From positions 558,001-622,000 of the forward strand of contig JAQGDQ010000012.1 of assembly GCA_030141605.1 (NCBI GenBank): a stretch of DNA of 64,000 nucleotides. The letters run 5' to 3'. Source of the DNA: Tubiluchus corallicola. Taxonomy: Eukaryota; Animalia; Priapulida. Made by a program: the position numbers and the translations under genes. Below, in pieces: positions 1 to 64,000 of this stretch. The notes beneath the pieces are model-generated. The model saw only the letters and a list, made by a program, of their open reading frames with translations, had not been told where the DNA came from and ran no database searches. Position 1 is the stretch's first letter. Each line of letters begins with the position of its first letter.

Positions 1-234
1 GTCAGAAAAGAGTGGTGGTACACCGTTATCAAAAACTCGAACTTGCAATGTGTATTGGCTTCGTATTTTGTAATCAAACTTCATAGCTGTTCTTAATGTG
101 CCCTCTGGCACCATACGAAATTCGTGAGCATCGTTACCAGAAATGATATCGAAAGTAAATGGATCAGCATTTGGGGTGACATCATCATCGGTGACAGTGA
201 ATCGCATTAGGCTCAAACCTATTGGTCGGTCCTC
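1..234 (-). CDS. FAT1: Fat-like cadherin exon 36 of window (runs off window edge)
   Basis: Acceptor ttttag; EDRPIGLSLMRFTVTDDDVTPNADPFTFDIISGND...VRVFDNGVPPLFSD; not in ORF track. Confidence 0.93.
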
Positions 235-465
235 CTAAAAAATGTAATGTAACTGCTTGCAAACAAAACAAGATTAACACAGACTCAGAATTTCATTTTA
301 AAGCCTTTGCATGTACAATTACATTTGCCTTTACCATTTCATTCACACTGGTAAAAGAATAATCCAAAGATATACTAACATATGCATCCATGTCAGCAAG
401 TACACTAATCCCCTTCCCTGTGCATCTTCTTTACAAGCATATAACATATGTTGACAAAAATGTAC

Positions 466-609
466 CTGTACAATTACACTGTAGTTTGTTTCGCTGAATT
501 TTGGTGGATTGTCGTTAGCATCCAGTAGCTCAATGTTCACATGTACAAAACTAGACAAAGGCGGTTTGCCACTGTCTGTTGCATGAACTTGAAGTGTGTA
601 GCTGTCTCT
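466..609 (-). CDS. FAT1: Fat-like cadherin exon 35
   Basis: ttacag/gtacat, phase 0-0; RDSYTLQVHATDSGKPPLSS...DANDNPPKF. Confidence 0.93.
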
Positions 610-705
610 CTGTAAATTTAACAGTGGAGATCAAAAGTTTGCAAAATACATTACATAATGATTGCTATTTTATGCAATGACTTATGAAACAAAAAATTAT
701 ACATA

Positions 706-1521
706 TTTTTGGTCAAGGAACTCGAGCCAAATATCGCTACACTTGGATGTTGTTCTTGGGGGATGACCTTTTTGAAGAAAGGCCCCTTGAATTTGCAATG
801 GATTATCACCAAACTTCACAAGAGCATACTAAAACAAACAGGGGACGAAGTCAGCTTTTCGATCCATCATTTTAACCAAATACGTGGCAATAAAATAATT
901 TAAAACTAAGGACCAATGAATCGTCGTAAAACTTTGCAGTAATATACTAGAAGGAGTTTAGCATCGATTGACAGAGCTGGACTTTCCATCTGCAATTTCA
1001 ACTTAAGATACTAGTTATATCGTCATTTTCAAAAAAGCCTAAGCCTCTGCCAATTTATATCATGGATCATCATAAAACTTTACAGTAAAATGTACTGAAA
1101 GGAGTTTTGTCTCAATGACGGAGCTAGGTTTTCGATCTGCCATTCTTAATTCAAGAAGGCAGAAAACATTATTTGAAAAAAAATAAGGCTTTATCAATTC
1201 CTAATCAGTCACCATGAAACTTTATATGAATGTGCTCGAACGAATTCCCCGTTGAGTGATGGAGTCGGATTTTTGATCTGCCATTTTGTATTCTAGACGG
1301 CAATAAAAGCAATAAAGATCACAATAAAGGTAGATAGCCCACAATAAAATGTGATTCCAGAGAAAAGCCTAAGGTTCCACCAATTTGCAAAAGATCGTTA
1401 TGAAACCCCAAAGAAATAAACAAGAATGAATTTTACAACGAGTGACAGAATTGGCTATCTTAAATTCAAGAGTTCATGAATTTAGCGAGTCACTCGAAAT
1501 ACAGTTCAAGTCAAGCTTGTT
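706..1521. mobile_element. Non-autonomous element with about 5 diverged 120-185 bp internal repeats (HINE/pearl-like)
   Basis: Recurring motif ATCRTCATAAAACTTT...GAYGGAGCT...TTTTCGATCTGCCATT near 801, 919, 1065, 1205 and 1392; ends in CTTGTT. Family assignment is inference. Confidence 0.45.
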
Positions 1522-1527
1522 ACTTAC

Positions 1528-1665
1528 AGTTTCACGGTCCAAATGTTTGGCTACTGTTATAACACCAGTGCTGCCATCAATATCAAACATCCCAATTGCA
1601 TCACCCGACATAATGGAGTATGCTATGAGACCATTAAGAGAACTGTCCTCGTCTGTTGCCAGTAA
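1528..1665 (-). CDS. FAT1: Fat-like cadherin exon 34
   Basis: ttttag/gtaagt, phase 0-0; LLATDEDSSLNGLIAYSI...TGVITVAKHLDRET. Confidence 0.93.
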
Positions 1666-1805
1666 CTAAAACACAATCCAAAAATGTGTTACCCATTTTA
1701 TAGACATATGGGTATATTTGCATCTCCTAATTACAATAATGAAGCCTTCAAGTAAAGAAATAACCGGTTATTAAACACAAAAATATCAATTACAGCAGTG
1801 CATAC

Positions 1806-2020
1806 CTGTATTACAGAGGTGCCCAGATCAGCATTTTCCTTTATTTGTGCACTGTAGGATGGCTGACTAAAACTGGGTGCATTGTCATTGTAATCAGTAA
1901 TATTTATATTCACTGTGGCAATGTTGCTAAGTGATGGAGTACCGCCATCGTTTGCTTGGATAGTCAAAAAATAGTCCTTTGATACTTCATAATCGAGGGG
2001 CTTAACTACAGAAATAGCAC
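1806..2020 (-). CDS. FAT1: Fat-like cadherin exon 33
   Basis: cccag/gtatgc, phase 1-0; GAISVVKPLDYE...DYNDNAPSF...SVIQ. Confidence 0.93.
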
Positions 2021-2080
2021 CTGGGAAAAAAATCACAAAAATGATTAGAATTCACGAATTTTGTATCTGGTTAAACAAAA

Positions 2081-2479
2081 TTTATATTCGTAATGCAAAG
2101 CGCTCGACTTCGAAGATCTTCTAAACATTGTAATCACTGTGTTTCAATTTACTTATTTTTTATAGTAATATTGGGTCTTGGTAATAACTAAGATTCTGCA
2201 ATATGCATATTGAAAATCAACCATTTATTCATTTTATTGTTTCTCCAATTTTCAAAACTTTTATAACACCAAAACTAGAATGGCTAGAATCATGAAACTT
2301 GAGCAGACACTAGGTGTTGGGGCCCTGACAGTGGAATGACAAACAGCGACCTCGTCAAAGAGTCAAGAAGATCAGTGGACATCGGCCAGTTTTCCTTCTG
2401 TCGCTTAACCCTCCTGCATTTTTGAGCTAATTCAAATTTTCTCACAGTTACTCAAATGTGCATATTGCATAATCTAGTT
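2081..2479. mobile_element. Degenerate HINE/DINE-like non-autonomous element
   Basis: Starts TTTATATTCGTAATGCAAAGCGC and ends TGCATATTGCATAATCTAGTT (short imperfect subterminal inverted repeat, CTAGTT end); internal ATCATGAAACTT motif. Confidence 0.3.
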
Positions 2480-2542
2480 TCAGTGTATTTTAATTAGTTT
2501 CTATAGTCTATGTTAACACAGGGAAAAATTACAGAACATTAC

Positions 2543-2755
2543 CAGTTTTTGGGTCTATGCTGAATTTGTTATGCTCATTGCCGGCAATGATGGAGTAAGT
2601 AATCTGCGCATTAATGCCACTATCACGGCTCGTTGCTAGGACACGAAGAATGTTGTTATCTATCGGGGTATTCTCACCAACACTAGCTGTGTAGACTTTT
2701 CGTTCAAATTCAGGTGGGTTGTCATTAACATCAGAAACCAGAATGGTCAATGTTG
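2543..2755 (-). CDS. FAT1: Fat-like cadherin exon 32
   Basis: tttag/gtaatg, phase 1-1; TLTILVSDVNDNPPEF...FSIDPKTG. Confidence 0.93.
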
Positions 2756-3004
2756 CTAAAAAACAAATATATTTAACCATCTTGAATCAACACATTCCAT
2801 ATTTATCCCTACCAATGACTAGCAATGGCCACAAAATTACTTGGACTACCAAGCATAAATATGAAATGGCTTTAAATCTTGACGCATGCAGTAAATGGAT
2901 TTTTACATATTACACCATTAAAGCAAGTCACGCCAAGTCATTATTGTACGATTTGGAAGCTTATACCTACTACTTATGGCAAGCTAACTGCTGTTCTCAA
3001 ATAC

Positions 3005-3178
3005 CTGTTCCAAATAGCCTTGGTTGACCATGATCAGTTGCCCTCAAGTGCAAGTTGAAACTAGATTGCACCTCTCTATCTAATGGCTTTGTTAAGCTTA
3101 CTATCCCACTTGTCGCGTCAATGGAGAAGGTACCATCAGCGGAATCTTCAAGCGTGTAATTTATTTGTCGGTTAATGC
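3005..3178 (-). CDS. FAT1: Fat-like cadherin exon 31
   Basis: ttcag/gtattt, phase 1-1; [35 protein letters not shown]...[12 protein letters not shown]; not in ORF track. Confidence 0.92.
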
Positions 3179-3383
3179 CTGAAATAAGTTATGAAATGTA
3201 AATGGTTTTCTTTCATTTCGACAATTTTACTAGAAACATCTGAAGAAATATACTTATAATACTATTTAATGTAAATACAAGGAGTTTTTCATTTTATTTA
3301 TTTATTATGGTAAATAACAATTTACTACTTCAAATGTCTGAATAAGTTATGGCAGCACACAAGACTGAATGAGTACAGCTTAC

Positions 3384-3516
3384 CCAAGTCTGGATCAGTA
3401 GCATGAACACGAATCAAAAGCGAATTTCTTGGCATATCCTCAGCAACTGTCACTGTGTAGTGATCCGAATCAAACTGTGGAGCATTATCGTTAACATCAG
3501 ATAACTTTATTTCAAC
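3384..3516 (-). CDS. FAT1: Fat-like cadherin exon 30
   Basis: tttag/gtaagc, phase 0-1; VEIKLSDVNDNAPQF...HATDPDLG; not in ORF track. Confidence 0.92.
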
Positions 3517-3606
3517 CTAAATTGTAAAAGTGATCAGATTATGGAATCAGATTTGATCGTATTATGATAAAAAGTTCTAAAAAATTAAACAAAAATCTGA
3601 ACTTAC

Positions 3607-3861
3607 ACGTGATGTGCACGAATGATCTGCAACATCCGCTGCTACAGCAACCAGTTCGTATTTGCTAACTGACTCTCTGTCAAGTTGCCTAGCAACTGTA
3701 ATAATGCCCATGTGTGGATGAATGTCAAACATGTTACTTCCTGGTCCAGTTAGGTTATACTTCAAACGAGCATTGATTCCAAAATCATTGTCAATAGCTT
3801 GTATTCGAGTGACATATTGAGTAACTGTAGATCCCTCAGAAATAATTTCACTGTAAACATC
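3607..3861 (-). CDS. FAT1: Fat-like cadherin exon 29
   Basis: aacag/gtaagt, phase 0-0; DVYSEIISEG...LDRESVSKYELVAVAADVADHSCTSR. Confidence 0.92.
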
Positions 3862-4201
3862 CTGTTAAAACAATAACATTACAATTTGCAGATATCATGG
3901 AGAGTTGTCATCAGCCATAGCAAATCACCATTGGCAGTAAGAATAAGAGAAGGTACTTGAACAAAAGAAACACAACACACATTATTTCTTTAACAACAAA
4001 AAGCTGAAACAGCAAAATATATCTGAGCCTCAAACATTTCTTTTGAAAATACGAGATCAAGACGTCTTTAATCGGTAACATGATTGCTTCATACCAAGAC
4101 TAGAAAACAACTGAAAAATCTGTTAATTAGCAGATAACATAGTGACAAATGTAAAATGTAGCCAAACACAGAAGCAAAAAAGCCCTCAATCGGTGCCTTA
4201 C

Positions 4202-4408
4202 CTGATCACACATTGGTACATTATCGTTCACATCAAGTATCTCCACCGTTAGCTGTGTCTGAGTAACAAAAAGACCATCTGTGGCAAGGACTAACAAGTC
4301 GTAACGATTCTGCATTTCTCTATCTAAAGGTTTTGTAACATAAACCTCACCGCCTGGTCCCATATCAAACTGCCCTCTTTGATCTCCAGCAATGATATAG
4401 TAGGAAGC
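4202..4408 (-). CDS. FAT1: Fat-like cadherin exon 28
   Basis: tttag/gtaagg, phase 0-0; ASYYIIAGDQRGQF...LDRE...DVNDNVPMCDQ. Confidence 0.93.
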
Positions 4409-4588
4409 CTAAATATGAAATAAAATGCCTAGATTGCAAACAACAATGAAGTAAATAATCTAATGCAACTTTGTTAATGCAATTAACAAAAACAAGGAAA
4501 ATCTACTATGCAGTTAAAAAAGGAACTATTTAATCGTGCAAAATTTAAGTAGTGCTCGGTGCCAATTAAAAACAATTTTTTGCTGTAC

Positions 4589-4723
4589 CATTGCATTTTC
4601 ACCCTCATCAAGGTCTGTTGTTTCTAGCACCATCACAGTTGTCCCTGGCAAGGCATCTTCGTTTACCGCAGCAGTGTAATGACTTTTGCTAAATGTTGGT
4701 GGATTGTCATTGTAATCCATCAC
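4589..4723 (-). CDS. FAT1: Fat-like cadherin exon 27
   Basis: tatag/gtacag, phase 0-0; VMDYNDNPPTF...TDLDEGENAM. Confidence 0.9.
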
Positions 4724-4851
4724 CTATAAGTAGTTGTTTTAGATAAATTGCTTCAGACAATGAAATATTATTTGATGAACATTAGATCTACACACTGTTA
4801 AGCAACAAGTGCATATGTAATTAGTAGCTTTTTAATATTTCTGTTACTTAC

Positions 4852-5032
4852 ATTAACAAGGAGTTCCGTTGTCTGTGCAAGCTGTATGGGTTCACCACCA
4901 TCTGTAGCTTTAACAGTAATAACATATGACATCACAGCTTCTCGATCTAGTTCTGCAACTGTGGTTACCCAGCCTGTCTTGCTGTCAATGATGAAGAAGC
5001 CACTCACCTCAGCTTCATTTACAATTGAATAG
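4852..5032 (-). CDS. FAT1: Fat-like cadherin exon 26
   Basis: tccag/gtaagt, phase 2-0; YSIVNEAEVSGFFIIDSKTGWV...LDRE...ATDGGEP. Confidence 0.93.
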
Positions 5033-5202
5033 CTGGAAAAAAATATCAGTACTCAAAGCAGCAACTACACTTACATTTACTATAAAACAAAAAGAAAGAT
5101 TATCAAGTTTGTCAAATTCTATCTTAACATATCTAGACACAATTCAGTTTCTCATAACAAGTTTTACAAGTTTTTTCTTGTCTCGTTAAGTTTCATTCTT
5201 AT

Positions 5203-5858
5203 GCACTAGACTCACGATTAATAGAATCAGTCGCTTAATTGACTCACTTATCATATGCACTATTATGCTAGCCTAGATTTTGCTTTGAATCTGTCTCACG
5301 CTCGTCTACTGCAATTAACCTCGTTGTTTCGTGAATCTAAACATTTTATCACTTGCCTAGCAGTTGCTTTTAAAGTTCCCATTGCTTTTCACAGGGGAAA
5401 CAAGGTCATTACTAATTCCAGCTCAAGCATTAGATGACTAGGTTTTTGCGTGAACATGTGCAGCATAGAGCAACAAATTTTCAACGTTTTCGTCAATATA
5501 ACCCAACTTCTTTCTATACATTGTATTTGCATTTCCAAGCAAATGGAAAATAAATAAATTGCTCTTCACGAAGAAGTGAAGCAACCAACCTTGCATGATT
5601 TTGTGTAAATTTTAGTGGTAATAGTAAGATTTGAGCAATTTTGTTTTCATTTTTGTTATTTATGAATTCACTTATATTGACATTAATTCATTTCTAAAAT
5701 TCACTTAAAGCATTTGCAATGAATACTAAGGTGATGAGTGATGACTCATACGTCTGTAGTAGTAACATGTTATACCTGTCAGTTAATTGATCCAGTCGGT
5801 TAATTGGGTCAAAACACTTCCATCCCAAAGTGAGTCTATTAAGCTGCACTTACTCTAA
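5203..5858. mobile_element. Degenerate MITE-like element (pogo/Tigger-like termini)
   Basis: Left TTAATAGAATCA versus right TGAGTCTATTAA (inverted), with TTAATTG sub-repeats at both ends; family is inference. Confidence 0.3.
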
Positions 5859-5936
5859 TTGTAACACGAATGTTTTTCTAAAAGTTATTAAAAAAATTTT
5901 GAAATCCAGTTAAATGGAAATTTGTACTTTATTCAC

Positions 5937-6073
5937 CTCACACCGCTGGTACTTAGATCTGCATCAATAGCTGTCATTTGTATAACTGGTGTACCTCTCG
6001 GCACATTCTCGGCTACATTCGCTTCACAAGGTGAGCAGGAAAATTCCGGATAGTTGTCATTGACATCCATTAT
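5937..6073 (-). CDS. FAT1: Fat-like cadherin exon 25
   Basis: accag/gtgaat, phase 0-2; IMDVNDNYPEF...AENVPRGTPVIQMTAIDAD; not in ORF track. Confidence 0.92.
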
Positions 6074-6460
6074 CTGGTAAAATAAAGGCAACAAAGCTAT
6101 TTTCAGCTACAACTATACATACAGGTTAATAGTTCTACCTCGAGGTGAGAATTAGTGGTTTTTTAGCATTTAGTTGGATTCATGAAACCCCAAGGGTTAT
6201 ATTACCAGGTTCCGTGGTATTACTAATTTTCAATAAACCAGTTTTTTCTCTACTGGTTCCTACACCAATTACAGTCACATAGAATAATAAAACTAATTAA
6301 TTAATAACCTAATCAAATTATTATGCAAATAACATTTGACAAAGAACACTTCAATAAAATATGCCAATATAAAACACTAAATATCTGGCCAGTTAATAAA
6401 ACTCTATACAATATGAGAACTGCCTGTGAGAGTTCCAAAAAAGTTAACAAGAGTTATTAC

Positions 6461-6630
6461 CTGTATATGAACTTCAGTGAAATCAGTCAGAGGTGGACTG
6501 GACAATGTAGATACTTCGATAGTGAGAACATACTGGTCAGTTTCTTCCCTATCTAAAGGTCGAAGGACTCTAATGGTTCCATCATTGTCAATAGAAAATT
6601 GTAACTTTGAGTTTGTGATTGGTTCCACAC
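6461..6630 (-). CDS. FAT1: Fat-like cadherin exon 24
   Basis: gctag/gtaata, phase 1-0; QFSIDNDGTIRVLRPLDREE...EVHIQ. Confidence 0.92.
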
Positions 6631-7047
6631 CTAGCAAGATGTTAGAAAAAAACAGCACATCAACCAACTTAGTCCTAATTATGTTATAAAAAAACTAGAG
6701 AACTAACCAAAACAAAATTTTATTGCCTGGGAAAATATAATCAGTATGAAGCCTGATAAGTGTAGCATGTGCAATGTGAATCATCTTAATGTATATCTGT
6801 CTGCTGAAACGTGCAAATATTGAAATTAGGTGATTTTTTTCTAAATGGCATTGCAGATTTTTTAAATGGATCTTTGGAGATTTACCACACATTGCTACAT
6901 GTGGACTTGAAAAAGAAAACGAAAAAAAAAACAAAAAACTTGAAAAGTATAGAAAATTTCAAGAAAATAAAGAAAAGGTAAAAATTAATGTGCTATGAAA
7001 TACAACATCGCCCACAGGGGCAATCTCATACTGCATTATCAACATAC

Positions 7048-7263
7048 CTGGTACAATACTGTAGCTGAGACTAGTTTCACCTTTAGCTGGAATTGTGGCA
7101 ATTGGACTTCCTGGACGTATGTTTTCATTGACAAAGTATTGGTAAGGTCCTTGTTCAAATCGAGGAGGAACATCGTCGTCATCCATAATCATGACTTCAA
7201 TAGGGACGTCGGCTGCCATAACACCATCTTCAGCACGTATGAAGAACTGTACTACTTCGTTTT
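7048..7263 (-). CDS. FAT1: Fat-like cadherin exon 23
   Basis: tatag/gtatgt, phase 1-1; NEVVQFFIRAEDG...SYSIVPG. Confidence 0.92.
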
Positions 7264-7461
7264 CTATAAAAACAATTAAAGTTAGGAAAACCAAAATACT
7301 TGTAAACATTTTATGAGCAAAAGGTATTTAATATCTATCGTTATCTCCACAAAATGTAACACAATTCAAAGACGTCATAAAAACTTGTCTGGCAGCAACC
7401 TAAGCAAATCTAGAGGGAAAGCTCAAACTTGAGATTACCTAATACTTAATCTCAGACTCAC

Positions 7462-7603
7462 CTAATCCTGTAAGCAGGCTACTTATAGTGAGATCGCCAG
7501 TAGTCTTGTTTATTGTAAACAAGTTTGAAGCGTTGGTCATTTCGCTTTCGTAAATACTGTAGTGCACAATACCGTTGCCAGCGTCAGGATCAACAGCTTT
7601 TAC
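7462..7603 (-). CDS. FAT1: Fat-like cadherin exon 22
   Basis: tgcag/gtgagt, phase 0-1; VKAVDPDAGNGIVHYSIY...FTINKTTGDL; not in ORF track. Confidence 0.92.
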
Positions 7604-8235
7604 CTGCATGAAAAATAGTAAAATTAATGATAATCAAAAATGACAAAGCCACATAGGAACTACCTGCAAGTAAAAACATGTTTTTAGTATATGAAGTACA
7701 CCAACAGTTATCATTACTGTTATAAAAGCTATTATGCCATTTGAATTTTATATTAATTAGGAGTAGGTTCAGATTCAATCTTTTTACATTTGAATTTCTT
7801 TTGCATTCTGTTGTCGCTTAAAATGCTTAAATGATGATTTCATCCATTGTTACATGCTGGCATTGTTAAAATACAATAATAAGTTGGAAAAAAATCAAAT
7901 CAAAATTTTAAGCATTTTAACATACAAAAGCTTTAAGAAGTTGTCATCAAGATAGGACTTCCTGGATCACAGTCCTATCTGCAAAATTCTTAACAAACTA
8001 AACTGGCAAATGTAAAAAATAAACAAAATACATTAAAACTTTTGTAAAGCAAATTTACGCAGGTGTTTAGCAATCAGACATGCTTAGTTAAGTTGTTTTC
8101 ATGCCAGTTAACAAAACTATCGTATAGAATTTAAACAACAAGAGATAAAAGCTGGGACATGACATGATGCTACTTTTTTTATTACGCTCTTCTTCTGTGC
8201 AGTTTCCTTGCCTTTAACCTATAATTAGTTATCAC

Positions 8236-8444
8236 CTTTAAAATACTGGTGCCTATGTCTGTATCTGAATGGATGTTGGCTCTGTACTGAGAAGCGCGAA
8301 AAACAGGCGGAGAGTCGAATTCATCTCCAATATGAACTGAAACAGTAGCAAATCCGGATCGACCGCCACCATCTTCTGCAATCACCGAGAATACATACAC
8401 ACTACACTCCTCACGATCTAATGCAACCTTACTTCGAATCTCTC
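8236..8444 (-). CDS. FAT1: Fat-like cadherin exon 21
   Basis: tttag/gtgata, phase 1-0; EIRSKVALDREE...AEDGGGRSGF...TSILK. Confidence 0.92.
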
Positions 8445-8865
8445 CTAAAAAATAAACACAAAACTTTACTTATACTGAGACATATTAGTTTTTTAGGTAA
8501 GATATACTTTCTACTGCAATCACATATTTTGAAATTTAAAAAAAATGTGTCATGGTCGTTAGATGAAGCACAGGCAAATGCTCAATTCACCCGTGCACGA
8601 TAATAGAACATGCTTCCTGCACTCAAAAACCAGATTTCGATTCAAAACTGAACACATTTTTTGTACTAAGTCACGAAAAACACCGTTAAGGAAAAGTGTG
8701 CACACAATTAAAACTTGATCATCCAAACTGATTTTTATTTATGGCAATATGAACTTGTATTTATAAAGAAAAAAGTCTAATAACGAGTCAGTCATGCAAA
8801 CAGACAAATGTTCTATCTCCATCATCATTACTGCAATTTAACAGCGAAAAAGATCAAGAACGTAC

Positions 8866-9010
8866 CTGTGTTTTCATCAATGTCAAACACCTTTTCAATC
8901 TTGTCATCCAAAATTCGAAAGCTAATTTTTCCATAAGTATCCCTGTCTCTGTCTGTAGCAACAACTGTTGTTACGATTGACCCAGCCACTTTATTTTCAG
9001 TGAAATTCAC
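8866..9010 (-). CDS. FAT1: Fat-like cadherin exon 20
   Basis: tacag/gtacgt, phase 0-1; VNFTENKVAGSIVTTVVATDRD...FDIDENTG. Confidence 0.92.
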
Positions 9011-9451
9011 CTGTAAGTTTAAAAACCTTTGTACAATTCTTTGTACAAACCTGCCCTGTTCACACATTTATCCCCAGCAAATGCATTTTCACAAATCATT
9101 GGACAGTTTATATCAAAAATTGCTATTTTTACTTCTTTGAGTTGCAATCATTTTGTGGTTTGAAAATTTTTAAGAGCAGTAGTCTCCAAAAAATACTCTT
9201 ATATGGTTTACTTATTTATTCCTGTTATGTAATGTTTATTTTTTCGAAAACTCTCATTCAAAGCTTGTCTTTCACTAATTTCTAGCACTCAATTTGCCAA
9301 TTTTTTTAAAATAAGTTCTTTAACTTGTATTATAAAGGCTATGTAAACCACCAACAATTTTTTTACTCCTAACTGTATTTGAAGCAAATTGTTTTACTTG
9401 TGTCTAGTGCTTTGGTCATTTTCTGTTTTACACAACGCACAAAAAGCTCAC

Positions 9452-9612
9452 CTCATACAGGTTCTGGGTAAAAACAGGTGAGAATTTATTGGCACTAGTT
9501 ACATTGACATGAACTTGAGTAAATGCTGAATAGACGCCATCAGTTGCTGTTATGTTTAGTATATAGAACGGCTCCAACAATATCTCTCCATGGCTCGCTA
9601 ATGAAATTGCCC
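9452..9612 (-). CDS. FAT1: Fat-like cadherin exon 19
   Basis: ttcag/gtgagc, phase 1-0; AISL...LNITATDGVYS...ANKFSPVFTQNLYE. Confidence 0.92.
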
Positions 9613-9901
9613 CTGAAATGGTACAGGTTGATTTTGACTTCATAGAACACTAATCATTTGAATGTCCATAAAATACACAGAAACGAAAAATACAACATGT
9701 GACTAACTAAAACAAGGTTTTCCACAAAAAATCAGGTTCATAAAATACAATTACGTTATGAATCAACACTTATTATATGTAAGGTAGGATTTATCATAAA
9801 CAAGCTAAATCTAGATGTAGAAACAAACTTAAAACAAAAAAGAGGAAAAACTGTAAAAAAAAATCATTAGCACAGAGTGGCTGTCTTTCAGAAACACTTA
9901 C

Positions 9902-10216
9902 CAGTCTTTGAATCAACTGAAAAAGTTTTCTGTTCATTTCCACCCACAATGAAATATTTCAGTTTTGTCCAATCAGAATGGTCTGGATCAAATGCTGTAA
10001 CCATGGTAACAAACTGCCCATGTGCAGCTTCTTCCGAAATGGAACAGTTGTAGTTATACTGATCAAAGAAAGGTGGATTGTCATTGATATCAGTTATGCG
10101 AATCCATACCGTAGTTGTGGAACTAAGGGCGGGGTTCCCTGAATCCATAGCTACCACATGGAAACGATAATGCGATTGTTTTTCATAATCTAAGTTCTGT
10201 TTAGTATGTATTGAAC
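9902..10216 (-). CDS. FAT1: Fat-like cadherin exon 18
   Basis: tacag/gtaagt, phase 1-1; LDYEKQ...DINDNPPFF...FSVDSKTG. Confidence 0.93.
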
Positions 10217-10599
10217 CTGTAAAAAACAAATGTATTAATGCCACTAAAAATATGAATCTGGCAGGCACTGCATGACTTGGAAATGACTAGGTCAAACACT
10301 TGCAAGGATTTTGCACATATTCTGTCCATTTATTAACTTACAAAACTGTAAATAAAAAAATCTTGCATTTAACATTGCTATGATAATTCTTAATGCTAAA
10401 AACCTGAACAGTTGAAATCTTGCAGACTGTTTCCCTCTGACTAGCTAAAATGGAATCACCTCTTTCTGTGTGGTGGGGTAGGGGCTAAATTAATTTAATT
10501 TAACTTAGTTCATCCCTGTAGCTCCACTAGTTAAACTGATAGTAATGCACTACAATATAAAATTAGCATATTAAGTAGAGCGAAAGACATTTTACTTAC

Positions 10600-10923
10600 C
10601 AGTAGAGGAATCCACATGGAAGACACTGAGTGTAATATCACCATCTTCAACTGGCTCAATGTGATAATGTAGCAGCTTGTTTGCCCCAGAGTCTTCATCA
10701 TTGGCTTTGACTTGTCCAATCGATGTACCAACAGGTGCCACTTCTAATACATTAAAAATGTAATTGCTCTTCTCAAAAATGGGAGCATTGTCATTGACAT
10801 CGACTAGCTGAACATTGACAATGACGTCAGAGTGGACACTAGACAATGTGTCCGTAGCACGCAAAGTCAACTGGTAATTCTGCTGCATTTCGTAGTCTAG
10901 GTCATCAACCACACTGATGACAC
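10600..10923 (-). CDS. FAT1: Fat-like cadherin exon 17
   Basis: attag/gtaagt, phase 1-1; VISVVDDLDYE...DVNDNAPIF...FHVDSSTG. Confidence 0.93.
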
Positions 10924-11895
10924 CTAATAAAAGAAAGCACATTTAATATGGCTAGAAATTTTAAGCTGAATTATTTTTTACGTGACATAATTGCTTCTCT
11001 GAACTTCAGTAATTAAAAAGTTGACTAACCAAGTTTACTGATTGAAATACCATATTAATTAATTACATTTAATTGCAATTGTAATTATAAAAGTAAGTTA
11101 ACTTGAATACTTTTATTCCAAGATAATGTACTTTGCCTGAAAACGTACTTGCTTGGAGCAAAAAAAGGAAATAGTAAATTTAATTTCGACAGCAACTGCA
11201 AGACATTATTAATAAATGAAGATAATTGAGTTTAGTGATCATTTATCACAGCATTTGCTGAATTAATTAAAGCCTTATGGGCTACAGTAAATGAGTATTA
11301 TTCAAAATGCCTTCCAACACAGTCAAACAGAAAGTGTCAAAAACTGTAAATATTATATGACAAGATATTTAGAGATCTACAACCTAAACTACAAGAATTC
11401 TCTCAAAACACCAAAAAAGCTATTTTCCTTTCTAAATAATGCATGCTTAATGAACTGCAACTTCGTTATGAACAATAAATTTTTTGTAACTCTTATAATC
11501 TCCTAACTTCTAAGCCAACACATAATGCTTTACTATCTACATGTAATCGATGAAAAATAACAAGAAAAAACAAAACAGAAAATGCAATAAAAAATAAATA
11601 AATCACACCATTATGTTAGTTCAAAAATACAAAATGTGTGCAAAGCAGTTAATTTCATGGCATTTGGGAATCTAGTATTTACTTAGGAAATGTAAATGGC
11701 CAGAAATCAGAAAAGTGGCAAATTTTTTGACTCATCATTGTTATAGCCAATCATTGCCAAAACAAAAATATTTCAGGTGTAGAAAATATCCCAAATTCCA
11801 TGTCTGTAAAAAGCGTATAGGCAAAATAGTTAACTGGCGGACAACAGCAAAACAGACGCCTACAAACACAAGAGCATCTTTCCAGTTATACTCAC

Positions 11896-11916
11896 AAGGA
11901 GAGTTATATTCTGGAT
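11896..11916 (-). CDS. FAT1: Candidate 21-nt alternatively spliced microexon (gives DPEYNSPC in place of G)
   Basis: Minus strand reads pyrimidine tract...ccaacag ATCCAGAATATAACTCTCCTT gtgagt; length 3n, phase 1-1 matching the flanking exons, no stop. Confidence 0.75.
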
Positions 11917-14679
11917 CTGTTGGTAGACCACAAAATGAAATGGTAAAAAAACACAGAATTAATGCAAGTTGTAATTATTATACATTCTAATACAATACCA
12001 AAATTATTATTGCACCGTCCCTTACTAATTAGTCAAAACTTAAATGTAGTGTGTTACCCAAAGAATTCACACAAGGTAATTTTTAGAAGTTAGAAAAAAA
12101 AATGAGGCAAGTTACATCCTATTATTTTTTTAAGTTAACAACTTAAATTTATGAAGAAGAAGTTATGGAAAAATGCACAAAAACTGCAGAACTAAAATGC
12201 TTGCTCATATGGATGGAGAGAAGCAAGAAGGATTGTAATTTTGTTTTTGCAGCTATTGTGGATTTAACTTATTACAAAATGTGCACATCGGCAAATATTA
12301 CAGCACACGAGAAACAAAGCTCTAGTTAGCCGATACTTTGCAAAATAAACAAAATAAAATTCTGTCTAGTTTAATGAGAATCTATGAGAATCTAACATAC
12401 GCAGTTAAAGAAACTGAAATGCTTAGCTCAATATAGTCTTAAATTCCCCGAAATACAGTTTCTTTTGATTAACAGGTAATTAGACACCAATACACTGCTT
12501 CTAAATAAAGATTTACGTGCATTTCAATTTTTTAACAATTCTTGGCACCAAAAATTGATGTTGGTCAAAGTGCCATATTCCAAAGACTCAAAGAACATGG
12601 AGCCTTAACAGACTAGTAATGTCCTTATTGCTAAAATAGTCAGAATTTGGAATGTTTCCATTGGTAAATGGGCTAACAGTTTAAACTCTATTCTAAGCAG
12701 TGGGCACGTAAACTTACAGCAAGGCTGTAAATTTAGATGGTAGTAGTTATTTACAACAAACAGCATTTTGTATTAAAACAGTGAAAGGATAATAAGTGAA
12801 ATTTCCTTAATTTTTTGACTTGACAAAATGTATATGTGCACTATTTAGTTAGATAGTAATAGTTTGCTTTTTGTCAGGTTACAAGTACTCCATGTTAATT
12901 AATGATAGCTGATAAAATGTTAGTGATCGAATGCCATATCACATACTTAATTTCGTACTACAAATTCTGTGTTTGCTATTACAATTAGTTGTCTATGCTG
13001 GAAGCTTTGGAACTTTTGGTAATTTGTTAGAGCCTATGCACTTGTTCTCACTCCCTCACATGACCTACTAAGTTGTTTTTTTGGGAAAGACAAACCAAAT
13101 AATGCAGCAACCCAAAAGCCTACGAAACTCAAATTTGCTTGTTTCTTGTTTCATAGTTGCTATTTTTTGACGTCCCTATGAGGTGGTTTGTGTATAGGCA
13201 CTGTGGAACTGTAGCACCCCCTATTTTCACTCGATATTACCGACAACATTTAATATAATGAGTCTTTTTTCTTTCATTCTTTCTTTATACTTGTACATAC
13301 TTGTAAATCCTTGTATGGAACCACAGCACGTGACAGAACTGTGTGCTTCTCAGTTCCAGCGACACTGTGTTTGAGTATTGTGCTCATGCGGCCGTGTCCG
13401 AGATAAGAAGCTGCATGCTAGGTAGAAACAGGACTGTCGTTCATGTAGTGCCGATCCTATTGTGTATGTAGTGATTCTTTTTGAGTCAGCGTGTTGTGCT
13501 TAAAAGCCGTGAACCATACTCTTGAATGTGATAAACTGTTAAACTGAGTTTTTTTGGTTCTTTTATTTTACAGAATACTTAAGTAATTTAATCATGGCCT
13601 CCTTGCATTCCCAAGAAATAAGTTCTGTGACTGTAAGTGAACTTCAGTAGTTTAAGTTTTCACAGTTGTCTCTCCATGAGAAAGTTACAATTAAGAAAAC
13701 GGCTGTTCAACACCTTTCTGAAGTAGCACCTCCACTAATCTTAGCTATGACCAGTCATTGCTTGTGAGTTAAGCCTTAACTGCACTGTGAATTAAGCCAT
13801 AATTGCAATGCTTTTCATAGTCAAAAAACAAGAATTCATGCAAAGTTTTAAAATGAAAAGTATTAGTAAATAAAGGATTTAAGATCAACAGTAATACTTG
13901 TGAAATTTCTAAATCCACAATGAAATTATAATTGTACCAATTGAGGTAACTTAATTGAATAAATTGTACCAAGTGCATTAAAAACTACAGTTATGAAATT
14001 GTAGTGTTTATGCAACATGTGATCTAGCCTAGTGGGTTCCAAAAGTTATAATTACCCGCAAAAATAACATACACTCCACTTTGAAAATTTGTTTTGGGCA
14101 TTATTATATTTTTACACAGTTTCAAAGAAAGAAGGAGCACTTTGCAAATAAATTAGAAGTAAAGCGGACAAAGACAAAAGGAAGATTGAAGCAGTTGCTT
14201 GATGCTGCAGAAAGCAAAGGAGCGCAAATCATATCAACGGTTTTATAAATTTATTTGAAACTTTGAAATTACGAAGAGATATTAAGTCACACCTCATAGC
14301 ATATTTCAAATCCATACTATGTTAACTAGAATGCCACCTAAATAGTTTCATCAACAGTACAATGAAAGACTGATAATGCTAGTATTAAAACTGTTACTAC
14401 TTTCCAACCAAAAAAAAATGAAATTACCTTGAGCGCGATCAACCAATCATACAATAACACAACAAACACGAGTTAAATCTAAATCACCTTAGCGTAACTT
14501 AATTTTGCAAGCTGCTTCTAATAAATAATTTGCGTGTTTAAGGAAAAAGTTTACTCAGAATGTTTATATGATTGGTTAAAAAATAATAAATTTTACCTTC
14601 CACTATCTGACAAATTTGAATACAATATAGCAAGCATGGTTTCTTATAATAAGAATTAACATTTAACTCGCAAACTCAC

Positions 14680-14901
14680 CTAGATTAAAATCTACAGCAA
14701 ACTCGTGATAGATGTCACCTTGAGTGAGTGAGTAAATAAGCTTGCTTCCGCTAGGGCTGGTTGCTTGGATGCTAATCACAGCCGTGTGAAGTTGGATGTT
14801 TTCAGGAATTGTTGCTTCATAAAATTGACGTTCAAAAAATGGCATGGTTCGACTCATCAGTTGCACAGGCATGGCAACTGTGGTCGATAATGGTGGATCA
14901 C
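14680..14901 (-). CDS. FAT1: Fat-like cadherin exon 16
   Basis: ttaag/gtgagt, phase 1-1; DPPLSTTVAMPVQLMSRTMPFFERQFY...FAVDFNL. Confidence 0.92.
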
Positions 14902-15076
14902 CTTAAATCATATAAATGTCATTAATAAGCAGGAAATTTAAAAGTGCACAACACTTGTTTAATAAACATATGTTTTAACTTACCAAGAAGTATTAACTTT
15001 ACACACAAAAACAGAATAACCACACTTATTATTATGTGGCAATGGTTTCAAAAATTCACTGGCATGTAAAATTTAC

Positions 15077-15251
15077 CTTTATCAGTTGCAGTGATGTTCA
15101 AAATCTTAGAAAAGCCCTGTTCAGAATCGTGTAGTCCTCTCTTCAAACTTAGCTCCCCGGTGCGTGCATCAATTTCAAATTTGTCTTCATTGTTATTTAT
15201 GCTAAACACAATTTCTGCATTTGACCCAATATCCCTGTCAATTGCTGCCAC
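15077..15251 (-). CDS. FAT1: Fat-like cadherin exon 15
   Basis: ggtag/gtaaat, phase 0-1; VAAIDRDIGSNAEI...ITATDKG. Confidence 0.92.
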
Positions 15252-15442
15252 CTACCAGTATAAAATATGTTGTCAGTAGTAGAATGTTATGGAGCAGCAA
15301 GACTATCAACGAAAGTAGAAAATTACTATACACTTCACAGAAACAAAAAGAACATTCAACTATGTGTTGAATCACTATATCACTAAAAAGTTTATAACTG
15401 CGAATTTCCGACATAAACAATTTAGTAGAAAGACAATCAAAC

Positions 15443-16701
15443 CTTTGTTATCATTTTACCAGGCTCCAGGTCAATCGGTACCATGGCAACATATGGTTGG
15501 TTGATAAATATTGGGGCATTATCGTTCACATCAATCACATCAACATGAACCACAGTTCGAGCAACTCGCGGCAGTTCCCTTTCATCTCTACACTCCACAA
15601 TGACATCATAGCTACTGCATTCCTCACGGTCAAAAGTGGAATTCAAGTAAAATGCACCAGACGTTCGACCAACAAAGAACATTGTGCTCGGGTTGAGGAT
15701 CGTAAAAACAATGTGCTCGTTGAGACTATGCCCAGTAACTTCCAATATGAATACTGCTTTCTCAAAATTTGTAACATTTTCAACAACTTCAATTTTGTGC
15801 CTCCCTTTCACAAAAGCAAGTCCATCCACTTTTGTCATTTTAGTAGTTATTGTCATTAAAGCTGTGCTGGAATGTACACCATCACTGGCTCTTATTGTGA
15901 GATGATAACTACCACCTAATTTCTCGTTGTTCTTAACGTAAATGCTGCCATCTGTTGGAGACAAAGAAAACAAACCTTCATCGTTACCATGAAGGATGCT
16001 GTAATGTAATTCATCAGAAGCATCTGTATCAGGATCATAAGCAGTTACCTTGGCAACCAACACATTCCGGTAAGTCGGAAGCAGAATTATTGCTTCGTAC
16101 TTATTTTGAGTAAATACAGGAGAACTATCATTGATGTCATCAACAATGATAGTTACTTTTGCTGGATTTTTTGTACTCAGTTGCGGCTTGCCCAAATCAT
16201 GGGCTTGTACAGTAAACTCAAAAATGGGCACCCATTCGTGATCTAGTGACTGCACAGTTTTCAGTGCTCCAGTGTTGGGGTCAATGCTGAAATACTTCCT
16301 AATTTCCAACTCAACAATCTGATATCTTAACATGGCATTAAGATTGGAATCCCTGTCAGTGGCACGGACAACTAACGGCTGGCTAGTATTGTCTAGTACC
16401 ACCGTTACTGGTGGTGCTGACTCCATTACATGTCCAACGTACTCTGCAAACAGGAACTCGGGTGAATTATCATTCACATCAGATACATGTACCACAACAT
16501 GTGTAATTGCTTTAGCTAAGATGATGTTGGTAGCTTGTATGGTAAGATTATAATACGGAAACTGCTCATAGTCAAGAGGAAATGTAGTGGTAATCACTCC
16601 CGAATTAGAGTTAATTTGGAAAAAAGTTTTGGTATTTCCAGAAATTATTTCGTAGACAATGGATGACCGACTGATAGCAGATACTGCTGTAACATGGCTT
16701 C
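15443..16701 (-). CDS. FAT1: Fat-like cadherin exon 14 (1,259 nt)
   Basis: tacag/gtttga, phase 1-0; about four cadherin repeats inside ORF 15437..16777. Confidence 0.95.
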
Positions 16702-16883
16702 CTGTAAACCATATAATAGTATAAGTTATACAAAATAAACGAAAACAATCTTTACACAAATAATGACAAATTTCCACAAAAAATTAGTAATTATAGGTAA
16801 AAGGTAGACAGCATTTGTAGAACTTCAATTATGAACACCACAGCATAATTAGTGTCACAATAGAAAAAGAAACATAAACTAAC

Positions 16884-17120
16884 CTGCTTTCTTATTTTCT
16901 TCAATTTCCGCTTCATATTTGCTGTGCTCAAACTTTGGCGGTGCATTGTCCGAAACTGTGACAAGAATACGTACTCTGCAAGTGCTACTCAAAGCAGGCA
17001 TGCCTCTGTCGGTTGCCTTGACAACCAGCAAGTATTCAGGCACTTGAGTCCTGTCAAGTTCCTTTGCAACATAGATGATACCCAACATACCATCCATTGC
17101 AAATGTCTCCTCCACGTTTC
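16884..17120 (-). CDS. FAT1: Fat-like cadherin exon 13
   Basis: tgtag/gttagt, phase 1-1; NVEETF...ATDRGMPALSS...SDNAPPKF. Confidence 0.93.
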
Positions 17121-17466
17121 CTACAAAAATAATTTTTTGAGCATTTCACAACTGAGGTTTGAATAATTGCAACACTATATAGAACTTATCACAAGTTACT
17201 CTCAATCATTTTAGCAACTATGCACAGATAATCAGAAATTCTGCTTATTGTTATAGTTACATTTATGTTACCGAAAATGCTTAGCTTTCATTAACAAAAT
17301 TTAATTAATTTCTTTTGTACAATTGCGGTCTGACAGTACAAGTGAATACTGTAATAAAAATTAAATACGTGATAGGATAATGCTCTAATATCCACAATAC
17401 ACGTTAACACACAGGCATGTAATCCAAATTCACAACATTCTGATATATTCAGATTTACCAACATAC

Positions 17467-17742
17467 CGGTTTCAATTTTGTAGGTTATTTCAGCATTTAG
17501 TCCCTTGTCTTTATCAGTTGCTAATACTTGCACAACAGATGTGCCCACAGCAGCCGTTTCAAAAACCCGACCTTCGAACATCTCAGAGATGAAGTGAGGA
17601 GGGTGATCATTACTATCGACAATGTCCAGAATAAGACGGGCAAAGTCACGACGTGGTGGTACACCCTTGTCTTTTACAGTAACAGTTAGGATGTGTTGGG
17701 CAATGGCTTCTCTGTCAAGAGGTTCTGCTACTGTTACAACAC
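17467..17742 (-). CDS. FAT1: Fat-like cadherin exon 12
   Basis: ttcag/gtatgt, phase 1-1; VVTVAEPLDREAIAQHILTV...FETAAVGTSVVQV. Confidence 0.93.
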
Positions 17743-18149
17743 CTGAAAACACGCTTTTCGTAAAATGATGAAACCATAAAACATTTTCAAGAAATTTTTT
17801 ATAACAAACATTGAAAAATATTAAATTAAAAATTAAACAGTGTTGATATCTTTGTACATTTTTGTTACTTGTGAATTAAGTTGCACTTGTACAGTTACAA
17901 AAAACAAAAATTCTATTATTGCATGAAAAAGTAGTAACATTGCACTGCGAATAGTCATGGCTTGAATGTTATGTCACCTTCTAAATTAATTTGTTGATGT
18001 GGTCTTAATAAACATACAGTGGGATGGCTACTATCAAACATGCAACTCGAACATACAAAAAAACAAAAAAAAAACAGAAAATTAAATTAAAATTAAAATT
18101 AAATTTAAAAAATAGAAACAAGAAATATCACACAGAAATATATGCATAC

Positions 18150-18360
18150 CAGTAGATGATTCAATGGCAAATTTTGACAGACTGAGAATATTCATTGCAT
18201 CAGAAAGTGAATAGTGAAGCCTGTTTTCATCATCATCATCTGATGCATGAACAGTCAGTATACTGGCTCCAGCTCTGCTATTCTCTGCAAGTGAGACCAC
18301 GTAAACATCTTGACTAAACTGCGGCGAATGGTCATTCACGTCAATAACTTTTATAAATAC
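18150..18360 (-). CDS. FAT1: Fat-like cadherin exon 11
   Basis: tgcag/gtatgc, phase 0-1; VFIKVIDVNDHSPQF...FAIESSTG. Confidence 0.93.
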
Positions 18361-18709
18361 CTGCAAAGTAAACAAATAATAATAATAATAATATTACTAC
18401 TCAAGTTACAAAAGAAAGAAACAGTTACGCAAAAAGTAAGTGTATAAAAATAGTGTTGTTAATCAAATATCAATAGATTTAATCAAAATTATTAATGCAG
18501 TCCAAATGAATAACTATAACAATGAAAATCGCAGTAAAAATGGTTAAGATGTTCACATGAATTCTATTTGAACGTATGGTAAGCAAAATATACAATACCC
18601 GTGAATGGTACAATAATTGAAAATTTAAAATTTTTAACTAGAAAGTTAAGAGTGCATTACTGAAAATTTAGAATTTTTAAGTTTAAACTTTAATTTTTAA
18701 GTGGCTTAC

Positions 18710-18849
18710 ACTCGAAGAAACAGAATGAAAACCATCGGTGACGGCTATGGTAAGATTGTACCAATCACGTATCTTCCAGTTTAAGCGACGAGCCAGAATT
18801 ATGCTACCACTGCTGACGTCAATGCTAAACATGCCTTCGTCATCTCCAT
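18710..18849 (-). CDS. FAT1: Fat-like cadherin exon 10
   Basis: tacag/gtaagc, phase 1-0; GDDEGMFSID...LARRLNWKIRDWYNLTIAVTDG; not in ORF track. Confidence 0.92.
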
Positions 18850-18994
18850 CTGTAAGCAAAAATTAACTTGATTACAGTGTGACAATTGATAAAATGTATT
18901 ATAATAGGCTTCAATATAACCATATAAAGCGATGTTTGTAGCAAGACACTAATTATCCTTTTTATAATAGATACATTTATTGTTTATTACTCAC

Positions 18995-19211
18995 CGGTGA
19001 CTGAATACCAAAGCCGGTCGCCATCTTCATCGAATGCATCAACCAGCTTAATTAGGGTACCTGGTGGATCATTTTCCATGACTGTAGTAGTAATGTTGGG
19101 ATTTTCAATGATGACCGGAGCATGGTCAGATTTTCTGGATTGTTCTAACACATGTATGAGCACCCGAACGCTATTTTTCAGTGGTGGTTGACCTCTGTCC
19201 ACTGCTTTTAC
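18995..19211 (-). CDS. FAT1: Fat-like cadherin exon 9
   Basis: tacag/gtgagt, phase 0-1; VKAVDRGQPPL...DEDGDRLWYSVT. Confidence 0.93.
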
Positions 19212-19660
19212 CTGTAGATAGGAAAAGTTGCTAACAAACAGAAGTAAGATGATACTGTTCATGAATTATTATGTAGCTAAACAAAGCTTCACCACAATCT
19301 TGTCTATTACAAAATAAGAATGTATTACAAAGGCTTTTCATTGGCAGGATTGATGGGCATGACTCAATAAGACACGTCATATTATAAGTGCAAAAACGCA
19401 ATTCGCTTAGAATGAATTACTTGTTATATAATGTCAGAAAAACCAGAAAACACCCTAAATTTCAAATCTTTAAACACTTAAATTCCCATATAGCTGCATG
19501 TAATTTCATTCAACGTATTGCAATAATTCAACTCAATACTGGATACGATCGACTTGACGCAATGATAAACCTGCGACACTATTTTAGAGAAAGCAATGAG
19601 CGCACATTTATTACAAAAGCACTACAATTCCGGATAATTTCAAAATGTGATGGAACTTAC

Positions 19661-19794
19661 AGTAATGTCATAGCCTTCACCAGCCACCAAGCCTTTCCGA
19701 CTGTAGATCATGCCCATTTTTGAATCGATGCTGAACCTCGAACGTCCTCTTCTACTCGTAGTCTTCAATGAGTAGCTTATTTCTCCATTTCGAC
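19661..19794 (-). CDS. FAT1: Fat-like cadherin exon 8
   Basis: ttcag/gtaagt, phase 1-0; RNGEISYSLKTTSRRGRSRFSIDSKMGMIYS...YDIT; not in ORF track. Confidence 0.9.
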
Positions 19795-20028
19795 CTGAAA
19801 ATTTTGAAAAATGTGCCACCAGTTAATGGATAATTTCCACGTAGATAATTACAGATGAAAATAGGATAACCAGGTAATATGTTAACAAGTCAGGAATGAA
19901 ATGTTTTGTCAATATTTATCAATATGGTTTTAAAAATGCAAAGTGCTTGAAAAGATTGGATGAAATAATTGTTTAGCAAGCTTGCTTTTGTATTGCGAAA
20001 AGCACCTCAAACTGAAAACTAAACATAC

Positions 20029-20209
20029 CAACGTCTGGATCCACAGCAATCACTCGCATTAAAGGTGTGTCTCGAGACGATGATGCGGGCAACTGCACTT
20101 TGTATATCTTCTCTATGAATTGTGGTTTGTTGTCATTGGTGTCATTTACGGTAACCACCACACGAGTTGTTGAAGAAAGAGGTGGATGTCCGTTATCTGT
20201 AACCCTCAC
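20029..20209 (-). CDS. FAT1: Fat-like cadherin exon 7
   Basis: ttcag/gtatgt, phase 0-1; VRVTDNGHPPLSSTTRVVV...DTNDNKPQF. Confidence 0.93.
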
Positions 20210-21507
20210 CTGAAAACAAAGCTGCTTTTAACTGAACACCCATGAAAAGAACTTACGTTCCAATATAATGATGGCATGGAGCGCATGTGAAAGTTCAGAA
20301 TTTGATTTGAAATCAAGTGGCTGACTAAAGTTATTACACAAGAGGAAAATGTTTAACAGCACTGAAGTTACTTTCAATGATTGAACATGATGGTGTTAAT
20401 GTGCTTAGATTAATGTGCTTTTCAGGGTCTTTAAACAGGCAAGACACCATCCAAAAATACACCTAGTTTTGCCCAGTTTAACTAACAACACTGAAAATTC
20501 TGGATACAATATTTTAAAATCGTGTTTGGAAGTACGATTGACGATACTTTTACAACAGTATCTGTACTGCTGTTTTTTTTATTTAATGTTTCAGTCAATT
20601 TTAGACAAGATCTAACAAAGGCCAAGATTAGTTTGCTACAAGTTTATTTTGTTAGTTTTAATGTAAAAAAGTCATCAAAAGTCAAAAGTCACCTTCCAGA
20701 CTCCACATCTGATGCCATCAACTCCCATTCATCAACTTAACATCTGTACACCACTAATGCTACCTCCCATTAGTAATCAATAAAGCGCCTACTTTCTGAG
20801 CAGCGTCTCCAAGGCAGTGCAGATTTAATCAACGAAATATAAAGTAGTCATAATATCAGTCTAGGTTTGCACTTATAACAGCTAATATGGACTGAGGATA
20901 TAAAACCTATAAACTTGGATTTACTGTCGCATTGAAATGACTCATCCAAGTTAATCAAATTTGCAGTAAACTGTTACAGAATTGATGATTTGACCTAGTA
21001 TATCTGGCTTGACGAAAACGAACCTCGAGCAACAGGGAAGTTTAGCAAGAACGATTTTCCATTGCTGAGTAGAAACAAACAGTAATATGGATGAGTTATT
21101 AGGTTAGCCACTGACTTCCAGGTTATACAACTGACATAGAATAAATTTTATCTAGAACTGGAGATCTCTAAAAGAAAAATTGCATTATGACATAGTGCCA
21201 TTAAAAGTGCCACATACACGAAGATGCCTCTAAAAGCACTGGAAAATTTGACATTCAAATCGACTACCTCAAGGAGAAATTATACACCCTGTATGCGTGC
21301 GGATATTAGTCATAGTCAAATGCAGAATAATATTGGAATGAAGCTCATAAATCTATTTCACAGTTTACAATAATTAAATTCGCATAACATGAAAAATGAT
21401 AATAGTTCATTGAAGAAGGCAACAGCCTGAAACGGAAAAGGTGTGAGTGGGTCAAGCCGAGTCCCATTAAATACTATAAAGCGGTTTATATTTTTTGGAA
21501 CATATAC

Positions 21508-21663
<156 letters not shown>

Positions 21664-24199
21664 GTAAACGATTAGTGGCATTTAGAGTTTGGCACTGAGT
21701 AAGTAATAGGATGTATATAATATATTTACGATCAGCACCGTATATGCTGCATAAAATTTTAACTACTCTATGAGTATTGTCCGTAGTTACTTAATAAATA
21801 ATACAAATCTTTGCCGTCAGACCATAATTATTTAATAACACCTAAAAAGAACGCAAATTCGCGTCCTACAGGCTAAGGAACGGAACTCGGCTAGTCAAAT
21901 TTTTCGTCAATTTGATGAACCGCCACTAGAACTCATGCACCGTAATTCTTACACTATAGTCTTTATCCGAAAAAGTTATACTTCCTAAGCGCTTATACAA
22001 AGCTGCAAGTGAATACTAAAAATTCATCAAAATTCGCAAATTACAAAAAATGTTTCCCATGCGCTTTCTGAACTACAGACATTCAAAACAAGCATCATTG
22101 ATTCTCACTTCCTGCTTTTCCCCGTGGAATTAATGAAAAAACACTAAAAAGTGCGCTTGCATTATTCATGTCTTACAGTTTCCCTGCCCGCTGAAGCAAA
22201 CAATGCCCAATTTAGGGTCGATTTATGTGTTCAATTAGACATTTTGATTATAAGTTGCGACTGAACGTTATGCATACCCAATGTCTACATCCTTTCTCAT
22301 GAAGTGTAATAACGTAAGGTTTTGATGAGATGAATATAGCATGTGAAGCTATGGGATTCAACATTATTATTAGGCTTTTTAACCCTAGAATAGAACGTCA
22401 TTTATCAAAGTCCGGCCCATGTTTTGCGATTTCCGGTTTAATAAGCACAACACAGTAATTACAAAATATTTCTGTCAAGTTAAAGGGGAGTTGTACGTTG
22501 GAAACGAATAAAGTTTTGTGTTGACGCACTCGTGTTTATGATTGGGTTCTGCAGAATCCAATTTATATTGTTATTTCTTCCGCATGAATTTCTGAGTCGA
22601 GGTAAAAACGATCATAAAAACTGCATTCACTTGGGTTATATTACCACTCTGAAAGCTATTTGCCATAAGTAAAATGCTTCTTTACTGAAAGGAAGCCAAA
22701 AAGTGCAATAAATGTTTTATGTTCACCGCAAACATGGCACTCATAGTACTTACTACTGATTTTTCTACTGGGAAAATTTTAGAAATAAATAGTTACTTTT
22801 ATATGAACTAGGAACTTCAAGAGAAAAGAGAGTTGTTAGAGCAGGGCCATTTTCAATGATGGGCATCCTCCCTTTCAAACACTTATAGTAATTAATTTCA
22901 GTTACAAGTACCTTTATTTAAAGGTAATTTGTGACTGTTATAGTTCCTAAAACTTGCAAAACTGTAATTCCGCTACTCGTGACGCGTTGCGGTACAACAC
23001 TGCCTCAGCTGCACCCTCTCGTAGGGCCTGATTAGAATCAAAATCAGCTATCGGTCTATAATATTAAGTAATGAACGGCACAGGTTTTACTGAGCGAACA
23101 TTTAAAAAAATAATCATGTGACAGCTTGTTGAAAATTACCATATATATCATCAGTTTTATATTAGGACTGTATTTATAAAAGAACATCCAACAAATGCGA
23201 TCAGTCACAGATCACAGCCAAACGTCCTATGCGTCATTGCTCTATCAAGTAACGAGTGCTTATTCAATACGTCTCGGTCAAGAGCTAAGTGCGTCCAAAT
23301 CAATTTCCTAAATGATATTCCGTCTCTATCCGCTTCTCCAAAGATCTGGGACAAGTCTGGGACATGGGAAGCTATAACGAGTCAATACAGAAATTATCTA
23401 CATTTCTGGATAAACAATCTCAGTATAATGCGGAACACGGTTCGTCCATTTGCTTTTTGTTGCTTGAGCTTTAAACAGCTTGATCCGTATATGGGTTGAC
23501 ATTAGGCTAGTATATGTAAGCATGTTCAATGATTAAATAATTTACTCAAACTGATAGAAAAATTAAAACAAGTGGTTAATAGCGTGTTTCAATTTGTTCA
23601 AGTACTAAAGCACTACTAGCAACATAGTATGCAAAATTTAATGCACGTTCAGCAAATTTGCTTACAGTATAATCACAAAATATAGACCGCCCCCCGCTCG
23701 CGGATCGAATTTTTTGTCTTTGTTTTCTTTTTCTGCTGTTCATTCTGTTCGTATATGGGTCAGAAAAGGTAAATTTGGACAGTAAACTTTACATAGACAT
23801 ACTGTTTGGACCTGACAGCCAACATGCAGACATTTGACAATTTCACACGTCATTCATTTAGCCAGAGACGAGTAAAAAATGTCACTTGCCACATTCTTGG
23901 ACACGTTTAATCCATCATCCGACAGCATTTAGACAGACAAAGCTTACCTATATAGCACTTTACTTAACAACAAAAGGTATCACACTAAAACAACATCGAA
24001 CGAACGATTTGGGCAGATTCGTGTAGAAGGAAAAACAGCCATAGTGTGTTGCGCAAGAAAAACAAAAAATGAAGAAAGAAGTTAGAACATGATCCTTAAG
24101 ATAAAGAACCAGAAAATGTAAGAAAAGATATAGTAGACCGAAAAGAAGAATAAATGTGCGGCGGTTAAGCGAGGAAGAAAGATTTTAGAGAGGAAAACA

Positions 24200-24273
24200 A
24201 AAAATAGAAAGAGGGAAGCGTGGGTGCAGTGAAAGCAAAATAAAAAGAGTTGCAAAAAGAAATAAAGAAAAAA

Positions 24274-24332
<59 letters not shown>

Positions 24333-24600
24333 GGAGAGAGAGAGAGAGAGAGGAGAGAGAACGAGAGAGAGAGAAATAGAAAGAGAGAGGGATAGAGGGA
24401 GGGAGCGAGAGAGGGGAGAGAGAGGGAGGGGGCAAGAGAGGGAGCGAGATATAGAAAAAATAGAAAGAGGGAAGCGTGCACAGTGCAGTGAAAGAAAATA
24501 AGAAGAGTTGCAAAAAGAAATTAAGAAAAAAGGAAGAGAGAGAGAGAGTGAGAGAGAGAGAGAGAGAGAGCAAAAGAGACAGAAATAGAAAGAGAGGGGA
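24200..24600. repeat. (GA)n-rich purine tract within an approximately 255-bp diverged tandem duplication
   Basis: AAAATAGAAAGAGGG...GTGCAGTGAAAG...GAGTTGCAAAAAGAAAT...GGAAG(AG)n occurs near 24200 and again near 24456. Confidence 0.9.
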
Positions 24601-25810
24601 AAAGTGAAAAGGACAGATAGAAAAAAGGATGAGGCAGGTAGTGTGCTAGTAATCTAGCACTGACAGACAAGACAGATGTAATTTTGTTTGTACAGTACAT
24701 AGTTGATAAGGAATTAAGGAACCGCATTCAAGCTCGCTTCATTAAACTTTGCATAGCAAAGCCAGTCATTATAGATTAGACACTGGCATCCTTGCCTGGG
24801 GGCAAAGAGTTAAATTCGGTGACTGCACAGCTTTTATGAACTGCACGGACTTCCTCTCTCTCGTCATTCGTCAATTTTGACAGTTCAGGCACACTAAGGT
24901 TTTAAGGTACTTCCTTCTCCCACTAACCCCCTAATTATTTTCAAATTTGATTTTTTACGAGCAAAAATAACAGCCAGTCTCTGATCAGTCTGGTTTGTAG
25001 CGAATAAATTAGCTATAATTAGCATGTTCAGCAAATTAGGGCTAAAATAATGATTTAACAGTTTTTAGCGGTTCTCTAAACATAGCATAATCACACTAGA
25101 GCGGGAAAAGGCGGAGAATGGTGACTAAACGGGTAACCAAACCGTTTTTTTATGTTTTCGTTGCGTAAAATTCTCACGAAATTACAACAATTAGAATTTG
25201 GGACAATTTAGAAAACACGAAATACGTATCATACGGAAGCTAAAAACCATTCAAAGTTGCAAATAACATGCAAATGTTTCATTTAGTATGAGAAAACTAT
25301 ATCAACTAAAAACTTCAGCCTCAGTTCATGATGCATCATGCTTCAATAGTTCTAATCATGTTTTTTTCTAAGTTAGAAAAATCATTCAACCTTTGCACAC
25401 CATCAAAATGATTTACGGCTTAACATTAACATTCTTAATAACTACGCACTTTGACAAATTATTATTAGGAAAGCCTAATTTTCGCTTTAGTGTCCATAGT
25501 ACACAAAAATGTTTCAATTTTTGTCTTCGCGAGATGCACAAGGAAGATTCCTGCAGTTGGAAAATTGTAAACATTGGTAACGTCTTGCAAAGATGAGCTA
25601 CAGGCTTATTTTCTAGTTTCTGAATCAAGTTTCTATTACTCTAAAACTTTACCAGAAGCACTGTGGTGATTACTAGGTAACAAAATTTCATACGATAGGT
25701 AAAAATTTCCTTAAAATGATAGGTCTTTACCCTGTCGATATGGTTCATGGGTTTTTCTGAAAAAAGAACGAACTGTAATTAACAATAATGTCTATTGAAA
25801 AGATACTCAC

Positions 25811-25872
25811 GTCAATCACATGCTCGTCTCGTATTTCTCTGTCTAGCGCCGTTTTTCTTGTTGTTATGAGAC
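25811..25872 (-). CDS. FAT1: Fat-like cadherin exon 6 (62 nt, isolated between 13.2-kb and 5.6-kb introns)
   Basis: ttttgcag/gtgagt, phase 1-0; GLITTRKTALDREIRDEHVID; required to keep frame and to complete the repeat; not in ORF track. Confidence 0.93.
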
Positions 25873-28286
25873 CTGCAAAACAAAAAGTGCCAAAATTAAT
25901 GAGTTTAAAATTAGGCTGAAAATATCACTCTTGGAAAGGAACCTTCTGCAGACAATCCATTAATTTTCCTAATACATTGGTCAAGATTCATTTCAGGCTT
26001 CTCAGTAAAAGATTATGTGCAACTTTAAAGTCAAATTAAGTTCAAATAAAAAACCATTAAATTATGTAAGTGACTTGGCTAAAGAGGAAAAGCAACGTTG
26101 GTGGGCCAAACGAGAACCCCCACAGTTCTGACAGTAAACAAGCATTTGGTAACAAAAAACTACGCCTAACTTACACTAGTAGAAAAACAACATAGGAAAA
26201 ATAAACAATCTCGCCACATAATTGTTTTGTTTCACTAACGTGACATCAAGGTATCCTATGCCACGCACTTCACTGGCCTTCAAGCTATCGATTTCAAAAC
26301 GTATCAACAGAAGGCCTATAGAAGAAGTAATATATAAACATATCGCTTGCAAGCTTGAATTTTAATGTGTCCAGTTCGAGCGTACTGCTAGATAATAGAG
26401 CGATCTTTACCAAATGGATGTATACAAATATTTAGCGGAATGTTTTGGCAAAAGTTGATTATGAGATTGGCCAGTGCTGACGGCTAGTCCAAACATCACT
26501 AGACTTTCTATAAACTTCAATTGGACACCATCCAGCTGCTTGTAATAATTATACAAAAGCAACCGGCAAGATAGCCAGTAAATTAAAAGATAATGTGATC
26601 ATACCTATAATATAAAAATGTATGAAGGAGCTCACAATAGCTTTTACTACTTTTTAAATTTAAATCATCATCCCAGACTGAAGTAGTTTCAGATTTAGTA
26701 CGGGGTCAATTGGGTCCCAGCATATTTGCGCAATGTTATACAGTTTGTTGACTGAAACACTCAACCATCTGTCAATTCAGGATGTAGAGCGACCTGCATA
26801 ATTGCTAACCCACAGTGAAGCTGACCAGTGGCCATTAGAGCTTATTTATCATCTCAGTGGGCGCTGGTCAAGCAAAGTGGTTGTCATTACAGTTGGAAGG
26901 TTGTAGAACGGCTTGCTTGTATAACACTTATACACAATCGAGTCTAATGAAGTACACCAATGACCGAACTATAAATTTTCTATTTTTAATTTGAAAAACA
27001 AATCTTTTGATTTATATGCGGCATTTATAAGCTTTTCGAGCACTAGCAAGAACAATAGTAACGATGGCTTTTGGTTCATGCTTTCAAAACCACAATGGAC
27101 CATATTACTTAAGAGTCCCATACTAACAATAAACACGTCTCTCTGACCACTGACCTACTGTTTACAAATAATAAGTGTTGACCGTATACGGGCTGACGAC
27201 CTCCAGCAAGACCGACCGAATCTTCAATGGAGCTACGCATCTATCCATCAGACAAAAATGACTATCTTAAAGATTAATCACTTGCACTACTCAATGTATA
27301 AACAATTTACCCTTAAAGAACTAAATGCATAAAATAAAAAGTCGAACTTGTGAGTGTAATCACGTATTCATGCATAACTACCGAGTACTGAAGTTCGTCA
27401 TTGCGTAACTAGAACTAATTTGCTGTTGCACGACCAAAAACATTCTCAAAACCATCTGGCTTACGCATGGTGTCCATCAAGGCACTTTTTGTACAGTTTA
27501 TGAACTTCAAGTCTCTTTTAATTGGCGTTGTGTACAGCAATGTATGCGAAATGCTGCTTTAGCTAAATAGTATACATTGGCCATTTACATTCATAAAAAC
27601 ACAAATGATTATGACATAAATGAAAGAAATAATAATAATATAAGCATACGAAAGAAATACTAAATTACAAAGTCTTAAATTTTTGCACCTCCATTGAGCC
27701 TGTGTAAACAGTAATTATGTATAAACATAATTTATACTTATTACATAAAATTAAAGAAACCTCACAAATGACGTGAAATGATGATGTGCTAGCTGTAGGC
27801 GCAGTGAGCTAAGGAAAGAAAAACACACAAAAAAACAATTTGATTCATTTTATAGTTTAGCTAACATAAGTACAACACAACGAACTTATAGACGATATAA
27901 AGCACTCGGTGCAGCTATGTTTGAAGAGAATATTATAAAACAAGTATAACTTCATCAACTAGGTGTATTAAACACACACCATAGTATCTAGTCACGACTC
28001 GCAGTCTCCGAACCCAGAAAGCACAGCCCGGAAGCTTTTAAACAAGCAAATCAAATGAGTAAATAAAACACAAAATAAACCGATTGAATCATTAATGGAC
28101 AATTAAATTGAGTATATCATTCGTTAGGTATGAAATATGTGAAATATATATGAAGTATGAACAATTCTTACTTTTTTGCATGTTTTTTGCATGTGACTAG
28201 ATATACTCGTGAAACACAGTAACTCTTACGGCTATGCATAAGCCATTACTTTATAAACATTTAATTAGGGTTCCAGAAGAGCTCAC

Positions 28287-28370
28287 TGTGTTATCGATAT
28301 TATCGATAACACATAAACTGGATGGAAATCAATTTCATTGTCGTATATCGATAACAATATGAAATCGATT
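28287..28370. repeat. 27-bp palindrome and cluster of TATCGATA motifs
   Basis: TGTGTTATCGATA-T-TATCGATAACACA at 28287-28313; further TATCGATA at 28346 and AATCGATT near 28363. Confidence 0.8.
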
Positions 28371-31300
28371 CTAGTATATTGTACAGTATATATTCTAGTA
28401 TCTCTCTCTCTCTCTCTCTCACTCTCGTATATCTATTCGTATATTATATATGTTTCATGCACGGTGTATTAGCCTGCCCAGTTTATAAGGGTGAATAAAT
28501 TCGAATCGTCTGAACACAAAACGGAACTATTTACACTTAGTGACTCGAGCTGCCATTGCGAATGAGAAAATATTGTGCGATTGTTGTGTGAATGGTCTGT
28601 TTGCTCGAAGAATTGAGGTTCCTTTCGGGCTAGAGTTGAAACGTGTACGAACAAGACTACAAAAACTTAAAACGCAGAGGATCGGCCCTTTATTGTACTT
28701 GTGCAGTCAGTAAACATGGATGGTGTTTATACAAGTGAGGGGGAGAAAGATAGATAGGATCAAAGACGACGTTAGGATTCACAAACGACACCAAACTGTC
28801 AGGGGAAGGAGAGAAGAGTCCGTGAATGTCAAGTTCAACCCGCTTTACACTGCACAAGCTCCCATAGTTACCGATGTAAATCATTTGGCCAATTTTGTTG
28901 TTTGTTGTTTTACAATAGGCTGTTGTCCTCTCCGCACACAATTGCGTAAGTGGTTTACAGTCTGCACAGGGAGTTACTGCTGGCTATACTTTGCGAAAAC
29001 TCATCTTCCTGAAGCTGTTAACAGTGGTAAGTGAAAAAACAGCATCATTAAGAGAACTTAAAGTTTGGCTGACGTACTAGCTAGATGTAGTATACCATGG
29101 CTCTATCAGAAATACAAATAAAACCCATTGAGGATAAATAGGTTATGTACGTGGGGCCCCAAGAATGAAGACAAGAAGTAGAAGGATTATTTGCAGACAG
29201 ATCCATGGTATTGCCTCTTACTCTGAGCACAATTTTTAAACACAGAGAGACGAAAAAAAGAATTTTGGTTTTGAGAAGTCCAAATATATCCAAAAATTAA
29301 TATTTTAGGAACCTTTGCTAACTTATTAACTGTACACTGCTGAGTTGACGCTAGCAGCACGTTCTACAAGCTCAAACATGGCCATAAGTCATTTGGTAAA
29401 AAACATGCACATAAACTGCACTTGACGGTCTCATCCCCTGAATATTAGAAATGAAACTGCCAAAGTAAAGTACGAGAACCTAACCTTTAAAATACCACAC
29501 CTACTTGAGTTTCCTAAAGCAGTGCAAATAAACCCTCGTCACTGACTGATCCGCACATAAAAGACGAGAACAACAGAAAGAGAGAAATGTAATTGGCGAA
29601 GAGAGAGTGCGCAAACACCTCCAATGACAAGCGATTTGCCAGCAAATGTACATAAATGAAGCAGAAAGTCAAACAAACGAATAACGAAAGACATGTAGAC
29701 TACATGAATACGTCAACTATGCGGTAGGTATGATGGCAAACCAAGCCAGGAAAAGCTTTGGAAGCTACATTAAACATCTCGCACTATCCCTAATAACTTT
29801 CGACTTATGATAAATGAATGGCTTCTAAGGTAAAGGTGGCAAAGGGCGCAACAAAATGAAGAGCTGCAAACACTTGCTGCGCAACTTCTTACGCGCAGAT
29901 TTTGTTACTGTCTATTTTGCGAACAAAAACTGACTAAAAAGTAGTGGATAAAGCATCCACTTAAACTACAACTTTGGATATTTATTAAAAGAGGATTTGA
30001 AGGATAATCTAAGTAACCATGGTTATTATGATATTGTATCGATCACTTGTTGCGCAGGCAAAGTTAGTTACACAGAGCAATATGGTTAGTATGCAACAAC
30101 TCGATTTTGGATATTTTTGCAAAGACTAATTAGTCACCATGCTTTGGTGCTTAACTAAACCCTTTACATGGCGCCCCAATAGCCAATAAGTTAGCTGGTT
30201 AGCTGGCTATATAATCCAACAATGACAGACCACTCTTCCCAATCTGACTACAACACCCTTACAAGTAACGAACATAAAAAGTGCCAGTTGAAAGAACCGT
30301 ATTAATGTGTCGACATCATCTTAGTTAGCCAAGGAAAAGCACTACTCCTTATGATACGATGCCAACTGCAGCACCCACCAACCAAATGAATGAAACATCA
30401 AACAGACAAAAAACTGATGTCACTAGAATCTCTTCGTTAAGACAAGCGGTCATCAATAGTTACCATGATCATCTTCAGCAGATTGTTTTATATGTAATAT
30501 TTTCGACATTGCACTTGCTCTGTTTGTTACTATGTTCTAATAGGCTTTTGAGGAATATACTGCCACTGTTGGGTTATGGCAAAAGAGCAGCATGGCCATC
30601 TTGGATTTTGGGGCGCCATGTGAAGGACCAGTTAAGCTCCGAAGGCCGATGAAGCATGGTAACAGCTGGTGACTGAAGACAGAGATTCTTCTGTATAAGT
30701 TTCTGTCTGTGATATCTTGCAATATTTTAGGACTTGCTGTTTTCCCTGGGATTTTTTGATTTGTTTGTACTTAGGTAGAGTTGATTTGCTTGAGGTAGTG
30801 ACTAGTGAAACACTTTTGATGGAACTGTCCAATAAAATCTAAATGACTTTTGGGGACACTATAGTTGCATAGGAGCAAAATACAAGAAGACGTAAACTTC
30901 AATTTCGAACAAGTTAATAATCGGCATAGAATCGCCGCAAAACGAGTTCAAGCAAGCCAAGTAAACCGCGTAGCGTGAGCTGAAGCAAGCTAGGTAAATG
31001 TCGTAGAACGAGTTTATGCAAGCTAGGCACAACACAACATCTTAGTGGTTCTAATGAAGAAAATGAAACCTCTGATGGGTAGGGGTAGTTTAACTATCCT
31101 AGCAGTTAAGCTCAGAGCGTCACCACTGCGGCTGCAAATAATGTACGATTTTCAGTGAGTTGGAATAAAACAGAGCTATATATCAATGATAATTTGATCA
31201 ATGGGATAAAGTGTTAAACTGTTGCGAGTACGTAGCAAATGGTGGAGCAAAACTATAAAACACAAGTGTTCAATCGCTTAGTCCTAAAAAGGTTCAGTCC

Positions 31301-34300
31301 AACTTCAATTAAGTCAGCTGATATTCCGTAGGAAGCACCAAGCCAACAAGGAAGGTGCAAAGCAGTATTACGACTTGCTGAAGTTGGTTGGTTCCTTATG
31401 TATAATAGTCACTTACAAGACAAACATAAAACCAATGAATCGAAAGAGCAAACAGAGCAATATTCTTGAAACAGCAAATAGCCATAGTCTTTAGTCAAAC
31501 ACAATCAGATCTAAATTAAATTCGTTGCATGCAATGCCCTCTGCCAATCACACACTTGAACTCATGCCCAATTGTGTGCAAAAATCTGAACATACGCTAC
31601 GCATCCACAACTAAATGCAAAACGTTATAAAAACATTCGAGTCATACAAATAAATTACCATTCGTCCTTCCATATTATACAAGCAAGATTTGACAGAAAT
31701 TGCAGTTTTGTCATAGAAATTAAATTGTAAAGGTTTCTCCTCTATTTGACAGATAGAGGTCAGTGTCCCTAGAGCGTCGCTCACGCTGTCTAATACACTC
31801 AGCCTCTGCAATTATGTTGCCTCCATTTGAAATGAACTTGCACTAATTAAATACCGCAGCAATTAAATTTTGCACGCACTAATAAACAGTGTTTGTTCAG
31901 TGAATAATTAAATTGATAAAGCTAGATAATTAAAACGCAGGGTGCATGGGAGTGCAGTAGCTGCATAAACCTATGGAAAGGCAAACGAGGGAAGTTTTAA
32001 AAAATCATCACCATTTTAACACAAATTGTTGTTACAATTTACAATATTGTTTTAAATTTCTCCTCCAAACAGCATTTTATATAAATTATTTGATCAGTCA
32101 GAGAAAGAACGCCATTAGCGGGCATCTATCATTCACCACGTTCAAGAACTATAAGAATGGCTTCATCGAACAATGACCCAAAAGTGTCAACACTGAGACA
32201 GGCGGAAACTTTGAAGAGCGATTTGTGAAATGTGTGAAAATTTCATAACGCCAACTCTGGTGCCAATTAAAAACGCCGGAACTTATTTATTTACGCACCG
32301 CTGAATTTTTGCACCAAAACGCGTATTTTCTCTGAAAACACATAAATGGAAAATAGAAAAATTGCTTCATTATTTGTTTATGAAAGAATTTACGTCCGCG
32401 CTGGATATCTCATCAATTACAGCTTCCTTTTACAGCTCAAACCGAGAAAATCTGCTCAACTTGGTTTACACTCAAGACGGCTCAAAGATTGTTATTTTTA
32501 TAAGCCCACGTCGTGCGGTTATATATCTGTTTTCAGATTTTAACTTATTTACCTCGCGTTGTTAATAAATCAGGTGGCTTTCTGTCTAATGCTTTTTTAT
32601 GCCATCAAAGTGGTGCAGGCTGGCAAAGGACTGGGGATTCCTCGAATAAGAAGACGCCGACAAGGCCAAACAGTCATGATTAGACGGGGTGTAAAAATTT
32701 TAACGACGTGTCGAAAGCGATTAGAAACTTGTCGGTAAAGGATTAATGTAGCGCGATGACGCTGTAGTGTCGGAAAAGATAATAAAACTCGTATTCTGTT
32801 CGAAAAACGTTTAATAAACGTAGCTCATGATAAAGAAATTAATACATTTGCACCGTTTTGCATGCTTACATTCATGGCCATAATGTCATGAAGATCATAA
32901 ATCGAAGATTCATCTAATATTTTAAGTTTATTAAGTATAATTATAATAATAAAATAGCGCGCAATTATGCCAGTTGGGTAATTCTCAGATGTTTTTTGTG
33001 GTTTTGCTGTATTTTTTATCCGGAAAGCACCATTAACATTCTATATTTTGTAATTTAGGCAAAGATATACGGGGTTTTCTTATTGCTGCTGATGTTGCTC
33101 GCAATCGTATCAAATACTTTGTGATTTTCCGTCCCAACTTCTCCGAGTTTTGCCTCTATTTTGTCAAACTAATTAGGAGACTGTTAAATAACAACGCAAA
33201 CGTGTTGCTGTACTTGTACAAAAACTCTATGACTTATCAATAAAATGACTAGCACCGTAAGATGCAGTTTCTCAAAGTGGCAAGCATCAGCGGTGTAATT
33301 TTTCAAAAAACCATGGACGAATTTGATTGGCCGCTCAGTGATCCAACATACGAAAGCTCGAACGATTTCTGCCTGGAACTTTTGGTGGGAAACAGCAACG
33401 AACTCGGCTAGATAAATAAACGTAGCTAGTTACGCCGGTCATGTTTAGCGTTAAAATACCTCAAATTAATCTCCTAGTTCTAGCCAGTTTGTTTCAAACA
33501 TTTATTTCTCGTCCCTGCGGGCGTGCAGTAACGTAATGTTTTCTTAATGCATGCGTTTATTCTAACAAATACGCTAGATAATAAATAAATTAAATTATTG
33601 AATTTAACAAATTGAAACGCTACCAGAGTTGATAAATGGACAGGTAGATAGCTGGATGACGATTTACAGTTCTTAGGGTAAATCGGTAGCTTACATTTAC
33701 AACGTCACAAAGTTTAGAAAACACGCTGCAGTTTCAAGATAGAAATGTCTATCGTTCAATCAACTACGTACCTGGTTGAAAAATTGCCTTTACAAGTTCA
33801 AGAGACATGCATTGTGTATCTTGCTTCTTGCAGCACGTTTCTTAAATTCGCTGCCGTGTGGCAATACTGCAATGTAGCGCTAACACAAAAATGTCTAATA
33901 CAGTTACCCATCAGGCATTAAATTTGTTTTGGCAGAGCACATCAGGGCTAAATGTATGAAAGTACGTGATAAAAGTAATGAGTGAAGTGTATATCAGGGG
34001 TTATCCGTTTTACTAACACTTTCATTGTATACTAAGTGCCCTACAAGCATTTTTTCTAGACACGAGATAACAAAGAAAATAGGATGCCCTTCAAACTCGT
34101 GTAAAATTGCTGTGTATAGGCACCTACAAAAATGTTGTACCTCCACATCAAAGGCGGTGCGTTTCGTCTAAATTTTAAAGATTACAAATCATCTTTAGCC
34201 GACCTTCGCTTTTTACGATCTTACAAGCTAAGTTGCTGAGTCTTTCTAGGTTTTACACAATTTAAATAGATTCAGCCGGATAACTAACACATTCAGAGAC

Positions 34301-36579
34301 CTCCAGACAGACAATAATTATGATGAGAATCTAATGTAAGCACATAAATAGCAAAACTGACAAAAGTGAGTCATGTTCTATATACAAAATTCACATCACG
34401 TACTTCATATCAACATTTCGTTCTGATATTGCGCAGCATATACACAGTACAGATAAATGAAATAAATGAAGTCCTTTTGACGAATGCTGTTGGTTCCGGA
34501 TTTGTTTGTCATCACATTCAAGGGAATACACCATACGAAGATAGCCAATTGGCAAAATAATTGACAACGCAGCACCTAAACCATGAGCGGTATAATCCAA
34601 CAACTGTTACCATTTTTGTAAGAGATTCCAAAAATTAAAATTCTAATATAAGAATTGAACACTAAAATGAAAAATTGAACACGACATGCAGCCAGAAAGT
34701 ATGCGCCCATTAAAACTCTCACAAACCAAAAATATGTTAAACCCTTAAATTTACGAGAGGATTAAAACTAAAACCAAGGTTATCAGTTTTCAGGTATCAC
34801 GTAAGCCATAATTTATTGCAGTATAATCAAGGTTGTGAAAACAAGTAAAGCAAAAAAAGCAAAGTAAAAGGCAAAATAAACACAGAAAAACAAAACAACG
34901 ACTTTTTTGGCTAAATGTTGTAAGTTATTCATCATCTACATATTTTATGGATGAATGGACCAAGTGCAAAGCGACCATTTATCAACGAAATGCAAACACA
35001 TACGTATTATAGCAAAATGTGACTATCCCGCATCATTTTATTTAGCAGACTCATCTGTGTCTCAGACTTTGACCCAGATCAACCCAGGATGAAAAGTGAC
35101 ACCATTTATGAAAACCCCAATGTGAATATTTCATTGAACACTCACTGCAAAGCACACACTTTGCGTCTAAACTATTTTGAAATTGACTCTTGGCCTCTAG
35201 CAAGGCAATTTTGGATTTTGGCACCTATTGACCCTCAATTTAATCCTGCCGAGGACATATCTGACTTACCTGTCAGCTATCACCTACCTTGCACAACGTT
35301 CTGATCAAAAAATGACTTACAGTCTTACACCTCGTTAAGTGTTGTTTATACATCGACTGAACATAAAGCCCGAACACCCAGACAGATCGAACCGATCTTT
35401 GAACTCTAGCAGAAACATAAATGCACAGGCTAAAAAAAGATTAAAAATACAGAAAAATAAAAACAGGATAAAAAATCTAATCACTCCAAGGAGAGAAAAA
35501 CGAGCGAGATTCAGCATTAAATTTCTGTGCTAGACACTGTTGACAACCTATACTACTCTAGTTGCCCCTGGATAATGACAGCCGGTGGGCGAATAATCAG
35601 CTTGCGATCTGCATTTGCAAAACACGTCAGTACATGCTTAACACATGTCAGTAGTGTAACCAAGAAGTTTTGAAGGTCCAAACGGACAGGGTACAATCCC
35701 TTAAACACACACAATGATGGAGTTGAATTTAATTAACTATACGCCAGCGCCCCCTCGAGCCCAGGTGTAACATTTCACGCTCAATCTCTACCAAACGTGC
35801 TGTTTCATCGGAAAGAGTACTGACTATGCATGGCAAATACGGCGAATGAGCCATATTATGGGTAGCGTCCATGATTTCGCACATCTTTTTTAAGCTTATT
35901 CTAAAAAACACAGCATTCTAAAGGTGCAAATAATAAAATTCTTAGCGAATCCAAAGTTTTACAAAGCAGCATTTTCGATCAAGAGTCGAGACCGAATTAA
36001 ATAGAGTTTTACTAGAAGATCCGCCCAAAATTTACCAGTTAATAATAGTTTTCGCACACCTGTGCTGGTTTACTTCCAGGTAACCAACCGCGCGTTGAAT
36101 AGAGTTTAGTTAAACGTAAACAAACTAAACTCGGATTTGAACGGAGCAAAATAAACTTGCTTCAGTTTGCTACAATAAATTTTGACTGGCCAAAGCTTGT
36201 GCGTACTATTTGAAGAGCACTTACCTGTACTGCAAAGTGCTTTATCCGGTACAAGCCAGTCATAAAACTCATTAAAACGTGTCTAGCAGTAGTATCTTAA
36301 ATGATTAGTGGATAAGTTTTAATTAACAACAAAAATGAACTACCCGTTATTAAGTATTAAAAATTGGTGTTAAAATTTTAAATGACCAGTGACTAAATAT
36401 TAATTAGCAATAAAAATAAACTACCTGTTATGCCAAAATAAAAAGAGGCAAGGCACAAACTGCTTATTGTGAAAGACAAATAATGTTACAGCAAAAGTAT
36501 AAGTTGGCCTTGGAGATTAATACACCCGCCCAGTGAAAAAACAGTAATAAAGACCTACGTATTGTCACAGTACTAATAA

Positions 36580-36900
36580 ACAGAGAGACTCCGCTTGTCT
36601 AAGACTAGTATGAGGTAATAGGCAAGAATGAGGGGACCTCATTGAAGTTTGGAAATTTTTGCATAGTGGCCACTATACTTCTATCCCGTCTTTGTTGTTG
36701 AAGTCCAATGGAGCCGAACTTGATCATCGAACGTTCACACGGGGTTTTAAGTTAACCAAAAGCAAATCCACTAAAGCACAGAGAGTTCGGTTTTTTAGAA
36801 ATCACGCGGTAAACCTTTGGAACACATTTCAGCGCAAGCGGCTGTTGGCAGAGAGAATAAATAATTTCAAAAATCGACTTGATTATCACTGGGCTGCCTA
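36580..36900 (+). mobile_element. Decayed 3' fragment of a CR1-group LINE ORF2
   Basis: Translates *GDLIEVWKFL...TRGFKL...FFRNHAVNLWN...INNFKNRLDYHW, matching the RGDLIE/TRGH/FFSNRVVNxWN/FKNRLD C-terminal motifs of CR1-type reverse transcriptases; in-frame stop at 36629. Confidence 0.8.
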
Positions 36901-39112
36901 CTATTTGCCGTCTTTACTTACTATGACATCCATGATTAGGTTTGCTGTCACAATTCCTGCCAACATGCTTTCTTTAAACACTGACTTGTTAATTATCGAT
37001 ACTAATTTTTTAGTCCGATAAAAACGATCAGCATAAAATCCAAAGGACTAACACTAAGGAGCTGGCAAACGGTAAATTCCAGCGCAGGCTTACCCCACAA
37101 GTACGCTGAAAACATATTAATACAACGAGCGATATTATATGCAACTTACAAGATTAAAAAGTATTAAACCAAGGTTGTAAAAAATTTAAAAACACATTTG
37201 CAAGAAACCTGTAATTAATTCGGTAATACAAGTGCATTTTAAGTGGTTTAAATACAAGCACAAGGCATCATTGTATTCAGTCTTCTGCATAACATTAAGC
37301 GACTTTTTGCAATTTTAAGCATGGCGCAAAATGGCGCAAACAGACGTGCTGTTACGAAGCTAAAATAAGTTTAATCTAGCCGAGCAAAGTGTACTTTTTG
37401 CATCTTGGAATTTTTCCTACTCTTCAGATTTTTTAAATAAGATATGTGCAAAGCCCTGGGGTGAGAGGGGTCAGGCGTGTTGTATGTCAGTATGTATAAC
37501 CCAGTTCATGTGTATATCATCAGCATTTAATGGCAACACCTCAAACGTCCCTATAATTTTCGTGGCAATAACTAGCACTCTAAAAAATAGCCTGCGGATA
37601 CATTCTGCTTAATCTGTTATGTAACAGTTGCCTACCAAGTACAACAAAGGCTCTTTGTACAAAACCAACAAAGAACAGCCGAAGTTCATCGTAATTTATA
37701 TGTCATAATTGCAAAAAATGCAAGAAAATAAGCAACTGGGCAATATAAAAACATTTTTTTCCTTTTTGAAAACTGTAGTGTGTAGCTGTCTAGCTGATAA
37801 GAATTCTTTAATTGTTACAAACCAGGTAACAATGACACAATTTGTGTTTGCAGCAGCGAAAACTCAAAATCTCCTTTCTTCCACAAGCCAAAGAATGTCT
37901 GCAAAAACGGGCACTTTATACACATTGTATGTAAACGGCAAAACAATGCCTCAAGACGTTATAACAATGGCGGATAAAGAGCTCAGAATTTATTAGACGT
38001 GGCCTTAATTCCAGAAAGAAAAAGTAAAACTGAATGCACAGCTGGCAGAGTAATGTTAAGCTGACAGTGTAATCAATATGTCAACACAGACAAATGCAAC
38101 AATAAGATGTATCGGGAGCTTTTTCTTCTAGAAGAAATGGGCTGAACAAAAAGTAGGCGAAAACCAAAAGGACTCTGGGTCAGTTTTACTCTTTTATGTA
38201 ACTATTCTTTAAAAGACATAGATATCTTTAGCTCTGAAAGGCAAAATCTAGAAAATCCCAAACAATGGCCATAGAAGAGGGATTATACCTACAATGTGTA
38301 CTGTACAAGCACATTTTGTCAAGCTTTGAATGAGCACCAAGAAATGGAGAATGGGGAACTAATAAAAAGTCGAATTACTAAAAAAAGTTTAAATGAAAAA
38401 TAGAATAAAATAGAATCACAAAAATTTGGAATTACTCTTAACATTCAAAATTATACAACTTGCAAACCAATACGCGAGAAATAAAATTGCACAATCATGA
38501 CTTTTAGTGCCATGTTAGAACACTTCCTTTTTTCGCAAACAAAAAAGGAGTAATTTAGAAACGGCTGATTTCTGCTTTCCCTGATTTGATACTAGCTTTT
38601 CCTTGGTTGCACTAAAATTCCATTGGTTTAAGAATGTTTGATAAAAACACAACTGTAGGCATTAACGTAAAGCTTTACTGCAGCTGATCTGTACGTTCTT
38701 TTTTAATTACCATTTCACTAAAATGAATTCTTTCTCTGTTTTCTTTGCCAATGATTGCTATAGCCTAATTTACAAAAACCTAAAGTTCAGGAAGAACACC
38801 AAGCATATGTAATGAAATTCTGCGTAGGGCGACAATTTTAGAAGCAGTTTGGTGCGTTCTTCATTTTTTGCGTTGAAGCAGTTTCTCAGACCGGCAAGAA
38901 CGTGTGTGATACTATACTACATGACAAAGAAAGTGATCCAGAATGAATGGTTGAACACCATACAGTACACAAAGTAATTAAACAGTGGTTGAAAGTTACA
39001 TTTAATCCATTGCTACTTATACTGAAAAGCCAACTTAAAAGCCTGCCTTTGTTTAATAGCTGTATGGGGAAAGTAAGGACTAAAAGCTAGATTTGCACAC
39101 TTAAAGTCTTAC

Positions 39113-39223
39113 CTGTAGCAGAGTCGATTTTAAAGAACTGGAAGTTATTCAGCAGCTTATAAGTTATGGCGCCTGATTCTCCTTCGTCCAAGTCGAATGC
39201 GCTCAATTGAACTACCTTAACCC
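39113..39223 (-). CDS. FAT1: Fat-like cadherin exon 5
   Basis: tgtag/gtaaga, phase 1-1; VKVVQLSAFDLDEGESGAITYKL...FKIDSATG. Confidence 0.92.
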
Positions 39224-39387
39224 CTACAAAGTCAGGAAAATTTGACATGTTAGTGTATTGCAGCAATATCGGCTGGTTAAACTGCAATACATTTGTTGAG
39301 CTAAAATTTTGCTGAGTCACAAGCCGTACTAAAAAAACTTCTGTGGACAAAATAGATTGTTATATTAGTATTGTATCAAAAGTTGAC

Positions 39388-39579
39388 ACAATTGAGAAGG
39401 CAATGACACAAAGCTGCAATGAAATGACAAAAGCACAAGTAATATTTTAAATTATCAATAATTCCCAAGATTCCAAAACTAAACAATTGAGAAGGCAATG
39501 ACACAAAGCTGCAATGAAATGACAAAAGCACAAGTAATATTTTAAATTATCAATAATTCCCAAGATTCCAAAACTAAAC
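39388..39579. repeat. Perfect 95-bp tandem duplication
   Basis: 39388-39482 is identical by eye to 39483-39577. Confidence 0.93.
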
Positions 39580-39828
39580 CACATCTGGTCACATGTTGGG
39601 TAAAGTTATTCCTCGATTCGCAATAATTATCAATCATACAGGCAGCTGAACTGATATTACTATACATACCTAGGTAAAATTGTTATGTCTATCATATTGT
39701 AAATGTGAACGCAGCTTCAAGCAGTTATGTTAGTGGACAAATATGAACATAACTTGATACCCATAACATTGAACGGGAAAGTACTTGTTCTTCTTGAAAA
39801 TTGAGCTAAACACGCACTTGATACCTAC

Positions 39829-40026
39829 CAGCTGGGCCGTTCTCGGGAATGCCAGCACGGTACACCGGTTCCGTGGTCTGCGGTGCATTATCATTTATAT
39901 CCAGAACTTTTATGTACACGTGTACAATTGAGTGAAGAGGAACCGCACTACGATCCTGGGCTACAACCGTCAACCAATAATGGGACACTGTTTCTCGGTC
40001 CAGAATATCAGCTGTTCGGATGACTC
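39829..40026 (-). CDS. FAT1: Fat-like cadherin exon 4
   Basis: tgcag/gtaggt, phase 1-1; [24 protein letters not shown]...[14 protein letters not shown]. Confidence 0.94.
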
Positions 40027-43000
40027 CTGCAAGAAAAACAGTAGTTTGCAATTCAGGAATGTGATTAATATGACGATTACTGTACATGTTTTCCCTAAGC
40101 CCAGCGAAAATTATTTAAAGGCAGTCAGGATGAGTTTTATATACTACCCCATTTTCAAGTACGCTGAAAAGTATACATTTTAACGCCAACAATACTGTAA
40201 AATAATAATAATACTGTAAGATAATTAAATAACAGATTAAAATCCTAATTAACGGCGGGCGAGCCCAACTATTAATGACATCGCAACAAACATAATTTTC
40301 AACAGCAAAAATATTCCACGAGCGTGTTGCATGTGAAAGCAAAAATTGACGTACAGTGCTACTGTAAGATATCCAGTGTGTTGTAATGAAACCTGGCAAG
40401 TTTAAAATAGAAATTCAAATTTCATTTTAACTGAACTGAGAGGTACAGCACATATTTATTGTGCAATGCGTTTCCGAAACGGAGGCACTAGTGCCCGTCT
40501 AACTAGCAAATGGCGAAATACATATAACAGCGAAGAACTAGTGGCGCGAACGTGAAATTGTGTTTGTATGGTAACAATTCTTTCACGTATGTCATTTTTG
40601 AAAAAATAGTATGTTTCCTTCCAATATTTTAAAGAGTAGATTGTTTTGATATGCAGTTTAAGATTGAGTCTGGTTTTGCTTTAAATTTCAATAAGAGCTG
40701 TAGGTTGTTCCAAACTAACAAAGTAAACATTTGACCATAATTTACATCACGTGTTTGCAAACAAATATAATTCTTTCTCTGACTAAATGCGGCTTTAAAT
40801 GAGAACTTTTTATCAGAATACCTAACAAACCCGCCTAGTATACTGTCTGTTGAACACATTTTATTGTATTGCGCGCGCGCGTGTGTAAACATTTTAATAA
40901 CGTCGCCTATGTTACTTTTAAATGTCACCCAGCAAGTACATGTACATGTACTACCTATGATTATGTAAATCTTAGTCTAGTAATATAGACTGTCAACAAA
41001 TTACGGGCTGAATTTTCACATCCCTCTTTATTGTTTTTTAAATTTCGTCAAAAGTTTTCCATATTCTGAATTACATTTTAATCGTATTAAAAGTTTTCCT
41101 GTTTCTGTAGGTCAGGTCACTATTACATTTCAAGGTCACCATTGCTTAGAACACCGCCCTGATGTGAAATGTTGAAGTTTTTGTTGTGAAAACGTGCAGA
41201 GAATAATGCTGGTGTTAAACTTTTTGTTTGCAGTTTATTGACATGACCTGTAATTAGAACCCAAGAAAACAGAGTCTAGACAGAATAACATACAGTTTTT
41301 GCGTTTATATAAATACTTCCTATAAAGCACAAACTCACATTAGTGAATTTTAACATTGCTTAGGGCCTTACCTCACCTTACTCCAGCAATTTCAACAAAT
41401 ACAGTTTATTATACCTAAAAGTGGGTTTGGTAATTAGTAAAATGTGTTCTGATTTTTTTAGTGGTTGGTAGTGGTAGTGGCAGTAGTAGAGGTTTGTAAA
41501 GATGCACACCCTATTCTCACATGGGAAGCCCAGAAAACAAACATGCCTCGATTTTGAGAAATAACGAAAGTTGCGCCAACTGTTCAATAAGCTGGATAGA
41601 CTGCAATCACTATAACGAGCGCAATCAATAAATGAACAACATAAAATACAATCAAATCAGAAAAGAAAACAATCTCTCCGTTGAATAAGGTCTTTTACTC
41701 CTCGTGAGTAACAGAGGGTCCATTACAGATTGATTAAGCAGTACGAAACCCAGCACGTGCCGTGGACAAATTGGCTTCAGCTAGTCGGCTTACTTTGATG
41801 AGTTTATTAGCCAAAACTGAATGGCACCCGATCAGATTACGTATTGACAGAGGGAATGATGGGAATAAATGAGAGCGCCTACAGAGACCCAGTGAAGCCT
41901 AGATGTCCTACACGGGAGATAAGCGTTAACTTAAGCTTGAGGGATGGAACTAATGGAGCGTTTAGAGATGTCAGTGGCATGGATGTCCTATGAAGTGGTG
42001 GGCAACGTGGGGATGAGGTATGTGGCAGATGAGAGCATTCGATATGTATAATCGTATACTATGTTAGTACATCCATCTGGCTCAGGTCAGTAAAATTAAA
42101 CAGCGCTACTAACAGACAAGAAAAATTACATATTAGCTCAGCCAAAAGAGCTAATCTTCGTAAAAAGAAAAAAATTCAACATGTTTCTGGGTAAATAAGA
42201 ATATACCGATCGTACATGGGGCTGCTTTGGTATAAGTGAAATAAGTAAACTATTATCATGCGGCATATCTATTATCTTTAATTTTTGTCAACGTATGTAA
42301 GTATGCGAGGCAGCCGAGGCTTCAAATTTTTTCCTATCCCCCTTCTTGTAGACCAGCAATTTTCTTATTATACTTTTCAATTTCCCGTATAAAGTGGGCA
42401 ATCATAGAATTGTTAGTTCGATCTCAGTGTCTGCTGTGAATCTTTCTGTCGCCAGCTTTTCTCGGCCATAGAGTAATTTTCGAATGTAGTAAGTTAATTC
42501 TGGCAAATAAGCGGCAAATTCTGAAAACGGTTAAAATGCAGTAAAGACGGTATAAAATCAACTGTTACTGCGCAGAAATTACCATTCTAGAAGTTAAGAC
42601 TAATGGAAAATGTTTGAGACGGTCATTAAACATTTAAAACTACATTTTCACATTAATGTATCACATTGCGGATCTCGTAAATCTCAGATTGTCTTGACAT
42701 TTCCATGGAACCTGCGCTTCTTTAACCGAGAAGGAAGAGATTAAATTCGTCACCGCAGGGCTAAAGATTTTAACCGACAATTTAAACTCGTGCCGGGTTC
42801 AGGTAAGCACGTGTTACCCGCGATTAAATCTTATGTGTGCATTGTGTAAGTTTGTTGCACTCTTATGGGATGAGATATAAACTCAGATACGAAAGCGTGG
42901 CATTAATTAGCAATGACTTCCAATTTTACGCCATTGTGTTAGCTCGAATAATGAACAGATGAATACTCGCGTCTATGTCGATGAGTTACAAACACAGGTG

Positions 43001-44128
43001 TGATAAGCGCGTCAATTGAAGTGAACGAGTTAAGAAAAACTAGGGAACTTGGTACTAAAATTTATAAACGGATGCAACTTGAGAGTAAATGAAAGACTTA
43101 AACGTACATAACGTTATGTTTATATAATGTATAATGCGCACTATGAAGACTCATTCCCCTCACCAAACAAAAAAGCTACTCAAAAACATCATGTACAAGA
43201 TCTCCTTTGCCTTTTGATAACGTTACTATTTCGTATTACAGGTAAAACAAAAAATAGAGATTAAAACCCAAGAAAATTAGAAAATTTAATTCACCTGTTC
43301 CTTAACCTATATCAAGATATTATGCAACCTTGGCAAAACACATGACCTGTTTCCTTTTCTAAGAATATAGTTGATAAATGTTATTTTAATAATTTAATAT
43401 AATAGCAAATAAATTCTTCTGAACTTGTGCCAGGTAAAAATCATTTGGTCAATCTACAAACGGAGAAAAATCAACTTCAATTTTAAACTTTGGTGTAGAA
43501 TATGTACGGTTATTTAATTTCGTTATACCAAGGAGGTCAAAAACCGGACGCTGAAATGAAGTAATACCAGCAGCTTAAATACAGAAAGATCGGGCGGAGC
43601 AAGGTGGAGGAACTTCATGTAGAAGGACAAGCTCTGTGATATTTGCTGAGATCCTGCCAAATTTAATCTGCGACAGGATTAGCTAGCAATTAATAACGGC
43701 TCTGAACTGGTTAGGCACAGAAGTGGTTAGGCACAGAAGAGATTTAATATGTACAGCATTTTCAGCTACGCACTGCAACAGGTAAGAGCGCGCACAGGTT
43801 TTAAATTCGATTTTTTCACAAGACTACTTCATAACAAAAGGTATCAAATTTTTTAAAATTTGCATTATTCAGCAACAATAACAGCATAAATAAAAACAAC
43901 ATATAAAACATGTTTTAAAATGACTGAGGGTTATTTTTCTTTTTAATACAAACTACAAACTGAAGTAAGTACAGAATCTACAACAAGGATTAATGAAGGA
44001 GCAACTTTTTGAATTGGACAGAATGAAATTAATTTCTACATTTCCAATACAGGGATTTAGACTTTTAGCAGTCGTTACCTATTATAAGGAATTGAATGAC
44101 CGGAACCTAACTGATAGAATGACATGTA

Positions 44129-44962
44129 GGTAAAAATGATACAGGAAAAATGGCATAGGAAAAAATGAGACAAATGTAAAAATAAGATAAATGGCTCACA
44201 TGTTATTTTGATGAAAATAATTTCTATAAAGAAACTAGAAAGCGCTTAGCAGGAAGCAGATCTCCGCCAAGGTTAAGAGATCCTTAAACATGTTCTTCTG
44301 ATTCTTTTTATCGAAAACGAATCGATAACTTTTTATTCCACACACTGTTCGTCTGCATTTCTTTAACCATTTGACGACAGTAATAAGCTATCAAATATAC
44401 GTATTTTCATACTAATACAGCTTATAGGGCTACACGGTTTCCACGCGAGAACTTCTCGAAATGGAACCTGGAACTAACTCGTAGTTGTTTGTCTTAGCGG
44501 AAATAATAAAAACGAATTACACTTTCTTGCAGCCAAGCCCTCCTCATTCCAAAGACCTATAAAAATCCCCTTGAGGGCCTCTACGAAGTACTTCATGAAT
44601 GTCTTTGTACGTGGTGTTCTATCAAGTTTTGTAAAAAAACAACGAGCCAAAAATGCCCACTTCGGCAGTTTTTACCCCCCCCCCCCCCGAAGTATCTGCG
44701 TCAAAATACATCTTTCTTGTCTCCTATTCACCTTCTCCATGCACGTGGAAATCTGTTCGGTACTTTTTGCGTAATAGGCTCACTGATAGAGATGTAACAG
44801 ACAAAAACAAACAAACAGCGTTAACGCATAACTTCCCTGATAGAGGTAAAAATAACTAATATAATTATCCCCTACAGTAACCCTAACACAAACTCATGTT
44901 TTGTCCCATTTTTCCTACTTTCCCATTTGTGCCCTTTTTTCGTGCCATTTTTACCGTGCACC
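44129..44962. mobile_element. Foldback/MITE-like element with modular inverted arms, interrupted by a HINE-like insertion
   Basis: Left arm GGTAAAAATGATACAGGAAAAATGGCA...; right arm ...TGTCCCATTTTTCC...GTGCCATTTTTACC (reverse complement of the same modules). Confidence 0.55.
44233..44849. mobile_element. HINE/DINE-1-like non-autonomous element (Helentron-associated)
   Basis: AACTAG terminus followed by CTCCGCCAAGG; other end has (CAAA)n microsatellite then ATAACTTCCCTGATAGAGGTAA (degenerate inverted partner); A-runs on both flanks. Confidence 0.6.
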
Positions 44963-47900
44963 GATGAAACGTGCCAAGGAAGCTCTTTACTTTTTGCAAA
45001 ATATTATGTACTTATGTTGAGCGCTTTCGAGACCGACCATGGACCTTCAATTTCGCCAGTTACACACCAAATTACAAGTTGAAGAATTTAGTGTTTCTCA
45101 GTTTAAGGAAGAATGCGTTTGTAGGTGCAGGTGGTCTACCAGCACAAACTTTGTCACGGGTGGCTTACGCAAGACTAAGTACATTTTTCTGACGAAACAT
45201 TTTGACGAGACGCTGCAAAAGGCTACTGAACTCTTTTTTGGTAATTTTTGTAGGTAAGAAATCAGCCATTCCAGCAAACAAACCAATAAATACCAAACGC
45301 TGTAAACGCTCCTCGCAAAATCAACTATACTAGCTCTCTCAAAATTTATAAACACGTAAACGCGAAGACGTAATTTAGTTCAGCGAGGTGTCGAATTATT
45401 GGTAAAACACTTTAACCAACAGGAAGCTGCAAAGAAAACCCGTCACTCCGGAGAAGTCAATTTTTGGAACAGCTGCTGCTGACAACAGACAGACGTACGC
45501 GGATATTCTTGAACTACTAGATAATCAGTGTTTAACTACATCGTAAATCAAACTTGATACTGATGCATATAATGAAATTCACCAGTAGTAGTAGGACTCG
45601 AAAGAAGCTTTACGGCAACACAACGTCATTTGATGCAGAGGAGGCGCACAAGATGAACTGATGACTACCAAACATCTCCCGCAACGAAAAATTTCACTTA
45701 TACACAGCATGTATGTATATTTAGATGTACTTTAGTATTAAAAGTTGGGTACTGTGACAAGTTGTTACCGCTTACAGATATATAACTATAACAGATATAA
45801 AATATTTTTGATCTTTTAATTATACAACATTTTTATGAGCACCGGTATTCAATGCTTAATGCAAAGGACCGAGTGTCTTTATAATGTACATACATATAGA
45901 CTATTGTGAAAGCGACGCTCTCAATGTATATGTTTTCGATTTTGAGTAAAAGTGTTGGCTCTTACCGTAAACTCAGCTATGCTATTTGATAATATAAAAA
46001 ATATACGCTAAAGGCCATGTGATCTGGCTGTACTTTATATTTTCTATTATGTTCTAATTCGAAAACAAATTTGCACATTAGAGTATGCAGCCTTACAAAA
46101 TTTAACAAATTATTCAAGTGCCTGGGCAAGGTAACCAAAGGTTGCACACGCAACGTGCCAGTGATAAATAGTGAAAACATGACCATAAAACTATAATCGT
46201 TTCAGCTCTTCAGTTGACCATGAAGTAATGAACACAACGAATGTTAACAGACGCAAAGCGTCAATGTCATTTATCTTCTAGGCAGGACAAAGTAACGAAA
46301 AAGAAGCTGCAAAAATGCCGATTCTTGCTCAGATGCCAGTCAATAGATGTCATTTCTGTTTCCGCTTCACACCACAGAGCAGAGATGAAAGCGTCACAGA
46401 GTTCAGCACATCATTAATTATCTTTCAAAAGAACCACGTAAAGGCCAAACGATAGTAAACGCACAGTAATCGAAAGTGCTCACAGAGACACAGCCATGCT
46501 ACCAAATAGACTTGGGTTACTTGGGTTGTTGCTTACTTTTCCAATAAAACTTTACTGGAAACCTGAATGCAAAATGACGATGTGAATAGAAATACAACTG
46601 CTACTTAAAGGCCCATTAATACTTGTCTGGATTTGCAACTGCAATTCATGAGCGGTCAAGCCAAGGATATTCAGAGTTGGAAGAGGACACTGAAGATCAC
46701 TGGGTATTTTATTGGAGAAGGAAATGCCTAAACGTCGCGACCGAAATGTTGAACAACAGTTGATGTTTATCTTCAAGAAGTTTACCACGTACAGCGCTTA
46801 TAAATATCAATTTTGAGCAATTCCACTGCTGAAATAATAATAGCTCACTCAGCTGCAAAACCCACAGGGTTAGCTACACCTGACATTTCTATTGTTTCCA
46901 ATGTAGATTAACTCACACAAAAGCACCTTTTAGGTGAACAAATGACATTCTGAACTTCTAATCACCACGCTTCGTACAGTTTCCTTTCCTCGCACGATAA
47001 GCCGCCCAAAGGCCACAAAGTGGAAACTGTTTGGCACAAAAGACATCTGTAGAGCAAATATTATTGGAATATTACCAAAGAGGGCTTTGGTTGCTCTTTT
47101 ATTAGTTTAAAAACAAGTTGCGGGCAGGAGGGAAGGAGGTTTTGCGTCAGACAATGAAAATATTCACTAACCGTTGAGCTTCAGCTGAAAAAAAGTTGTA
47201 ATTCTAAGTTAACAAAAACAGCTAATCAAAGTAAATCAGCACAACAATAGTAATATAATTATAGCGGGTGTGTGATATAAGTACCCTTATCCTGTACAGA
47301 TTTGACAGAATTGAGCGTGACAAAGCAAAAGCATAATGGCCGTCCTAGATTCATATTCTTAAGACTCTTTGTAATAACCTTTGTGATGTTTTCCAATAGA
47401 AAATAGCACATAGACTGAGTTTTTGTTCCAGCTGATATTAATGTAATTATCTAAAGAGACTATAATATCCATTTGCTTTCACTGAATTAACCCGCTCAAT
47501 TTTCGTAATCAAAGCAATAGATAACCAGTTGAGGTTATTAATGGAGACACGGTTTAATAGTATTTAAGTGGAGTAGGCAAGAGTTATTAGGAAGCGCGTT
47601 ACACATTCGACAAGACAATCACGAGTGGACAATTAAATCCCAAAATTCAGTTATGTATGGTAACTGCCGACAACTGCAAGCCAATTGGATTGAAATTTTG
47701 GATGAAATTATGGTTAATTCTCCCAGGATAACGGATTTAATCATGCATAATTGGTGTATAGACAAGATCATAACAATTTTATGACAAGCCTGTCAGTTTA
47801 CGAGTGTGTACCATATGGCGATGCTTGCGTGCGGCTTGGCTGACATACGGGAATGTAAATGTGGGCTTCATTGCGGCACTCTTTACGTATCCTGTGTCAA

Positions 47901-50900
47901 CACACAGTCAACTGACACCATCCTGTTCCAAAGCGTTTGATCATTATCTACCCTACCCATCCTCAAGCAAAGAGTTAAAGACTCAAAACAGCAGTTAAAT
48001 TTCCACAAAAGCACGTGTTATCTCAAACGGCAAAACAAAACCTTCCAAGAACATCAGTTTATTCAGTGTCGCCTCCATATATTAGTCGCGGGCGAGTAAC
48101 GTGTACTCAGGTGAAAAACCCATCGATCACTACCAGACGACACCTGTTTCTTTCCGCCAAAGGAAAAGGTTTGTGTGAGAGACACCCGCTTTTCATAATT
48201 AGATGCAGTAAATTATGGGTCGTCTAATAATTAGTGTCACACGCGTCTAGCCTAGCTTAACGTTTATCCCACCCACATTCTTCCTTCCTATGGGAATTGG
48301 TTATTACTGACCCTTCAAGGAATGGTCATCGAAAAATACAGAGTAAATTCAATGTAATCCGGAAAAATAGCAAAGGCCTAGGACGCATTTATGCTAATGA
48401 TTGAATGGTTTATTTACTGACTGAGTTACTAACTAATTTCTTTATTAACGTGACAAGACAGTGAAGTCACAGTCACACAGACTTATTCTACCTTATTACG
48501 AACATTCATTCGCAAAGGAGCAAGGGCTGGTCGACGTAGCCTGGCACTTTGGCGCGTAAGTAACGTAACGGAATTACTTGCGAGAGTTTGTTGAAGGTGT
48601 GGTCAATTCAACTGTAGACTAGCAAACTTTCTCGCAACGGTCTAAAACAATTCTATAAGGCTTACATTTACGCCGTTTATGTTTCATTATGACAACGTTG
48701 CAAAGCATACACGACTGTTATACAGACCACTACGTAGAAGAACGCGCAATATTGACACTCCTTATTCTGAGTGATGCAGTTACAAGGTGCTATAGGTTTC
48801 AGCGTACTACTGCCAAAGTCGCTTACACGTGTATATCTGAGCGGCATAAAAAAACAATACGAAATCACTGCTACCGTAGTGGAAGCTACAGAACAGGCTA
48901 CCGAAAATGACCTCTAAATTTCAGTCAAAAGCTCGCCTCCCCTTTTAGGAAGAAAGTTGTCAGTAGGTCACTGTGTTTAGGGCGTTAATAAACTTAACTC
49001 CTACATGTAAATTAAGTTTACTAGTCTAGCCATGTATAACGTTGCTGTAAATAAGTACATGCGGAATTACGTGGGATAGAGTGAACTGAAACGAACATGA
49101 AATTCACTGAAAGCAAGATATTGGAATTCGTCAATGTCACTCTAAATGCACTGATCGTCATGTGAATTTGTTTAGTGTCTTACAAACTACTTGGGTGTGA
49201 GGCAAAGCAAGGGAGCAATAAAATAACCACTCAGCCAACAAGCAACCAATCGCACCTAACACATTCAGCCAACCCAACCAACCAACAACTAGCCAACTAC
49301 CCAGCAATCCATATTCCATGCCGATAGTAGCTTTACTCCAAAACACATGTAGCATACTTTACTTGAATCATCAAACAATAAGCTCATTATCGCTGCACAA
49401 GCAGCGCACCTTGTTTAGATCCAGCGGACAAACAGGGTCAGGCTAAGCAAATGAACTACACAGAATAAGGATGCACATTCAAATCGACTGTAATACTGAT
49501 TGTTCTCAAAATTATTAAAGCGAAGACGATTCAGCCACTGCCAATGACCGTTTGCATTTTGATGGCAAACATTTTTAAAGACACAGTACAAGGTTACATA
49601 AACGAACTAGCAACTTTGACATCACATCCTGGATGCTGAGGTTGTCAACAGTACCCAACAGACGTAACACTCATAAAGCTTTTGGTCACAGAGAACAGTT
49701 GTCACATGTCCGCATCCTTTGGGCGCAAAGATAAAAAATAGAAGATGACGATAGTAATTTCTATTTATCCATTTATACTACGACCTACGAGAGGCTCTAT
49801 TTGCGGGCAAAAGTATAAATGTGGGCTTGAATTCAGTAAGAATAGTAAGTGCTCAGATTTTCGTCTTGCTTCTCTTTGTCGCCATTAACCTAGTTTTTTA
49901 AAAAGGAAGAAAACAGGATTTTAAAGTTTATCCCAAAGAATTTTACATACAAAGTTATATTGCTTAACATTACACTAACCTGTTGTAAAGACTTATACAA
50001 TTGGAAAAGAAAATTCTTAATAATTTAAAATATTCACGCTACCTGGTAAAAGTGGCACAGCATTGTGCACCACTGATCACCAAAAAACACATTGGATTTT
50101 ATTGACAATATAAAGTAACTTTTGCTTAGTTAGTGAAGAGTCTGCTAAGAATGGTCCGACTATTTCTTCAAACTTTACACAATGTTGTCTAAATTGGTTT
50201 CAAACGACTTAGCGTTAAAATGGTTGCGCCTAACAGTTACGTTCGGAGTTTAAATTTACAAGTTTAAATCGACAATTTTTAAGGTTTATTTACGGAGTGT
50301 TTTCTTGTGCTTCAGATTAATGTTTGTTAGAAAATAATTATATCCGGAAGAATTTCTATGCAATAAATCCTGAAATTGTACACTTATTCGTGCACTTTTT
50401 TGACCAATGAAGTTACGCTATGTTAAATCGCGTTTCGTTGCGCTATGCAACGTTAATTTGCATATAGGTCCTTACGTCGATGCACAGTATGATAGATGTC
50501 GTCGTGTCACTGAAATGCGTACAATAATCAATTTAAAAAACTAAGAAAAACCAGCTCAAGAAGGGTTTTTCACGGCGTCAACACACAGCTATTAGGTTTG
50601 GTTTCTGAATGCATAATTGCGGACGACCACCTATTGTGTTGTCGCAGCAGGCAATTCTTTCCGAACCGACGGCTGTTTTTTTAACCGTGGCATGACTCAC
50701 CAGGACAGGATAGGTTCGCCGACGTACCGCTGTGGATATATTGGTTTCCGTGACATGTTTGATAAACACGACTATGTCGGATAGCTTTAATATCATTCCT
50801 ATCAACACAGACGGTGATGGGCTTAAAACAAACATAAACCGACACCATAAGTAGACTACATATATTCGAGATCATTCCCCCAAAGCAATGAAAGCATCAC

Positions 50901-52226
50901 GGTTAACATTTTTCCTAGCTTGTGCTATGCAGATAAATTTATACGCTACCAAAAACAGCTTATATAAAAAGTCCCAATGTAATAAGCAAACGGCAAAACT
51001 TGAACGTCTAAAAGTAGGTATGTAGATAAACTTTTCAGGCATTTACTGATTACAATAAAAAATCAAAATTCAGAGCACATATAATACACCTAAACAGGAG
51101 CGTACATTTTACGATACGCCCCACCTCCAGAATCAGATATTACAATCAAATAACTCTGAACATAATTATATTAACACATGTACAAGCATATAAACGCACG
51201 CACGCACACACATACATATGCATTAACTATATATATGTATTACGCCTTTACCAGTTTATATTACGTAAAATAGATAGCATTATAAAAAATAATCCGCAGA
51301 TTTTTCTACACTCAAACTTTAATAATAAAAACAGAAATCCCGATTTATCATATATCCTCAATTTTCTGTTTTTTCTGGTCTCGAAAATTAAATAACTGCG
51401 GATTCACCATTATGAGCATTACATTTGTACTGTACAAAAATTACCTCCTATCAAAGTTAAGTACACTGCAGCTCTATGATTTGATTGATTTTCCTTAAAA
51501 ACACTTAATGCAGATGGTCTCGTTAGTACATGCGGTTACACTGTACAAGTCAAGGAAGAAAAACAATTTTAAAGAAAGAGCAAATAAAATGTTCAGTTCA
51601 ATAGCAAAATGAACTGGTGTGAATTACTTGGGTATTACCATTATCAGCAGTTATGAATGACGGTTCTTTAGGTCAGTATGAAAAGCTTATACTTAATTAG
51701 TAATAAATACGGAAACGCCAAATGTAAACGGAAAATGAATGGATATTGGATAAGGTATAGATCTTGTGATCTGTTATCTCATGCTTAACCGACTGAACAA
51801 ACTGCAGTTGTAAAATCAAAAATAATTCTATCTTGATATTTTGTTGTGAATTTAGTGCTCTTCTCAGAATTTTTACCTACAAGGTAGTGTAGGCAGGTAA
51901 GTCTTTGTAGCAATTCGATTGTAAGAGAATATAAATTACTAATGATTATAAACTGTTTTATATTATTCAGAGGGTAACCAACTGCTAACAACATCATGCG
52001 GTTATGCTTATGGTATAGGACATTATTTTCGAAGCCACAAATAGCTCAAGGGCTAAATGGATGGGGGTGGTCATAAATAGTTTTTTCACAAAGAAAAAAC
52101 ACGCAAAACGCATCTGCTTCTTAAATTATCATTATTAGCAGGCAAACACTAAACAGATTGGCCCATGATCAATCAAGCGCGCAAATAATGTGATGAGTTC
52201 CCTGGTTTATGAATTTATGGCCGCCA

Positions 52227-52362
52227 TCATATGGCCTTTTCGTTTTAACAGTTTGTTGAAATATTGGGCGGGCGTTATACAATTTTACAGCAAGCACTAT
52301 TCATATGGCGTTTTCGTTTAAACAGTTTGTTGAAATACTGTGCGAGCATTACACACTATACA
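52227..52362. repeat. Diverged 74-bp-period tandem duplication
   Basis: TCATATGGCSTTTTCGTTTWAACAGTTTGTTGAAATA at 52227 and 52301. Confidence 0.8.
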
Positions 52363-52624
52363 AAAGGTACTATACTATATTCAATTATTCATCTGTAATT
52401 ACAGCATGAGTATATTTGTAAATGTTACAGGGACCATCGCTTCAATACATTTTTAAAAATGCAATTTTGTAAATGACATTTTTCACAATATGCATTCCTT
52501 AACACATACTTTTTAAAACAAAGTCCAGAACCTAATCAGAGCCAACTGAATACGCGCCACTAAACAACAATCTTAATCTAATCAAAACGAGACATTCGAA
52601 ATGAATTGAGGTCAGAGCAAATAT

Positions 52625-53188
52625 TTTGTTGTTGTTGGCATCCTTCTGTCTCGGAAGACAATGGAGTGTGCGCCAATAGAATCAGTTATTGATCACATTG
52701 ATGGAGCTGCAGCGTCGACTGTGGCTGAGCAGTCCGATCCTTGAACCACTGGTGGCCTCTCCAGGGCGCACGCCTGGGCAAGGGTGTATGGAGATCCTGA
52801 GTTACCCAGACAACAGGAACCCCCTCTCTTCCTACCTGGTGTAGTCCAAAGGAAAGCGGAGCGATACGTTTGGCACCAGGTTGGCTACAGGAGCTGCCGG
52901 AGTCAGTGAGCATGCTGCACTGGTCCGCCTTCGGGGCTCCAGTCCTGACTTGGAAGGTTTACTCCTCTACACATGGCCGTTGGGTCACTTGACCTCCTCC
53001 GCCCTCTAGCCGTTGGCTGCTTGTGCAGCACCTCCGCCTAGTGTCGAGATACAGTGTGGGCATCCCACAATCCTACAGCACCTGGTATTCCTAGACGGTC
53101 ACCCATCCAAGTACTAACCAGGCTCTACGTTGCTTAACTTCGGTGATCAGACGAGAAACCGGTGTTTTCAACGTGATATGGCCGTAGT
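52625..53188 (-). mobile_element. Candidate 5S rRNA-derived SINE (SINE3) with RTE-LINE-derived body and tail
   Basis: 5S head (53071-53188), GC-rich body, RTE ORF C-terminus SRIGLLSHSRRC...stop (52682-52744), tail CTCCATTGTCTTCCGAGACAGAAGGATGC(CAA)n, degenerate TSD AGAGCAAATAT/AGAGTGAATAT. Confidence 0.8.
53071..53188 (-). rRNA. Essentially full-length 5S rRNA sequence (SINE head or pseudogene rather than a functional 5S gene)
   Basis: CTACGGCCATATCACGTTGAAAACACCGGTTTCTCGTCTGATCACCGAAGTTAAGCAACGTAGAGCCTGGTTAGTACTTGGATGGGTGACCGTCTAGGAATACCAGGTGCTGTAGG; box A and box C intact; no oligo-T terminator. Confidence 0.9.
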
Positions 53189-54129
53189 AGAGTGAATATG
53201 AGCACCTATTATTTTTACAGTACACAGTACAGTTACAGTAAGATTGGTGCTGAGATTGCCAACTGAGGCCAAAGAAGTTCCTGTACACACTTATGCTTGC
53301 TTCCCTTAGCTAGGACACAATTAGACCTTATGAGCAATTCAAGGATGCTGACAAACAATATTGAGTAATAAGTAAGTATAGTCTGTTCATTCATTGACAA
53401 GGCAAAAAACGGCTTCATCGTTTGTGGCAGATAGCACGCTATCGTACTAGCTTCCGACAAGGCACCACATGTAGAATAGCGCGAACCGAATGCTCTCACC
53501 CATCATCTATCATCTCCAAGCCACACGTGGCACAAAGAGTTAAATATAACCTGCCGCCTCACAGACGAAAATCGTAATTCACTTTGAATCACTTGCAGAA
53601 ATGCAGACGCAGACAAGTTTCCTCGTCTTTCCCGATGGTAAATCCCGCTACTGTTACAGATGTCTAGATCCCAAGGGATGGTTGAAATCTGCACTAACTC
53701 TTAACTTTATACCCGTAAACTCATTACAGTAGCTAAAGAGATGATGGGCCGCCATAAAATTACGAATTTACAACGCGATCCTCTTAAACTTGCAGATTTT
53801 AAGTAGTGATCATACAAACGCTCCACAAAATCGTTAAAGCAATATGTGTGAAATGAACACAAACGACAATTGAATTGCTGAGAAAAGTTTACAGAGAAAT
53901 TTCAATTATCAAGTAAGTTTAGAAAAAAATCTCAACTGAAATTTAATATATGAACATTAATTTAACAAGAATTGACAACGTTTCTGACGTGGTTATTGGT
54001 CAGAACAGAAGATTTTGCAAACTGCAAAACGCACAAATTACCGTTACAGGAATAGGTTTTGAAAAGACATCAGCCTTTTCATTGAATTCGTAATGCGTGA
54101 ATACCTAGGAACTGTACTTTGCAATGAGA

Positions 54130-55292
54130 AAACAACTTGCATATTTTTAACCCATGACCCAAGGGTCAAAGATCAACCAATCTCCTGCCAATTTATACTG
54201 GTATACTAATCAACTAATCTCATCGAGATCTTGCATTTGAGATTCGACCCCTATTTTGCCCCTAGTAGGGTCAAAGAACAACCAATATCGGCGTAACTAC
54301 CATTTAATTTATCTCATTGGGACCCTCCATTTAATATCCTACAAGCCACTTATTCTTCAAAACAGGAAAAACATCTGTGGCAATGCATTTTGAGATTTTG
54401 GCCCATAACGGAAAATTTCTTCACTATTCAAGTCACCAATATTCAGCTATACATAAGAACTTACCAAAAATGGTGGCTCTGGCACAAAAGCTATAGGAGG
54501 AGACAGAGCCCAATGAAAAACTGAGATGTATCTACTACCGTTGACCTTCTCACCCAAGGTCATCTGTTCAGTATTTCATTGTCTGAGTTCATGTCCCAGG
54601 TACCTGGCTTCCAAGTTTCGTAACTGCAGTTTGTTTACTTCACCAGGTATTAACAAAACCCTGTTTTGACACCTGCTCACGTCACCCGTACCTTCTGAAA
54701 AATACTTAGTGCACATCTACCTTTACTCAAGTGGCTATCCACAGATGCAAAAACATATAGACTTCTAGTCCATTACTGTAAAAGGAGCTGAGTGTCACAA
54801 AGTCAATTGCTTATTTTTCACATTTTGGCTCATGTCGCTGAGGCCTTTGACCTATGTGGCATCTTTCCTATACCATTCTCTGAGAATCTATTTCAGGTGT
54901 ATACCCTGCAAGTTTCATGATTCTAGCTCTTATGTACTTATGGACGACGTTTTCTGATTTTACTCCTATCACAGTCCCTTAAATCCCCTTGTGTACAATA
55001 CATGTACCCTGCTATATCTATAAGGCTAAGAGCAGATGCGAACTAATGCCAATTGCCCTAATTTTCAGACTTTGGCTCCTATCTTGGGCCCTTAAAAAGA
55101 TTCTCAGCTTTTTACAACTCCAGTTGCACATCTACTGAACAGTACCTAAATGCGAAAAAAATAAACACAAAATGTCGTAGGAGGAGTTGCGACCTATTTC
55201 AAAAATTGACCGGTGCCCACTGTCCCTGCTCTCTTCATCAGAGGTCAACACGGCTATGCGAGTTTCGTGACCCCAACTTGCAAGCCTAACAA
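54130..55292. mobile_element. Old non-autonomous element with diverged internal repeats
   Basis: AGGGTCAAAGAWCAACCAAT twice; recurring CAAGTTTCRT and CACATCTAC motifs; boundaries uncertain. Confidence 0.3.
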
Positions 55293-55448
55293 TTAAGCAA
55301 ATTATGAGCAAAGAATGGAGAAATAAATAAGAACTGTAGGAGATTCAAGAATATTTTGCTACTGCAAAATTGCGTCTGCTCTTTGCAAAATACAAACTCA
55401 GTTTAATCAATTCCTGGATGAATTAAAAGTTTGCAATAACATATATAA

Positions 55449-55479
<31 letters not shown>

Positions 55480-55512
55480 CTGCGTGCGTGCGTGCGTGCA
55501 TGTGTGTGTATA
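55449..55512. repeat. (TG)n/(TGCG)n microsatellite
   Basis: Directly visible; abuts the mariner insertion. Confidence 0.95.
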
Positions 55513-55514
55513 TA

Positions 55515-55819
55515 CAGAGAGACCCAAAAAGATGCGTACCCATATTTTATTCGATAAAAATATTCCGTTAAATGTACTGCCTGGGTGGCCATGAGCAAGC
55601 ACGGGATCATCGGGCCTTTTTGGTTCGAAGATGATGACGGCCGATCCCAGACAGTCAACAAGGAGCGCTACATAGCTGTTCTGAACAAGTACTGGGCATC
55701 TCTGGGACGCCGGAGAGGGGTTGTGAGAGCTTCACAATGGTTTCAGCAAGACGGGGCCACACCTCATACAGCCAACGAAACTATTGTTTCATGGGTACGT
55801 ATCTTTTTGGGTGACCCTG
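55515..55819 (+). mobile_element. Internally deleted Tc1/mariner transposon (305 bp) retaining a transposase fragment
   Basis: 29-bp TIRs (25/29 match) at 55515-55543 and 55791-55819; TA on both flanks; encodes KCTAWVAMSKHGIIGPFWF...WFQQDGATPHTA (second catalytic Asp motif). Confidence 0.92.
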
Positions 55820-58039
55820 TATATACAAATAGCGTAAGGTGTTGTTTTAGAGACGCACTAATTATTATATTACAAACCAATCAGCGACCGCTGTAGTGAG
55901 AGAGGCATCAATTACACAACAGACGGTAGTCACCGGGGTGCATTGTATGGAAGGAATAAGTATTATGTGAGACTCCGAACAGACTCCAGGTAATTAGAAA
56001 ACGCAATGCACAGTTGCGAAATACACGTTTTTCAATTTACTTTTGAGGTAAAACTGAAAACTTAGGTGCTGATAATAAAGATTTTAATTTTTGAATCATT
56101 CGTTTCAACTTCAATGACTTGTTTATAATAAAATGTGGAGAGTGAGCTATTCCAGAGCACTTTTCCAAGTAAAATGAGCAAGAACAAGAATTTCACTCGT
56201 ATTGCCTCCCCTAGAGCGTAATTCCCATGTGCTGATAATTTATCGCACTCGATGACTCGGTTTTACAAAACACGAAATTAAATAGCAAATTTTTGTCCCG
56301 GGGAAAATGGGAAGCTATTTGTGCGTACGTAAGCAATTTGAGGCGAAACGCGTTTAAATGCGAAAGAAAACACAGAAACGGTAACGCCGTGAACAAGTTG
56401 TTTGGATTGAAACAGTTCGGGTTTATTTTCCTTCTGTTTAGCAGTCATAGATCAACAGCTGGGAGAGTTCACAACTGTGCCAAACTGTCTGCAAGTTTAT
56501 TCGTAAGCGTCAGCAATACAGGGGATGGTGCAATGTTGACTTAGAGACTTGGCTAGTAGTTGGATGAGTGACTGCTACCAATTCTGTTTGGCCACCGTAA
56601 TTACCTATAACAATATGTAACAAAAGGGAAGTCATAATTCACTAGTTTTCGGTAGTCAGCTTGGTAAATATTTGTAAGTCATCCCGTCCTCTTTTATGGC
56701 TTTCTTTAAACTTCAAAACTAAAAAATTATTGCAAAACAAAGAGAAAAGAAGAAATGGGCGACAGCATGAAATAAACTACTCCAACAGCGGTAGTTTGAA
56801 GAAAAAGGCAGAATGATTTAATTCAAGAAAGATTCATCGCAAACATGGCAACACCACAAACAACAACTCCCTTAAGACCTAGACTCACCAACTACCAAGT
56901 TACCATCAAACCCTTTCACAACAGAAGATAAACTCTTTCACAACAAAAGAGCTTTCGTCGAAAGGTTAGGTAATCAGATCGTTAATGCTTACTACAGGAG
57001 TAATTCTTCTATAAAGCATTTTGGCTAAAGCTACCAAAACGCATAAAGGTTTAACTATTGTAGTTTTGCTTCAAGTTTTGTTTCGTGCTTACTATCGAAC
57101 AAATGTGTGCACTCCCACTAGCGGTACCACATTTTCACTTTTTAAGGAATTGCGATTTTTTTCTGGTCCTTAGTGAAACTGGCATAATGGGTCCTCGGTA
57201 TGACGTGTGTTGAGAAACGTTACACGTTAGACACTAGAAACACCAAATGCAACAAAGGTATCGTGGTCAGTACAAACTATGCAAGGTCATGTTTTAAAAT
57301 CTCCAGTAAAAAGCACTCCGTGTTTCGGCAGTCTTCAGTTGGCCGAGCCAGCCAAATCAACGACCCAGGGATTTGTCAAACAAAACGTCGGTAGGCGCTG
57401 GTTCAAAGCCTAACAAGCCATCTCTGACCAACAGCTTATCGCCTTACCAACAAAAACCTGGCCAATATACGAAAAGCAGCTGTATCCGCCATTTTCCCTA
57501 ATTGACTGTAAGCATATTTCGGACGCCAGTTGAACCACAAATTTCTTGTTCAAATAAACTGGTTCACAGCCGAGATTGGGCGTTTAAGCTTGGATACTAC
57601 AGTTTTCTCTATTAACTGGCAAGGATGTCGATAATGAAACCCAGATTCCGAATTCCTGGCATACTTCATATCGTTCGTTACTTGAGAAACTTAAGTTGTT
57701 CGATTGCTATGATCAAAATGTGCCAAAGCTTTTTGGAAATTTCATAGCCAACAGCGTATTAAATTTTACAAAACTGAATCAAACTATTTTCATAATAAAC
57801 TTTTTGAAAAAAGCATTTCGTGGTAAATCAGCTCAGTATTGCTTTGATCTATTTAATATCAGTGCCACAACCATGATCATCAACACTAGTTCAGTCACAA
57901 CTATTACTTTGAAAAATACCAAACATAATTTGGGATTATACCAACTATTAGACATGCATTTGTGGGACAATCATATTGGTAAAAAAGATCCTGCAACCAG
58001 GGCTCTTTCCAATCACATAATGATTGTAAATGTGAATAT

Positions 58040-58304
58040 TGTGCTCATGGGTTCTGGCATTATTTTATCCAATGTTGCCTATCACAGAGATATTGTAATG
58101 CACAAATAAATGTTGAAACTGCAAAGCAGCCAACGTCCCTGTACAAACAGCATCGTTGAGCACTCTTAGCTGTGTCTATGGGTTCTTGCATTATTTTATC
58201 CAATATCACCTGTCACACAGATATATTGTAATGCACATATAAAAGTTGAAGCCTTACTGCAAATTAGCCAATGCCACTATATAAACAGCATGGCTGCTCT
58301 TAGC
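58040..58304. repeat. Diverged approximately 131-bp tandem duplication
   Basis: ATGGGTTCTKGCATTATTTTATCCAAT...ATATTGTAATGCACA...CTCTTAGC occurs twice. Confidence 0.85.
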
Positions 58305-58527
58305 TAACATGACAGTTTAAATGGGATACTTTTTAAACGGAGAAGAAAACATGTGCACGAGAACCAAACTGATAGTGAAAGCTAAATTTAAACAGTTAAA
58401 TGGAACTTCATCTTGTGGGTACCACTACTAAAATGTATACATTTGGATACTAATTGGATACATTGCATGATTAAAACTGACAAATACTGGCAGGTCGAGA
58501 ATGTCACTGCACAATAAAAAATCTTAC

Positions 58528-60781
58528 CTTTATTATCGATTGTAAATCTTCTCATTCCGCTACCATCCCGAATAGAATACATAATGCCATTGGTCCCGTG
58601 GACATCATCCTCATCGATGGCAGTAACAACCATCACCTTTGCTCCAATTGGTTGATTCTCCATTACTTCACCTTCTAATGCAAAATCAGAAAACTGCGGT
58701 GTATACAGATTTTCATTCACATCAACAATCTCAATGATCACTTCTACAGAAGAAGACAATGGTGGGCGGCCCCTGTCTGTAGCACGTACAGTCAGATTGT
58801 AGATTTGCGTTTTTTCAAAATCAAGTTCTTCCCTGACACGTATGACACCTGTAATGGTATCAAGGTCAAACTTCTGTCTATTACCCTGCACTATGCTGTA
58901 TCTAACAGTGCCATCACTTCCCAGATCTGAATCACTAGCTGAAACTGTGCCAATCACAGATCCTACTGGTAAGTCTTCCCTGACTTTCATGTTATAGAGG
59001 GGAAGTAAAAAAGTCGGAACATTATCATTCACATCCAGTAAAATTATAATGACAAGATTTTCGCTCCACAAAGGTTCTGCAGCGGAACTATCAGTGGCTT
59101 TTACGTGCAATTCGTACTTCTCCTGCTTCTCACGATCAAGTTCACCAAACACAGTTATCTCACCAGTACGTGAATCAATGTGAAAGTCGTCAATGTCGGT
59201 TGAAAAACTGTAAGTAATCATAGCATTTTCTCGCTGATCACAGTCAGAGGCAGAGACTTGAACAATGGAAGTACCATTTGTAACAGCTTCAGATATCATT
59301 GCCTCATATATGTATTTGTCAAAAACAGGCATACAGTCATTTACATCTTTAACAACAATTGTCAGAGATCGGTATGCACTTTTTGGAGGCAGTCCTAAAT
59401 CAGAGACTGAAATATTAAGATTATATCTTGAAGTTTTCTCTCTGTTCAAAGCAGACAAAATATGAAGCTCTCCAGTTTCAGGATTAATGTCGAAGCAACT
59501 ATCAATATTGCCATCCGAAATTACATAAACCAATTTGCCATTATAACCCAAATCATTATCATCAGCAGATAGCTGTAAGATGTTACTGCCAACAGGGCTG
59601 TTCTCCATAACCTCAATAACATCGGGTATGGTCGATTTAAACACTGGATAATTTTTGTTAATACCATATCTATCAGGCAAGGTTTCGCCAAACGTTTTTT
59701 GTTCTTCATTATTTTTATTTGACTTAATCATCATTTCAGTAAAAGCAGTCCTAACTCCAGGATCAGCACATTTTATCTTGGTTAGACCATCAGCTAGTTT
59801 ATGGCTGGGATCATTGTCAATGATATCAATTTTTATTACTTCTGCAGGCGAAGTGTGAACTCCATCTGATGCAATGATTCGGACTTCTGTAAACATTTTT
59901 TGTGTTTTCTTCAAGTTGCAGTTTAGCCGAACTATTCCTGTCATTTCATCTACCGTAAAGCAGGTGTCTTGATCAAGAGCATCAACGCCATAACTAACAA
60001 TATCACCTGCATCAAAATCAATTGCTGACATAACTGTGATTTCCGTACCAAGAGGTGCACTCCTAATCACATAACCACTGCAGTTCGCTTTTTCAAAACG
60101 AGGTATATTGTCATTCTGATCTTGCACATTTACTGTTAGCATCAGTTCACTCTCTCGCCGATATGGCATACCCCAGTCAGATGCTCTGACAGCAATTTTG
60201 AACACCTTCCGATTAATCTCAAAATCCAATGGTTTAGTTGAATAAATGCTACCGTTAAAGTGATCAATCACAAAAGGCACTTCATTGAGATTGACAATTC
60301 GGTATGATACATATCCATTTTCTCCTGCATCTTTGTCTTCTGCTTCTACTTGATAAACAAAGGTACCAGTTGGTTCGTTCTCCCTGATATAAGCTACAGG
60401 ATTTGTCCTGGTGAATTTAGGACTATTGTCATTATAATCAAGAACAGTGATGTGAACAGTGGTAGTGTTTTGTTTCCGCATGCCGACATTTCCTTGATCT
60501 TCTGCTTCAACAGTCAATGAATAGGTGGCTTTTGTCTCAAAATCAAGTGGCAGTGCAACGTATATTAGACCAGTTACTGAATTTATTTTGAAGGCAGCAT
60601 TTTCATTTCCACCTATTATTTTATATTTCACATCAGCATTCTTTCCCCAGTCTTGATCATCAGCATGAACTAGTACAACAGAAGTATTCACTAAAACTGT
60701 TTCAAGGACATTCGCTTTGTAGCTACTCTGTTCAAATTGCGGCGAATGATCATTCTGATCCATGAGTTTAACATTCACAAC
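58528..60781 (-). CDS. FAT1: Fat-like cadherin exon 3 (2,254 nt)
   Basis: tgtag/gtaaga, phase 0-1; six to seven cadherin repeats overlapping ORF 58388..60778. Confidence 0.96.
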
Positions 60782-60961
60782 CTACAAAATTAAGATACAT
60801 CCAATTTACATCCATACATCTAAGGCAAAACGTTGGAATAGCAATTCAAGTCTGTTTGACAATTTTATTTAAAATACATCTACTGTAAATACTAACTGCT
60901 TTGAAGTAAATTTAAAAACAACAATAAAGGAAATAAAAGATTAAAAAGGTGCATATAATAC

Positions 60962-61106
60962 CTGTGTGGTACTTCTTGCCGGATAACCATTATCTGTGGC
61001 AAGAAGAGTCAAGTTGTATCCATATGGTGCTGATTCTCGATCTAAAACTTTTATGACTTGAATGTTAAACTCTTTTGGCTGCGTTCCTGGCCGTACAGTG
61101 AATAAC
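60962..61106 (-). CDS. FAT1: Fat-like cadherin exon 2
   Basis: gatag/gtatta, phase 2-0; EFNIQVIKVLDRESAPYGYNLTLLATDNGYP; not in ORF track. Confidence 0.93.
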
Positions 61107-61434
61107 CTATATCAAAAAGGTACAGAAAAGCTGCCATAATTTTTTTTTAAATTTGGTATGTTATTTCGGAGCATATGATGTCACCCCTTCTTTTGTTTGG
61201 TAATAACTGCATAAATAATTCAATAAAACATCGGTATTGGAACTGGCATCCACACAGATTACAAGTAGAGGCAAGATCCAATATTGGAACAGTTGTTTTG
61301 TTAGTTTCACATACAACGGTACATCAATGCTTTACACAGTTTTGTTGAACCATTTTAGAATTTCAGCCCGAAACACAATCCAATAATGTATCAAAATAAT
61401 GACGTCATGGCACGTTCAGACAAGTAACTCACAA

Positions 61435-61668
61435 GCACGTTTAGACTAAAGAGCAAAATTTGCTGTGAGGTATTCTCTGACAGTAACTGTGACACTCTAT
61501 TCTCTATTCACTGCAGGTGTTGAGAGTAACTTGCAGAGTAATTTTACTGGACAGTAGCTCCCAGGAAATCAACTTGCAGCAACTGTCCAAGAGTTTGCAA
61601 TGACTTGCCGACAATGACTCGCATCAGAGAGAAAATTTGTAACAGAAAGCTCGCTAGTCTGAATGCAC
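61435..61668. mobile_element. Degenerate MITE (PIF/Harbinger-like termini)
   Basis: GCACGTTTAGACTA ... TAGTCTGAATGCAC imperfect terminal inverted repeat; family is inference. Confidence 0.35.
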
Positions 61669-61864
61669 AGTTAGTGAACTTCGTATCAGTAATACGTTTA
61701 TAGTATACGTTGATACTGATATAAATGTTATCACTGTTGTTTTTGTGTATTAATTATTAATACATATTAGTATAGATAATTACGATAAGTAAAATAATCT
61801 TACAGTAAATGAAATTGATAAAATGTACTTGGAATGACACAACACATATTACCAAGCAACTTAC

Positions 61865-62025
61865 CTATCTGGATCACCTTCAATGATTTCTAGTGATTTG
61901 ATTTCGCCATGGATGCCTTGGTCCTCATCATATACTTTCACAATAGCATAAATAATACCAGAGCTGCTATGCTCTAATACTGTAGGCAAATGGTCCACTA
62001 GTATTCTTGGCGAATGCAGGTTAGC
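61865..62025 (-). CDS. FAT1: Fat-like cadherin exon 1 of window (not the first exon of the gene)
   Basis: aacag/gtaagt, phase 0-2; ANLHSPRI...YAIVKVYDEDQGIHGEIKSLEIIEGDPD; in-frame TAA shortly upstream of the acceptor; not in ORF track. Confidence 0.92.
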
Positions 62026-62744
62026 CTGTTGAATGAATATTAAAAATTATAATGAACAAAAGTAAGAGGCTGGCAAAGATCGCTGTACTTAACACTTGTT
62101 TTTGATACCATGGAGTTTGGCTGACATTTGGAAAAAAGGAGGTCATGACCAACAATGACAAAAATGTATTTTTATTAAATTTGCAGTTAGAAATGAAAAG
62201 ATCTTCATACAAAGTAGGCCCTAGGGAGGTCCTTTTGCAGTGTATACACATACAGGACTGTGTCTATATTAATGAAATTTGGCAAACTGTGTACCAACCT
62301 ACATGTATATGAAACTCAAACCATCAATTCCAAGCTCATGATAATGTGGCTTCACAGTATTTGCCTTCGGTCGGCAGGCAGTCTAGTTAAACTTTTAATT
62401 AAACCTCAAACTGCTATATAAAATTCAATTATCTGTTACAACCAAACTAATGATAGCGTGTAGCGTGTTTGAGTGTCCGCTTCCATACAATAAAAACAAT
62501 AGTGCAAACTTGAGAGCACTACTGGTCAGATGAACTGGGTAACATGCAAAACAAAGAGAATATATATAAATATATAAATAATTCCCTTCTTTGAATAGTA
62601 AACAATGTAGTTTTCCAACCTTTTTTCAAAGTATGTCATATATATGTTACAGGCAATGTGTAAAATTTAGACTTTGGATAAAATTCCTAGGCATTTCAGA
62701 AGAAGTGAAATATTTTATTTTAACTGCAGTGTTTTCAAAATTTT

Positions 62745-62806
62745 ACCTAGACATTTTGTATAATAGCCAGGACCTAGACATTATGTATGACAGCCAGGAC
62801 CTATAC
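62745..62806. repeat. 27-bp minisatellite, about 2.3 copies
   Basis: ACCTAGACATTWTGTATRAYAGCCAGG repeated. Confidence 0.8.
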
Positions 62807-64000
62807 TTATTGCAAAGAGTGGCTTTGACAGATTATAAAATGAACATAATTCGTGCTACCTCTAACCTTGCCTAGATTTTTTGTACAATACCCAGAACAA
62901 TCTAGTAGTAATGTATTAAACTAAGCAAGGAGCTCAAGTAAATAGGTGAGTTAATTGTTTTACTGGTATCCTAAAAAACTTTTATAGAAAATAAAAATGA
63001 GTGACAGCAAGTAAATAATACAGAACTTAATTGACTTTAGAATAATTAAATGTTGCACAATCGATATACGCCTATCACAAATATGTCAAGCAGTTCACTT
63101 TCTAGCAGCATTAATTTTCCTTCTTGTATACACGGCATTATACGATTGCTTTTCTAAAGGTATTCACATGATTAAACAATTGCTGATATTTTTTGTCACT
63201 TAGAAAAAAGTGTTCATTGCTTTATTTGCCTGCTATTCAATGTAAAATCATTCTTTTTAAATCGTCATGTTTGAAGCAGAACTAGAATGAAAGTACTAAT
63301 GTCTTTGGATCTGGCACGTTCTTTTTCTCAGTTAATGAAATGGGGTCACAAAAAATTTATGTGAAGTGTTTACTGTTATCACGAAATCCGTTTTTTCGTA
63401 AAAATTTAGAATATGCATATTTGGAGCAGATCCATTCATATATTAGAATAAAAGAAACCCCAGCCATGCAACTGGTCAAATCCATTTAATGAGTACCATC
63501 ATTTAATGGCAATATTTGAGGGCCTTATTAGAAAACTGAAAAATTGGGCTCCGTTACGATCTGGGCAATGAGGAATAGCATCCTCTTGGAAAATTTCAGT
63601 CTCCTAAGGATATGACAGATTTCAAAGATAAATGTGACAACAATATCAAGAACAACATAACTAACTTTAAGGATACCATAATTTGTAGGGGATCCAAAAA
63701 CACAACACTTCTACAGCAGGCAGTAGCTGTGAATGAAACAACCAAGCAACCTAACCGTTTGCTTGAAATGTTAGTCACCTATTTTAACACACAAATTTGC
63801 AAGTACATACATAAAGCATGCCTTATTTCACACATTCTCTAGAACAAAATTGGCATTATATAAAATGCATAGGAAAATTTCATCAAAATAATTGATCATT
63901 TGTTTTACTTTCAAGTATATCCAAAACAAAAAAATTACGTGCTTTGCTTAATAAAACTTTTGCATTATATGCCTAGGAAAAGTCTAAAACAAATTATTTT

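What the first reader, a model, noticed from the sequence alone, without database searches (positions are those of the whole stretch)
11896..11916. Hidden 21-nt microexon that remodels one cadherin repeat and adds a cysteine
Seen: in the only large intron (10924-14679, 3.76 kb) of an otherwise compact exon run, the minus strand reads ...ttctgtgtttttttaccatttcattttgtggtctaccaacag|ATCCAGAATATAACTCTCCTT|gtgagt. It is 3n long and phase 1-1. Skipping gives FAVDFNL-G-VISVVDDLDYE; inclusion gives FAVDFNL-DPEYNSPC-VISVVDDLDYE. This replaces the conserved glycine of the FxIDxxTG turn with a 7-residue-longer loop and an extra Cys. A TGC lies about 50 nt upstream of the acceptor. Established: 3-27 nt frame-preserving microexons in adhesion proteins are often neural and depend on SRRM3/4 (eMIC) via upstream UGC motifs. 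Inference: a tissue-specific switch in the Fat ectodomain (roughly repeat 20 by FAT1 numbering), possibly altering bending, binding or disulfide linkage. I recall arthropod Fat-like proteins with a short insert ending in PC at this position; that recollection is unverified, but if true the microexon is ancient.
Basis: partly seen in the sequence, partly recalled or inferred. Interest (0 to 1): 0.8.

Follow-up and report, generated by a model that had tools for sequence, protein, structure and literature searches.

The report
Ancient mini-exon in Fat-like cadherin
A 21-base stretch inside an intron of this animal's giant Fat-like cell-adhesion gene matches an optional mini-exon at the same spot in molluscs, annelids, ribbon worms and arthropods, and it would add a short cysteine-ended loop beside a predicted bendable joint, likely as a tissue-specific switch whose function is untested.

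Summary
Real. Its splice signals alone are no better than chance (243 of 300 simulated introns). Homology decides it. Fat-like orthologues of molluscs, an annelid, nemerteans, chelicerates, crustaceans and insects carry a 7- or 8-residue insert at this junction, ending in Cys in 39 of 41. A peptide match this good arose in 3 of 1000 simulated introns. Five species have both forms on record; no deuterostome has the insert, and Drosophila erecta seems to have lost it. The repeat is EC21. The insert lengthens a hairpin next to a linker lacking calcium motifs, predicted bent. Neural/eMIC control is unshown: the TGC at -50 is uninformative, and the fly's eMIC exon in this gene is another, intracellular one. 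The Cys has no local partner. No RNA covers the junction in this species. The scan found the same exon earlier in an arthropod (e1-9136319). New here is a carrier that likely lies outside arthropods and spiralians, with spiralian length and chelicerate-like sequence.

The parts
11896..11916 (-). 21-nt cassette microexon, phase 1-1, gives DPEYNSPC in place of the turn glycine of cadherin repeat EC21
   Evidence: orthologue inserts
11917..11986 (-). 3' splice site region: acceptor AG at 11917-11918, 68-nt AG exclusion zone, pyrimidine tract set back from the AG, TTAAT branch candidate at -46, TGC at -50
11890..11895 (-). donor GTGAGT; exon ends in T, whereas all 18 constitutive phase-1 donors of the gene have G at -1
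11896..11910 (-). possible 15-nt variant from a second in-frame AG
   Evidence: score 11.0 bits; weaker homology
14680..14901 (-). upstream exon: end of EC20, the EC20/21 linker lacking DxNDN, first half of EC21
10600..10923 (-). downstream exon: second half of EC21 and first half of EC22; its first two bases complete the split Gly/Cys codon
10924..14679 (-). host intron, 3756 nt (2763 nt upstream and 972 nt downstream of the microexon); holds a high-copy repeat at about 13190-13740
1..62040 (-). part of the Fat-like (FAT1/2/3, kugelei) gene: 36 exons, 35 introns, 3282 codons without a stop, about EC3 to EC33
   Evidence: two introns seen spliced in run X2

Best explanation
This is likely an optional microexon inherited from the protostome ancestor: when spliced in, it would lengthen one hairpin loop of cadherin repeat EC21 by seven residues beside a calcium-free joint that is predicted to bend, and so likely tunes the shape or binding surface of the Fat-like ectodomain in some tissues, probably neurons. 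Shown: sequence, frame, position, homologous inserts across protostomes, both isoforms on record in five other species, absence of calcium-binding motifs at the EC20/21 linker. Predicted: fold kept, insert in the loop between strands D and E, Cys as first residue of strand E, bent EC20/21 angle. Inferred: inclusion in this species; skipping as the default (weak acceptor and exon-final T between a strong upstream donor and an ordinary downstream acceptor); neural bias; effect on the hinge. The Cys is partly set by the split codon: exon-final base + GT can only give Gly, Cys, Ser or Arg, so Cys may be kept as the one hydrophobic choice at a strand start rather than for a disulfide.
For: Of 456 stored proteins, 237 hold the orthologous repeat; 182 have the single Gly, 41 an 8- or 9-residue stretch there, 39 of them ending in Cys, 12 distinct sequences. 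Carriers: cuttlefish, Gigantopelta, Owenia, Lineus, Tubulanus (+7); Ixodes, Tachypleus, Daphnia, Frankliniella, Zophobas, Athalia, Diprion, Hermetia, mosquitoes (+8). Both forms in Lineus (10 include, 2 skip of 12 full-length), Owenia (2, 1), Gigantopelta (2, 1), Anopheles arabiensis (2, 2), Ixodes scapularis (5, 1). A Diaphorina model runs through the donor right after the Cys, showing an exon end there. Peptide match 3 of 1000 by chance. It is the only one of the 35 junctions with an insert shared by spiralians and arthropods. Long AG exclusion zone (2 of 35 longer), weak acceptor and strong upstream donor fit the eMIC-exon layout described in PMC8797185 section 10. AlphaFold model of Lineus EC20-22 with the insert: pLDDT 89, strands 153-156 and 167-171, Cys167; skip form has a 5-residue turn (pLDDT 71). 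EC20/21 linker lacks DxNDN in window and Lineus and in the aligned orthologues. The three-repeat model fits DN-cadherin 3UBH (rmsd 7.7 over 296, Z 18.5), which has a bent calcium-free linker, against rmsd 15-23 for the other three-repeat matches.
Against: Splice signals alone are at chance level. UGC is outside the 2-20 nt zone, there is no UCUC and no CUAAY inside the exclusion zone; flanking introns are long, unlike fly eMIC exons. The eMIC-dependent exon of fly kug is the intracellular 30-nt one, not this. Isoform records are automatic annotations whose reads I did not see; most annotated Lineus isoforms include the exon, which does not suggest a narrow neural exon. The inter-domain angle of the model is low-confidence (pTM 0.59) and was made on Lineus, not on the window's protein; no like-for-like skip model exists. 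The insert sequence is poorly conserved apart from the last 2-3 residues. Drosophila erecta and all deuterostomes seen do without it.
Confidence: 0.66

Rival explanations
1. The exon exists to supply an unpaired extracellular cysteine that would cross-link two Fat-like molecules, or Fat-like and a partner, by a disulfide; splicing would switch covalent dimerisation on and off.
For: 39 of 41 inserts end in Cys, and the two others look like read-through of the upstream donor in automatic tick models. Keeping T at donor position -1 costs splice strength (G in 18 of 18 constitutive phase-1 donors). The Cys is the only one in EC20-22 in the window and in 7 of 14 carriers.
Against: Only four residues are possible at this split codon; the model puts the Cys at the start of strand E, where it may be buried; a weak donor may itself be what is selected.
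Confidence: 0.2
2. The exon is real and ancient but included in most tissues, or regulated by stage or by a non-neural programme, and is not an eMIC target.
For: 10 of 12 Lineus and 5 of 6 Ixodes scapularis records include it; the UGC, UCUC and CUAAY parts of the eMIC code are missing.
Against: Skip forms occur as full-length records in many taxa, among them four long Logan open frames; long AG exclusion zone and weak acceptor are eMIC-like.
Confidence: 0.35
3. The segment is a chance AG..GT match or a decayed relic in this species.
For: Splice scores at chance level.
Against: Peptide match to chelicerate inserts (3 of 1000), right length, frame and terminal base, intact AG and GTGAGT, highest pyrimidine content at -42..-15 of all 36 acceptors (interval chosen after looking), and a host intron four times longer than any neighbour.
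Confidence: 0.04
4. Spiralian (21 nt) and arthropod (24 nt) exons arose independently in the same old intron, so the exon is convergent, not ancestral.
For: Lengths and N-terminal residues differ between the two groups; bioRxiv 10.64898/2026.09.05.749416 reports frequent convergent gains at equivalent positions.
Against: Both groups share D/A at the start and GPC at the end; the window's exon bridges them (21 nt, DP..N.PC); a 3-nt shift meets that preprint's own rule for common origin.
Confidence: 0.1

Closest known systems
Automatically annotated isoform pairs of protostome Fat-like cadherins (Gigantopelta XP_041359152 vs XP_041359154; Lineus XP_064636193 vs XP_064636203; Owenia CAH1776951 vs CAH1776952; Anopheles arabiensis X2/X4 vs X3/X5)
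   Same: Same junction, phase and terminal Cys; +7 residues as in spiralians; closest peptide is Tachypleus DPGHNNGPC.
   Different: Those are database records without described function; the window's exon combines spiralian length with chelicerate-like sequence and comes from a lineage outside both sampled groups.
eMIC (Srrm234 / SRRM3/4)-dependent neural microexons (PMC8797185)
   Same: Short, frame-preserving, weak acceptor, long AG exclusion zone, strong upstream donor; the same gene is an eMIC target in flies.
   Different: No UGC near the acceptor, no UCUC, long flanking introns; the fly kug exon DmeEX0008375 is a 30-nt intracellular exon, and D. erecta has only a 60-nt intron at the EC21 site.
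Bent calcium-free cadherin linkers (DN-cadherin EC2-3, PDB 3UBH; PCDH15 EC9-10, PMC5120219)
   Same: Linker lacks calcium motifs; model is bent and fits 3UBH best among three-repeat matches.
   Different: In the passages read no optional exon remodels those joints; here a splice choice would change a loop at the joint.
Vertebrate FAT1 splice variants (Braun et al. 2007, seen as a reference title only; intracellular location recalled)
   Same: Small inserts by alternative splicing in the orthologous gene.
   Different: No deuterostome sequence seen has an insert at EC21; fish fat1 reads through this site as one open frame on 40-45 kb contigs (P0008, P0014), which suggests no intron there.

Membership tests
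Cassette microexon (3-27 nt) | 3-27 nt, canonical AG/GT, frame kept, no stop | tested here: met
Cassette microexon (3-27 nt) | Homologous coding segment at the same junction in other species | tested here: met
Cassette microexon (3-27 nt) | Both inclusion and skipping occur | tested here: met
   Met for orthologues in five species by annotated records; not seen for this species
Cassette microexon (3-27 nt) | Junction reads in this species | tested here: inconclusive
   The one RNA-like run does not cover this part of the gene
eMIC/SRRM3/4-dependent neural microexon | Weak 3' splice site, long AG exclusion zone, strong upstream 5' site | tested here: met
   Acceptor weaker than 34 of 35; zone 68 nt, 2 of 35 longer; upstream donor 9.8 bits vs median 8.2
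eMIC/SRRM3/4-dependent neural microexon | UGC close to the acceptor (2-20 nt) | tested here: not met
   Nearest TGC at -50; zone from PMC12148930
eMIC/SRRM3/4-dependent neural microexon | UCUC-rich tract and CUAAY branch point | tested here: not met
   No TCTC; CTAAT only at -116, outside the exclusion zone; TTAAT at -46
eMIC/SRRM3/4-dependent neural microexon | Neural-specific inclusion that depends on eMIC | not testable with these tools
   No tissue RNA reads or knockdowns available
Fat-like cadherin (FAT1/2/3, kugelei) | Colinear repeat-by-repeat orthology | tested here: met
   About 45% identity over about 3100 aligned residues to the full-length named Fat-like proteins, 38-46% over all 16 tested; groups among them in trees
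Fat-like cadherin (FAT1/2/3, kugelei) | 34 repeats followed by laminin G, EGF, membrane and cytoplasmic parts | not testable with these tools
   The window ends within EC33 and no genome is held
Calcium-free bent cadherin linker | Loss of DxNDN and related calcium motifs | tested here: met
Calcium-free bent cadherin linker | Bent arrangement of the two repeats | tested here: inconclusive
   Predicted only, pTM 0.59; fit to 3UBH rmsd 7.7 over 296, Z 18.5, tied in Z with straight cadherins
Disulfide-forming insert | Conserved partner Cys in EC20-22 | tested here: not met
   None in the window or in 7 of 14 carriers; insect Cys at two other sites persist in D. erecta, which lacks the exon
Disulfide-forming insert | Intermolecular pairing | not tested
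   The complex prediction could not be queued

The most novel reading that the evidence does not exclude
A splice-switched free cysteine, kept since the protostome ancestor at a calcium-free hinge of the Fat-like ectodomain, lets neurons covalently cross-link or lock the bend of this giant cadherin; it was lost in Drosophila and is absent from deuterostomes, which is why no model-organism study met it.
Probability: 0.18. Interest if true: 0.78.

Novelty: new member of a known kind. Interest (0 to 1): 0.47.

Why it matters
Alternative microexons shared across phyla are rare: a 20-species survey reports that 27% of insect neural exons are conserved in even one other species and names only 'at least two' microexons as old as bilaterians. 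An exon kept at one junction from ribbon worms to mosquitoes, with a near-invariant Cys, marks a functional site in an ectodomain that is hard to dissect by cloning and whose ligands are unknown (PMC11269957). It offers a 21-24 nt deletion target in mosquito, beetle, Daphnia or an annelid. Interest is held down because the isoforms are already in automatic annotations, the scan noted the same exon in an arthropod, and neither tissue pattern nor function is shown.

Tried and rejected
No RNA holder listed for the stretch; run X2 (RNA by guess, about 93% alike) shows two spliced joints that match my gene model (17119-17466, 2018-2541) but has no contig on the exons around the microexon. No genome held. 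Splice-site scoring did not single the exon out. The TGC was rejected as evidence. The fly kug eMIC exon was first a lead, then rejected as a different exon: the paper's RT-PCR primers, translated by eye, flank the 10-residue intracellular insert of D. erecta X1. Search for a local Cys partner: none. Homodimer prediction of EC20-21: the queue was full, no result. Counterparts of five other spiralian ectodomain inserts were sought in the matching window introns: none convincing. No inverted repeat that clearly brackets the exon. No FAT1-3/kugelei chain among the best 60 of 148 solved-structure hits. The junction tally had an index error and was redone; its linker table is used. IQ-TREE failed and gave no support values. 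Four inserts not ending in Cys (two tick models, the Strigamia model, the D. erecta retained intron) were kept in the counts and read as annotation artefacts or intron retention. Literature: nine searches found no description of this exon; Torres-Mendez 2019 is not held; the closed supplementary datasets of bioRxiv 10.64898/2026.09.05.749416, which cover mosquito, bee, beetle, centipede and octopus, may list it.

Full report
Observation. On the minus strand, 11896-11916 is a 21-nt segment between an AG and GTGAGT inside intron 10924-14679. Joining by coordinates gives an open frame with or without it; inclusion replaces one Gly by DPEYNSPC. I built the host gene from alignments to 12 orthologues: 36 exons, 35 introns, 3282 codons, no stop. 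Two of these introns appear as spliced joints in run X2. The gene is the Fat-like cadherin (FAT1/2/3, kugelei), colinear and about 45% identical to named orthologues. A home-made repeat profile puts the junction in EC21 of 34.

Is it more than chance? Not by splice signals. The donor is ordinary (22 of 35 score higher), the acceptor is weak (34 of 35 higher), and 243 of 300 simulated introns hold a candidate as good. By homology, yes. A profile search with the upstream exon returned 150 proteins, 27 with the orthologous repeat, four of which had an insert at exactly this point. Further searches and cluster look-ups raised the set to 237 of 456 stored proteins: 182 with the single Gly, 17 with 8 residues and 24 with 9, 39 of these 41 ending in Cys; the remaining 14 are 9 with two residues, 3 without a downstream match, one Strigamia model and one retained intron. 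These counts are records, not independent species; there are 12 distinct Cys-ending inserts. The window's peptide ranks first among 60 open segments of its intron and is matched in 3 of 1000 simulations.

Distribution. Spiralians carry +7 residues (cuttlefish, Gigantopelta, Owenia, Lineus, Tubulanus), arthropods +8 (Ixodes, Tachypleus, Daphnia, thrips, beetle, sawflies, soldier fly, mosquitoes). Both forms are on record in Lineus (10 and 2 of 12), Owenia (2 and 1), Gigantopelta (2 and 1), Anopheles arabiensis (2 and 2) and Ixodes scapularis (5 and 1, the skip form being an older model). These are automatic annotations; I did not see their reads. One include form (P0089, 4474 aa on a 15-kb Logan contig) and four skip forms come from assembled runs, which I infer to be transcripts. 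No hemichordate, amphioxus or vertebrate sequence has the insert. Drosophila erecta X1 retains a 60-nt intron at this site, too short to hold an exon, so the exon is likely lost there. The window's protein falls outside the sampled arthropods (Strigamia included) and outside the sampled spiralians, as sister to arthropods with weak support (0.76; unresolved at 0.51; no support values). A non-arthropod ecdysozoan is my inference; an unchecked note on the same genome says the same. Its exon has the spiralian length and the chelicerate-like sequence, which favours one ancestral exon over two gains.

Structure. An AlphaFold model of Lineus EC20-22 with the insert (22 sequences, pLDDT 89, pTM 0.59) keeps the fold, places the insert in the loop between the strands at 153-156 and 167-171, and makes the Cys the first residue of the second strand. 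A vertebrate skip fragment shows a 5-residue turn there (pLDDT 71). From the standard cadherin topology (own knowledge) this D-E loop faces the preceding repeat. The EC20/21 linker lacks DxNDN, and the model superposes far better on DN-cadherin 3UBH (rmsd 7.7 over 296) than on other three-repeat fragments (15-23), though Z values are tied; 3UBH has a bent calcium-free linker (PMC5120219, passages). Twelve other linkers in the window's protein also lack the motif, so lying beside one is not rare. The Cys has no partner in EC20-22 in the window or in 7 of 14 carriers. It is encoded by a split codon that allows only Gly, Cys, Ser or Arg, so its constancy can reflect an intermolecular disulfide, packing at a strand start, or selection for a weak donor. 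I could not separate these.

Regulation. PMC8797185 (section 10 read) describes eMIC exons as having weak acceptors, long AG exclusion zones, strong upstream donors, UGC near the acceptor, UCUC tracts and CUAAY branch points. The first three fit; the last three do not. UGC is placed at 2-20 nt in PMC12148930 and in the first several nucleotides in PMC4387716 (passages); here it is at -50, a distance reached by 19 of 35 constitutive acceptors. The paper's supplement lists a 30-nt eMIC-dependent, pan-neuronal exon in fly kug, but its primers flank an intracellular insert. Neural inclusion therefore stays a prior (about even odds), not a result.

What is known. Nine literature searches found no description of this exon (PMC9935876 and PMC11497213 seen as listings only). 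A 2026 preprint on 20 bilaterians (passages) does not name Fat or kug in its main text, but its closed supplements may list the exon.

Verdict. A genuine, protostome-wide cassette microexon of the Fat-like cadherin, new as a member in this lineage, of a known kind. Exon real about 0.95, alternative in this species about 0.85, neural about 0.5, disulfide role about 0.2. Interest 0.47.

Noticed in passing
orthologues P0383-P0398, P0272 (Lineus, Owenia, Gigantopelta): Spiralian Fat-like records show further optional ectodomain inserts at five other junctions shared with the window's introns (5, 5, 6-7, 7-26 and 6-13 residues); Lineus X10 skips three together. No convincing counterpart was found in the window's short introns.
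   Followed up: partly
window 32299-32331 and 37094-37105, minus strand: Two frame-keeping exon candidates (33 nt, 17.0 bits; 12 nt, 15.6 bits) in the 13.2-kb intron score above the best antisense control (14.0) and would insert into the same hairpin position of EC11; no orthologue has an insert there (0 of 64).
   Followed up: partly
window 13190-13740: High-copy repeat in the host intron (depth in the thousands in X1) with sharp ends, probably a non-autonomous DNA transposon; single copy within the window.
   Followed up: partly
window 55423-55896: Open frames that look like a fragment of a Tc1/mariner-type transposase (resemblance recalled, not searched).
   Followed up: no
window 21358-21790 and 24082-24653: Long (TAT)n and (TC)n simple repeats in the 5.6-kb intron.
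   Followed up: no
P0406 (Drosophila erecta kug X1), residues about 4616-4626: The fly's eMIC-dependent 30-nt exon is intracellular and also yields a Cys at its split 3' codon.
   Followed up: partly
window 3993-4028, minus strand: An 18-nt segment starting at 4028 resembles the start of an Owenia insert at the same junction, but its acceptor and donor are poor; read as chance.
   Followed up: yes
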